Origin: Bispira polyomma | Taxonomy: Eukaryota | Reading direction: 5' to 3' | DNA: 64,000 nucleotides | NCBI GenBank assembly: GCA_965649765.1 | Contig: OZ287750.1 | Location: 34,534,001-34,598,000 of the forward strand | Part shown: positions 1 to 64,000 of the stretch, piece after piece | Numbering within the stretch: the first letter of the stretch is position 1 | How the letters are laid out: every line of letters begins with the position of its first letter | Position numbers and translations under genes: made by a program | The notes under the pieces: generated by a model | Told to the model about the DNA's origin: nothing | The model's input: the letters and a program-made list of their open reading frames with translations, nothing else | Database searches by the model: none

Positions 1-974
1 GATTGCTTGGACACAATCAACCAGTCCAAAATGAGCGGTATCAGATTAATATTTTGTTGTATTTATTACAACATAATATGGTACAATCACATACATCTGT
101 GGTCGTTACTTTAGCCGAGTCAATACTTTGGCCACTACCACGATACTGCATATATAATACCAAATAAACAAATTTTTAATAAAACAACACATGTATGTTT
201 TACAACTTATAAAAATACAACTTTCTCATGTCCAAAAATCATGGCAAAGTGTTATGTTACAAAAATATTTAGTTTAGAACCAACTGTAATATCCTCAGCC
301 TTCATCCCAATATTTAGAACACTTTCTGCAATTGCTACGCCTCATCATTGTTGAACTATTGAAGGTAGTGCGATTAATGCCCTTTGGATAGGTATAACAA
401 TTGAACAGTTACTAAGAATTTTGAGGTATGTCATCTAGTGTTTTATAATATAATTGTAGTTTCATATTGTAATGATTAGTAATCAATAAAAAGTGGCTGA
501 AGTAACCTTCATGGATGTAATATGTTATTTGTATTCAACAATGTACTTGTTCAAGTTCAACTAGTAGAATGGCTCTCGTGACTTCCTACGCAATTCCTTA
601 TATATTTGTCACAGGAATTGGGTGATACTAAACTTCTGAGCCTCACTGGACCTCAACAATCTTTTTTAAAAGACAACTCTTGTTTATTTTTTAGATGAAT
701 GTTTACATTGATCAACTTTCATTTATAATAACCGTATAATAAATGTGTACAGAGTTAGGTTGATTACCTCCATGACAAAGTAAATACCAAAATAAAGTGA
801 CATAATTAAAACAGCCTTTCATTGGATATAGATTAATGATGTTAATATTAGACAAAATAACTGCACCAAAATGTCTTTGATTAAGAATAAATCAGATAGT
901 TCAGAATTGCCAACGGCCGTTTAGTGATAATTTGTATGATGTGATGTGTGAGTACTATTTTGTTGTTCAACCAG

Positions 975-3900
975 ATATGAAGACTTCTGTGACTCGGGTG
1001 AGGGAGTTCTTGATGGTAAACAGTTAGAGGAAGCACTGCACAGTATCCCTGCTTGTGAAGAAGAGAAATTGTCAGAAGAAAGACTCAGGTGTGGTCATTA
1101 GAACTAAAAAACACTAAATATACATAAGGTGTGCTTGTTAGACACTAACCAATTCGTACTTGACAAGTTAACAGTGGCGGCGTTTGGGTCCAAAAATATT
1201 CACATTCAACTGTTAAATTGTTTACATGTGGATTTGCAAGTAAAAATGGCTTTAAAATTTTACCTAATGATAATAAAATATCACCAAGGTAAAACATCTC
1301 AAGTTTACAATATTAATATGCTTATACTACCCATCAATATCAGCATTCAAAAATGAAAACAATAAAAATTGCCAATATAAAGACACTAACCTAGTTGTAG
1401 TTGTACTTGACAATGATGATGATGTGGCCTGAAAATATGGAGTCCCCAGGACTCGACCAGTGATAAAAAGTCCATTTTAAAAAATTTTCTTTTAGTCAAA
1501 TATTTGAAATCTTAATTTACAGATAGATATTCTGAAATATAAATTATACAGTGCTTTCATCAGGATGCATCCTTTACTTATCTTTGCTTACATGTAATAT
1601 GATATATTACTCGGAAGTTTAATCGTGATCTATTCTTGAACAAAATATTTAATTTTGTGGATCCATGTGTGAAAGAACATTTGTTATTTGATGAGTTTGT
1701 AAGGATAACAATTCAGAACAAAATATTTAATTTTGTGGATCCATGTGTGAAAGAACATTTGTTATTTGATGAGTTTGTAAGGATAACAATTCAAATTATT
1801 GACAATAACAAATGTAATTCACCAACTAACCCTGGTTATTGTGTTTATGATATGTTGTGAGATTCAGATATTGTATACATTGTTTCTTACAGGGAAGAGA
1901 TAGCTGAATTGGAATATGAACTAGAGCAAAGTCAAAGGAGAAAGGAAGTACTTGTACAACAAAGAGATAAACTAAGGTATGTAACAGATGACATTATGTA
2001 AGAATTTAACTTGAAAGATTTTTTTAACTGAAGATGTATCATTACGTTATGATAGTTGTACCGTTTTCCAAAATTATGTGGGTTTTTATATCCCAGAAGT
2101 TAAAACATTTCAGAATACTTATCCTTTTACTAAAAACCCTAAATTTAATCAGTACCATTTCAAACTTTAGTAATGCTAAGCTTTAAGTAGCATTTTCGTA
2201 TAAAAAATATCTTAAATGTTATGTTAAAAATGTTTAGACCAGAAATTGGAATGGAGTGGATTTTGGTACATTGAATATATGTTGTTGTGAAATGTTGTTT
2301 GTAAACTGAGGAAAATATGTATATGTATCAATGTATGATGGTTTGCCTGGCTATAAATATCATTTATAATATATTCACATGTAGCGGTGAGACAGGGGAC
2401 CAGTTACTCGATTATAGGCATAGTTTTTGGGAAACCAGAGTAAAAGTTGCAATTAGGGGACTTTAAAACTCTTATATTATCGCCTATATAACTTCAACAA
2501 AACAAATGACAATAACTTTGGTCTGATTCTTGCACCCAACATACATTTTCCTTTTAATTTCCAATATTCCCCCAGATATTTGCCTTTATTTTTCGATATA
2601 TTTTGTTTACATCAGCCGCCATATTGTTAAATGGGTTTCTGAGATTGGTGTATACTAAATTTGCATGTATCCAGAATTGAAATGGTTAGATGCTTTCGAT
2701 TGTTCTGGCTGTTTTTGTTATTGTCTATGTCACCCCTATTCACAACTAGTCCTGTATGTTTATTACTTGTTAGTATTCACCAGAGCGTGGTGAATGATCG
2801 TGTGTACAACTTGGGCAGTTTGGAGTCAGCGGCAAAGTCAGAGTATAAACAGTGTCTAGAGCAGAGTCACACGGACAATGCCAAGGTGAGACCCTATTTG
2901 TCAATGGTCTTAGTTGAATTGAATTGAATTTGGATATTTAACGTCAACTCTAGTACCTGTTTAGGTTATAGTGGGACGGGTAGTTGGAAACGCTGGAGTA
3001 AACAATGCATACAATTGATCAAGGTTCTGCACTGAAACTAGCGGCCCACAGTAAGGAACTACCACCTTTCCCACATAGGCATCGACGGGATTCGAACTCA
3101 CGCTGCCCAGAGGTGAGAGACCAGTGATTGTGAAGCGCAATGCTTGCTAACCACTAGGCCACCACAGCCCCGTCAATGGTCTTAGACTCATTCCTATATG
3201 CTTAAACTCAAATACCACTAACATATGTATAGATATCCTCATTAATTGGAATAACCAGTTGTTTTAAAACAGCTTTTAGCAAGGAAGCTATATCATATGA
3301 TTGGAAGTCTTAATCACTGTCCCTGTGTTTGTATATATATTGATAGCTGAATGCGAGTGTTACACAGTTACAAGACTGTGTATCTGACCTCAGTGACCTC
3401 TACAGCACACATGGGGTGTCAGTACACAGAGCAACGGGTGAAGAACAAGACAGCGAGCATAGTGTGTTCCTCTCACAGCTCCCTCTACGTCATTTCCATG
3501 AGGCAGAGGAGAAATATACGCAGGAACTCACCAAGTACACAAAGAGGCTGTTCTTTCAGGTAATACATCAGGAACTCACAAAGTACACAAAGAGGCTGTT
3601 CTTTCAGGTAATACATCAAGAACTCACCAAGTACACAAAGAGGCTGCTCTTTCAGGTAATACATCAGGAACTCACCAAGTACACAAAGAGGCTGTTCTTT
3701 CAGGTAATACATCAGGAACTCACCAAGTACACAAAGAGGCTGTTCTTTCAGGTAAAAATGTAGATATAACAAATTAGGATAAGGATTACAGTGTTATAAA
3801 CCAAAAACCAAAATGAGCTCGAAATTGTAACAAGCTTAAGTTAGGCTTTAGTAATAATGTGTGTTTCCAGGGACTATCAGAACTGGCAGGACATAATGAG

Positions 3901-6900
3901 GGAACAAGGTATGAGATTCTGGAAGTTGGCAATCCCAATGCAATTCTGTTGAAAGGAGCAACTGAGACCATCAATTTGGAAGATTGTAAAGATTTGGCAA
4001 GACTACAAGCTTTGTGAGTAACTGCTGCATTTAGTTTGTTATTTATTTGTAAATTATACCTTGTGTTTTATGAGTCTTGAGTTATATTCAGGTAATTCTC
4101 ACAGTCATTATCAGTTGGACAAAAGATGTCTTTAATTTAGGTACATCATTAAGATATAGTTTGGGGGTGAGAGGTCCATTAAGGCAAATTGGTTGTGTCA
4201 TATGAAATGATTGACTTTCTTGTAGTGTGTACTCTTCAGTGATATGGTTGTTATTAAAGTAGTATAAAATACAAAGAAAAAAAAGATATTCTACAAAAAA
4301 AGTTAAAAGATATAATTATTTTATCTTGCTTTTAAGATATTTAAATTATATATAACTGCAACTGATAAGTTATTAGTGAATTATTTATGCTTTTTGTAAA
4401 ACAAAATACTTAAAAAGAAGATTTGTGTTTGGTTGTGTATTGATAAGTTTCATATGTGCAGCTCACTTTGCGTTGGAGTATTATGTTTACATGATATTGT
4501 TAGTATTGTTTAGATTTTCCCTAAACAAAATCCTGCTCATGGCAAAATGTTCCAAAAGTAGGAAAAAAAAAAGAAACCGTTATTGTTTTATGCCAACTTA
4601 TTGTATATAGATATGGTATATATGCCGTAACCATTAATTTCCAGTCCTACTGTCCTATATTGCAGCTATTCAAAAAGTGAAGCAGCCAGAATAAATGCTG
4701 GCCTTACAGAAAAAAGTTTTGAGGCAGCCTGTCTGTTTGTAGAAAGGAAACTACACAATATGAAAGAGCAGTCATATCCAAAAGAAATCAGGCATCTCAG
4801 GTAATCCAGTAGAAACTCTATTATCCAAACTTCTGTTATCCTAATGGGGGGGGCTCAGTGGTGCCGTGTTAACACACTCGCCTCTAACATATATTGTCCC
4901 GGTTAGAATTTCAGTCAGGGCTTTTTATAGGAAAGTTTGCAGTTATGATGGTGGTACCCCTTTCCAGTCTATTAAAAATGTGGTGTATGTCTTTTATGTC
5001 ATAGCAGTTGTACACATTGGACACCACTTATATCTCGCCAAAATGTGTATTCAAATTAAATAACATTCCCCATTTCAAAGTTTGTTTTGGCATTTGTATG
5101 TGTAAATTATCTTAACTGTGACATTTAAAATGTTTTGACAAGAAATTGGAATAGACCTGATTTTGGGACATTGACTATACTTGCCGATGGTTGCTGGTTT
5201 CCAGTGTAAAATCTTGACCAACCACTATACACTGGTTTCCTCAAGCATTAAAACTTCCTGTCATCATATGGCATATACAATGTGTTTAAAATGACGTTAA
5301 ACCCCCCAAAAATAAAATCCATTATCGTAATATTAAATTTTATGAACCAATTTCCACTCTCCCAAATTTTGTTTTTTCCTGTGGTTTTACACAAAAATGT
5401 GTGTTTTATAGACCTTCTGTTTTCGAGCATATAATGGTGCTCTCACAACATGTTTGGATAATAGAGGTTATACTCTATGTCTATGTATATTGTATATATA
5501 TATATATATATATATCTACATAGAAACATTCAATGTAGGAGAATGCCGTGCATGGATATGTACAGCGTTCGGATGTGGTTGTGAGCTTTACTCTCAAATT
5601 TGGCACACAGACATAGCCGGGGCCCGATCTTTTGAGACATCAATAGAGTTAGGAGCTCGTCGATATTAGGCTTTTTCTGTGATTTTGTAGGTGTGTTCAT
5701 TCCCAATATTTATTTGATGGTTTTATTTTGGTAATGGTTTCTTTACTGAGTGCTGAATGCTGTCTGGTCTCATTTTCAGTTGGTGTGGGTTTGACTCTGT
5801 TTTACATTGCATTTACACACTAAACAAAGCAATACTTTACATGATCAATCCACATTAAAAACATGACTGTGGAATTTTTCTTTTTTTCTCAGAGACAGAC
5901 TACAGGACAGCCAGAATACACTGAGTGTACTGAAGAGAGATGAGGTCGTGATGACAGAACAGGAGTTACCACGGCTACTGAAGGACAGCGCTAAAACACA
6001 GCTCACACAGATCCTGTCTGGGGACTATAACCTCAAGATTACACGTCAGGATTACTTCACATCTAACCAGGATAAGGTCTGTGTATAGAGGGGGTCATTG
6101 TGAGAAGGATAAAGTTAGGATAAATCTGGGGATAAAGAGAAAGTGTGGTTTTAAAATTGAAGGAATTTATCGAATGCAGGAATATATAAATTTATAATAA
6201 ATATGTTTTTGAGCCAAGAGATACGACATTTTCATTGTGATACACTTTTCACGTTAAGCAATGCAATAATTATTTTTAAGTTTTGTGGGTGAGGCAAACA
6301 CTGAACTACACAGTCAAACCCCTTTGACTAGATTACCCTTTTATTTGGAGAAAAAGTTATTGCCGAAAAAAATATTTCCAAATTTACCCAGTTAATTAGA
6401 AATCCTGCTTAAGTCTCTTGAGGTTGAATTTTCAGTGGTTTAACTGTATACAAGTTGACATAGGTTCTGTTGTTGCGCTTTAGAAGATGCCTCGCATCAA
6501 TAAGGCGCGTTAAAAATCCATAATACAATACTTATCACATGATGACATTTTATCATGCGAGTCATTTGGGTAATTGAATTGATTCCTAATGTTTCTCTAA
6601 TGCAGATTATAGAAGAACTAGTGAGTCAGCGATCCCGCAATGAGTTTCTGACCATGGCTTATGAAGTAGAGGACCGCGCTCACAGAGAGACCCACCGCTT
6701 ACTGACCGCTCTTAATATGTTACTGAAGAAACAAGTACAGGCACAGCAACACAGAATGGGGAGTTTCACCAGGGATAAGATTTAGATAAATACTTTGTCC
6801 TAACTTTTTGAAATATAATGTTTTACATATTGCTTCCAAGAATTTCCATTGGCCAAGATTAAGAAAGGTCTAAATATTGCTTCAAAAATTTTGATTGGCC

Positions 6901-9900
6901 AAGATTAAGAAAGGTCTGAATATTGCTTAAAGAATTTTAATTGGCCAAGATTAAGAAAATTCTGAATAATGTTTAAAAGATTATGATTGGTCAAAACAAA
7001 GAAAATTCTGAGAATTACATTGTAAGAATGTTAATTTAGCAGTGATTTCTGCAGTAAATCAGTTAAAGAAGTGACAGTTGAGATCTGTTGTAAACTTTGT
7101 GTCCAAGTGATCATTATGATAGTATGTGATGTATATAGTTAAAATATCTCCTACTGCATAATCATTGTTGTGTATAGGTTTTCCTCTTTCGCTGTCCGAC
7201 CACATTTTAATTTAATCTGTGACCATTAAGTTATGCCCTTGACTTTGAAAATGCTGTCACGTCCTTACTTTCAAAAACCATTTGTCACTTGTACCTTTGA
7301 ATTATATTCAAGATGAAATTTCATGTCACTGCATAGTTCTTAGGTTATCCCAACTTCTGTTGTCCAAATGTTTAATTATCTGAACTCATCCTAGCCCCAC
7401 AAAGTTTTGTTATGCTATTGTTTCCCACTGAAATACCTTCTATTATCAGAACCAAAAATACCTTGCTCACCCAACAGGTTTAGGAGTGGTTGTACAAGGC
7501 CATGATCTAATGTTTGAGCTTGGAGCCATACCTGTAACATAGAAAATTGTGTTCGGATATATAAAATCTTCCTGACCATTAGTCCTTTTTGGTGTTTAGA
7601 TAATATGTGTTCTACTTTAATTAACAGTCTTTTTCCATTCCAGAGTCTGTTGAAGGAGTCGAGTCTACAGTCGACCAGACACCAGAGGAATACAGTGGAT
7701 TCGAGGGACAAGTTCTTAATGCACATACATCAGCTCCTAGGTAAACACTGGTCTCTATAATGGCAATTGTTTAAACAGTTTTGGCTGACGATGTATGGTC
7801 TTCTACATCCATAATAGGCAGGAGCAGCTGGAGCCTAGAGGTTGTAAGTGTCTGCTTATATCACTAACCTTTTACCTGTGAGGACAGTGGCTTAGAATGT
7901 CACTGTTTCCTTCATTGTGGAGAGTTTGCCAGGTGCTTGCCGTTGGTCGGTGGTTTTCAGTACAAAACATACTCGTTTCTTGCAGTAATACACCTGGTCG
8001 TCACAATATAACCAAATAATAATTATTATATTGAAAACGAAGTAAAACCTAAGTTAATTCACATTCCACTTCCATAAGGTGTCTGCGGAAGGACTTCTAG
8101 GAGTGACTCCTATGCATAAAAGAAGGGCCATTTTGTTTGGGGTAAAAATTAATATTCATAGCATAATAATGAATGGTGGTAAAAGTATTTTATGGTCCAT
8201 TTCTTTTCCAACTACCCACCATCTTTAATGGTGATTTTTGTACATTATTGATCTACATAAGGTTCTCAAATCTTCCCATTAAGATGTATTGTGAACTTGA
8301 TCTGTGATAAATTTTATATGAACACCACACTTGACATATCACTTAAAATGGTCAATGTTAAGACTAGTTCATCATATGTATACCAGCAGGTGAAGCTGCG
8401 ATTCATGCAACACTTGAGAGTAATTCTCCATAAAGCGAATAAATAGCAAGTCAATTATCCTGTATATAGGCCATGGTCATTTTACAAGGTAAAATGATTA
8501 ATGCACACATTATAAGGAGCTTTCCTAATGGTCAGAACTCATAGAGAGCTGTATGTATATATATAATTGTATATAACTTGTATATTTCAGGTTCTGGGTC
8601 TGAAGATGACAAGCCTTTGTTTGTGAGTCACTCACAGTTGACGTCTCAAGCTTCTACTCTCAGTCACCAGGTGTCCTCATTGTCTGCATCACTAGCGGCA
8701 ACACATAGTAACCAGGATCACCGGCTCGTACAGATGTAAGTGTGAATATACAAATTGAAATGGTTTTGTAAATATTTAGTATTTCTTATGCAATGACAAT
8801 AAACCTGCAGCGGCCATAGTCACTAACAGACTTAAGCCAAATCTGGGGCTTAAATGTAGCACAAAAGTATACTAGATTAAGGCCTATGACTTGGCTAACT
8901 CTCTTTGTGAATACGGGCCCTGCAGAATATAATTTATTACCTCTCTAAGGAGGCTATGTTTTCACCTGTGTCTGTTGGTTGGTGGATTTGTTTGTTTGTC
9001 ATTAGAAAAACAACAAAAACTATTGAACCGAGTTACTTGAAATTGGGGGGAGGTATGGAACATGGGCTAAAGAAGAATCGAATCAAATTTTGATTTTTGA
9101 AAATATTTTTGAACTGTGGGACCTTGGCAGAGGTATGTTGTCTACTGAGTGCCCTTCTAGTTCAACAGATATTTAATGTATGGGTGTAGCAGTAGTATCA
9201 GCCACCACTATTATCTAATCTAATCTAATCTAGTCGTACTTTTATAGCGCTTAATCTTTGTACAACAAATTCTAAGGCGCAACAAACCCAAAATGTTAAT
9301 CGCAAATCAAAAATAGTGGGCGGATGGAAGTCGTAACCAGGGAGACTACTGTAGATGGTTGCGACAGCTAAGGTGGAAAAGCCTGTTCAAAAAGATAGGC
9401 CTTCAGCTTAGACCTGAAAGAGGAGAAAGTTTGAGCCAGGCGAACATGATCAGGTAGGCTGTTCCAAATGAGGGGGCCATCATGAGCTAGGCAGTGATTG
9501 AACTGAACTTTGGATTTGTGGATGCGAGGGTCGAAAGTGGGAATGTTAAGGTATAATTTATCAGGGTTACTGCGCCTAGTCCTGACTGAGCATGTATATT
9601 TGGATAGATGGGGGCTAAAATAAGTGGGTAATCCAGAATTTAGAAATTTATATATTATTGTTGCTGTTTTGAAAGCAACACGATATTTTATTGGGAGCCA
9701 GTGCAGTGACTTCAGTACAGGAGTAATGTGGGAAAATTTAGATGTTTTGGTCACAATACGTGCCAAGGAGTGTTGGATATTCTGAAGGCGTCTGAGATCA
9801 CTACGAGATAAGGAACGGAACAGAGAGTTGCAGTAATCAAGCCTGCTGCTGACCAAAGCATTGGCAACAGTGATTGCAGTGGATTTGGAAAGATAGCGTC

Positions 9901-12316
9901 GAATCCGCCTGAAATCACGGAGGCCAACAAAACATGATCTACACACCGATGCGACATGGTTCGAGAAGGAAAATTCAGAGTCGAACACCACGCCCAGGTT
10001 TCGTACTTTTTCAGCTGGAAAAAACCTGCTGCCAAGAATGTCAAGTGGAAAACAGCTGGACAATTTTTCCCGTTGCGACTTGGAGCCAAACAAAATAAAC
10101 TCAGTCTTCTCAGGGTTCAGCTTGAGTTTATTTGCTGCCATCCAGTGTTGTACATCAACAAGGCAGTTCTGTAAGGAAGTGAAAGCTACCTGGGCAGAGT
10201 CAGGTGTAAGGTGGATGTACAGTTGGGTATCATCAGCATAGAAGTGAAAGTTTATGTTTTTGTATGCAGCAATAATCTTGCTGAGTGGGATGGTGTACAT
10301 GGAAAACAAAATGGGACCCAGGACGGAACCTTGGGGAACACCAAATTTTAACCATGTTGGGTCGGATAAGATATTGCCAATTTTGACTGATTGGAATCTA
10401 TCAGATAAATATGCCGTGAACCACTTAAGCGCCATACCGCTGATACCGAACCAGGACGATAGGCACTCAAGAAGAACTTTGTGATCAATAGTATTATGAA
10501 GGCCTGCGTACATTTAGTGGGAATGGAAATCCTAACTTTGTAATGGGCCGGTCCCACCAGATTTACGTTAGGATATGTAAGTCACGCATGGCGTTGTAAA
10601 ATATTTGATGCAAAACGTCATGCAAAACTAGAAATTAGGAATTTTCTCCACGTTGTAGGGGTCAACAGACATTGAAATTCATCTATTAGTACGTCAAAAG
10701 CTGTAAAGTCTTGCAGGGGGTGCATAAATTCATGTCAAAGTAAGTATTTTAACCCTGTATGACAAGTATGAGTACACCAATACACTTAAAAGGACGTCAT
10801 AATGACGCACATTTACACACTGTGACGCATATCTACGTTTTAGTATGTCATACTTTTGCATCTCTTGCGTGTCCAAATTTCAAACGGTTTGAAATTATTA
10901 ATTTTGTGTGTGTCACCTCTCACGCCAGCTTATGTATGTTTATGTATGGTACGTCAGTTCCCGCAAATAACACGCAAAACCTACGCAAATTAATTTTCAA
11001 ACGACAGCAAACGTGACGGCCGGTGGGACCAGGACATAACAAGGAGAAATGTGTAGACAGTTGTCAGAGTCTGGTGTATTCTGGTACCAGTACAGGACAA
11101 CCAACCCTCAGTCTATAGAATCCAATAATATAGAGATTCTTCTGAATCTATATAAAGAGTGTTACCTTTATAACAGGGAGAAGTGTGTAGACAGTTGTCA
11201 GAGTCTGGTGTATTCTGGCTCTAGTACCAGTACAGGACAACCAGCCCTCAGTCCACAGCCCATACACGATGCACTGCTACAGTTAGACACCATGGTGAAA
11301 AAACTAGAACAGGTCATAATGGATGTCATCAAAGATGTGGAGTCCAAAAAAAAGGTGAGTTATGTCTGAATTATGTCAAATGTTGGATGTTAATATCTTG
11401 TTATGTATATATTTAGATTCTCGTACAGTAAATACACTAGGGATCCTATTATCACAAAATCTACTGTTAACACTATAACTTTAGACATTTCCTTCAATAT
11501 TCTTACAATTTAATATTGGTATTGTTTTATACTAAATTAATTCAATGAAAGTTCAGTTAATCTGATAAAACTGTCATTTTCCTTGGCTTTTTGATAGTAA
11601 GTGGTTCTACTGTAAACAGGGAAATAAATAGTTTTTATTAGCATAAGCTTCTGCACAGAACAGTATGTTTAATTATTTATTCTGATATACAGTATGTGGT
11701 CCTAGATTCTATATAAACTTTCTATTTTGCAAACAAAATCCTGCTCTCTCAACATGTTCAGCTAATAGTGGTTCTACTGTACTTACCATAGATTAGTGGT
11801 TTACATGACAAATAGTCCTGGTTTTCCTCCACCAATAAAGCTGGCCTTCACAACTTGACCAAAGATACTGAAAGTGACATCTATCCCAAGTTAATTAACA
11901 TTCAAAATGATGTCCCTCGGTTGTACAGTGGTAACACACTTGCCTCCTACCTCTACTGTCATGGGTTTGTATCTTGACCTTGGGGTATATGGATAAAGAT
12001 GGCAGTAGACTTGCTGAAGACTGGTCGTTCGCAGAACAGAAAACTTTGACATAACTTTCATCTATTTACTTCCCGTCGTTATATGACACAAACGTGTTGA
12101 TAGCGACGTTAAGCTCAAACTAATTAAATGTAATGTAGTTTTTACTTCCACTAAACGTTCTACTGTTTATCTGTTCATACATTGCAGACATTAAAGGCCG
12201 ACCCTCTGTTATCTCTGGAGAGGGAACTATTTGTGTACTTCTACACCGACCCTCAGACACTGAGACGCGTCATTGATGACTTAGAGGCTCGTCTGAATGC
12301 ACAGTTAATTAGATGA
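975..12316 (+). CDS. HAUS3: HAUS augmin-like complex subunit 3, 5'-partial, 12 exons: 975-1088, 1893-1976, 2774-2885, 3347-3559, 3871-4013, 4666-4800, 5893-6076, 6606-6758, 7644-7740, 8591-8735, 11177-11354, 12188-12316 (TGA 12314-12316)
   Basis: Hand-spliced exons keep a consistent phase, with AG acceptors and GT donors (one GG exception at 6759). The translation has HAUS3-like motifs: GVLDGKQLEEAL, VFLSQLPL..F...EEKYT..LTKYTKRLFFQG, ILSGDYNLKITRQDYFTSNQ, QRSRNEFLTMAYEVE.R.HR, RNTVDSRD, LERELFVYFYTDP. The N-terminal exon(s) lie upstream of the window. Confidence 0.92.
1638..1793. repeat. Perfect 2 x 78-bp tandem duplication in a HAUS3 intron
   Basis: The unit gaacaaaatatttaattttgtggatcc...ggataacaattca starts at 1638 and again at 1716. 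Confidence 0.95.
2914..3171 (-). mobile_element. tRNA-derived SINE, full length, with 14-bp target site duplication (TSD)
   Basis: Minus-strand box A (TGGCCTAGTGG) and box B (GTTCGAATCCC), (AATTC)n tail, and TSD GTCAATGGTCTTAG at 2900-2913 and 3172-3185. A highly similar copy lies at 58734-59002. Confidence 0.9.
3521..3754 (+). repeat. 48-bp tandem repeat (about 4.9 copies) spanning a HAUS3 exon end and its splice donor
   Basis: The unit caggaactcaccaagtacacaaagaggctgttctttcag|gtaatacat starts at 3521, 3569, 3617, 3665 and 3713 and encodes QELTKYTKRLFFQVIH in frame. Confidence 0.95.
6830..7020. repeat. Degenerate 46-bp minisatellite (about 4 copies), intronic
   Basis: attggccaagattaagaaa recurs at 6848, 6894 and 6940, with a decayed copy near 6986. 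Confidence 0.8.
8933..9162 (+). mobile_element. Non-autonomous Helentron/HINE-like (DINE-1-type) repeat
   Basis: Begins TTTATTACCTC..AAGGAGGCTATGTTTTC, has a (GTTT/GTTG)n tract, and ends CTTGGCAGAGGT...GAGTGCCCTTCTAGTT. Related decayed copies lie near 44420-44640 (-) and 52065-52310 (+). Confidence 0.6.
9213..10493 (-). mobile_element. 5'-truncated L2/CR1-group LINE (reverse transcriptase C-terminal half, 3'UTR and (TTAGA)n tail) in HAUS3 intron 10
   Basis: ORF 9368-10513 has TIDH, GVPQGSVLGP, YADDTQLY, LKLNPEKTEF, SRLDYCNSL, LHWLP and FRSKLKAYLF. The 3' end has a GCGCCTTAGA...AGCGC stem followed by pentamer repeats. Confidence 0.92.
10544..11036. mobile_element. PIF/Harbinger-type MITE (493 bp)
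   Basis: Imperfect 15-bp terminal inverted repeats (TIRs): TGGGCCGGTCCCACC versus reverse complement TGTCCTGGTCCCACC. TAA flanks both sides (10541-10543, 11037-11039). Confidence 0.75.
11037..11113 (+). pseudogene. Degenerate partial duplicate of the HAUS3 exon-11 acceptor and 5' portion
   Basis: taacaaggagaaatgtgtagacagttgtcagagtctggtgtattctgg... closely matches the sequence from 11171, with the acceptor AG changed to AA and a 6-bp deletion. Confidence 0.85.
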
Positions 12317-15300
12317 TAAAACTCACGCTGACAGCGAGATAATGTCAAGCATGTATATTCCCATTAGATCTGTGGTACTGGACCGTGGTAAAGATCTTTG
12401 GATATAGGAACTGAATGCTCTATGTAGATATACAGGAAATCATCTGGAACTGAATCGACTGTGTCGATATAGGAACTAAATGAACTGTGTGGATATAGGA
12501 ACTGTATACACTGTGTGAATATTGCTATTAATATTAGTGCTGAGATCAGATGCAAGTTTCTGAAGTCGAGCATAGCGCTTGTGGGCCGAGTTGAACTAGT
12601 CAGATTTGAGGTGAACGGACAGCCATAATGATCAATATATCAATGAAAATATATATAAAATGAAGCACAAGTAGTAAACAATAATAACATAATGAAAAAA
12701 ATGGAGCTTCTAACAAATTTGTCAGTTATATTGCCCACCAGGTTTCAAATCTTGATATCTTAGCTTTTACAGCAAAATAGATCCAATCCTTTGTCATTAA
12801 ATCAACAAGTCAGGTTGTGTATTTTTACCAAATAAAATATGTCGTTTTGAAAGTATGCAAGCCATATTGAACCGTGTGTGCTATAAAATAATTATGTGTC
12901 GCTCACCCAATTCAATAATATTCTAATAATATTCTATTTTAAAACATCTTGCACTTTTGCCCTACATCGTTAACATTTGTGCATACATATCAGGGTTATG
13001 AATGAAGTAGTATTGCCTAGTGTTCTCTGATTTGTCAAATTTGATTATGTGTAGTGTTGGCATAGAGAATTCTGGAAGATTTAAGGCAAATGTAGGACAG
13101 AGTAGCGACTTTCCCACACCTGAAGGCAAGCTCACTGCTGATGCACTCAATGTTATTACTTTGTCAGTCTTCGAGTTCTGACTAGAGTTACGGTCAACTC
13201 AAGCATTTAAATAGCGCCCTATGAATATGTTACCGTCTAAGGCACTGGTCTCCGAAAAAGGATAGTACTACAACATAGCCTGGGTCGTCATCAGTAGGCA
13301 ATGTTGAGTTCACATCGTGTCCAAGGATATTTTTACACCCATGAACTTAACAGCATCAGCTGCAGTTGAACCAGGGACCTTGCGATCACCAGAGCCAACT
13401 CACTTCACCAGCCATCAGTCAGACCACTGACCCTCTGATCACCAGATATGTCAGCCCAAAGTATTATATTAAATGTCCTCAATTTTGTAAGGCTATTCAT
13501 ATCCAACAAGCAGCTCCATGATAGCTCTCAACAATCTTGCCAGAGGAAATTGTCTCTCCACCTTTGATTTTTTTCCCCAGAAAGCTAGCAGGTGCTAGAC
13601 TGGCTCACAAGTCTTTGTATTTTATCCCTATCCACCATGCATGAAGTCATTATGATTCCACTATGTGAATTGGATCAGTCTTCTCTGCACAAACACAAAG
13701 CATCATTATCAATTTACAAAGTCAAACTGCTCTCATATAATGCCTGATCAAAAAGACTTGAAGAAAGTCTAAGCAGGTTCCAGATTATTTGAATTCACAG
13801 TACATGTATATAGACAAGCTCTACAGTCAGTGTTCAAAACTGCCACCTTCCAGCAAGCATATTGCTTGCAAGTTTTAGGATAGGCAGGTATCTCTATAGA
13901 TTTGCCAGCCCATCTTGCTTGTATGTTAAGATAAATATTTAATAAAAAAATTTAATAAATAAGACGTTTGATATTTCACAATAAATGTTTGTTTTACAGT
14001 CTTTCTACTGTAGATAGTAGTCCCGTATAGATTAATCTATGAATATCAGTATAGAATATAAATCTTTTGCAGACTACTGGACAGAGAACTGTCGGCTTAG
14101 GCTTGTAACTTTTGAGAGTTAAAACCCCACTGGGCATGTAAGTTTCAGTGGTAGTTTCAAACACTGGAGACTACAACTACGGTGATACAACCGCTAGTGT
14201 TAGGAAACATGTTGTGTGAACCAAAGTGGGTGAAAGCCAGTCTATTCTGATACTGACATCTTAGAAGAAGAATATTAAACTAGTATGAGTTTATAATTGT
14301 AATTATAAATTATTTCTTTTGGGGGTATGGTTAATTCAGCACATTTTGACTGGTGCTCAGAAATTGACAATATTAAACAATATTTTTACTATTGTAATAT
14401 TGTATACATGTATTTATTCTGGAAACATGTTAAAAACTGATAATCCATTTCATTAGCGATAAAAGTTAATTTAACTGTTTTCAAAATCTTACTAGAATTT
14501 ACCAAGTTTGATGCTAAATTATTTTAAGATTTGAAATATGTAATATTTATTGCTTACATATATTATGATTACATATATTATGATCAAATCTAACTGCAGT
14601 AAAGAGCTTTTCTTCACCTTTTTTCTTCGCCTCTTTTAGTAATACTCCAATAAAAGTTATATTATGTAGAAAATGTAGTAAGTAATAAATACAAGCAAAA
14701 TGGATTCGGTTCCTTGACAAAAATCTTGGGGTAACTGATGATATTTTATAATCAAAGAAGTGGAAAGTTACAGTAATCTAAATCAATCTTAAGCCAGTAC
14801 TATCTACAATTGGCCTTAATCCAAAAAAAACAACATATTTCTGGGGTGGTATTTACTGACGGACATAGCTAAGTCTTAAATCTATACACTTTTGTGGTAA
14901 ATTTAAGTCTTAAGACTTTGCTAAGCCTGTTAGTGAATACAGGACCTGGGTCTTCTGTCTGTGTCTGACCCTAGACTTCACAATATCTACACGCCAGGCA
15001 TTCACTGGCTCTGAAATTCTAACATTTCATTTCCCTGCTAGTTTTATCAGGTATTTTGTGTGTTTTTCACTTGCATTTTAAACGAAAATCTACTATAATA
15101 TATATAGATGTCAATATTTCTGTATTAGTATGCATTCTAAGTTGGGCAGCCAGTTCAGGTGCCACACTAATTTGTTGTCACCTTTATAGGCCATACCAGT
15201 TATACATAAAATCAAGGGAGGCCGTTATGAAATCAATGTAGGGGGATTACATGGGGTGCATAATGCCCTCGTGTAATGTGAAATTGATTAGAAAACAAAA

Positions 15301-16959
15301 TTTTAGTAATAATGAATACAAAAAAATTAACCTAAACTATTGTCGCATAATGTAATGTGAATTTTTATAACTGTAATCTTTGTTAGCTGTGCCTTTGCTG
15401 TGCCATCATCTGTATTCGTGATCAACTTACTGTAGGCATTTTCGGTATTCCTTACTTTCTGTTGACAAATTACTGCTATTCAGTAATCATCGGAAACCAT
15501 GCAGCATTCATGAATAGTGTTTATTCGTGGATATTTTAACACCATCCTCCTGTGAACTCAAAATGGATACTGTGCCTCTCCTTGACTACTCTTATGCCCA
15601 TCTGACTATGATTACACAAAACCATAGCTAACCACATAGTACCAAAGAAGGCAGTTGTTTACCCATCTCCCATTCCTCCACAGATATACACAGATTCGTA
15701 CTACTCTTCATTTACTGCATTAAAAGTGAGTGGGAGTTAGTACCGTTGGGCCTAGTAGCACACAGACTCGGCTAATATTTAAGACCTCTTGTCATCTCTT
15801 GATTGAAGACACTATTAACTAAAATATTCTTATTTAAGAACTCTATTTTTCTGCGTTAGTTTCCTCTTTGAAGTCATAATATAGACAGGTCTAACAATGA
15901 CCCATCTTCTTAAATGCCAGCCTTCTAATGAGCACACACAGATTCAGTGAGTTTACATAGCTTCTATGTAAACAAGAAATACAATAACATCTGGTTTTAA
16001 TATACCTTCAGGTATGCTAGAATACCAAACTACAAATATCTCCACACAAATTCTTGCCATTTTGTCATACCTTTAGAGCAAAGTCAGAATGCTTCCTACA
16101 GATTAACATAGGAATCAGTGAGGCTGTGTTGCTATACATGTAGTAATTAAAACTGTTACACGATATAAATGCAGCATTGTGAGGAACACCTCTAATTGCT
16201 ATATTGTCCAAAAGTTGTCTAAAAGTGTTTTATTAAAACAATCGGCCCAACTATGTAAAGCATCAAGCTAGTATAAACCATACAATCAAAGATTACAATG
16301 ATCCCCTGCCATGGATGTGTATCAATAAATGATTTACCTGTGGAATGTTGAGGAGGTTGGAGGATTAGTGTGAAAGTTTGTGATCTAACAGTTTCTGTGA
16401 TAAACAAGAATTTAAACCTTGGCTGTATTAGACCCTTATTACCCTAGCGGTCGAAAATTGGCTAAAAAATTCTTAGTTTATATATGGAAAACTTGTATCA
16501 TGCGTTGTATCGACATTAAAAAGCCCCCTTATGAAATATTACCATTGTATGTCAAACAGTTGAGCTGTTATATAGACCTTGTACGACTGTTGCTATGTTT
16601 TTTTGCTTCTTGATTGGTTAATTAACTCTGTTGTTGCGCTTTAGAAGATGCATTAAGGCCATGTAAGATGCAAAATAGAATACAACATAGCATGCCTTGG
16701 ACATTTGGTTGGTGGAAGGTTAACAAAATGCCGATATTACATTTTAATGAAGATCCAGGCCCTAGTTTACACAAAGCTCTCCTAAAATTAGTACACAGTT
16801 TCCTATCAAGTCGTTCCTTTAGTAGAATCCTAGTATGGGATGCTAAACTCTATCACAAAATGTCAACTGAGGAGTGAGGACCAACTAATTTTCATGGACA
16901 GTAGAAAAATAGAGTAATCCCATTATTGTGGCTTAGTATTTTCATATTGTATTATATTT

Positions 16960-17190
16960 TGCATTTTTAACAAATCGTGAAGTTAAAAAAACATAGCCAG
17001 GTCGTAAGGAAGGATATGGGTGTGTGAACAGGGATGGAACTAAAGGGGTAAGCGTGTTTGAAGAAATAGCTTTTAAGTTTTCTCCTAAACCCAGATAGTA
17101 TTTCTAGTGATGTAAGCTCAACTGGGAGACTATTGCAGAACATAGGGGCAGTGATTGAGAAAGCTCTGGATCCAGCCCTTTTAGTGGGTT
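16960..17190 (-). mobile_element. L2-type LINE 3' fragment
   Basis: Translation GSRAFSITAPMFCNSLP...FRRKLKSYFFKHAYP matches the L2 ORF2 C-terminus. Confidence 0.7.
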
Positions 17191-17516
17191 TAACAGAGGA
17201 AACAATACCACATAGTAGGCTGCTCACTATGACAGCTGTACTTAGTATACCTACTTTGTGTTTAGAAAGATATGTTGTGAAATTAAAACCATACAATATG
17301 CGAGGTGAGTATACAGTAGAAAGAAGAAATGTAGAATTCACTGAACACATCACGGTTTTAGTACTATACAATATAGTGTCTTAGCCCAAAAGTGGGAAGG
17401 AGCGAGAAGGTTAATGAAAATAGTAGATTTAGCAAATCCTTGTTGTAAGCTAGTTATCAATTGTAAAATTAAAGAGCATTCTGACCAAAACTGGTTTTAA
17501 CTAATAATTTCATATA

Positions 17517-17684
17517 CAGTTGAACCACTTTAAGTTAAACCTTAACGGACCAGAAAAAGTACCTCTACCTAAGCATGATATCCACTTAACAGGTAAGATG
17601 TTAAAAATACCTTTGGGAGACAGATTTGTTATAACAAAAAAGGGAAATTGATAAAACAGTGTTCTACTTAAAGGGGTTTAACTG
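17517..17684. mobile_element. Tc1/mariner-type MITE (CAGT...ACTG termini, TA TSD); representative of several decayed copies (e.g. about 6310-6448 and 20400-20569)
   Basis: TA|CAGTTGAACCACTTTAAGT ... ACTTAAAGGGGTTTAACTG|TA. Confidence 0.7.
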
Positions 17685-18697
17685 TATATCGAATGCCAGT
17701 TTAATTTGATCAACTTCGCACTTTTGAGACCAATGTACACTAGGTCTAATAATCAACAACCATAATTAAATATTCTAAACCAGAAAAAGGGTGAACACTA
17801 AGAAGACAGCCAGTGATTATCAACTGCCCATTAATGCCAGACACGACACAAATCCTGCAAGATGACGAAACAGGTTTTTGAAATGGAATTTACATGCTAG
17901 GTAAACGAAAAACATAAATCAAATAGAACATTAAAATTTGATAAACAAAATCAGATGGATATACAGAATTTCCCAATATGTTCGGAAATCAGCAATGGCA
18001 TCTGTTTTGGCCTTGAAACTAAACCAAGTTCTAGCTTCAGAAGAACATTATTTTAGCTGGAATTAGTCTGAGAATTATTCTAGCTATGTCTGCCTGTGGT
18101 GAGGTTTTACAACTCTACAGCTAAATTTTGCTATGAGTAAACATTGGTCTGTTCCATGTTTTCCCCCTCACATTTCTGTTTAAATCTGGAAGATTGTTGA
18201 GTAACTAATGATGATATAAAAACAAGGTATTCACAGTATGTGGTCAGCTGACTAATATACACTTATCTATTGAATGAATGTTCTCTATACAGTGGAGGAG
18301 CCTCTTTTATCTGAAAGTCTTGATTGATAGTACCATCTTGTTTAGATAATAGAAGGTTCATCATATACTAGAGCCAATAAGAGGTATTTTAGTCTGAAAC
18401 AATGAAAAGATTTAAACTTGGGAGAGCAAAATAAAAGAAGTTTAAAAAATCGAGTAAGTTAATAGACGTCCTCCTGTACTTTAAAGCGTTGCAGTGTTAA
18501 CAAAATGAAGTGTGTATGATTAACCTCCTATTATCCAAACACAACCTTTCTCCCCGTAACATGTTTGACTAATATAGGTTCTTTATTTGCATAAAACCTG
18601 TTTTACTGTTTCTACTTGCATTAAATATGCTGTAACTTGCAGCTTGGTCTCAATTAAAAAAGTTATGTTGTGATCATTATCATAATTGCCTCAGATA

Positions 18698-19330
18698 TAT
18701 ATCTTTACATGTTAAATTTGAGCAACAACCAAATTTGCGGCTTCTGTCAGGTCTCTGAAGAAACAATAATGCATCTTTTTATTTCATGCCCGAAAGTTAA
18801 ACAATTTTGAAAAACTTTAAGACCTGGGCTCAAACAAGTTATGGCTTATTTTTGGAACTTAGTCCAAAATTTAATATATTTGGAGACATTGAGAAAGGGT
18901 TTGATCATTTCCTATAAAATGTTGTTATCCTTGGGTCAAAAAAATTCATTTATAAGTGGTCAAGGGAGTCTAAAATATTAGATATATATGCTTCTCAGTC
19001 CTGTTTTCGAAGAATATATACAGATCAGAAATATTCTGCTAAAGTTAACAATGAACATGATAAATTCTGAAGGCTCTGGTCAGTGTTCAGTACAGATGAG
19101 CAATAAGGTAAATCTAAAAAAAAAACTACTGTTTAAACATTTGTGATAATTGCAGTATATGTATATAAATGACCACTATGCCATTTGTAATTGCTATTTG
19201 ATTGCTATGTTACTTATATTTGTAATAATACTTATTACTTTGCTATTTGCTATGGATTGTATTTTTGTTGAATGGTTTCATTTGTTTTACCTATTGTAGA
19301 TAGTTGAAAGTTGAATAAAAACAAAAAAAT
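18698..19330 (+). mobile_element. 5'-truncated L1/Tx1-type LINE 3' end with A-rich tail and 12-bp TSD
   Basis: Decayed zf-RVT motif CGFCQVSEETIMHLFISCPKV, AATAAA plus an A-rich tail, and TSD TTGCCTCAGATA at 18686-18697 and 19331-19342. Confidence 0.8.
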
Positions 19331-22300
19331 TTGCCTCAGATAACTTTGTAATGCCATTACGAAGAGTTAAAGACAGGTACAATCTAATTGACGCTATCCC
19401 AGTTTTTCAATTTTATGAAGCTTGTGTTTTTTTAACTGCTCCTGAGGGGAGAAGGGTTGTGTTCGGATAATAGGAGGCTCATCATTCACACTTAATTTTG
19501 ATACCTGTATTAGCAAAACTAGGAATTTATTTTAATAAAGAATGGAAAATCAACGTACAATGACTGTGTAGAAAGATTATATCCAACATCTTGTACTTCA
19601 TGTTCTGTACCTTGTTCAGTTTATTTTGGTCAAATATTCCTCTGTTGTTCAGACTGTCTGGCCAGAAGATGTGAAAATAAGTCAAAGTATGTACATCATG
19701 TATACATGAAGAAAAGTATGTATAAAAACCCTCTCAAGTTCATCAGTGCCAGATTTTTCTGATAACTGAGTTGAGAAAACCTAGCTACCGTGTATATATT
19801 TCTATTTCCAGTGAAAAACAATGTAACCGTTTTTCTTGGCACAGAGTAATAGGAATTGTTGCCAATACTATTCATCATGTAAAAGCCTCAGTCACTCTGC
19901 CCTGACAACAACTAATGGTGCTTACATCACTGAAAGCCAAGTACTTTAAGGGTTATTGATGGCAACACTGAGGCGGAAATTTTAGCTCTATTGTAATTTC
20001 AATAATGTTTTTTTAATAATAAATCAGTTCCCTTGTAATAGGTATTTAAGAGCAAATATTAGGTACCATGCTATGTAAAACAAAAGAATTAAATGTTGTT
20101 AAAAGGGGGCCCAGAGAAAAATTGCTAAAATATATGTCTTTTAGACCAACTTACATAAAAGAAAAAATGGTTTTAGTTATTGATTATTTTATTAAACAGT
20201 TATAGTGTAACAATATGTCTAAGCGAGTGAATGCTGCAGAAATAGGTATTGAAATAAGTACATTTGTAATACATGTAATTCATTTTTATTGCACAAAACT
20301 TTACCATCAACATTGAATAATCTCAGCAAATATGTTGCGGTTTATGTTTTTAAACTTAATTATGTGTACAATATTACATTTAATTAGACATTTAGAAATA
20401 ATTGAACCCCTTTAACTAAAACACTGGTTCATCCATTTTCCCCATTATGTGGAGAAATATCTGTAGTACGACTGACGTCTTTTTTTTTAAAAGTGAAAAG
20501 CTTGTTTAAGAACATGTAGACATATTTCTCCTGGTCCCTTGAGGTTCAACTTAAAAAGGTTTAACTGTACTTTGATACTGCTTTTCAATCCAAGCATTTA
20601 AAAAAAATTTATCTATTTTTTTGCATATTGTTGTAAAATTTCTATACCGCCAAATTTTAATATAACAAACGAGGACTTTGTTTATCGATAAGACATTAAT
20701 AGTCATTGAAGTACATTAGTTTGGTGTTAACGTCGCTCTCAACATGTCTTTGTGTTATGACATGACAGGCAGAGTACTTGTAAAGGAAATCTCGACATAA
20801 CTGGCCTTTAGCATGTCTACTGCCAACTTTCTCACATACAGAGATTCGTACCCATGACTGCAGAGGTGGGAGGCGAGTGTGTTACCACTACACATCACCG
20901 AGCCCCACAGTAACTGAACTACAATGTACATGTATTTGTAACAGATAAGTTACTAGTTAGCACTATATATTATATAAACATACAAGCCGTTTAGATATAA
21001 CAAAAGTTATAGTAAACAGGACAATACAGGGTACCTTGTTGGTGTATTGAAGATAAAAGTTAAACAAAAAATATTTTTTCTCCTAATTGCCATTGTTAGC
21101 ACATAGCATGTGTTTTCTAATAAGTTTCCTTCAAAGGCCATGTTACTTTAATTAAGTTTTTCTTTATAAAATTTATTTTATAACGCAAACAATTCTATAT
21201 CTCTGTACTGTTTGTGTTACTAAAATTTGAAGCTTTAGTGTCAGGTCATGTATTGACTGCTTTTACACGATTCTAAAAACAGTAGTCAATGGATGCCAAA
21301 AAAAAGTATGGCTACAATAGGCACCTCAACAAAGGAAAATGGGGGAAAATACATTTTGTAATTTAGCCCATAAACGAGCATATAATTGATGGTTCACCAC
21401 ATTTATGTTCAAACACTTTTTTTCTCTCTTTGAACTAAGACGAACATGTACTTGCTAAACCAATGTTTGAACCATAAGCTTTATTACACAACATGTGAAA
21501 ATTTTTTTTTATCAAGTGATAATATATTCAGAATAATAAGACATAATAAGTCTGCTTTACACCCATACAATATTGGTGGGACATTTATTTCACACATACA
21601 AATACATTTATGATAGTGCACATATAGAAAATAGGCAGAAAGATAGTACAGTAATTGGCAGCTCTGTGTGTGATTTATGTGGTTAACCTATGATGATACA
21701 GAAATTAGAGGGAGGAAAAAAACTTTGTTTCACAGGAAACATGTTTGACAGTCTCAATTACTGTAAACCCATAAATTTCAGCAACAAATAAATAGTACAT
21801 TGATGACTTGTTTGTGGAGTTTAGTAGATTTTTATTATTCATAGTAATTTTTGTTAACAATCTTTCAATAAGCACAACTATCTTGGACTAGGCTTGCTTT
21901 AATTTAAACCTTTATTAAGAGAAACACTGAAAGAACCACCCTTTGGTCTTCGTTTGGATAGTCTCTACTTTTAAGATTGACTATTAGGTCCTTTGCAGAT
22001 GATAAGCGATACAGTGTGAGACATGGGGCACTACAAGTCGCTTACAACAACTATCACATGAGTATTAATATTCAAGTCTCAATCACACAGTCATTTTCTA
22101 TGTTATAGCCTGTTATCAATTTCAATGGGCGATGTGACAGGAAAAATAGATACCTTTCTAAATGAAGCTGTGTTGTCAAGTTCTAAACTGACAAGCACTC
22201 TTATGCTAGTATTTTGCATTGCATCACTTTTTATCTGCCAAGAGCTTAAGACTACTACCATTACCTGAAAAAAGTTCTTTTGTTCATAGAGTACCAAGAA

Positions 22301-22743
22301 ATGACTAGAATTTAAAACAACAGACACATAATGCAAACCAGTGATAGAACTAAGCAGAGTATAAAAGGTGTAGCATATACTTGATGTAAAGATAATTTGT
22401 AAATCAAATAAATTAAGAGATATAACATAAGCTCAGATAGCATTACTGGAACTGACACTTTATATGCATGATGGCACATGTATATCTATTAAGTAAATCT
22501 CTCTCATGTTAAAATTACCTGCCATTGTATTTCAAGAGGCGTGTTTTCATTTGATTTGATTTTAGTTTGTCGAAACATACTTGGCATATATTTTACCAGT
22601 TCCAAATTTGTAGTAGGTTACCCTTGTCCATTTTATACAAATAGCATTTAAAATCGTTAGATATGAACAATTGCTAATGCTAGCTGTTCTGCAGATATTA
22701 TACCTTTTGGAATTTTAAGGTCTTATTTTGGATTTTTAAGGTC

Positions 22744-23853
22744 TTACTTTGACAACCCATTAATCTTCAACCTTCCATCTTTAAGCATAGCAGTGACAGT
22801 GTTGGGGTCTACAAGTTCACTAAGTTCAAACTGCTTGCTGAAGGAAGACTTTGACTTCTTGCCTGCAGCATTTTCGATGTGTTCTGCCTCCACAGTCAGG
22901 TTTCGGCCATCTACCTTCACTACTAAGTCATCTGGCTCGTATGTTGGCCCGATGTTCATCATCAGTACCAGCTCACAGCCCTTTTCTGTGTTGTAAAATG
23001 TTGGTGTATCTAAAGGTGGAGTTTTGGCACGAACTGGGTTACTCTTCACGATGACTGGAACCCCTTCCTGTTTCTGTGTGGCAGTAGGAACCATATAGAT
23101 CTTTTGGGTGAATACTGGTGTGTTTTTGGAGCTACTGGTAGTCGACTGCGACCCTATTGCGGGTTCTGGGTGACTCATAACAGTGGGTGTATTATACCTT
23201 TTGGTTGTAGGCACGGAAGCTGGTGCTTGTCCAGAGTTCACGGACTGCGACGGTACTGGCGAGTTTGACTGAAGGATGTATTTGGGAGAATCCCTTCCTC
23301 CATCCGTGACACTCTTGTAATTTGGGGGAACTGGTGCAGAAATTGTTAGTATTCCATCCTTTGACATGACAGACTGCAACTTGTCATTGTCCACTTCGGT
23401 GGGGATCTTGATCTTTCTGCTGAACTCGTTAATGACCTTGTTGCCATTTTTGTCCTGCTCGTGTTTGGCTTCGACAACCATGGTGTCCTCTTGCACCTTC
23501 ACGCTCACTTCACTGGGGTTATACTCATGTACATCAAAGCTCATCTGGAAGCGACGACTCTTGGTCTGTGGATCCTCTACAAAGAGTGACTTCAGTGCAC
23601 TCTCATCCAGACTCTCGCTGCTACCTTTGAGGTCACTTCCCTGTGAACTTCTGACTCTGTTGAAAGGGTCACGGGGATGCAGTTTCATGAAGCCTCCACA
23701 CATGCGGTCAAAGTCGTTCCCAAATGCTGAACTGTGAAATGGCCTAGAGCCAAAGGACATGTCCATGTCATGATGCATGTCATCAAACATTCTGGACTGA
23801 CGGTCGTGGAAGCTGAAGTCATCTCTGCGGATGGGGACTCTGTGATAACTCAT
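22744..23853 (-). CDS. Small heat-shock protein with two alpha-crystallin domains (p40/major egg antigen-like), 369 aa, single coding exon
   Basis: ATG at 23853 is in a CCACCATG Kozak context, 17 nt after a TTACAG acceptor (exon starts 23870). First domain: FQMSFDVHEYNPSEVSVKV...AKHE...EFSRKIKIP.EVD...S.MSKDGILTISAP. Second domain: YEPDDLVVKVDGRNLTVEAEH...FSKQFEL...VDP..VTA.LKDGRLKI. A Ser/Pro/Thr-rich linker separates them. Confidence 0.9.
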   Translation of the reverse strand: MSYHRVPIRRDDFSFHDRQSRMFDDMHHDMDMSFGSRPFHSSAFGNDFDRMCGGFMKLHPRDPFNRVRSSQGSDLKGSSESLDESALKSLFVEDPQTKSRRFQMSFDVHEYNPSEVSVKVQEDTMVVEAKHEQDKNGNKVINEFSRKIKIPTEVDNDKLQSVMSKDGILTISAPVPPNYKSVTDGGRDSPKYILQSNSPVPSQSVNSGQAPASVPTTKRYNTPTVMSHPEPAIGSQSTTSSSKNTPVFTQKIYMVPTATQKQEGVPVIVKSNPVRAKTPPLDTPTFYNTEKGCELVLMMNIGPTYEPDDLVVKVDGRNLTVEAEHIENAAGKKSKSSFSKQFELSELVDPNTVTAMLKDGRLKINGLSK

Positions 23854-23955
23854 GGTGGACACTGGTTAATCTGTAATGTGATAAAATACATTTATAATAT
23901 ATAGTGACACATAGTATGAATTGAGTACAATGTTTAGATAAATAGTTATAAATTG

Positions 23956-24650
23956 TGTAGTACATGTTATTTTTCATTAGGATGTTGTATTACTTTCATA
24001 TGAATATGTGTATTTTATTTGCTGTATTTTTTTTTATGTAATGTTTTAACTGATGAGTTATATATGTATTTTATTTGCTGTAGTTTTAACTGATGAGTTT
24101 ATTTGAAGTTGTGGTATTTCAAAATTTGCAGTCTCCATTACGTGTCAGAATAATACACAGGTGAACTGCTGTAAAAGTAAAGGGAGGTAGTCCACCCTCA
24201 CCTTTGCACATTTGGAATTTATTGATTAATGTAAAGTTTAAACATAGCCACTGCAAGGCTAAGGTATTTTGCTTTCTCATATTTACTTCTGGACACATTT
24301 ATGTGTTTCTCCAGCTGTATGCAACTTGTCACTTTGACAGTTCAACTATCATGTGCAATACTTTTATTATTATAAGGCATTACTTTCCCACAGCACAGAA
24401 TTAGGATGGATAAGTTGGTAACAGCAATCTGGAGATTTCTTTGATTATTCTGAGTTAGTTTTTGATGGAATAAGAAGTGTTTTCAGCCATTGGGCTAGAT
24501 ATGTAAGATTTAAAAGAATGTATTAATTAGGCAGACCTAATTAATCATTATCTGAACCGTGTTGTTATTATCTAACAAATAATTATTAGGCAGACCTAAT
24601 TAATTGTAATGAAATAGATATATTAGGATTGTTAATGTAATTTCACTGTT
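23956..24650 (+). repeat. 5' LTR (3'-truncated: lacks the last ~70 bp and the primer-binding site)
   Basis: Matches 29477-30172 with about 8 substitutions and 1 indel by manual count, then diverges abruptly after tttcactgtt. Confidence 0.9.
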
Positions 24651-24896
24651 TTCACTGGAAAGAATAAGTTAAGTATAACTTCTAAAAATAAAGCAATAAA
24701 CTTGTGGACTGAGAGCGGATCTTTCATATTAATCTATAATTGATTTGATGTATGATATTAAGACTGGCCTAAGGGTAATTAAAGGCTGATCGAGTCTCAA
24801 CCAGTAATAATTGCTTTGTTTTATGTGAAAAGTCAAGTGGAAATCGTACATACCCAGAACAGTTAAATTCACCTATATTGTTTTACACGCTACATT

Positions 24897-27800
24897 ATGG
24901 CTACATCCACAGAAAAATGGATTGCCTGTGGAAAAGAAATGGGATTAAAAGAAGCAGCTTTACTCGAGTTTGTCACTCAACATGAAAAAGAGGAAGCCGA
25001 ACGTGATGAGCGGGCCCACCTGAGGTCTATTGAAAAGGAAAAGTGTGAGTCGGAACAAATGAGGCTGGAAGAACACGAACGAGGACGCCAACATGAGAAA
25101 CAAATGAGAGAGATGGAATTGCTGGAGAAAGAGAAAGACAGGGAGCACGAGAGGCAAATGCCAGACAGGACAGGTAGTTTTCCAGTTAGCCCAATGCCTA
25201 CAACTGCTGACGATGTACCTAAAGGTCCGAAACTACCTTATTATGATGACAATAAGGATGATATAGACTCATATATCCGGCGGTTCGAGAGGTATGCAGA
25301 GGCCTGCAAGTGGGACAAGTCCAGGTATGCCACTTACTTGGGGAACTTACTTCAGGGAAAGGCATTGGAGGTTTATGTCAGAATGCCATTAGAAGACATA
25401 TCAGACTACAACAAACTGAAGAATGCATTATTGAGAAGATTTGAAATGACAGAGGAAGGATTCAGGAGAAGATTCCACAGCTCCAGAATGGAAAAGGGGG
25501 AAACTGCGTCCCAATTTATGAGCAAACTTGCCGATTGTTTTGACAGGTGGACAAAACTCGCAAATGTTCCGGAGTCATATGTAGGCCTGCGTGAGTTTTT
25601 AGTAGTGCAACAGTTCTTATTTGCATGTCCAAAGGAAGTTGCCACTCATATTAGGGAGAAGGCATTGAGTAAAACAGATGAGGTAACTTCAACTGCTGAC
25701 TTATATATGGATGCTCATAAAATAAGTCTTTGGTCAGACACAAAGCCAAAAAAGACTGTCAAACAAAGTGTGTCAGAAGAAAAACCAATTGGCCAAGCAG
25801 CTAAAGGAAGTTTTGAGAAGCCAACCAAGACGGGGCATGAGAGTCATGGTGCAAAAAGCTATGGCAACAAATCGAGATCTACAGTTAGGTGTTATAACTG
25901 TGATGGCATAGGACATTATGCAAATGAATGCAGAAAGGCAAAGCATGTAGCAGTTATCCAGGTACAGCAATCACCTGAGGATGAAAGCCCAGTAGACATG
26001 GGGCTTGTTACTACATCCACTTACTGCTCTGTAGAGGAGACCCATGAATGCAAAAGGCATGCCATCAGAATGGGTCGATTAAGATGTCCGACAATCGGAT
26101 CTACAAAACTACTTGTAGAAGATAGCCAGTCCATGAAGAACTTGCCGACCGCAAGGGGCAAATTGAATGGCAAAGATGTAACTGTCCTCCGAGATACAGG
26201 ATGTACCGGAGCAATTGTGAAGAGAAGTCTGGTAGAAGAAGACCAGCTGCTGAACTACAAGTGTAGCTACATCAGCATTGACAGGACGATGAAGCCTGTG
26301 CAAGTTGCGAGAGTGTACATTGTGTCACCAATCTACACAGGTTATTTTGAAGCTTTGTGTGTGGAAGATCCACTGTGTGATGTGGTTATAGGTAATCTAC
26401 CTGAAGTTATCAGACAGAAGCATGACTTACTGCACAATGCCAAGAATAGCATCAGGAATGGCCCAAATGATGGTCAAGGGCCCAAGGAGTCGCATCGTGA
26501 TGAAGATTTGAAGAAACTAGACAACAGTGTCATAACTCAAGCTGTTACAACTAGGCTTGGTCATGAGAAGGCCAAAAGAAAAGACAAACCACTGAAAGTA
26601 ACTGCATTGAAGGATATAGGTGATCCTGCAGATTTCAAGTTAGCCCAAGAGGAAGATGCTTCGTTATTCAAAGAGAGAAAGTGGGCAGAGATTAGGAAAG
26701 TGAAATACAACCCTAAAGCTCACAGTGAAACCTCATTCAGTGTTGTAAAAGGACTTCTTTACAGAATAGTCACCAAGCAGAAATTGGGACTGAACACAGA
26801 GGAAAAACAACTAGTAGTGCCAAAGAAGTACCGCCAAGCTGTGCTGAAGCTAGGACATGAAACGTTATTCGCTGGTCACATGGGCATTGTGAAGACCACA
26901 GACAGAATACAGTCGAACTTTTTCTGGCCAGGCATGCATCTTGATGTCCAGAATTTTTGCAGGTCATGTGACATATGCCAGGGAACAGCTCCAAAGGGCA
27001 GAGTGGCGAAGGTTCCTTTGGGACGAATGCCAATTGTTAATACGCCATTCCAGAGAGTAGCAGTGGACTTGATTGGTCCCATACAACCAGTCAGTTGCCG
27101 AGGCCATCGTTACATCCACACAATGGTGGATATGGCAACAAGATATCTAAAAGCCATGGCACTAAAGAACATAGACTCAGTGACAGTTGCAGAGGCATTG
27201 ATTAAGATGTTTAGTGATGTTGGATTCCCAGTGGAGATGTTAAGTGATCGTGGAACACAATTCACTTCTGGCATGATGAAAGAGGTTGAAAGATTAGTCT
27301 CAATCAAACCTTTAGTGACCAGTCCATACCATGCACAGTGTAATGGTCTGTGTGAGAAATTTAATGGAACATTGAAACAAATGTTAAAGAAGATGGTCGG
27401 GAACAGCCAAAGGATTGGGACCGGTACATTGAACCACTCTTGTTTGCATATCGGGAAACCCCAGTAGAGAGTTTAGCAAGGTTTTCGCCATTTGAAGTGC
27501 TATATGGCAGAACTATTTGAGGCCCTATGTCAGTGCTGAAGGAAGTGTGGTCAAATGAAGAGGTCCAAGAAGAAGTAAAAGATACATATGAGTATGTCCT
27601 TGATTTGAGGGATCGGCTTGAGGAAACCAGGAAGTTGGTGTCTGAGGGTCTGCAGAAAGCCCAGGACAAACAGAAGAAATATTTTGATCGAAAGGCAATT
27701 CAGAGGGAATTGAAAGAAGATGACAAGGTCCTGATACTCCTCCCAACAGATGAAAATAAACTGTTGATGCGTTGGAAGGGACCATACTCAGTCAGAGCCC

Positions 27801-29408
27801 GCATTGGGATGAACAATTATGCTGTGGACATCAATGGGAAGACAAAGGTGTACCACATCAACATGCTGAAACAGTATTTTGATAGGGGCGATTTGGCAGT
27901 GGAAGCCACAGAAGCAGGTGCTATGGGGATCATAGATGATCAAGACAACAATGAGATCAGCCCATTGTAACTAGTAAGATTTTTGGGACACCTAAAGAGG
28001 CCGAAACACATCTGGATGTAAATATAAATGAAAACTTGTCTGGTGGTCAGAAAGAGACTGTCCGAGAACTAGTGGCAAGATATGGAGACATATTTTCGTC
28101 AACTCCAGGAACTACCCACCTGGTGAAGCATGATATAGTGCTAGATGACGACGTGCCAGTGAGGACAAAGCCCTACCCAGTTCCATATGCTAAGTATGAA
28201 GAAATGAAGGCACAAATAAACGAGATGCTAAAACTAGGCATTATCGAAGTTTCTGAATCACCATATTGCAGCCCGCTTGTTATGGTCAAGAAAAAAGATG
28301 GCTCAATGAGGTACTGCCAAGACATGAGAAATATTAACAGAAAGACAAAGTTTGACTGTGAGAGACCTGTGGAAATCGATTCCATATTTGCCAAGCTGTG
28401 TGATGATAGATATTTCTCAAAATTTGATTGCTGCAGAGGTTACTGGCAGATCCCTTTGACAGAAAGAGCGAAAGAGATAACAGGGTTTTCCTCACCCTTC
28501 AGTCACTACCACTTTGTAAAGATGCCATTTGGACTCGTGAACTCTGGAGCAACATATGAGAAAATGATGAGAAAACTATTGGGAAACCTCCAGTGCGTTG
28601 ACCACTATGTTGATGATGTATTGGAACATACCAGAGATTGGTCAGAGCACATGACAGTGATGGAAAACTTCTTCCAAAAGTTTTGACAGGCAAACCTGAC
28701 GTTAAAACCCTCCAAGTGTTACCTTGGATACTTTGAAGCTGACTTTCTTGGACACAAAGTTGTGAGTGGCATGCTAGCTACCCAAGATGATAAGTCAGAA
28801 AAGATCAGAAACTCTCCCATCCCAAGCACCAAGAAACAACTGCGCTCATTCCTGGGATTATGCTCATATTACCGCCGGTACATACCGAACTTTGCTGAGA
28901 TCACGTTTCCACCGACAGAACTGATGGAAAGAAGATGTCAGAAAAGCTGGCCTTAACAGATGTCCACAGAGATGCCATAGAGAAGCTCAAGGAAATCATG
29001 TGCTCAGGTCCCATATTGAAATTACCAAATGTGAAAGAAAGTTTTGTTCTCAGGACCGATGCGTCTAATGTCGGGATAAGTGCTGTGTTGATGCAGTACC
29101 ATGAAGGTGAGCTATTTCCAGTGATGTATGCAAGCAGAAAATTGTTGCCAAGAGAGAGGAACTATGCTGTAATTGAGATGGAGTGTCTTGCGCTTGTGTG
29201 GGCAATTGGTAAATTTGAAGTGTATTTGTATGGCCAAGAATTTACCATTCAGACTGACCATAGGTCATTGGAGTATTTAAACAAAGCCAAGTTCAGCAAC
29301 GCCAGGATTATGCGTTGGGCCCTCAGCTTGCAACCTTACATGTATAAAGTGGAGTACATCAAGGGAGAGGACAGTGTCGGCGCAGACTTCCTGTCAAGGA
29401 ACATTTAA
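24897..29408 (+). pseudogene. Disrupted gag-pol: Gag with SCAN-like capsid region and CCHC knuckle, aspartic protease, integrase, reverse transcriptase (RT), RNase H
   Basis: CYNCDGIGHYANEC knuckle; LRDTGC protease; H-X6-H...C-X2-C and DDE integrase (VAVDLIGP, SDRGTQF, NGLCEKFN); RT DCCRGYWQI, MPFGL, YVDD; RNase H LRTDAS, E.ECLALVWA, TDHRSL, ADFLSR. Frameshifts near 27400, 27900-27960 and 28930; in-frame TGA at 27518 and 28684. Confidence 0.92.
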
Positions 29409-29476
29409 ACCGTGGATGCAATGATTATTGTACAGACATACGGACACCCGAACAACATCCTTAAATGGGGGGATAT

Positions 29477-30243
29477 TGTAGTATATGTTATTTTTCATTA
29501 GGATGTTGTATTACTTTCATATGAATATATGTATTTTATTTGCTGTATTTTTTGTTATGTAATGTTTTAACTGATGAGTTATATATGTATTTTATTTGCT
29601 GTAGTTTTAACTGATGAGTTTATTTGAAGTTGTGGTATTTCAAAATTTGCAGTCTCCATTACGTGTCAGAATAATACACAGGTGAACTGCTGTAAAAGTA
29701 AAGGGAGGTAGTCCACCCTCACCTTTGCACATTTGGAATTTATTGATTAATGTAAAGTTTAAACATAGCCACTGCAAGGCTAAGGTATTTTGCTTTCTCA
29801 TATTTACTTCTGGACACATTTATGTGTTTCTCCAGCTGTATGCAACTTGTCACTTTGACAGTTCAATTATCATGTGCAATACTTTTATTGTTATAAGGCA
29901 TTACTTTCCCCACAGCACAGAATTAGGATGGATAAGTTGGTAACAGCAATCTGAAGATTTCTTTGATTATTCTGAGTTAGTTTTTGATGGAATAAGAAGT
30001 GTTTTCAGCCATTGGGCTAGATATGTAAGATTTAAAAGAATGTATTAATTAGGCAGACCTAATTAATCATTATCTGAACCGTGTTGTTATTATCTAACGA
30101 ACAATTATTAGGCAGACCTAATTAATTGTAATGAAATAGATATATTAGGATTGTTAATGTAATTTCACTGTTAATAAATTTAGAACTATCAAACTGGAAC
30201 TTTATCTGGTAATACAGGCAACTGCACATCTGGTTACACAACA
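29477..30243 (+). repeat. 3' LTR (767 bp, complete)
   Basis: Follows the polypurine tract, runs TGTAGT...ACAACA, has AATAAA at 30173, and is followed by TSD AATTG. Confidence 0.9.
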
Positions 30244-32825
30244 AATTGAGTATAGCCAGAAATGTGACATATAATGCACATATAAGAATTAAACATGCCA
30301 CTAAAAAGAGCGAGTGAGAAGCTTAAAAAAACAAAGAAGCATATATAGAAATAGAGTAGAACCTCTATTTTCCGAACATGTTGGTAGAACAAACATATAA
30401 GATAACAGAATGTTCATAAAAAAATAGGCATTATTGTTTTAAACAATACGAAAACACAAATTTAGAAGAGTAGAGAAAGAGTGAATAAAATTGATTATTC
30501 GGATAACAGAAGTTTAAATATTAGAGGTTAATTATAGTGTATTTTCTGTTCTGTATCAACTAATACTTCATATGACATAGGGCAGTTATACAAAATGATC
30601 TTTAGTACAAAATATTGAAGTTTAAATTGATAGCAAGAGTAATTTACACTTGATTTATACGCGATAATCATCACATTGCTCCAGTTCCCACAGCGTATAA
30701 CAATGGGTTTGGTCAGGCATCACTGAAAATTGTGCATCAAAATCTTGATGTTTTGCATTATATAGATCCATTTCCTAATCTCAGCATTTTATAAAAAGTA
30801 CAGTTTGAGAGGTAGAATAACACTAACCACATACACAAGGCATTTCAGCATAAATAGTTTTTATAATAGTTTTTATTTCTAAAAATTGTGGTCTTTTTGA
30901 ATTTATTGTCATTTTGAACCAGTTACGTGTTGAGAAACTATACATCTTTTTATCCTATGACGTAAATTGGTATCAAAAGAAAAATGGCTTAACATAAATC
31001 ATGTTTTTTGCCGTACCTGAAATATCATATGCAAGTTAAATATTTCCCACTTTTTAGCTCAAATCTCTGTTATTATGTACATATATGACTAACCACCCAT
31101 CATCATCCGCCATATATATATAGTGGTGACACATGTGTGTTCACACTGACAATAGGTATAAACAATATAGAAAGAAGAAATCTCACAATTTTCACTTACT
31201 GTGTCTCCAAATGTATTTTGCTCTATTTAATAAAGTAGATATCAAAAAAAGAATTGGTGATGTATATCTTTTAATAAGATGAACCGTCTGTCCCACTGAT
31301 GATCAGATCATATAGACAAGAAATGGGCAAAGAGACCATGCAGTGTGTTGCAAAAAAACATTAAACGGCTTTGAAGCCTTTTTTTAAAATGTCATTGAAC
31401 TGGTGTCCTGGGCCAAGCAGCCTCAAGGAGAGATGTTTGTGAGATGTACATACGTTTTAAGTATGACCCCTGAGTGACAAATGCAATGCCAAGCTTTAAA
31501 TGGGCTATGTATATGTGTCTGTCTGTCGTTTATTATCCAAACTGGAGTGGACATTCATAGACTCTACTGTCTATAGAGTCACAGGGAGGATAATGAAAGC
31601 AATTCGTAATGTGTACAAATAATATGTGACAATACCCAACTTATATTTTATATTTAACATAAATATGTGCAGATGTATTCTATGTTTTGAGCACCTATAC
31701 TAATTATTGTTATAATATGTGTGTATCTTGTTAATATTTGAATAACCGAACATAATCTAAAACCAATAAAAACCATGTGTGTATTCTTAAGTATATATGG
31801 GTGACAAATACACCTGTTAAGGTGAGGGTATTTGTCATGCAGAATTTTACACATTTTATTTCGGATCAATATATTTTACATATTGTGTCACTTTCATAAA
31901 ATTAATTAATTAAATATATTTTACATACAGTCAAACCATTTTAAGTGGAATTACCTGTTAAGTAGAAGTTATTTTCAGGTCCCATTGCAATATTTATAGT
32001 TAATACTTACTCTGTGAAGTATAATTTTTTAACAGGGGTTTCACTATCTATATATTAAAATATATCAATATATAAATTGGTAAGTTTAATAAAATCACAA
32101 TACAGCCAGATATAGATACATAAGTTTAATTGTTTCTAATCATACATACAGGTATATCCCTTTATACTTTGTACAAACAGCTGATAATTAATTAGTTATC
32201 CCAGGTACACATTACCTAGAGTTTATGGCATATTTTTTTAATTATATTTAATTTATTCATTTTGTTCACCCGTTGAACGCAATGCAGACATAGTTGGATA
32301 AAATTCACTAATGCAAAGTATACTGTACATACATTATTCTAGATTTTAAATTCCTAGACATGCCTGATGTGTTAGCACATCCATTAATTAACGGTCAGCC
32401 CAAGTCGATGGAAAATAAATTACCTTTATGCAAGCATAAAAACTTTATTTTAACTTAAAACACAGATATACACTTCAGTGTTATATCAAAGTGAAAGTGA
32501 ATAACTTCTGAAATTGAATAACTTCTGACAATATTATTCACCTATATAGTCACCAAATTATTCCAAAAAAGAACTACAGACATAAAAAACCTTTATTATC
32601 CAAACATCTTAGGACAGCAACATTTTGTTCAGATAATAGAATGTTGATAAAATAGAACACAAATTTGGGAGAGTGGAAATGAGTTCATAAAACTGAGTAG
32701 TCGCATGATAAAAGTTTGGATAATGAAGATTATTCTGTATTCTAAAATGGTAGGCTGCGCAACGCCCGTAAGGACGTCTTTTGCGCAATGTATAAATTCT
32801 GTTTAAAACACCGTAGATAAAGTGT

Positions 32826-33068
32826 GGCTGTTCCATCCTCGTGAGTTAGTCCCTAACCGTACAAAAATTTCGGCGGGTAATCGAATTTTTGTAAATGTGT
32901 ACGATTTCGGACACTGGTAAAACGCGCGAATGCTAATATTGTCTGCATTACGTACGTACTAACTAAAGATTATTATGTCCTACCTTATAAGTATGTTTTC
33001 CCACAAAATTTTGAAGGGGTTTTGTTTTGCGACCCAGTTTTCATGTGTGTTTATATGATGGAACAGCC
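32826..33068. mobile_element. Small MITE with 12-bp TIR GGCTGTTCCATC
   Basis: ggctgttccatc at 32826 and gatggaacagcc at 33057-33068; no clear TSD. Confidence 0.5.
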
Positions 33069-33148
33069 ATAACAATGGGACCGTGGCTTGTACATTTTAG
33101 GTAAGAAATCTCTGTTAGTTTATAACATTAATGGTTTACCATTTTAGA

Positions 33149-33305
33149 ATAGGAATAAAAAACGTAAACTCGTGCTTTATGCGCATTTTAAACGATCTCT
33201 GGGGTAGTTTTAATGCACTCAGCCCTTCGGGCTTCGTGCATTAAATCTACCCCATCGATCGTTTAAAATGCGCATAAAGCACTCGTTTGTATTTTTTATT
33301 TCTAT
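33149..33305. repeat. About 157-bp near-perfect palindrome (hairpin MITE, possibly Crypton-associated)
   Basis: Arms gtgctttatgcgcattttaaacgatc..tggggtag.tttaatgcac and gtgcattaaa.ctacccca..gatcgtttaaaatgcgcataaagcac surround a central agcccTTCGggct. Confidence 0.85.
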
Positions 33306-36300
33306 AATACACGTACATAATAAATATATCTGTCTTTCTTTCATAATGACAAATACAACATCTATTCAAGTAACTCTTATCACACATCAGTACAAACCCG
33401 TTTTATGTAAAAATATCACAAATAATATTTCTATAAAAAAATTAAATGGTTGACTTTTCTTGCCTCATATATTAGGCATGTTTACATGTATATTAACAGT
33501 TTATTCTATAGAATTTTACCCATGAAAAGTGATGATTAAAAAAACATTGCAAATTAAATTGTAAATCTATAGGTATTTTATAATAACAAATATACATAAC
33601 AGACTTCAGATACTATCATATTTAATTACAAACCTGTTTTATTTGTAGCTGAAATCCAAAGTATATTCCTTTTATAGATAATTAGATAGACTGACTTTCT
33701 TATAATAATGTTCACCTAGATATTAACAATTTAATTATAGAGCAAAAATTAAATCTTCTCTTTCACTTTTGCCCTAAGCTCAATATTCTAATACACTAGC
33801 TGTGCTATATACTCAGAACAGCTATGTAATAGTGAAACGTCAGATGCACAAATCACTAGTGCAACCGATGGAGAGATAAACCTGGTACCTAATAAAACCA
33901 CGCAAACAACAAGCCAGTCTTATATTCTACAGCGCTACCGTAAACTCAGTGAAATTCGCCCCCCGCATCATCTAATTCTAATTGTCGAAATATTACGGTA
34001 ATGTCACTATCCATTTTTTGTTGTCAATTATATTTTCCGTCAGTTTACGCTAAATAACCCAGAGGCAAAAATAGCCATTGCTATAAAAGCATTTTAAATT
34101 TTGGAAGACGTTTATTTCTACGAAGATTTAGGCAGGTTTACTTCACTGTTGGAAATCTGGTCGACTCATCAGCCAGGTATGTTGTTTATAAGTGAATGTT
34201 GGTAGACGGGCGTTTTAGCCACAGCCCAAATGGGAGTGTGTAGGAACTGTGTAAACTAGTTGCAGTTGTGTGTTCCAAGTACTCAGTGATTTCTTTTATC
34301 AGGCGTACTATGGTGTTGTTTTCATTCTGATAACGGTGCCACCTTTTTAGAAATATTATGCAAGTCCTCCATAGATTGATTGGAAGCAATCGACCCGTCC
34401 AAACCGAGGGGGTGTCAGATTGTAGTATATGTAGGGTGCCTGAGTATATAGTGGCCCTTATCAATGTGAGTGTTTTTGACACTGTGGGCCCGCGTCTTTT
34501 TTTTAAACGACAACTCTTGTTTAGTATGTACTCTTCTATTGTTTAAGTAAAAGTAAGACTTGATTTACATATTTGAGTAAATTATATATATATTGGACTT
34601 TATAGCAAGAGGCACACACAAATAGCAGATGTTAACTTGTAGTTTCGACATATGTTTCACATGTTATTCATCATTGCTACTCTGAGCTTTCTCATATGCC
34701 TTTTGGACACGGTAATGGTATGTGGTTTTATGTTCTAGAAACGTCAGTGACGTGAAGCATGAATGATCTATACTTGAAACCTAGCCTTTGCTTGATTCAA
34801 GGCTTTTTTTGTCAATTAAATGCCTCTTATGTTTTATGAGCCTTCTATTGTCCAAACAAAATCTTGCTTTCCCAATATGTTTTGATAACAAAGGTGCTAC
34901 TGTGAAAATAATGTATGGAAATAACATAGCAAGCCTAATTTAATTAATTAAGGCTCAGGTTTGTCAGAAGTCACATATTAGTGTTGAAAATGTGTGAAAT
35001 AACAATACATTATTAATGAATATATTACTATACAAAACTGCACCAAAAATTTAGAGCATCCATAATCATTTTAAAGTATAATTTTATGTAAACAAAGTAC
35101 TACATGAGGTGTCTAGTAAATGTTATTGATTCTGTGAACAAACAGGGCGGAATCCTCTAGAAATGTCTGTTTTTAAATCATATGATGCCCCATTCACACC
35201 TTGGAGATATGACAGGTGGTACCAGGCAGCAGCAGAATGTACTGTAACTTCTCTTTCTTCCTGTCATAATGCCTGGAAAGTGCATTTAGCCTTCAACCCA
35301 AAGCCAGAGACGTCCTTACCTCGTCAGCTCTGAGATATAGGAAGATCTAGCTGTGATTTTAGAACAGTGACCTAATGGTAATGACAAGAAACCACAAAGA
35401 AATAGACGATTACTGGCATGAAAGACTTTAAGTAGTAATACGGATATGTTCGGAAATGGGCAAAATGGCTGGACTCAGGACGACAGAGTTACAGTGATAA
35501 TTTAGTAATTTTTTTGGTAATTTGTGGAAATGGGCGGATTCCGCCTTGTTTTGCCTTAGCAAGTTAATAGTTTTGAAACCTACCAAAATAGGTCCGGGGA
35601 GGAAGCTGAAGTTCAACGAAGTTATAAATAGGGTTCTCCGCCCTACAAGGTGATTTTCAAAACGTTTCTTCCTGCCTCTCCATCCCACCATAGTGTGAAC
35701 ACAACATATATTGATGGATCTGAAACATGTGCTGTTATAGGAATGTGTACCTGTTGTACCTGTATGGATGAAAGTAAATATAACATTGTATAATGCTGCA
35801 AGAAGCAGTGTAGCTGTACACTGAACTGTTGATGGACGTAGTCCTGTCTTTGAATGACGTCACACAAAACATTATAGAAAAAAAATATAACATATTGTTT
35901 AACTAGAATGCTATCGGTAGGGCACATCCCACAACCGTGGCTCGCCACAGTGCCAAAATTTATGAAAAAATCCTGCATCTTTCCTTATACATCAATCTGC
36001 TCAAAAATGAATCTACTGGGTATAGTTGTTTGCATGTAATCCCTGTGACAAACCAACAAACCAACTAATGTTAAATGCTCAAAAACAGGACCTCTTTGAC
36101 AGAGATAATTCTATATTTTAGTGGCTGATATTAATATTTTTGGTATTTTCATTGAGGATTGTGTTAGAATGAAAATAAAGAAACAGTCAGCGTGTGTAAA
36201 AAAATTAAAACAAACGTTATTTTTAAACGTAAAATCCAGCGATGTTGTTTTTTCATTACCTCAGCTAGGAGGTTCGGTTTTCGTCCCTGTCTCTGATGAT

Positions 36301-38413
36301 TTGTTTGTCAGCAGATTTACAAAAAAAGCACCTTCTGAACTATTTTTTTAGCAAACGTGGTGACCCTGGGTTTGCCTTTTTAGCTTTACATAAGACATAC
36401 GATTCTATTTATTATAGTGACATGTAACAGTATTTTTATACAACATATAATTTCATTCATTTACCCAGCCTGTATGGGCATATAAATCACTTTTAAACAA
36501 AAAATTATATATATTTATAGAGTGTACATGTAGACATAGTAACATATATCTTATCTATACAAAGGTGTCCTTCCTTAATTGCTAAGTCAGCCTAAAATAA
36601 TTTACTAATTTTCTTTATATTATAATATATATTTCCTCTTGTGTTAATTGTATAAAATCAGGGTGTATTTCTAAATATTTTTGCATACAAATCTTCTCTA
36701 AAGTGGGGACATATACAAGAAATGTAACTCTTCTGCTACACAATTCAAAGAACATAACTGACAATATATTTCTTCAGCTTTAATATTTATAAAACGAACG
36801 GCTTTTATTTTAATAGTTGTAACTTGAAAATAATTGACTTAGAAGTTGTAAGATACCACATTAAAATTGTACAGACAAGTTAGTTACATACAAGTTAGAG
36901 GGCACAGGGCAGATTGACCCAAAACTATATATTCTGGAATTGTCAGAGCAGCCCAAGGGTCTTTGTATACACTAAAACGGAAATTATAGTGCACAAAATA
37001 TATACCAGTAAGAGGAATTGAAAAAAAAACACCAAAATAAATAACTCAATTGAACAGAAGGAGGACATTCCAGCCATTTACGTCATAGTTTTCATGATAA
37101 TTGCATGACAAAATGTTGAATCAGGAAGGCCATTTAACCATCAACGTGTAACACGATATATTATTTACATCCTTTTAGCATTCTTGTAACTTTTTATTTT
37201 TAAGAAGAAAATGTATGGCCTATGGAGTCCTGGAGGGGACAATGCATTTTTTTTAGCCAGATTACTTCGTGCTCGCAGATTAATAAATGTTGAGCACAGT
37301 TTAATTAAAGCGTGAGCACAGTTTATTAAATGATCTACGTAGAAATATTTACAATGTCCTCCACAGGGCACCATAAAGGCCTGACTTCACTAGAAAAACA
37401 ATTATACTTTAAGATTACATCTGAAGTCTGTGAGCTGTCATTTGAAACACAAAGAAAACTAAAAGTTAGTTAATGTATCCACTTGGGTTTTTTTGTCTCA
37501 TTTACAATAATAATTTATAATATATAACCATTTAAGAACTAAATACAAAGGACAAGTCAAATCTAAAAGCTGATTAATGACAGAAAGGATATTATTTACA
37601 TACACACTGTAAACTCGATAGGATTAGCAAAAAAATAAAATAAATAAAAAAAAAATAACAAAAAGGAAAAAATGGGACTTCTTTGTTGTCAAATAAAAGG
37701 TATTACGTTGGTGAAATAAAAGTTAAACACAAATATATTACATTTGTCCTGTAGCCCAACAAAAAAGTTTAGTTTTTGCTTGAGCAAATTATATTTTTCC
37801 TAGGCAAAACATATTATTCAGTTAACTCTTTGTAAGTTAATGGAAACAATGAAGCATTTCCAAAGAGATAGAAGACATACACGACTTTACTGGTGATCAA
37901 CCCATTAAAGATGCTTATTTTCTCTTTTAAAAAAATCCCATTATTTTAGGTAAATATTGCAGCTTTATAATGTTCTCATATAGTACACGTCGCTGTAGAA
38001 GTTACCACCGGAAAATTAACTGACCTGGATGATGAAAACGAAAATTGTTTTCATAACCGGTGACATAGAAAACACAAATAGTGATTACTAGATAACATCG
38101 ACTGTTTAAACACTGAGTCAAAATAACATATTACCCCAGGTACTTTTTAAAAACACTTTTACAAAAGTCACTTATAAATAAAACCAATCCTATACAAAGA
38201 ATCAATTATAGAACCAGCCCAGTGATATTATAATCGTTTAGGACACACATGTTTTAGGCAGTCAGTTCTAATCCCTTTTAAACCCATCACAGAATTCCAA
38301 TATAAATGTGTCAATTATATATATTTATGTAACGCCCCCATATAGGGATAGTAACGAGAAATTTTCTATCGCGCACTCATTCAGAACAGGATTTGTCTTA
38401 CAGTAAAAGTTTA

Positions 38414-39736
38414 AAGGGTGGACAAAATGCCGGCCGGTTTTGGGCCGGGTGGACAAAATGCCGGTCTTTGGATTATGAACATTTTATTAACATTGAAAGG
38501 TTACAACCTTAAAAACGTTTGATTTTCAAGCACATAAAAAACTTTATTAACATTAAAAATATTTTCAAGCACTACATAGTCTTATCAACATTAAAAGCCA
38601 TCACCATGACAAGAATATATAAATCATTTTAGTCAAATAGAATGCCCTATTCCATTCAAAAATTCTGATGGATCTCTTGAGACTATCAGGCTTGCCAATC
38701 TCAGCACGCACATCATTACTTGCTTGTGAGAGTGTTGAGCTAAGGATGGGATGTGGCTTTACTTTGGATGCCTGAGAGGAACTTTTTAACTGGTTTCTCA
38801 ACTTAGCAACTTCAACTGTGGTAGTGCTGGTGTCATGGCAATGTGGATGTTTAGGCACTGGATTTTCCATATCTGAATTAGTCACCAGTGAACCATTACA
38901 CAAAAAAGCATTTCTTTGAGAGCATGACCACTGTATGAAATTTTTAGTCTTTGATTTCTTAGTGTACATGAAACCCTCAAAACATAATTTTGCCCCTCCT
39001 TTATTTGTTTTAATTAACTCCATAATCTGTCAGCTCTGGTTTCACTTGATGAATGATTATTGGTAAGAAAAACTGAACCTTTTATAGACATAGTCACTGC
39101 CAAGGAGGTTGCAATTGATAAATGAGCAATTGAGCAATTGAGAAATGTAATTGAAGATAAAATCACAATATCACAAAGGATTATTATTGGCAAAGACAGG
39201 AATGATTCAAAGGGACAAGTTTTCAAAGAAATAGTTCAAAACCAGAGGATTGCAGTTACCCCTAAATAACTCTTTATTCCTATTGGGACAAGTTACCAGA
39301 GTACTTTTCAAAGAAATAGTTCAAAAACAGAGGATTGCAGTTACCCCTAAATAACTCTTTATTCCTATTGGGACAAGTTACCAGAGCACTTTTCAAAGGA
39401 AAACAAAAACAAAAGTTAAAAAATTTAACAAATATATGACAAATTATTGAAAATTTATATATCAGTGTTTGAAAGTTACCAGAGTACTTTTCAATGGAAA
39501 ATATCAGTGTTTGAAAGTTAACTTTATTTCAAATTTTTATAAACCAAAATAATTTCAATGGAAAATATCAGTGTTTGAAAGTTAACTTTATTTCAAATAT
39601 TTATAAACCAAAATAATTATACCGGCATTTTGTCCACCCCGGCCCAAAACCGACCGGCATTTTGTCCACCCTTGCAATTTTGACCGGCATTTTGTCCACT
39701 GGCATTTTGTCCACCGGCATTTTGTCCTGGATTCGG
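38414..39736 (-). mobile_element. Mutator/Phantom-like DNA transposon, internal-deletion derivative with FLYWCH ORF and repeat-built inverted ends
   Basis: Inverted arrays of GGTGGACAAAATGCCGG (2 copies on the left, about 5 on the right) flank a FLYWCH ORF. There are internal ~86-bp and ~63-bp duplications. Confidence 0.75.
38601..39023 (-). pseudogene. Truncated transposase N-terminus (FLYWCH zinc finger); MULE catalytic domain missing
   Basis: MELIKTNKGGAKLCFEGFMYTKK...WSCSQR...CNGSL.T...HPHCH fits the FLYWCH pattern; the coding character is lost after DSLKRSIR. Confidence 0.75.
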
Positions 39737-42700
39737 TTAATCCAAGCTATCCACTTTACCACTTTACATCTTAAAACCGTGGCAAATCAATGAGGACTCT
39801 ACAAATTTTGAAACACCGGAACAAAGCTTGTACTGCTGATGATTCAAAGTTAATATCCATTCATCCAGGGTTTTAAAGTGGTTTAGGGGTGCGAATACAA
39901 AAGGTACACATGGAAGTTAAGAACATTTTGCTGCATGTTAAAAACTAAATAAGTTACAGGAAAACTTTTGAAAAACTAGTATTTATAAAAGCTCAAAACT
40001 CGAACTGTACCAATCAATCAAAACTAGGCTGCACTAATACTGGAGTCCTATGGTGTACATTTAAAACATAGGCAACAAAGATTAATTATGACAATTGAGA
40101 GCCTCCCCTCTCACTTGATGGCTGGCCTAGTGGGGAACTTACTGATGGGGATTTGTTTTGTTTGTGATATCTCCTAATGTGATAGGGACTTCTCAGGGAT
40201 TCTCCCTCCCCCCTCTATACCAAACGAAATAGGCTCCTAGCATAACACTCCAGCCAAAAACAGAATATCCAAGCTTTGTCGTTTCGATGTTAAAAATGAA
40301 ATTCAGTTTGTTTTAGTTGCCCAATGTAAAATGTAAACCGAAAAACTCTCGAAAATATTATGAAGCAAAAATATCATCCATGGGATATCTCTTGTCAATA
40401 TCTGAAAAAATTAAATAAATATATGTAAAAAAAATAATATCTCAACCTGGAGCAAATATCTTTTGGAAACTTTCAAAATAAGTAAAAATATGATTATAGG
40501 AGTATGTGTACTGTTATAAGTATTATTATATACATGTAGTTACTATATTGTTTAATTTGTATGTATATATGTAGTAAATATCTGTAGTAACAAAATGTTA
40601 AAAATCTGTGCTCATAAATGTCGTTAAAATATGTGTTAACTCTGTTTAGTTTATATAATTAATGTGTCTATAATGCCTCATAAAGTCCAACTGTTGGGCT
40701 GGCTGTGTATATTGATGTTTTCATTTTATGTGTATATAACACTGTGATATTACAGGTGGCACTAGAATAAATTATACCCTCTCTCTCTATACAATCTATA
40801 ATGTACTTATTGTCTGTGAAATAAACATTTCAAATCACATGAGATTAAAACTGTTTGACGTATCCATTCTACCACTCCCATTGATTTACACCTATGAATA
40901 CTTACCACAGTTAGTATCCCAGAATATTATACCAATCACACAATAATGTTGAATCGTTTGAATTAGCTGTAATCTCTTGTACAAATATTTTCATTAGCAG
41001 TCTTTGTTCAATGATAAAAGAGATCTATTAGAAGTGTTTTAAGTTATTTTAAAATTAGTGTCATCTAACAAAAGCTGACGTTTATCAACATAGTTTTGAA
41101 ATGCAAACATTTGTACATGATAAAAATTAGAACATGTATATAACAAACAAGGCAATGTGTTAGACAAATATAGCCAGAAATATAGTTCTTATTGTTCTGT
41201 TAATATTTGGTTTCCAAGATTAAGTGTGTGTTGTCTTGTATCTAAAATATTTCTCAGTGGAACAAATCAATCAAAATTGAGGAATATGTTAGAAACGATG
41301 TTTGTGGAATAATAGATGAAACAGTAACTTTTTATTTTACCAGAAAATGATAGTATAATTATTAAGCTGTGATTGTGACTAATGCTGTGTTAAAATGTAT
41401 TGCAAATGACATAGTTTATCAAGAAGGATTAGACATACAGCAGAGAATACCTCAATATATATATATCTGGAATAGGTAAATATAAAGCATATTTAACAAA
41501 TTTATGTTTAAACTTTATTATAAATAAATGGGAAACAGTATACGAAATTACCATCATGGAAATTTGAAAAGAATCTAGTACATCATTACCCAAATAATAA
41601 TAGTATCTACTAGGCCTAGGTACAAAGCGTTATGAAATGCATGCTCGGATGCAGTGTATCTCTGTTCTGGAAATAAGACATAAAATGTTTAGTGATTATG
41701 TAAGTAGAAACCTATTGATCAGGTATTTTAGTCAACTTGAATATAAGAATGCATGGTAATCGAATGCATCTTGTGCTCAAATAACGTGTCTATATATTTA
41801 TGCAATATATTGAACTTAGGAAGGAGGCTTGTCTTCTGACAAGATAATAGATATGTATTAGTAAGACAGTTGAATATATATTGCATAAACTGTCCCAGAT
41901 TTGGACCAAACTTCTAATTTTACACTCTAGTAAAAAATAAAGCACATTAAAGTTTAAAATATAGGAAAACTCTCTGCCTACTGTTGTTTTACACCCGTTG
42001 TTTTACATATTTTATCAAATACTATATTTCTGTAGCCTCGCTTAACCCTTCGCTTATTTGAAACTAATTAAAAACATGCATATGTAAACACCGTAAGTTC
42101 TTTAAAGTGAGGGTTACATAAGTTTTGTAACTAAAATAATAATATTAGTGAAAACGTATTATTTCGGTGTCCAGAGGTTTTGCTGTATTTTCGATTCGCT
42201 GTATGGTTATTTCACTGTTAAAGTTGGGGGTTTCGCTGGATATATATTGTTAATTACAAGTTTCGCGTTATTTATTTTTTGGACGTTTACTGAAAATTTT
42301 AATTGATTAGATGGCTGTATTTTTTATCAATACTTAACCTAAAATGTTGGTTTTAGTATCACTAGTGTCTCCAATATCTATTCTATTTAAAAAAAAAATA
42401 AAATTAAATATTCTAATAAATAAAAATAAAATCATTGATAGTTAAAGTTCGACGTTATACTTAAAATTGTTGAAAATACAAATCTATAAAGTGAATGTGA
42501 TCTCTGCTCAGTTTTTAACTTTTAAATCAGTTCCAAACTGAATGATACTCTCTGACAAACATGATCCTTAATCAAGGCTGATATCTGAAAAAAAAATTAA
42601 ATTAATGTTTTTGGCTGTTTAAATAGCATATATTTCCAATAAACATAACTCGCTTGCTCATTTTTAGTAAAATTTTATCAAAAAACTCTTTTAGGATAAC

Positions 42701-45060
42701 AGGCTGTTCTTTAAATTCAAAAACCTGGTCTTGTGCAATAAGATTGACCAATCCAAGAAGTCATTGTTCAGGGAGTCTAATGACCAAAAGTAGCCTTCCA
42801 AAGGCTTTACAATGACTAACCATTGGTCAAACTAATTTGTAAATTAAACAGTTACTTTTCTCAAGATTGATATCTAATACCTTTATACTCATACATACTC
42901 CCCTCTTTATATGATTATTATTATGCATACACAAATTTATCAAATGGCGTTGCTTTTAAGGTAATATATTTTTGGGGACCCGATCGATAAGCCATTTTCT
43001 TATATATCGTGGACCACTTCTATATCCACTTCCCATTTTAAATGCACTTAATTAATAGCAGATTTCTTCTACTTACTGTGAATAAATACTGTTTTTGACC
43101 GGCTTATAAGTTAACACCTTGTGTAAGGCTAGTGCTGAATAATGCTGAATTTGGTATGTGCCAAGTTTCAAGATGGTTGCATTTATAGGCGATTTTAGAG
43201 TTATCTCCCTAGATTTAGGCGATTTTAGAGCTACCTCCCAAGATTTAGGCGATTTGGGGCGATTTTCTTAACCCTGCATGAAATGCATTAGACGATTTTA
43301 GGCGATTTCTTCAAATCGCCTTGGGGGGTAGGTGATCACCTCAGAGTTTTAGAAGGAATCGGTACCAAGGCAGTGTATATATCTGGATACACAAAGCCAG
43401 TTTAGTTAGAATAAATACATATACTGTTATTTAAGGCCCTCTGTAAAGGCTAGTGCTAGTTCCAGAATTTGGTATATACCAAGGCAGTGTTTGTATCTGG
43501 ATACATATGATAACAAACAATGCAGAACACTGAACTAAACTACTTGGACTAAAGTTCAACAGCAACACATACACACTGTGATTGTTTGTGGTTTCAAGTA
43601 CATTGTGTTCTATACACAGTATCACTGGCCTGGTTAAAGATAACTTATACCAAATGAGGGGACCGGGAGGGGGACTTCTATATGCAAATTACCCATAAAT
43701 TTGTATATTATATACAGTAATGGACATAAATTCTGCCAAAAAATAATTTGGCATATGACATGGTTGTTCTTACCAATATGATAATATAAGTTTATAAGCC
43801 ACCTCAGACCCAAACCTAATTTATGAATTGTAAAGAAAAGACCTGTTAGAACAAAATAGCAAAGGACCAATATGACAATATAAGTTTATAAGCCATCTAA
43901 GACCAAAACCGAATTTATGAATTGTGAAGAAAAGACCTGTTAACAAAATAGCAAAGGACCAAACCCCAAGCACTTTGATGGTTGTCTTAGAATAGTATAG
44001 AGGGGCGTAGAGTAGAGCATATACCTCAACCAAGGTGTCACTTAGCCAAAAAGTAAAAGCAGTTTCTTGGATTCTGTCCTTCTGTCTAGATCTGCTAAAA
44101 CTTTGTTTCTTACTTTTTCAAGGTCCCATTCAGGGACACCAGTGGCCTATTGGGCTGCTTCACAATTACTGGCTTCTCTCAGCAATGATGGGTTTAAATC
44201 CTGTTTGTTCATTCATGTGGAACAGTTTTGTCAGGTACTTGCCATAGGGTCGGTGGCATACAATGCTTCATCACTGGTTTCTTCCAACATTAAATCTAAC
44301 TGTCACGATATGACATTAGCTGTTAAAAACGGCGTAAAATTATAAATTTTCAGGTCCCATGTCCCACAGCCAAACTTTATGAAATCAGTTTAGTAGTAGT
44401 TTGTATGCAATGACGGTGAGATGTTACAGAGTACCAAAAAGGATAGAATTCGTGGAGCTACATTTATACCTTGATGTGGTGTAACATTATAATAGACACC
44501 TTCTTTCCATCTACCCCCTAACTTTCTGGTAAAACAGTTTAGTGGTGTTTGTGTAATCTAAGTGACACAAACAGACACACACAACACACAAACACAACAA
44601 TTTGGAACAAGCAAAAACATGATCTCCTTAGCAGAGGTAAAAATATACAATCAGATGGTAAAACTTTAAGAAAAAAACATGAACTTTTTTAGGATTGACT
44701 TATTCATGACTTTCTCTTCAAACTATCTACAGAAACCACAGTGAACGTGGCTTTTCTCCAACACAGGGCTTTTTTTCCTGTCAATAAATACATACTAGTG
44801 TATGACACTACTGATAAACACGATATGTACGTTTTTTCTCTCTATTTAGGTCATGTGATGTTGCCGATAAAGAAATGCGCAGATTTTGAGAGCAATACAG
44901 TCCCCTTGTTGTTGACAGTGCTGAGCAAAGTTGAACAAGGCAAATTTGCATTGTTCCTGCTGTTGTTAGATATATACGCAGATAGATTAAATAGCCAGCA
45001 TAAGTGTATAGTTTAAGTGATAAAACTTCTTGTCCAAGTTAATCTGTCTTTTTGTATTCA

Positions 45061-46608
45061 ATGAGTTCAATTCTAATGTGTGATCAATGTGTTATAGTTG
45101 GAATGTCTTCTACACTCACTCAAACTGTCACTCAAATGGAGTCTGTCCATTCTTTTGTCAGGTAAGGACCTAGATTTTGTTAATAGCTTAAATTTTAATT
45201 CAGAATTGAAAGTTTCTGTAAACAAAAGTTGGTATTTCCTTAAAACTCACTAACGTATAATATGTAAAATGGAAATATGAAAATACATTGGTTTTAGATT
45301 ATTGCTGAATATAATATATGATATGATTGATTTTTAAATATCCAATTAATTTGACATAAGCAGCATTATTTTGTATAGTCTTATATTCCAATTATCCAAA
45401 ACTTACCACTATGTAAAATGTTTATACATAAATTTATATATATTAAAATATAGGACATAAACTTGTCAGCAATTAATGTGTCAGTTTGGCCATTTCAATA
45501 TCAACATCTCAATAAAATGTGTAATTGATATTTAGTAACCAATGTATTAGAAAAGATTATCACTAGTATAACTAAATAAAGCTGTAGCAAATCTGTTATG
45601 ATCAATAAAAAAACAAGATTCCGTGAGCTATGTGAATGCAGCAAAATAAAAAAAATAATTAACAAAGTATTTAGTATTCACTGTATTGAATATAATTGTG
45701 TTAAAACAGATTTAGTGAGCTATGTAAATGCAGCAAAATAAATGAATAATTAACAAAGTATTTAGTATTCACTGTCTTCGCTGGTATCCTTCAAAATAAA
45801 TAAATGAATTAGTTAAAAAAAAATAATTACCTAGTAAATTAACTGTCTTGACTGTTCCAGCTACCATGGTATTGCTGATCAGAGGATAAGAACAATGAGA
45901 TCCAATTGGAAGATCCCCAATAGTCGTTTGTCTCGGTCTGCATCCCTCAGTGATGTCAACGCAGTGACCCCGAATGGTACAGTCAAGAATGGGTACCATG
46001 CTAATGGCTTGTACACCTCCATACCACCACCATTAGGCAATGAGACCATTTCAGAGGAAACAGGGATTTCAACTTACGACAGCGATCACTCATCACCTTC
46101 CAATGCACTCAGACGCGAAAGTTATGCAGGCTTCAACTCCGAACCTAAACCGACCCGACGTAGACCATCATACAAGCGACTACGTAGCAGAAAGCATGCG
46201 GTGAAACGAGTTCACTCGGGTCAGAGTCCATACGCATCTCCTTGTGAGTTGCTGGAACAGGTGGTAGACTATCACAGTGAGGAAGCTGATGATGACTGTT
46301 CTACCAGTCTCCTACAATATATGGTCTCAGTGCTGATGATCCAGTACATGACCTGGACAGAACAACTCTATAAAGGATTCCAGGGATGCAGTACCAAACA
46401 CAGATTCTGGATGTGGGCACTGGCCTGTGTTATAACCACACTAGCAGCCATTGGCTTGCTCACACTCTTAGCATTTCTACTGTTACATGCTATTGATGTG
46501 GTTGTCTTGGTCACAGCCGCCTCTGTGAAGTTTCTGGTCCTTTTAATATCCATGAGCTTTGTGTGTTGCTGTGCGGTGTTAATACTAAACTACAAAGGGG
46601 ATCATTAG
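45061..46608 (+). CDS. Uncharacterised membrane-associated protein; proposed join(45061-45161, 45861-46608), 282 aa (237 aa if started at 45895)
   Basis: A 714-bp ORF, GC-richer than its flanks, is preceded by a TTCCAG acceptor (45860). An upstream CAG|GTAAGG donor (45162) splices in frame, with ATGs at 45061, 45076, 45103 and 45136. The N-half is Ser/Arg-rich and the C-terminal ~60 aa are hydrophobic. AATAAA near 46729. The start codon is uncertain. Confidence 0.7.
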
Positions 46609-48389
46609 ATAATGATGTGATGTACATTGATCAAGTCATTTGCTATACATATATATATTGATTTATTTATATACCTTTTTGGTAATTTATTTATTTGTCA
46701 CGTTTCAATGCAATGGACTTCCATGTGAAATAAATCAAATATTCCAATGACTTTGTATCAGTTGAGATTTAAAAACAGATAGGGGGCGGGGGGTTAAGAT
46801 TGGGAGTTAGTCTTGTGATTAGGGAGTGCCTGGTTCAACTCCAAAGCATTATTATAGTGGGCATTAGTTAATCACATCATTGGGCAACTTTCAGTGATTT
46901 TATGTTCTTGTAAATTGACAGAGGCCAAGTAAGTATATATCTAGATATAGAACCAACATCACAGTGGTCATAGACAAGATGGTACTGTACTCTTGCCTTA
47001 TGATGTTTACAAATATTAGAAGTCATATTACTGTAAGTCATATGGCATTAAATCAATATATAGTATATCAGCAATAAATGCATAATGGGCATAAGACTAG
47101 TTATGCCACGTTTTGATTTCCGAACCATACAATACTTTGAATTGATAAATGATCTCACTGATCATCTATGACTTCGTTTAGAATTTATTTACACACACAC
47201 CGGACACGACACAATTTATTCACTTTTATACATCTATTTAAGACATTAATACAAAACTTTGAGTTTTGATATTAGATTCCTGAAAAGGCTATACCAAGGA
47301 AAATGTTAGCCACGACTCTATTTGGCAAAACTTTAAGGCCATAGCATTAAGTTGTCTAGAAGTGACCAGTGGTCCCCTTGACTAATTACTCAAAAATTAC
47401 CTAGAAAACAAGGATGCATTATTATTATGGTTATCAATATCTATAGATATCATTGTCTAAGGTCAAAAGTTAGGTTAACACTTATTTTATCATCAATTAA
47501 AACAAAACAACAAACTTTTTGGGGGTCCTTAAATTGTGATTTATTTGCAGTAAGCAATTGTCATTCTTTAGACTGGTTGTTAGTATCAATCTGAACCCTG
47601 GATCAAAAACAAATAGTTTTTTAGATTTTGTGTTCTTATAAACTGGCAGAGGTTCATTAAGTGTGATCTAGATGTATTCAGTTATAGAACCGTATACTGT
47701 GATAACCATTTGTCCAATTTTTTTTGAATTCCAAAAACTTGCCAAATACTTTTAAAACACAGAAGGGTTTTTCTGAGGCTTGTTCTGATTCCACAATGAA
47801 ATTCTGTTTGAGCACAAAATGATACACACAGATAAATTGTGGTCCACACTTGAAAATACAACATTGTTGAAAGGGATATCGATTTAACTGATAATCAAAA
47901 TAAAAGTTTTATATTTTGTGGGGCACAAATAGCCCTTAGAGACACCCCTCATTTCCAGTTTTAAAATGCTATAATACTCACATTTAAAACGGTGGACCTG
48001 TTCAATTCGGTGACACAACATAGCCATGCATTAGGGTGTGGGAATCAGGGCCTGTATTCTCCACAATACCCAAGCTTAAATTTGAAGTCCTCGTATCTCT
48101 TGTTATCAGAGGCTTCCTTTTAGTCGATCTGATAAAAATTTGCTGAAAGGAAGCCTAGGCATATTTGAATTCAGTGCTCAAAGCTCTTTTAAAATAGATG
48201 ACCACAAGTATAGGTTACTTCTATGGACTCAGATTTCCACATAGCATTCGTTACAGTTGAGTTTGAGCTTGTTTGGATAATATGGGCCTTGGACTCGATG
48301 GTAATCACAAAACAAAAACCTCATTTTGTAAGCATTCTATTGACCCTTAGAAAACTGTAAATTTTCATTTATAAAGCCCTTTCTTTTTC

Positions 48390-48660
48390 AAAGCACTACA
48401 CAGTTTATACCTACAGCCTGGGTTCTTTCACTTGTCAACCAATTGTTCAGTTTCAGCTCCCTCAGGAAGCATACTGCGCTATGCTGCCACATACGGTGCA
48501 CAAAGACTAACACCTTATTGCTGCCAGGAACCCATTTATAGACTTGGGTGGAGAGGGACAACTTTGTGTAAAGTACCTTGTTTAAGGCTAGCAACAGGGA
48601 TCAAACAGGGACCCTTAGATCCAAAGTTCAGCACTCTAACTGCTAGGCCACAGAGACCAC
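48390..48660 (-). mobile_element. Decayed CORE-like tRNA SINE
   Basis: cccatttatagacttgggtggagaggg...gtaaagtaccttgtttaagg resembles the CORE domain, with a box A/B-like head at the right end. Confidence 0.55.
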
Positions 48661-51600
48661 GACACCAGACAAAATCATGATTATTATTGTCAGTGCAAGG
48701 TCAAATGTAGGGTGGCTGAAAATGCACGACACCAGACAAAATCATGATTATTATTGTCAGTGCAAGGTCAAATGTTTCCTTAAAACTAAGCTGCAGATTA
48801 CAATGGTCTATGTCTCAGTTTTTTTTGAAAATAAATTGAAAAAATATCTCTTCAACCTGGTCTACATAACATTCTTTGGCGCTTGCCAACTATTGATTAT
48901 GACATGGCTGTGAATTAGGACCATGTACCTATCCTTGTACTTATTATAATTTTATATATGATATTTTACCTTTATATCATGGTGACACATATCACTAATG
49001 GAGCACAGAGTTTCTCATAAGCCCAGGGTAATATGGGCTGGCTGCAATATTGAGTCCATCTTAAATGTTAAGTCTCATTTACTGTGTGAAAAAGCTATAT
49101 AACATTGTTATACTGTTTATATTATTATAATGTGATATTGTTATTTTTGCACTCAAATAAAATAAATTCTGTCTCTCTATCTGTACTACTTCACTGTACA
49201 AGTCTTATTCTTAATTTTTAATATTTTAATAAAATGAAGTATATCATATATTCATATAATCTGGGCTATTGTATTTTTGTGATTTTAACAAATATTCAGC
49301 TAGATACAATACACATATCAAGGCATAACACACATGACAAAAAATATAGATACTTTTGAATGGACATGTATCACAAACGCAGGACAAAGCACATACAAAT
49401 ACTATATACTTAAGCAGGTGTCACTTAACCGTTGTATACCGGTGTGAAAAAAAAAAAATATATATTTTTAAAGATTTCTAATAATTAAACTTAATCTCTT
49501 ATAGCAATAACGTTGTATTCTTTGATTAAGCATTTATAAAATTATTAAAACTTTCCGAAAAAACCATATTAAATGAATGAAAATGCTTCTGAAATTTTGG
49601 TACATAGTGTCAATAATGTACCAACATATTATACTATATATGTAATGTGTACTTCACTACACTTTATGTACCATACAGAATTGCTAAAATTTCAATTTGA
49701 AACATAAGAAACAACAAAACGCCAGGTCTTGGCTTCCCAGTTTTCTGGAGATCACTTGGAAACTGCATATTACATGCATTAAACATCAGTTTTGAAAAAG
49801 GTGTCTTACCATTATATTTAAGACACTGGATAATTACTTGACTTCCAAAGAAAGGTAAACCCAGGGAGTAAATCTGGCATCAGTGCTGTCAGTATTATAT
49901 AATTTAGCCTCAGCTACTATTTCGAATATAATAAAACCAATCTTGATGGAAATATGTAACGTTCACATGGATTGGTTGGAAGCAATCGACCCAGAGAAAC
50001 TGGGAATGCATGATTAGCAATCACACACTTAAGAACAGGAGACACTGATGCCACTTTTATGGTTTGATATGTGACCCTTATGTGTAGCAGAACTGTTGAG
50101 AATCAGTAATTTCTTTAAAATTAATAGTCCGAGCCGAAGAAGAGGAGAATCAATTTAAAGACGCATCTGATTTAAGGCAATTCTCTGACTTCAACTGCTG
50201 AAACCTAAGGTGACAGTAACAAATTGTATTTTAAAGTATTGTTCAAAGTCCTTTCGAATTTGCAAATACACATACCCACATATTATAGATATAAATAAAG
50301 GTAAGCGATACAATTTTATGTTGCTATAATTTTATGTAATAATTTTGTGAATAAATGTATTATAGATTTAAAAGTTACTGATTATGATGTACCAATGTAA
50401 ACTTGAACTGACTAATTTATTAAAAAGATCATTCATTGAATGAATTAATAGAAATGCACTGATATGTGGCACAGATATTGGACAGGCCATTCTTCAAACA
50501 ATAGAAGTGGTTTTAGTGGACGCTCTACACCTGTAAAGGGTTCCCATATTATTAAGTATTACAATTTTGAAACATACCAGGGGAAGTTAATGATTCAAAA
50601 TGTATTTAATAACAACTTGGAGGTGACTGTGATATGGCTGAAGATGTAACTTATTTCGGTTTGTAAATATTGAACATGGAATATTGAATAGTGCTTCGAA
50701 AAAATCCCATGCAATCAGTATTTGGATATACATGTACAGCACCATAAATTAGTTGCTAGCTGTGAAGCAATACAAGCACAGGAATTAATTAACCACCAAA
50801 TATGGGAGATCAGTTTGTTGACTCTTAGTTCAGTACAGGCACTTAGAAGTATTTTAATGGAGTAACATTTAAAAAGAAATATCGGTTTCTTCATTCTGTA
50901 TAAAAAAAAACAAAAAAACAAAGGCGCAAAAGACTTTTATTGATGTTTAATTTAAATTGTTAACACAATCATAACATGAAACTAAAATGGAAAAATGACC
51001 TGAAAACAAACATTGCCGATATAACTTGAGAGAATATTTAGAATTCAGAAGACATTTACCAATAATAAGCTGGTTTTAACTTTAAATGATAGCTACTGAA
51101 TGATGGCCTATAGACTCATATGTACTAGAAACTATCTAATGAAACCGAATGAATTTTTAATTGATCAGTTGCAGGAACAAGTAGAAAACTTATTGGACTT
51201 AGTGGGAAGCAACATTCTTCTCTTCGTAAACTAAACGAAGAGTGACTCCATTATCAAATCCAGCCTTACGTAATGTTCGGAATAAAAGTCTTTCACTTTA
51301 TTTGCCACAAATGATAATATTGTTTTCTTTTTTATATGAAAATGTATGGGCTATTAACTGTAACCTATCTGTCAACAGTGACTTTTTATGTATTCTTTTT
51401 ATAGATTATATGTATTGAAACTTTTTTGTAATTTAATATGTTAATAAGGGCAAATAATTTTGTTTTCGATTATCTGCGAATTTTGCTGCAATATTTTTTC
51501 TTGTGTGTCCCTTTCAACTGTACATTAAGTTTTCCTAAAAATACTATTTGTACTGATTAATTTTGATGAAGGAAATCTATTGAAGCTATAAACCATATTA

Positions 51601-52944
51601 CTGGAAACAAGTGTATGTAAGTTAATGACAGCTGGATGCAGTATAACAACTGATTTCTGGTTTAGACACATTTGGTCAAGAAAGGACTAAAATGTCCTCA
51701 TCCAAATGAGGAGGTTGTGTATGTGAACATAATAGAATTCCATTTGATTTCGTCACTTCCAGCTTATCAGTCACTTCCTGAGCAAAGATCAAACAAATCA
51801 AAACAAATGTACTGGCTTATCCCAATATAACAGGTAGAGTTTGTCTTCAATTTATAATAACTTATATCTAATCTGTTTTAACATATTGTTAACATGTTTT
51901 ATTTTGATTATGTGTAGTGTGTATATTTCAAACAAATCATTTCAACAGAAAAATTACCACATAGTGTCTGTACAAATAACTGATCACAACACTATAGATG
52001 TGTACACCACAAAGCATTACATGTATATTACCTATATGTTCTTTAAAACTTATTTAACTAAGGTTAATATTTCTTTCAAGGATGTGCTGTTTTCGCCCAT
52101 GTCTGTTGGTTGGTTTGTCACCAGATTTAGACAAGCATCTACTGTACCAAATTACATGAAATTTTGTGAATTTGGGAGAGGCAAGGGCCAAAAAAGAATC
52201 CATTAAATTTTAGAGTGTTTACAGGAAAGAAGGACAATATATTTCAGGATATTGTCATTGCACACCTTCGTAGAGGAATACACATTACTAAGTGCCCTTG
52301 CGTTGTAGTTGCTAATTAAATTACCCATAAAAAATTCTAATTAATTATTATTAAAAACGGTTAAAAGATGACACCTATATAATAGACATACTATAATACC
52401 TGTAATGCAATATATCAGTCTCTCAAGCTATGAATACATGCTAGTTCCACACCTGTCAGTTTAATGCTAATGTGTCAATGCTCAGTAACATGTACATGGG
52501 GACCTCGGTGGTGTAGTGATAAACTCGCCTCTCAAATCTGCAGTATTGGGTTCGAATCTCGACTCCAGCATGCATGTAGGAAAAATGGCAGTAAACTTGC
52601 TAAAGGTTGGTGGCTTGCGGAGAAGACAACCTTCACCAATACCCCTGTTCTGATTTCCTCCAATAATGAACTGCCAATCTCCATATGACAAAGTGTTGAA
52701 TTCAACCGACGTCAAACTAAAACTACATGGGCAGTCAAACTTGTACATAAAGATCAAGTATTCGTATTCGTATATTCATATTTGTGGTCTTTATAAGAGG
52801 TGGTCTCTCTTTAAAGTGATCTGTAAAGCAGGTTATATGACCTGTTATACAGTTATTTCCGAATTTCAGATATGGTATAGAAGACTGTCTAGCAACTAGT
52901 ATCTAACTGAAGTCAATTACAGTGAATATATCAACAACCAAACA

Positions 52945-55262
52945 ATGCCACTGCTATCCACCTCCACACAATGTACTTTATACATCTGCCTGACTGTCCT
53001 CCTGTCCCCAGGGAGTCAGGCACTACCTGAAGGGCCACCCACTGCCGCCTGTAGGACCATGCAGCCGGGAACACGGGTAGGGGAGGTGACAGTGGAAGGT
53101 CATGTGACCAAACACCAGAATGACTACCCAATGTATGGCAACTCGAGAATCCCACCCTACCATATCCGGTTTACTCCAGACACAGGGCAATATGAACCAG
53201 ATACAGAGTATACAGGTATGGGCAGCATCGTTACCTCTGCATCACTTTGGCAGGCAAAATAACCATTAGTAGAAACAAATATGCCTTCTGCTCTAAGTTT
53301 ACCATATTCTGCAATATAAAGGTAATATCCAACATACCTAAATATCTGATTCACTGTATTGTAGTGAGGATGGTTGTTTGATTATTCTAATTTTACAATA
53401 TACTGCTATATAACAGTAGTGACTACCACAGCCTATAAATGGCTCAAGGGGTCACGGTGGCCACCTAGTGGTTAGAATCACCTGCTTCACAATCACTGGT
53501 CTTTCAAAATATTGTTCCTTCATGTGGGAAAGTTTGTCAGGTACTTGCCGTAGGCCGGTGGTTAACAGTGCTTCATCACTGGTTTCTTCCACCATTGAAT
53601 CTATCCATCTCGATATGACCTAAGCTGTTGAAAGTGCCGTAAAACCCAACTAAATTCAAAATTGCAAATTCATAATATAAATTACTTTATTCTCTTGCAG
53701 TGAGGATTGTGGCCAATCAGACAACTGGACACAATTATTACAAAGGGATTCTGATGCAAGTCAGGAGAGTGTATTGTGCATCCAATCATACAATGGAAGG
53801 TAGGCTGACGTGATCATTTGCAGTTCTTCATATTCGCTATTTTCAAATGTACACATCATTCAATCCATCTGTATTTTTACATACCAAAAGCCCCATCTGA
53901 TTGTTTTGATTAAGTGGAATTAATTGTGATTTCCGACATCTCAAACCCTCTAACAGTATCACCAGTTTGCTCATTTTAACGCTTTTGCTCCACAGGTAAA
54001 TCTTATAGATGTGATCTAAGAGAAAGCTTTCTATGTACTTTTCCATATGTATGAAAGTCATTTGCCACTATGACCAAATGTTTTTTGACACAATCGCTTA
54101 GGAACACAGAAGATCTGGGTTAGATCCCAACCTGGGGCAGCCAGTTACAGGCGGATACATAGTGACTTGGATGATGGTGCTCACTGGGTTCTATCCCCAG
54201 TGGCAGGATAAAGATCCTTGGGAACAATAATAAATGGTCTCTTCAGCTTGGTTATTGGTGCTGGTTAGCTGTGATTAAACAGCTTCAAAATGTGACTTTA
54301 AATACCAGATAAAGGTAGCTAAATGCAGGATAAATTTGAATACAATCCAATACAATACCATGTTTTTTTTAATGTTTCAGTGGAGGAAGATCTCTATGGT
54401 ACCTTCTCTGTGCCAAGTTCTACTTCACAGACATTGCTAACAACTATGGACTGTTTTTATGAACATGTAAGTCCATCTGATATTTTCTGACTAACTTAGG
54501 AGCTAGGTATAGACGCACCAGATTAATTTCTAGCAAATTAAGTTTCTTTAATCGCCCATGTCTTAAGTCATTCTCTTCAAGCCTCCTCATAGTTAACTAA
54601 TGATCAAATTAAGTTACCTTTCCAAACTTGTGCTGCATTTGGCAAGCCACGTATAAGTTGTATTTTATGAATTAATGACTGCTGAATATGACCTAAATGT
54701 TTTATAAGGCTGTGCACACGAATTATAACTGATATAGTGGGGTTAGCACTCTGGCTATGACATTTTAAAAATCGCCTTGTAGCATAGGGAACCGTATCTA
54801 TAAATTTGTTTAAGTTCAGCTACCTTCCTAAACCTTCCACATTCGGTCATGCAAGACCAAGTTTTTGCCTCACCACAGCCAAAATTTTTAGAAAAATTCT
54901 TTCACCCATTCTATCTATAGTAATATTAAGTTTAATATGTAAATGAAAGAAACTAAAGTTGACAAATAGTATTATGAACTTTCGTTTTGTTTTTACAGTC
55001 ATCTCTGTGCCACTACTCTCCCCAGTTTAAAATCAATGAAACTGCCACTTGGAGGTCACCTGATAGTCACGTGGGTCACCTGGTGTTCTGGGCCACCATT
55101 GTACAGACGACAACAGTGTACTGGACACAAGTGCACTCTACTATTCTCCATGACCCTTTCGGAGATCCGATACCTATGTGTGGAGGGTGGCAGATCCAGG
55201 GTCCTGTTATTATGTTAATGTCTGCACTACTGGTGTTGTACATTAACAGAAGATCGTCATAA
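52945..55262 (+). CDS. Reeler-domain protein (putative defense protein/FRRS1 N-domain-like), 239 aa, with signal peptide and C-terminal hydrophobic (GPI-like) tail; exons 52945-53215, 53701-53799, 54381-54466, 54999-55262
   Basis: Four phase-consistent GT-AG exons total 720 nt. Motifs: ALPEGPP.AAC.TM.P...H, PY.I, YKGILMQVR, GTF, T.DC, H.....K, TW.SP....GHLVFWATIVQ....YW. Confidence 0.88.
53445..53655 (+). mobile_element. Decayed tRNA-SINE with V-domain-like core; representative of related copies (about 4845-5060, 7825-8060, 11915-12125, 20715-20910, 44190-44345, 52497-52720)
   Basis: GGTGGCC..TAGTGGTTAG head, AGTTTGTCAGGTACTTGCC..GG.CGGTGG core, GGTTTC.TCCACC, and GTTGAAAGTG.CGTAAAAC tail. 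Confidence 0.65.
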
Positions 55263-55386
55263 CATTGGTGTTTGTAAAAGAGACAATAATTAGAACAACA
55301 AATATTATCATATCTTTTGGTATGTTATAATTGCAAAGATGACGCTTGGGTGCAATTGATACTGGGATACAGTATCAATTTGTATA

Positions 55387-55644
55387 TGTTACAGTAATTA
55401 TGCTAAAACAGAAAATACGCTTATTTACTGGTTTTGGGCCTCCATTATTTCATAAGTTTACTGGTATCACTTGAGGTAAAATAAGACAAGTCAGTAAATA
55501 CGTGAATTTACTAGACCTGAAAACCAGTAAATATGCGCATTAATTGAAAATTTTAGGGATAATGCGTATTTAATGGCTAAATCAGTAAATACTCGCATTT
55601 ACAGTAGTATGCATATTTACTGATTCCGCATATTTACTGTGACA
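55387..55644. mobile_element. 258-bp MITE with TGT...ACA termini (Ginger-like) in the Reeler gene 3' region
   Basis: TIR TGTTACAGTAATTATGC versus reverse complement TGTCACAGTAAATATGC, with internal CAGTAAATA.GC repeats and flanks TATA/TTTA. It is absent from the paralogous copy at about 63545. Confidence 0.7.
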
Positions 55645-56112
55645 TTTACATATATTGTTGTGGGTCTTTATATGTAGGTGTAAATATATTAGTCTTTTTA
55701 ATTTTAACAGGACAAATTTGACTTCTAAATGTTTAGTTAAGGGACAATCCTTAAAATGATATCATATCTTTGTCTTAAGTACAGATATGAAACTCAGATA
55801 GAATCGATATAGTATCAATTTGTAAATATATATCTTTTGGGGTCTTATAAAGATATGTGTAACGATATATGTACTTTTTACTTCTATCAGATCAATGTAG
55901 ATGTTATTAATATATATTGAGAATGACTAATCCCCACAATTAAGAAATCGTGTCATTAGAAAAAGGTAAAAATTAGAACTTGAATTTCATACAAGTTATT
56001 TTGTTTAAATGGTTTAATATACTATGTGTGACCTGACTTTTTGGTTTATATTTTCTGGGTTATAATAATACACTAAATATATGCATATATATGTATGACA
56101 TGTCACTTGTAA

Positions 56113-57514
56113 AGCCCATTGCACACTGAATCCGGCGCGACGCGACGCGACACGACCCTTGCAGACGCGACACTGCAGCAAATATACCTTGCTTGCACAC
56201 CAAAAGCGACGCGACACTGCAGCAAATATACCTTGCTTGCACACCAAAAGCGACAATGTTAACAGCAGTAACAATGAAAAGGGATTAAGATTAAAATATT
56301 GAAGAACCATTTTGGATAATATGTTCTAAAATATATCTTACACACTTGTTAGCAATCAATATGATTGAATATATGAATACTGTATCTGAAAAGAGAATAT
56401 GTTGTCAATCTGCACACCAATCTCTAGTAGTAGTATAAGATTTAATCATTTGCTTTGCAACTTTTTAAAATTCCAATTAAGTTTCAATGTTGTTGTGACA
56501 TGTATTGCCATCAATTTAAATACCAATTTATATTTTAAATGAGATTGTAGTGATTTCCAGAGTTAACAGAGATGTCATTAATAAGTGCAATCGATTGCAA
56601 TCAACCATGAAAGTTAGATATTTGGTGTGGGCCCTGTGTCAACATTTTTATTCCTGCTGAACTTTTCACATTGCAATTGACCATTAATCTTGCCTATAAA
56701 AGAGTCCCATATTCATACAGTGTCATCAGCTGCATTGTGTAACACATATTGACTACAGTGTATTACATGAGATGATTATTTGTTTCTCTGTGTGTAAAGT
56801 TAATGTTTTATGTGTTGTTATAATATATCTGGGGTTTTTTATTCAAGAGAATTAAGTGAATGTCGCATTATATAAAACATGGTCATCATTTTAAAAAAGT
56901 AAACTCTCAATCTAATATATCACTGAAAATTATTGTGGGCGAACAGAACTGTTTTCAACCATAACATTTTGACAAAATGTGCCAAAAATTTCACCTCGAG
57001 TTGTCTCAAAAAAACACAACTATGTTATTCAATGGATGTTATATAGCCTATATCTATTAAATGTCAAAACTTTTTGGGGGATGACTTATTACCCAAATTG
57101 AGATTCAAATTTTGTAAGAAATATGGTGAGGAAGCTGGCCCATGATAAAGAACAAAGGCGTGTTTTAGAAATACATTAATAGATCTATATGTTGGCCAGT
57201 CATTGCCCATTAAACAATATTTTAATAAGTAATTTATTAAGATGAAAACTTTTGTTTATTAATATATGTATATGCTGGTCAATCAACAGCATATGTTACT
57301 GAGCAGTTAACATGTGAAAAAATACTTAGCATTTCTGAGAACGACTCAGACGCGACACCACACAAAAATAGAGAAATTTCTATTTTAAAAAACGGGTCGC
57401 GTCGTGTCGGGTCGTGTCGCGCCGGCTTTAGTGTGCAATGGCTGGTTATTTTATTAGGTTTCTATTTTTTGTCGTGTCGCGTTGCGTCGCGCCGGATTCA
57501 GTGTGCAATGGGCT
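56113..57514. mobile_element. Non-autonomous PIF/Harbinger transposon (1402 bp)
   Basis: About 44-bp TIR AGCCCATTGCACACTGAATCCGGCGCGACGC.ACGCGACACGAC, with TAA TSD at 56110-56112 and 57515-57517. A second, internal copy of the right TIR lies at about 57397-57442. Confidence 0.88.
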
Positions 57515-58309
57515 TAAGTACTATCCTGTGTTGTATTTCTTACTATGCTGACTACACTTATAGGCTATATTTTCCATTAATCCCAGTTTTTATATTTTAA
57601 ATTGTGGTATGTATTTGTAAATTAAGGTATAGGTGCTTAAATGATAGTCTTAAATAAGCTCTCAAGGTGTTTTAATGCGTTATTTAAGTGACAAAATAGT
57701 TTGAGTGTACATAATAAGGTTGTATATTACAGTAAACCTGAAGAATTTTGAAAATGTAATAAACAAATAGATTTTAGTGTGTCTTTTTCTTTCTGCAATA
57801 TAAAATATATTTGGATACAGATATATTTTTATGAGGACATAATAGTACATTATGAATGAGTCAATTTATATTGTGTGGCTTTAAACATCATTGAATTACA
57901 TTAGAATTTTTAATATAACTAATCATTATAATATTTATTGGACACTTCACAAAAGTCCCAAGCTTCTTTCACACACTCGACTACATGTACTGTTTAATAA
58001 CCAAGTAGAGAATCATTAACACATATCTTTTTATTGAGGCTGTTGTCATGTTCTCCCTTAAAAGTGGTGAAGCCTTGACCAACAAGTAGACAAATAATAA
58101 ACCCCCTTTCATTGAGGCTGGAGGGGGGTATGTCCTCCCTTCAAAGCGGTGACACATTGACCAACAAGCAAACAATCCTTAATTATTTGACTGTTGTTCT
58201 CCAGTTCACTGGGGCTCACCGGTATTCAGGATTTTTTAAAAATTATTACAATTACAGGCCTGATTTGCATGTCCTTGCAGACCTACATGTACCCCTACAA
58301 CACATACTG

Positions 58310-58570
58310 AGTTTTACTGGTTAGCCCTGGTTTCTTATTAAATTCAAGGTAATAATGTGCAGCAACCTGTCTACATATCATCCATGCTGTCTCTCAACTA
58401 TATTACCAGAGGTAATCGTCTCTTTACCTCCAGCTTCTCACCCCAAAAGCTGACTGGTTCAAAATCGTTTAAAGTTGCAGCGCCTGCTAAGTGGAATGGT
58501 CTCCCTACCAGTCTTCGCACTGAGACAAGGATAACAGCTTTTAGTAAAAACATCAAACATTAACTCATAG
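58310..58570 (+). mobile_element. L2-type LINE 3' fragment
   Basis: Translation GSKSFKVAAPAKWNGLPTSLR....ITAFSKNIKH. Confidence 0.65.
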
Positions 58571-58733
58571 TCTCATTTTTTACAAACAGCTACCAGTTTG
58601 ATAATTGTATAACTACTACACACATTCACTTTACCGGCTTATGGTTTACTGTTATCCGTAACATTTGGAGTAATATTGCCTTAGGTGAACTTGCATCGCA
58701 TGCTGGCAACAGTGTCTCCCTATGGCAGCAGGT

Positions 58734-59002
58734 GGAGCCGCGGTGGCCTAGTGTTTAGCAAGCATTGCGCTTCACAATCACTGGTCTCTCACCTCTGGGC
58801 GGCGTGAGTTCGAATCCCGTCGATGCCTATGTGGGAAAGGTGGTAGTTCCTTAATGTGGGCCGCTGGTTTCAGTGCAGAACCTTGATCAACTAACTGTAT
58901 GCAGTGTTTCCTCCAGCGTTTCCAACTACCCGTCCCAATATAACCTAAAACAGGTACTAGAGTGGACGTTAAATATCCAAATTAAAAAAACAAACTAAAA
59001 AA
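58734..59002 (+). mobile_element. tRNA-derived SINE (same family as 2914-3171)
   Basis: Box A/B head, A-rich tail, and a degenerate 14-bp TSD: CTATGGCAGCAGGT versus CTATGACAGTAGGT. Confidence 0.88.
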
Positions 59003-59027
59003 CTATGACAGTAGGTCCTCCTCCATA

Positions 59028-59960
59028 TTGTAATTGTAATTAGACTTTTATAGCACTTAATCTCCTCTTAACAAAGGGGACTCTAAGGCGCAAAGCACAA
59101 AAAACAGTAATCCAATATCCAATATCAAGAGACAGAAAAGGGTCAGCACCACAGAGCGCGCCGTGGGATGATTGAGACTAAGGTGGGTATGCTTTGGTGT
59201 ACAAGTGGGTTTTAAGCTGTTTCCAAAACAGGCTAGTGAGGGAAAAGCACAAATCACATCAGGAAGACCATTCCAAACTATGGGAACATTAAAAGCAAAG
59301 CTGTGACCAAAATGTTTAACCGCCTTTTGAGTAGGTGGGTGGAACTTCGGAACGACAAGGAAATTACTACCACTCTGACTATGTCTGGTATTGTAGGAAC
59401 TACTGTAAGTGGAAAGATATGGGGCAAAATACTTGAAACCCAGTGTGAAGAAACTTATAAACAAGTGTAGCTGTTTTAAACACTGAACGCTGTTCAACAG
59501 GGAGCCAATGCAATTTCTAAAGAATAGGAGTTATAATGGTGTATCGACTGGTGTTTGACACAATTCTAGCTGCACTATTTTGAATGCATTGTAATTTACG
59601 TAAATTAAACTTTGAGAGACTCCTGAAAAGCGAATTGCAGTAATCCAGTCTACTACTGACAAAAGCGTTGGCCACAAGTATAGAAGCATCATAAGTGAGA
59701 AACCGCTTGACATGTCTAAAGTCCCGGAGTTGCACAAAACAACTTTTGCAGACACTCTGAACGTGTTTAGGGAAGGAAAAGTCAGAGTCAAACCATACAC
59801 TCAGGTTCTTGACAGAATCAGCTGGGCTGAAATGGCTACCCAGGATGTCAACTGGAAACAATGCTTTCAACTTATCCCTCTGTTGTTTTGAGCCAAAGAT
59901 TATAAACTCAGTCTTGTCGAGATTAAGTTGGAGTTTACCAGTTGACATCCACTCTTTCAC
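59028..59960 (-). mobile_element. 5'-truncated, frameshifted L2-type LINE related to the 9213-10493 copy
   Basis: LQLNLDKTEFIIFGSK, SRLDYCNSLFRSL and WNGLP motifs; the 3' stem-loop and short-repeat tail lie near 59030-59090. Confidence 0.88.
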
Positions 59961-60039
59961 GTCGTCAAGATACCTGCATATTACAGGTTATCACAGCATG
60001 GGCACATTTAGTTATTGCCCAGCTGTAGTCCATATATAA

Positions 60040-61500
60040 ATAATAACTAAAACATTTATACAGCGCCAAATTGAGAACATTCTCTAAGGCGCTGATATGC
60101 AAAAAGGAAAAATTGAGGGGCAAGCAGAGGTCATTACCAAAAAGCATCTAACAAGGGAAGGGTGACTAAGGAGGGGGTAGGCTGGTCTGAAAGGGTAAGT
60201 TTTCAGATGGCTTCTGAAACCAATAATTTTATCCTGTGATATGACAGTATGTGAGAGTTTGTTCCCTTCAACAGGAACCGCAATGGCAAATCAGCACCTA
60301 CCAATTTTTCTGTTAAGTCGGATTGAGGAGACGGAGAGGTGGTTTCCCTGGGTAAGGCTATTAGATTTGATAAGTGAGGAGAGATAAGGAGATTGGTTGA
60401 GTTTGATGGCTTTAAACACAAGAAGATTGTATTTAAAAAGAATGGACTGTTCGACAGGTAGCCAGTGGGGTTTCTTTAGGTAGGGTGAGATATGGTTAAA
60501 TTTGTTAAGCTTTTACACAATATGGCAGAGGGCATTCTGAACTCTTTGGAGCCTTGTTATGTTGACCTTATTAATACCATACAGCAAGGAGTTGTAATAG
60601 TGTAGCCGGCTGCTCACCATTGCGTTAGCCACCTGGACCACAGTTTCGAGACTGAGGTACCTGCATATTCTGCACACATCACGTAGATGGTAGTAGCAGG
60701 CCCAGCAGACACTGGCTACATGACTACTGAAAGAGTTATCTTGGTCAAAAATAACACCAAGGTTTTTAACTTTACTTAATGGTGACTATTGTTGTTTAGT
60801 AGACTGATTAGAAAGAATGGTTTAAAGCTGTCTCGAGTAGAATTTTCACCTATAGCGATAAATTTAGTTTTTTCTGAGTTGAGTTTAAGCTTCGAGGTAT
60901 TTTGCCAACTCTGATATACTTTAGTCAAAATATTTAGGATCTAGCGCTAAGTATTTATGTGTGTCATCAGAATACAGGTGGTGCGTGATTTGCAGGAAGT
61001 ATTACTGTTGAAGATTGTGAAGTATTTTCTTCATTCCACAAGGCCTTTAGGTTATCCAGGTTTTCATTAACAAGCTAAGTGTTATGACTGTGTTTGGAAA
61101 GTTCCAACATGGGGTTGTAGCGGTTAACCTCAGCGCAGTACCTGCTCTTATTTATGCTTCACATGTCTTGGCGCCAGGTACATTCTAATTTATGCTTAAG
61201 ACATTTGGCAGACAGGATTTTCTTGTTTATGAAACTAGTATCAGTGTGTTGAGGAATTCTTTTGTTTGCTGGTGCGTGCCTGTCGAGTAGGTCTCTGAGG
61301 GTATTAAAGTATTGATGTTTGAGGAGACTAGCAGTTTGATGTGGGCACTTTATCAGGTCAGAGTTTAAAATGTCAGGCTTAAAATCCTGGGCATTTATTT
61401 TGTTAAGTTTTCGGATTGTCATATGTCTGTGGTTACATGGAACTCTGACATGGAAATCTACAGTAAGAACTATATCTGAGGTGATCAGATGGACCGCTAA
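60040..61500 (-). mobile_element. Older, internally deleted L2/CR1-type LINE
   Basis: Decayed RT C-terminal motifs (60200-60990, e.g. SRLHYYNSLLYG) and an endonuclease-RT linker (YFNTLRDLLDRHAP, 61159-61512). Confidence 0.75.
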
Positions 61501-62524
61501 TAACATGGGCACTGGTGGCGGTAGTGAAAAACCAATAGCAGTAAAATGAAAAAATAAACAAAAACAGATGGAAAAACTTATGTTATTTATAAAAACTATT
61601 TAGCAAAGTAAGGAAAGGTGTATATTATGCGAGGGATGATTGCAAAAGACAAGAAAACAACAGCAGATTAATTTGGCCAGTAAGATAAAAAATATAAAAA
61701 ATAAATATGGCATCCTACATGGGGTCCCTCATGTATGTCAGCATTCCGAACTTAACACTCAGTATGTGGCTACAGAAGAATTCTGTTTGAGAAACTCCTG
61801 GTTCAATGACATCTCAACTCGTCATATCCAACGAACACACCTTGAGAATATCAAATCTATCTCCCTTGATATAAATATGAGCAACTACTATGGTAATGTA
61901 AATGATGTAAAATTGTCATTAATGTTTTTTTGTACCACAAAGTACCCATAAATGATAAAATAGGATAAAATGAAACAAAGAGTTAATATTTTGGGATTAC
62001 TTAGAAATAAATGAATTTCTTATTCGGGGATAAAGGTAGAATGCACAGAGATTCATAAAAGGATTTTACAAGAATATTTGTCATCTTTACAGATACAAAT
62101 GGTACTAAGCCATTAATGTTCAAGACTTACTGGCTAAATATAAAAGACTAATGGCCTGTTTCCATATGTACGTAAAGGTCATCTGTACATGTCATATGTA
62201 CACATCCAAATATTTGCTCCGTATATATTTCTTTATGGTGTCCTTGAGCCGCTCTTTTTATTTTTATCAAGATGGTGATGACATCATCACCATCTTGATT
62301 ACACCGTCCAAAGAAATCTAATCGTGAAGACCGCACTTTCTACCATCTCCTTATATCATTTTTAATTCATTTTCATACTTAATGTTGTTTGCTACGAGGA
62401 CCATTTTTTGGTATTTTTCCTTACATCTCTCCTCGTTTCAACGGACATGTCTCCACAAATAGATATACAAGGAAAAACATGGGTTTGCGAATATATATAC
62501 GATACATATATATACACTATACTG

Positions 62525-63259
62525 GGGGCATCAGAACCCCCTCGTTGGGACTTCAATTTACCTGCTCCCGTTAACTGATTTAGCTGTTGGAGCTGGAGTA
62601 ATGGCTGATCCACCTGGGTTTGTAAATTCTCATTGGAACGCAAATAATCTAGTGAAGGGGCTACCGCCTCGGCTAGTGGCTCAACTATGCGAGGAACTAC
62701 AACAGTAGGATCAATATTGACAGTTTTAGTAGGTAAAGTACTACATGCCTGATGAGCGCTGGGTGGGCACAGCACCGCCTCCGTGACCTTCACGCATTGG
62801 TCCATGCTGTCCATTTTACTATTCAATGAGTTAAGCTGCTGAAGTATTAAATCAGAAACTGTAGCAGAAATCTCACCAGCTGTGGAACCAACCGTGGACA
62901 CATCATCAGCGACGCTAGCCTCCACAAACCGACAGTTTTTACCAACAGGCCGTGTATGTCTTGTCATGCACGCACTACACTGATATTCCCTTCTAGAAGG
63001 CATAATCAATAACTAAAATGGCTTAAAACACATAAAACGGGTAGTAAACGCCCAATTGTAAAAGCACTGTTATTGTGACAAGTTAAAGTTTTAATGATGG
63101 CGCTGTGTAGGCGCCAAAGCCTTTTATATGTGCCCTCGTGACCCCAGGTGGCCTAATTGACCCCCCAGTAGTCTGGTACCAGAACTGAGGGGGCTGCCAC
63201 CGTAGTGTCAGCCCACCAAACTGATAAAGTGGTGTTCACACTATGAAGTAATGGAGAGA
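62525..63259 (-). mobile_element. Probable DIRS-order (tyrosine-recombinase retrotransposon) 5' fragment: leader plus truncated gag-like ORF1 (ATG 63003)
   Basis: N-terminal C-X2-C-X3-H-X2-P-X-G-X2-C, a coiled coil (ILQQLNSLNSKMDSMDQ), and PSLDYLRSN..LQ.QVD..L..L followed by GKLKSQRGG. I recall these from invertebrate DIRS-like ORF1 proteins. The ORF degenerates into AT-rich sequence after about 62525. Confidence 0.55.
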
Positions 63260-63848
63260 GGGTCACCTGGTGCTCTGGGCAACCATTGTACTGACAACAA
63301 CAGTCTACCAGACTCAAGTGCACTGTACCTTTCTCCACAACCCGTTCGGAGATCCGATACCTCTGTGTGGAGGTTTACAGATCCAGGGTCCTGTTATTAT
63401 GTTAATGTCTGCACTACTGGTGTTGTACATTAACAGAAGATTGTCATAACATGGTGTTTGTAAAAGAGACAGTAATTAGAATAAAAATGATCATATCTTT
63501 GCAAAGATGACACTTGGGTGCAATTGATACAGTAACAATTTGTATACACATATTTTATTGGGTCTTTATATATATGTGTACAATATATTGCACTTTTCAA
63601 TTTTAACAGAACAAACTTGACTTTTAAGTATTGATACAGTAACAATTTGTACACATATATTTTATTGGGTCTTTATATGTATGTGTACAATATATTGCAC
63701 TTTTCAATTTTAACAGAACAAATTTGACTTTTAAGTACAAATATGACACTGTAGAATCGATATAGTATCAATTTTGTAAATATATATGTTTTGGGGTGTT
63801 ATAAAGATATGTATAACGTTATATGTTGTTTTTACTTCTATCAGACCA
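63260..63848 (+). pseudogene. Remnant paralog of the Reeler gene last exon (62 in-frame codons, TAA 63447-63449) plus 3'UTR
   Basis: Colinear with 55073-55895, with no indels in the coding part. It lacks the 55387-55644 MITE and has its own ~108-bp tandem duplication. Confidence 0.88.
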
Positions 63849-64000
63849 AATACAAAGAAAACAGTGTGGGTGTTTATACGTATCCGGATCCTTACCAGCC
63901 ACCTGCAAAGTAGCTTAAAATTTCACATGATTCGGCTGGATATTCTGTCCAGTGTGAATAGGAAACAGGCAATATCCATTTTCGGATAATTGTACGCAGT

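Follow-up and report, generated by a model that had tools for sequence, protein, structure and literature searches.

Background

Replacement of the T at position +2 of a splice donor by G is scored in clinics as a near-certain loss of function, and the resulting GG donors are missed by most gene finders. The closest described cases in which such donors work are two leaky alleles of human ATM, c.1898+2T>G and c.6347+2T>G, for which 13% and 24% full-length transcript were found (PMC12805630, in part; here and below these words mark papers of which a portion of the text was consulted). According to Table 1 of the same paper (PMC12805630, in part), four of five +2T>G variants at strong sites failed to yield any full-length transcript in human minigenes, the only productive one lying in the context CAG/G-AAG (the slash marks the exon end), and an ATG/GTAAGT donor failed even with the milder GC. 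In reporters, GG ranked next to last among the non-canonical donors and lost to weak GT competitors (PMC6280755, in part).

Non-canonical donors are also known from natural genomes. The derived GA donor of intron 12 of SYMRK in Trema orientalis is spliced to about 95% and has spread in the population (PMC10668435, in part). In the copepod Eurytemora affinis, GA/GG donors are found in 10–12% of introns, which are newly gained, and there the exon-end AG is obligate and an A at +3 nearly always present (PMC5714493); by RNA support the class amounts to 3% of introns. Human GG donors number 32 of 222,263 introns (Parada 2014, quoted in PMC5714493), and alternative sites account for 76% of the non-canonical ones in human (PMC4176328, in part), while no GG-AG intron is annotated in Drosophila (PMC4528330, Table 3, in part).

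GG donors and leaky +2T>G alleles are already known. What is new is the site described here, the donor of intron 9 of the cell-division gene HAUS3 (augmin subunit 3) in a lophotrochozoan invertebrate: in the accessible literature, with most subscription journals outside its scope, no report was found of a GG donor in HAUS3, nor of one in molluscs or annelids. A natural and apparently homozygous GG in a gene that is essential in mouse, with GT in a close relative, offers a test of GG donors outside the AG/GGAAG context.

Results and discussion

Structure and copy number of the HAUS3 gene

The window, that is the whole stretch of 64,000 nucleotides analysed, is G000:C3:34534001-34598000 of an assembly of 1.035 Gb in 75 contigs. 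When exon 6606-6758 was used in a protein search, the same Pfam set was found in 12 of 12 matches; the named matches are mollusc proteins, most of them HAUS3. One orthologue, P0002, matches 7SQK_C with E = 1e-74. The alignment of orthologues yields a gene model of 13 coding exons:

3.7 kb before the window, plus strand: HAUS3 exon 1, rebuilt from the preceding stretch
975..12316, plus strand: HAUS3 coding exons 2-13, from orthologue alignment, 620-aa frame
975-1088, 1893-1976, 2774-2885 and 3347-3559, plus strand: exons 2-5
3871-4013, 4666-4800, 5893-6076 and 6606-6758, plus strand: exons 6-9
7644-7740, 8591-8735, 11177-11354 and 12188-12316, plus strand: exons 10-13
6606..6758, plus strand: coding exon 9 of 13; 51 codons in 153 nt, both ends in phase 0
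7644..7740, plus strand: coding exon 10, from orthologue alignment

The 620-aa frame is open, shows no lesion other than the GG donor of intron 9, and is 39–45% identical over its full length to the seven mollusc-like orthologues compared. All of the 11 other coding introns have a GT donor. The exon preceding the GG site, called exon 8 in the preliminary description, is coding exon 9, exon 1 lying before the window. It can be skipped in frame with a loss of 51 residues, and in an alignment of 13 sequences 24 of its 51 columns are invariant. Pfam searches with three single HAUS3 exons returned one weak unrelated match and none to a HAUS3 family. The gene appears to be single copy: six of six protein matches fall on one locus and there is one DNA match, with only the best candidates scored, and no working paralogue or retrocopy was found in the genome among these best-scoring candidates. 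In mouse, homozygous mutation of Haus3 is lethal around implantation (PMC3009607, in part).

Several smaller irregularities lie within the gene. The final 48 nt of exon 3347-3559, together with its CAG/GTAATA donor, form a head-to-tail repeat of about four units (window 3512-3751), with donor copies at 3560, 3608, 3656 and 3704 and a variant near 3752. The start of exon 11177-11354 has a partial duplicate at about 11024-11120, some 150 nt upstream of the real acceptor, which also gives a tblastn match. Intron 10 contains two mini-exon-like stretches flanked by AG and GT, 7818-7843 (26 nt) and 8079-8102 (24 nt); neither is needed, as the junction from 7740 to 8591 aligns without a change in length.

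The donor of intron 9 and the sites around it

Exon 9 ends with CAC AGA ATG (ATG at 6756-6758) and is followed by GGGAGT. The sites that matter for its splicing are:

6735..6740, plus strand: cryptic phase-0 donor CAA/GTACAG, product 8 aa shorter
6741..6746, plus strand: cryptic phase-0 donor CAG/GCACAG, product 6 aa shorter
6759..6764, plus strand: GGGAGT, non-canonical donor where the ancestral intron begins, with a derived G at 6760
6759..7643, plus strand: HAUS3 intron 9, 885 nt, GG...AG if the ancestral site is used
6783..6785, plus strand: in-frame TAG, reached if intron 9 is retained, stop after 8 codons
7629..7643, plus strand: pyrimidine tract and AG acceptor (ttccag/7644), strong, 76th percentile

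The sequence thus agrees with the preliminary description on the ATG/GGGAGT junction with its G at 6760, on the stop reached by read-through, on the continuation in phase 0 at 7644 and on the presence of both in-frame alternatives. No U12-type ATCCT motif is present at this donor; GG is surrounded by a U2-like consensus and the intron ends in AG. The nearest GT upstream lies 24 nt away.

Eight junction models were compared, and only GG 6759 joined to 7644 is free of gaps and keeps the conserved RM against 12 of 12 orthologues. Gaps or odd residues are required by GA 6774, by GT 6763 with 7600, by GC 6746 with 7628 or 7646, and by GT 6735 with 7656; the donors of these rejected models, 6735 excepted, score below all 233 training donors of the matrix described below. 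Use of the exonic GT at 6621 or 6666 would remove 46 or 31 residues, and intronic GTs such as those at 6868 and 6914 lie beyond the in-frame stop. Directly upstream of exon 9, at 6465-6531, the window holds a short repeat of very high copy number, with a depth of up to millions.

Age of the intron and of the GG donor

A search of metagenome contigs found six loci, four of which hold the whole exon; L102 and L103, matches of 15 residues, were left out. The orthologous donor is GT at exactly the same phase-0 position in four of four animal loci (GTAAGT, GTGAGT, GTAGGT and GTATCC). In a close relative, an ORF of 86 residues is identical to exon 9 in 47 of 51 residues and reads QQHRM-V across the exon end, and an ORF from a snail cluster reads ERM-V at the exon end, so that the read-through residue is Val in both exon ORFs. 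This Val means a codon GTN at the donor position. Both lines show that the ancestral donor lies at 6758/6759; a comparison of orthologous introns had been proposed in the preliminary description. Judged from these sequences, the intron is old and its GG derived, the change being younger than the split from the close relative; its date is loose because the intron of the relative has diverged. The read-through ORF of the close relative is absent from the protein collection searched, where the best full-length match over exon 9 among 16 candidates reaches 63% and none is a transcript-derived protein of a close relative.

The length of the protein across the junction is equally constant. In the model, 52 residues separate the motifs on either side of the junction, as they do in 23 of 23 full-length homologues (11 of them near-identical mussel proteins), and the net spacing of P0002 recurs in HAUS3 of human and Xenopus. 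The earlier claim of gap-free spacing holds directly against 12 of 12 invertebrate orthologues and, through this one orthologue, for human and Xenopus. Among the three metagenome loci resolved for spacing, one is shorter by a single residue and none by 6-8. Use of either cryptic donor would remove an Arg that is shared by 13 of 13 sequences, and the last eight codons of exon 9 show no decay, seven of the eight residues being as in the close relative.

Presence of the G in sequencing runs

Logan contigs were available for three runs (X1-X3) of one study, representing at most two samples; as their contigs span the intron, these are DNA runs. Among the runs listed for 5860-8780 there was none of RNA, which says nothing about expression. 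X1 and X2 each give one long contig over 6502-7900 at a depth of 17.3 and 18.8, respectively, and X3 one over 6630-7900 at a depth of 65.8. None has a differing letter: G stands at 6760 in all three and there are no other letters over 1271-1399 bases. The assembly may have been made from the sample of X1 and X2, whereas X3 is a second sample, possibly not a second animal; a contig start beside a GATC site hints that X3 is a Hi-C library. At 6760 these contigs, in which alleles are collapsed, show G and no T.

Logan contigs merge alleles into a single path (PMC12424806, in part), and G in three of three runs is for this reason compatible with a hidden T allele. The region around 6760 looks nearly homozygous nevertheless, since no difference between runs and assembly was found where 6502-7900 is covered and the contigs have full depth: 17.3 and 18.8 belong to the upper class, with values of 7-8 in some other contigs. 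Background heterozygosity was judged from 6400-7900 only. On this basis the animal is likely G/G at 6760.

Strength of the candidate donors

A donor matrix was built from 233 GT donors of the same genome, ignoring +1 and +2. The flanks of GG 6759 fall on the 36th percentile, those of GC 6741 on the 24th and those of GT 6735 on the 3rd. The U1 duplex in normal register gives -4.8 kcal/mol for GG, -4.5 for GC 6741 and -0.6 for GT 6735. The 261 real donors have a median of -8.3, and the 10 further donors of HAUS3 inside the window range from -6.7 to -10.7. GG lies at the 5th percentile of the real donors and below all 10 of its neighbours, and 6735 pairs more weakly than 261 of 261. The preliminary description had called 6735 and 6741 weak, which they are, but this gives no ground for dismissing them: the pairing of GG with U1 is about as weak as that of 6741, and rescue by these cryptic sites stays a live rival.

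The GG site (ATG/GGG) has neither the exon-end AG nor the A at +3. The first is found in 173 and the second in 147 of the 233 GT donors, and only 17 of 233 have neither; with both of these marks missing there is no sign of compensation. By these scores GG is the best of three weak candidates, and it resembles an ordinary donor hit by one mutation rather than a strengthened one. Nearby in-frame alternatives accompany 44-50 of 261 donors, so the mere presence of 6735 and 6741 says little. For purine-rich 5-mers exon 9 ranks second of 11 exons, a result from a motif list of our own making to which no weight is given.

Search for further GG donors in the genome

Dynein heavy-chain genes were surveyed at 12 of the 20 loci listed, with 50 kb taken at each, aligning across each junction the best five of 70 long proteins among 150 returned. 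This gave 318 junction groups, 263 of them with at least two references; for 15 a non-canonical pair gave the better fit. In eleven of the 15 the donor is GT and it is the acceptor that is uncertain. Of the four flagged non-GT donors, three were inspected and fell away (an unbroken frame without an intron, a GT lying downstream of the reach of the search, and a CCT/GTAAGA donor), and the fourth has a single reference and poor scores. Among the 263 junctions of this one gene family, none has a GG or GA donor (95% upper bound 1.1%).

As a positive control, the GG of HAUS3 was flagged by nine of the nine references that yielded the junction (margin 14-33; three of the 12 gave none) and no other HAUS3 junction was flagged. 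True donors relabelled as non-canonical were flagged in 261 of 261 cases, a control that is partly circular. The GG donor is a one-off among the introns checked, with no sign of a lineage-wide trait in this sample.

The 5' end of U1 is canonical in 30 of 30 copies read, out of about 213. An exact search for a U1 5' end changed at A7 found no match; a more diverged variant would escape it. The ACAGAGA of U6 is canonical in the six copies read of 48. The U1 genes form an array of about 200 tandem copies at 1.6-2.4 kb spacing (G000:C1, about 22.58-22.88 Mb), and U6 one of more than 40 copies of a 702-bp tandem unit (G000:C1, about 64.68-64.71 Mb).

Possible splicing of intron 9

The reading that we tentatively prefer, though at somewhat less than an even chance, is that the derived +2T>G donor is spliced leakily, by the major spliceosome, in a fraction of the transcripts. 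In this view, one T-to-G substitution changed the GT of the ancestral intron 9 donor to GG. U1 may then still pair at -1, +1, +3 (wobble), at +4 to +6 and at +8, leaving a G-A mismatch at +2, the ACAGAGA of U6 would hold the intact AGT at +4 to +6, and the strong 7644 acceptor could help to define the intron. Partial cutting at 6758/6759 would supply enough full-length HAUS3, and the remaining transcripts would use 6735 or 6741, skip exon 9, or retain intron 9. Some working product must be made, since the animal was alive and carries a single, intact-looking copy of a gene that is essential in mouse. Use of GG is favoured by elimination, because the alternatives drop the invariant Arg and break the invariant spacing. 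Against it stand the human minigene and reporter results on +2T>G and GG donors, the weak U1 duplex, the missing exon-end AG and +3 A, and the failure to find a compensating U1 among the copies covered. The weight given here to each reading is a matter of judgement, not of computation.

It is rather unlikely, but deserves attention, that the animal is heterozygous, the assembly showing a G allele with defective splicing while GT is kept on the second chromosome, from which the protein is made. The GTN of the close relative and the uncompensated flanks of GG fit this view, as does the fact that in human cells the majority of the +2T>G alleles tested were null (PMC12805630, in part), and a second allele would not show in Logan contigs, which collapse it (PMC12424806, in part). 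All three runs keep the G, however, which for a 50:50 site would be expected in about 1 in 8 cases if the picks are independent, and the covered part of 6502-7900, at full contig depth, is without any difference between runs and assembly. A heterozygous defect, if true, would be ordinary genetic load.

Equally to be reckoned with, if unlikely, is that the old donor is dead and that the in-frame cryptic donors 6735 (GT) or 6741 (GC) rescue the gene with a HAUS3 eight or six residues shorter. Both keep the frame, and donors as weak as 6735 do occur in the genome (3rd percentile). In a structure model of P0002 (low confidence, mean pLDDT 58), a helix spans residues 374-437 and the residues lost by cryptic splicing correspond to 427-434; they would form the last two turns of this long predicted helix before a loop, where trimming may be tolerated. 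If so, augmin tolerates a shorter HAUS3 helix. The unvarying spacing in 23 of 23 homologues, human and Xenopus, the lack of any locus 6-8 residues shorter among the three resolved from metagenomes, the loss of the invariant Arg and the undecayed end of exon 9 (seven of eight residues as in the relative) all speak against such a shortening. Furthermore, 6735 lies below all 261 real donors in U1 pairing, and 6741 lacks the AG/GCAA core of working GC donors (PMC12805630, in part).

We likewise consider it improbable that the GG allele is fixed in the species and spliced efficiently and constitutively, with neither the exon-end AG, the A at +3, a helper GT nor a variant U1, on which other GG/GA donors depend. 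Were this true, an animal spliceosome could lose the +2 U at an ordinary donor cheaply, with nothing but exon definition and the pairing at +4 to +6 to carry it.

Still less probable is that the animal merely survives with a homozygous, poorly spliced allele, owing either to a partial dispensability of augmin or to recent inbreeding of the region. Viable augmin mutants exist in flies, the region looks homozygous and every candidate donor is weak; yet HAUS3 has no other lesion, exon 9 is identical to that of the relative in 47 of 51 residues, and mouse Haus3 is essential (PMC3009607, in part).

The option of a consensus error, raised in the preliminary description for the run of four G in which the base lies, is nearly excluded and very improbable even though X1 and X2 share a sample that is the possible source of the assembly, because independently built contigs of all three runs, including the second sample at a depth of 66, are identical to the window across the site. 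Homopolymer errors are, moreover, usually changes in length and not swaps of T to G. Whichever reading holds, an automatic annotation of HAUS3 is likely wrong at this junction.

Comparison with known non-canonical donors

If it works, the HAUS3 GG would by analogy act like the derived leaky donors. It shares with the ATM alleles the loss of a single base, the +2 T, at an existing U2 donor, with GG at the original cut. The context differs, ATG/G-GAGT in HAUS3 as against the near-perfect consensus CAG/G-AAG of ATM c.6347 (PMC12805630, in part), and whereas the ATM alleles were measured in minigenes, the HAUS3 site is a natural allele, apparently homozygous, seen in DNA. Trema SYMRK is similar in that a derived non-canonical donor, absent from the sister lineage, belongs to a conserved intron in a single gene that is needed; there GA arose from GC in a plant (PMC10668435, in part), here GG from GT in an animal.

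With the Eurytemora donors the site has in common the GG at +1/+2, the constitutive position and the unchanged 5' end of U1 (PMC5714493; PMC7072748, in part). In contrast to them, the HAUS3 intron is ancient, its context is ATG/GGG, and none of the 263 dynein junctions is GG or GA; differing in frequency, context and intron age, it falls outside the copepod class. Human GG donors too are surrounded by a U2-like consensus (PMC4176328, in part), but human non-canonical sites are mostly alternative, whereas no site other than GG yields the conserved HAUS3 protein. The FGFR-type GA donor is helped by a canonical GT 6 nt upstream (PMC4176328, in part), compared to 24 nt for the nearest upstream GT in HAUS3.

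Other features of the window

Outside HAUS3, the window contains a 373-codon single frame on the minus strand (22744-23865) that, by eye, resembles a small heat-shock protein with two alpha-crystallin-like domains. A Gypsy-like LTR retrotransposon extends over about 24165-29943, with matching terminal repeats (starting at 24165 and 29686) and a pol broken over several frames. Also by eye, a frame of 256 codons (45838-46608) has hydrophobic, membrane-like segments at its end, and another at 52900-53262 begins with a signal-peptide-like stretch, followed by a reeler-like start.
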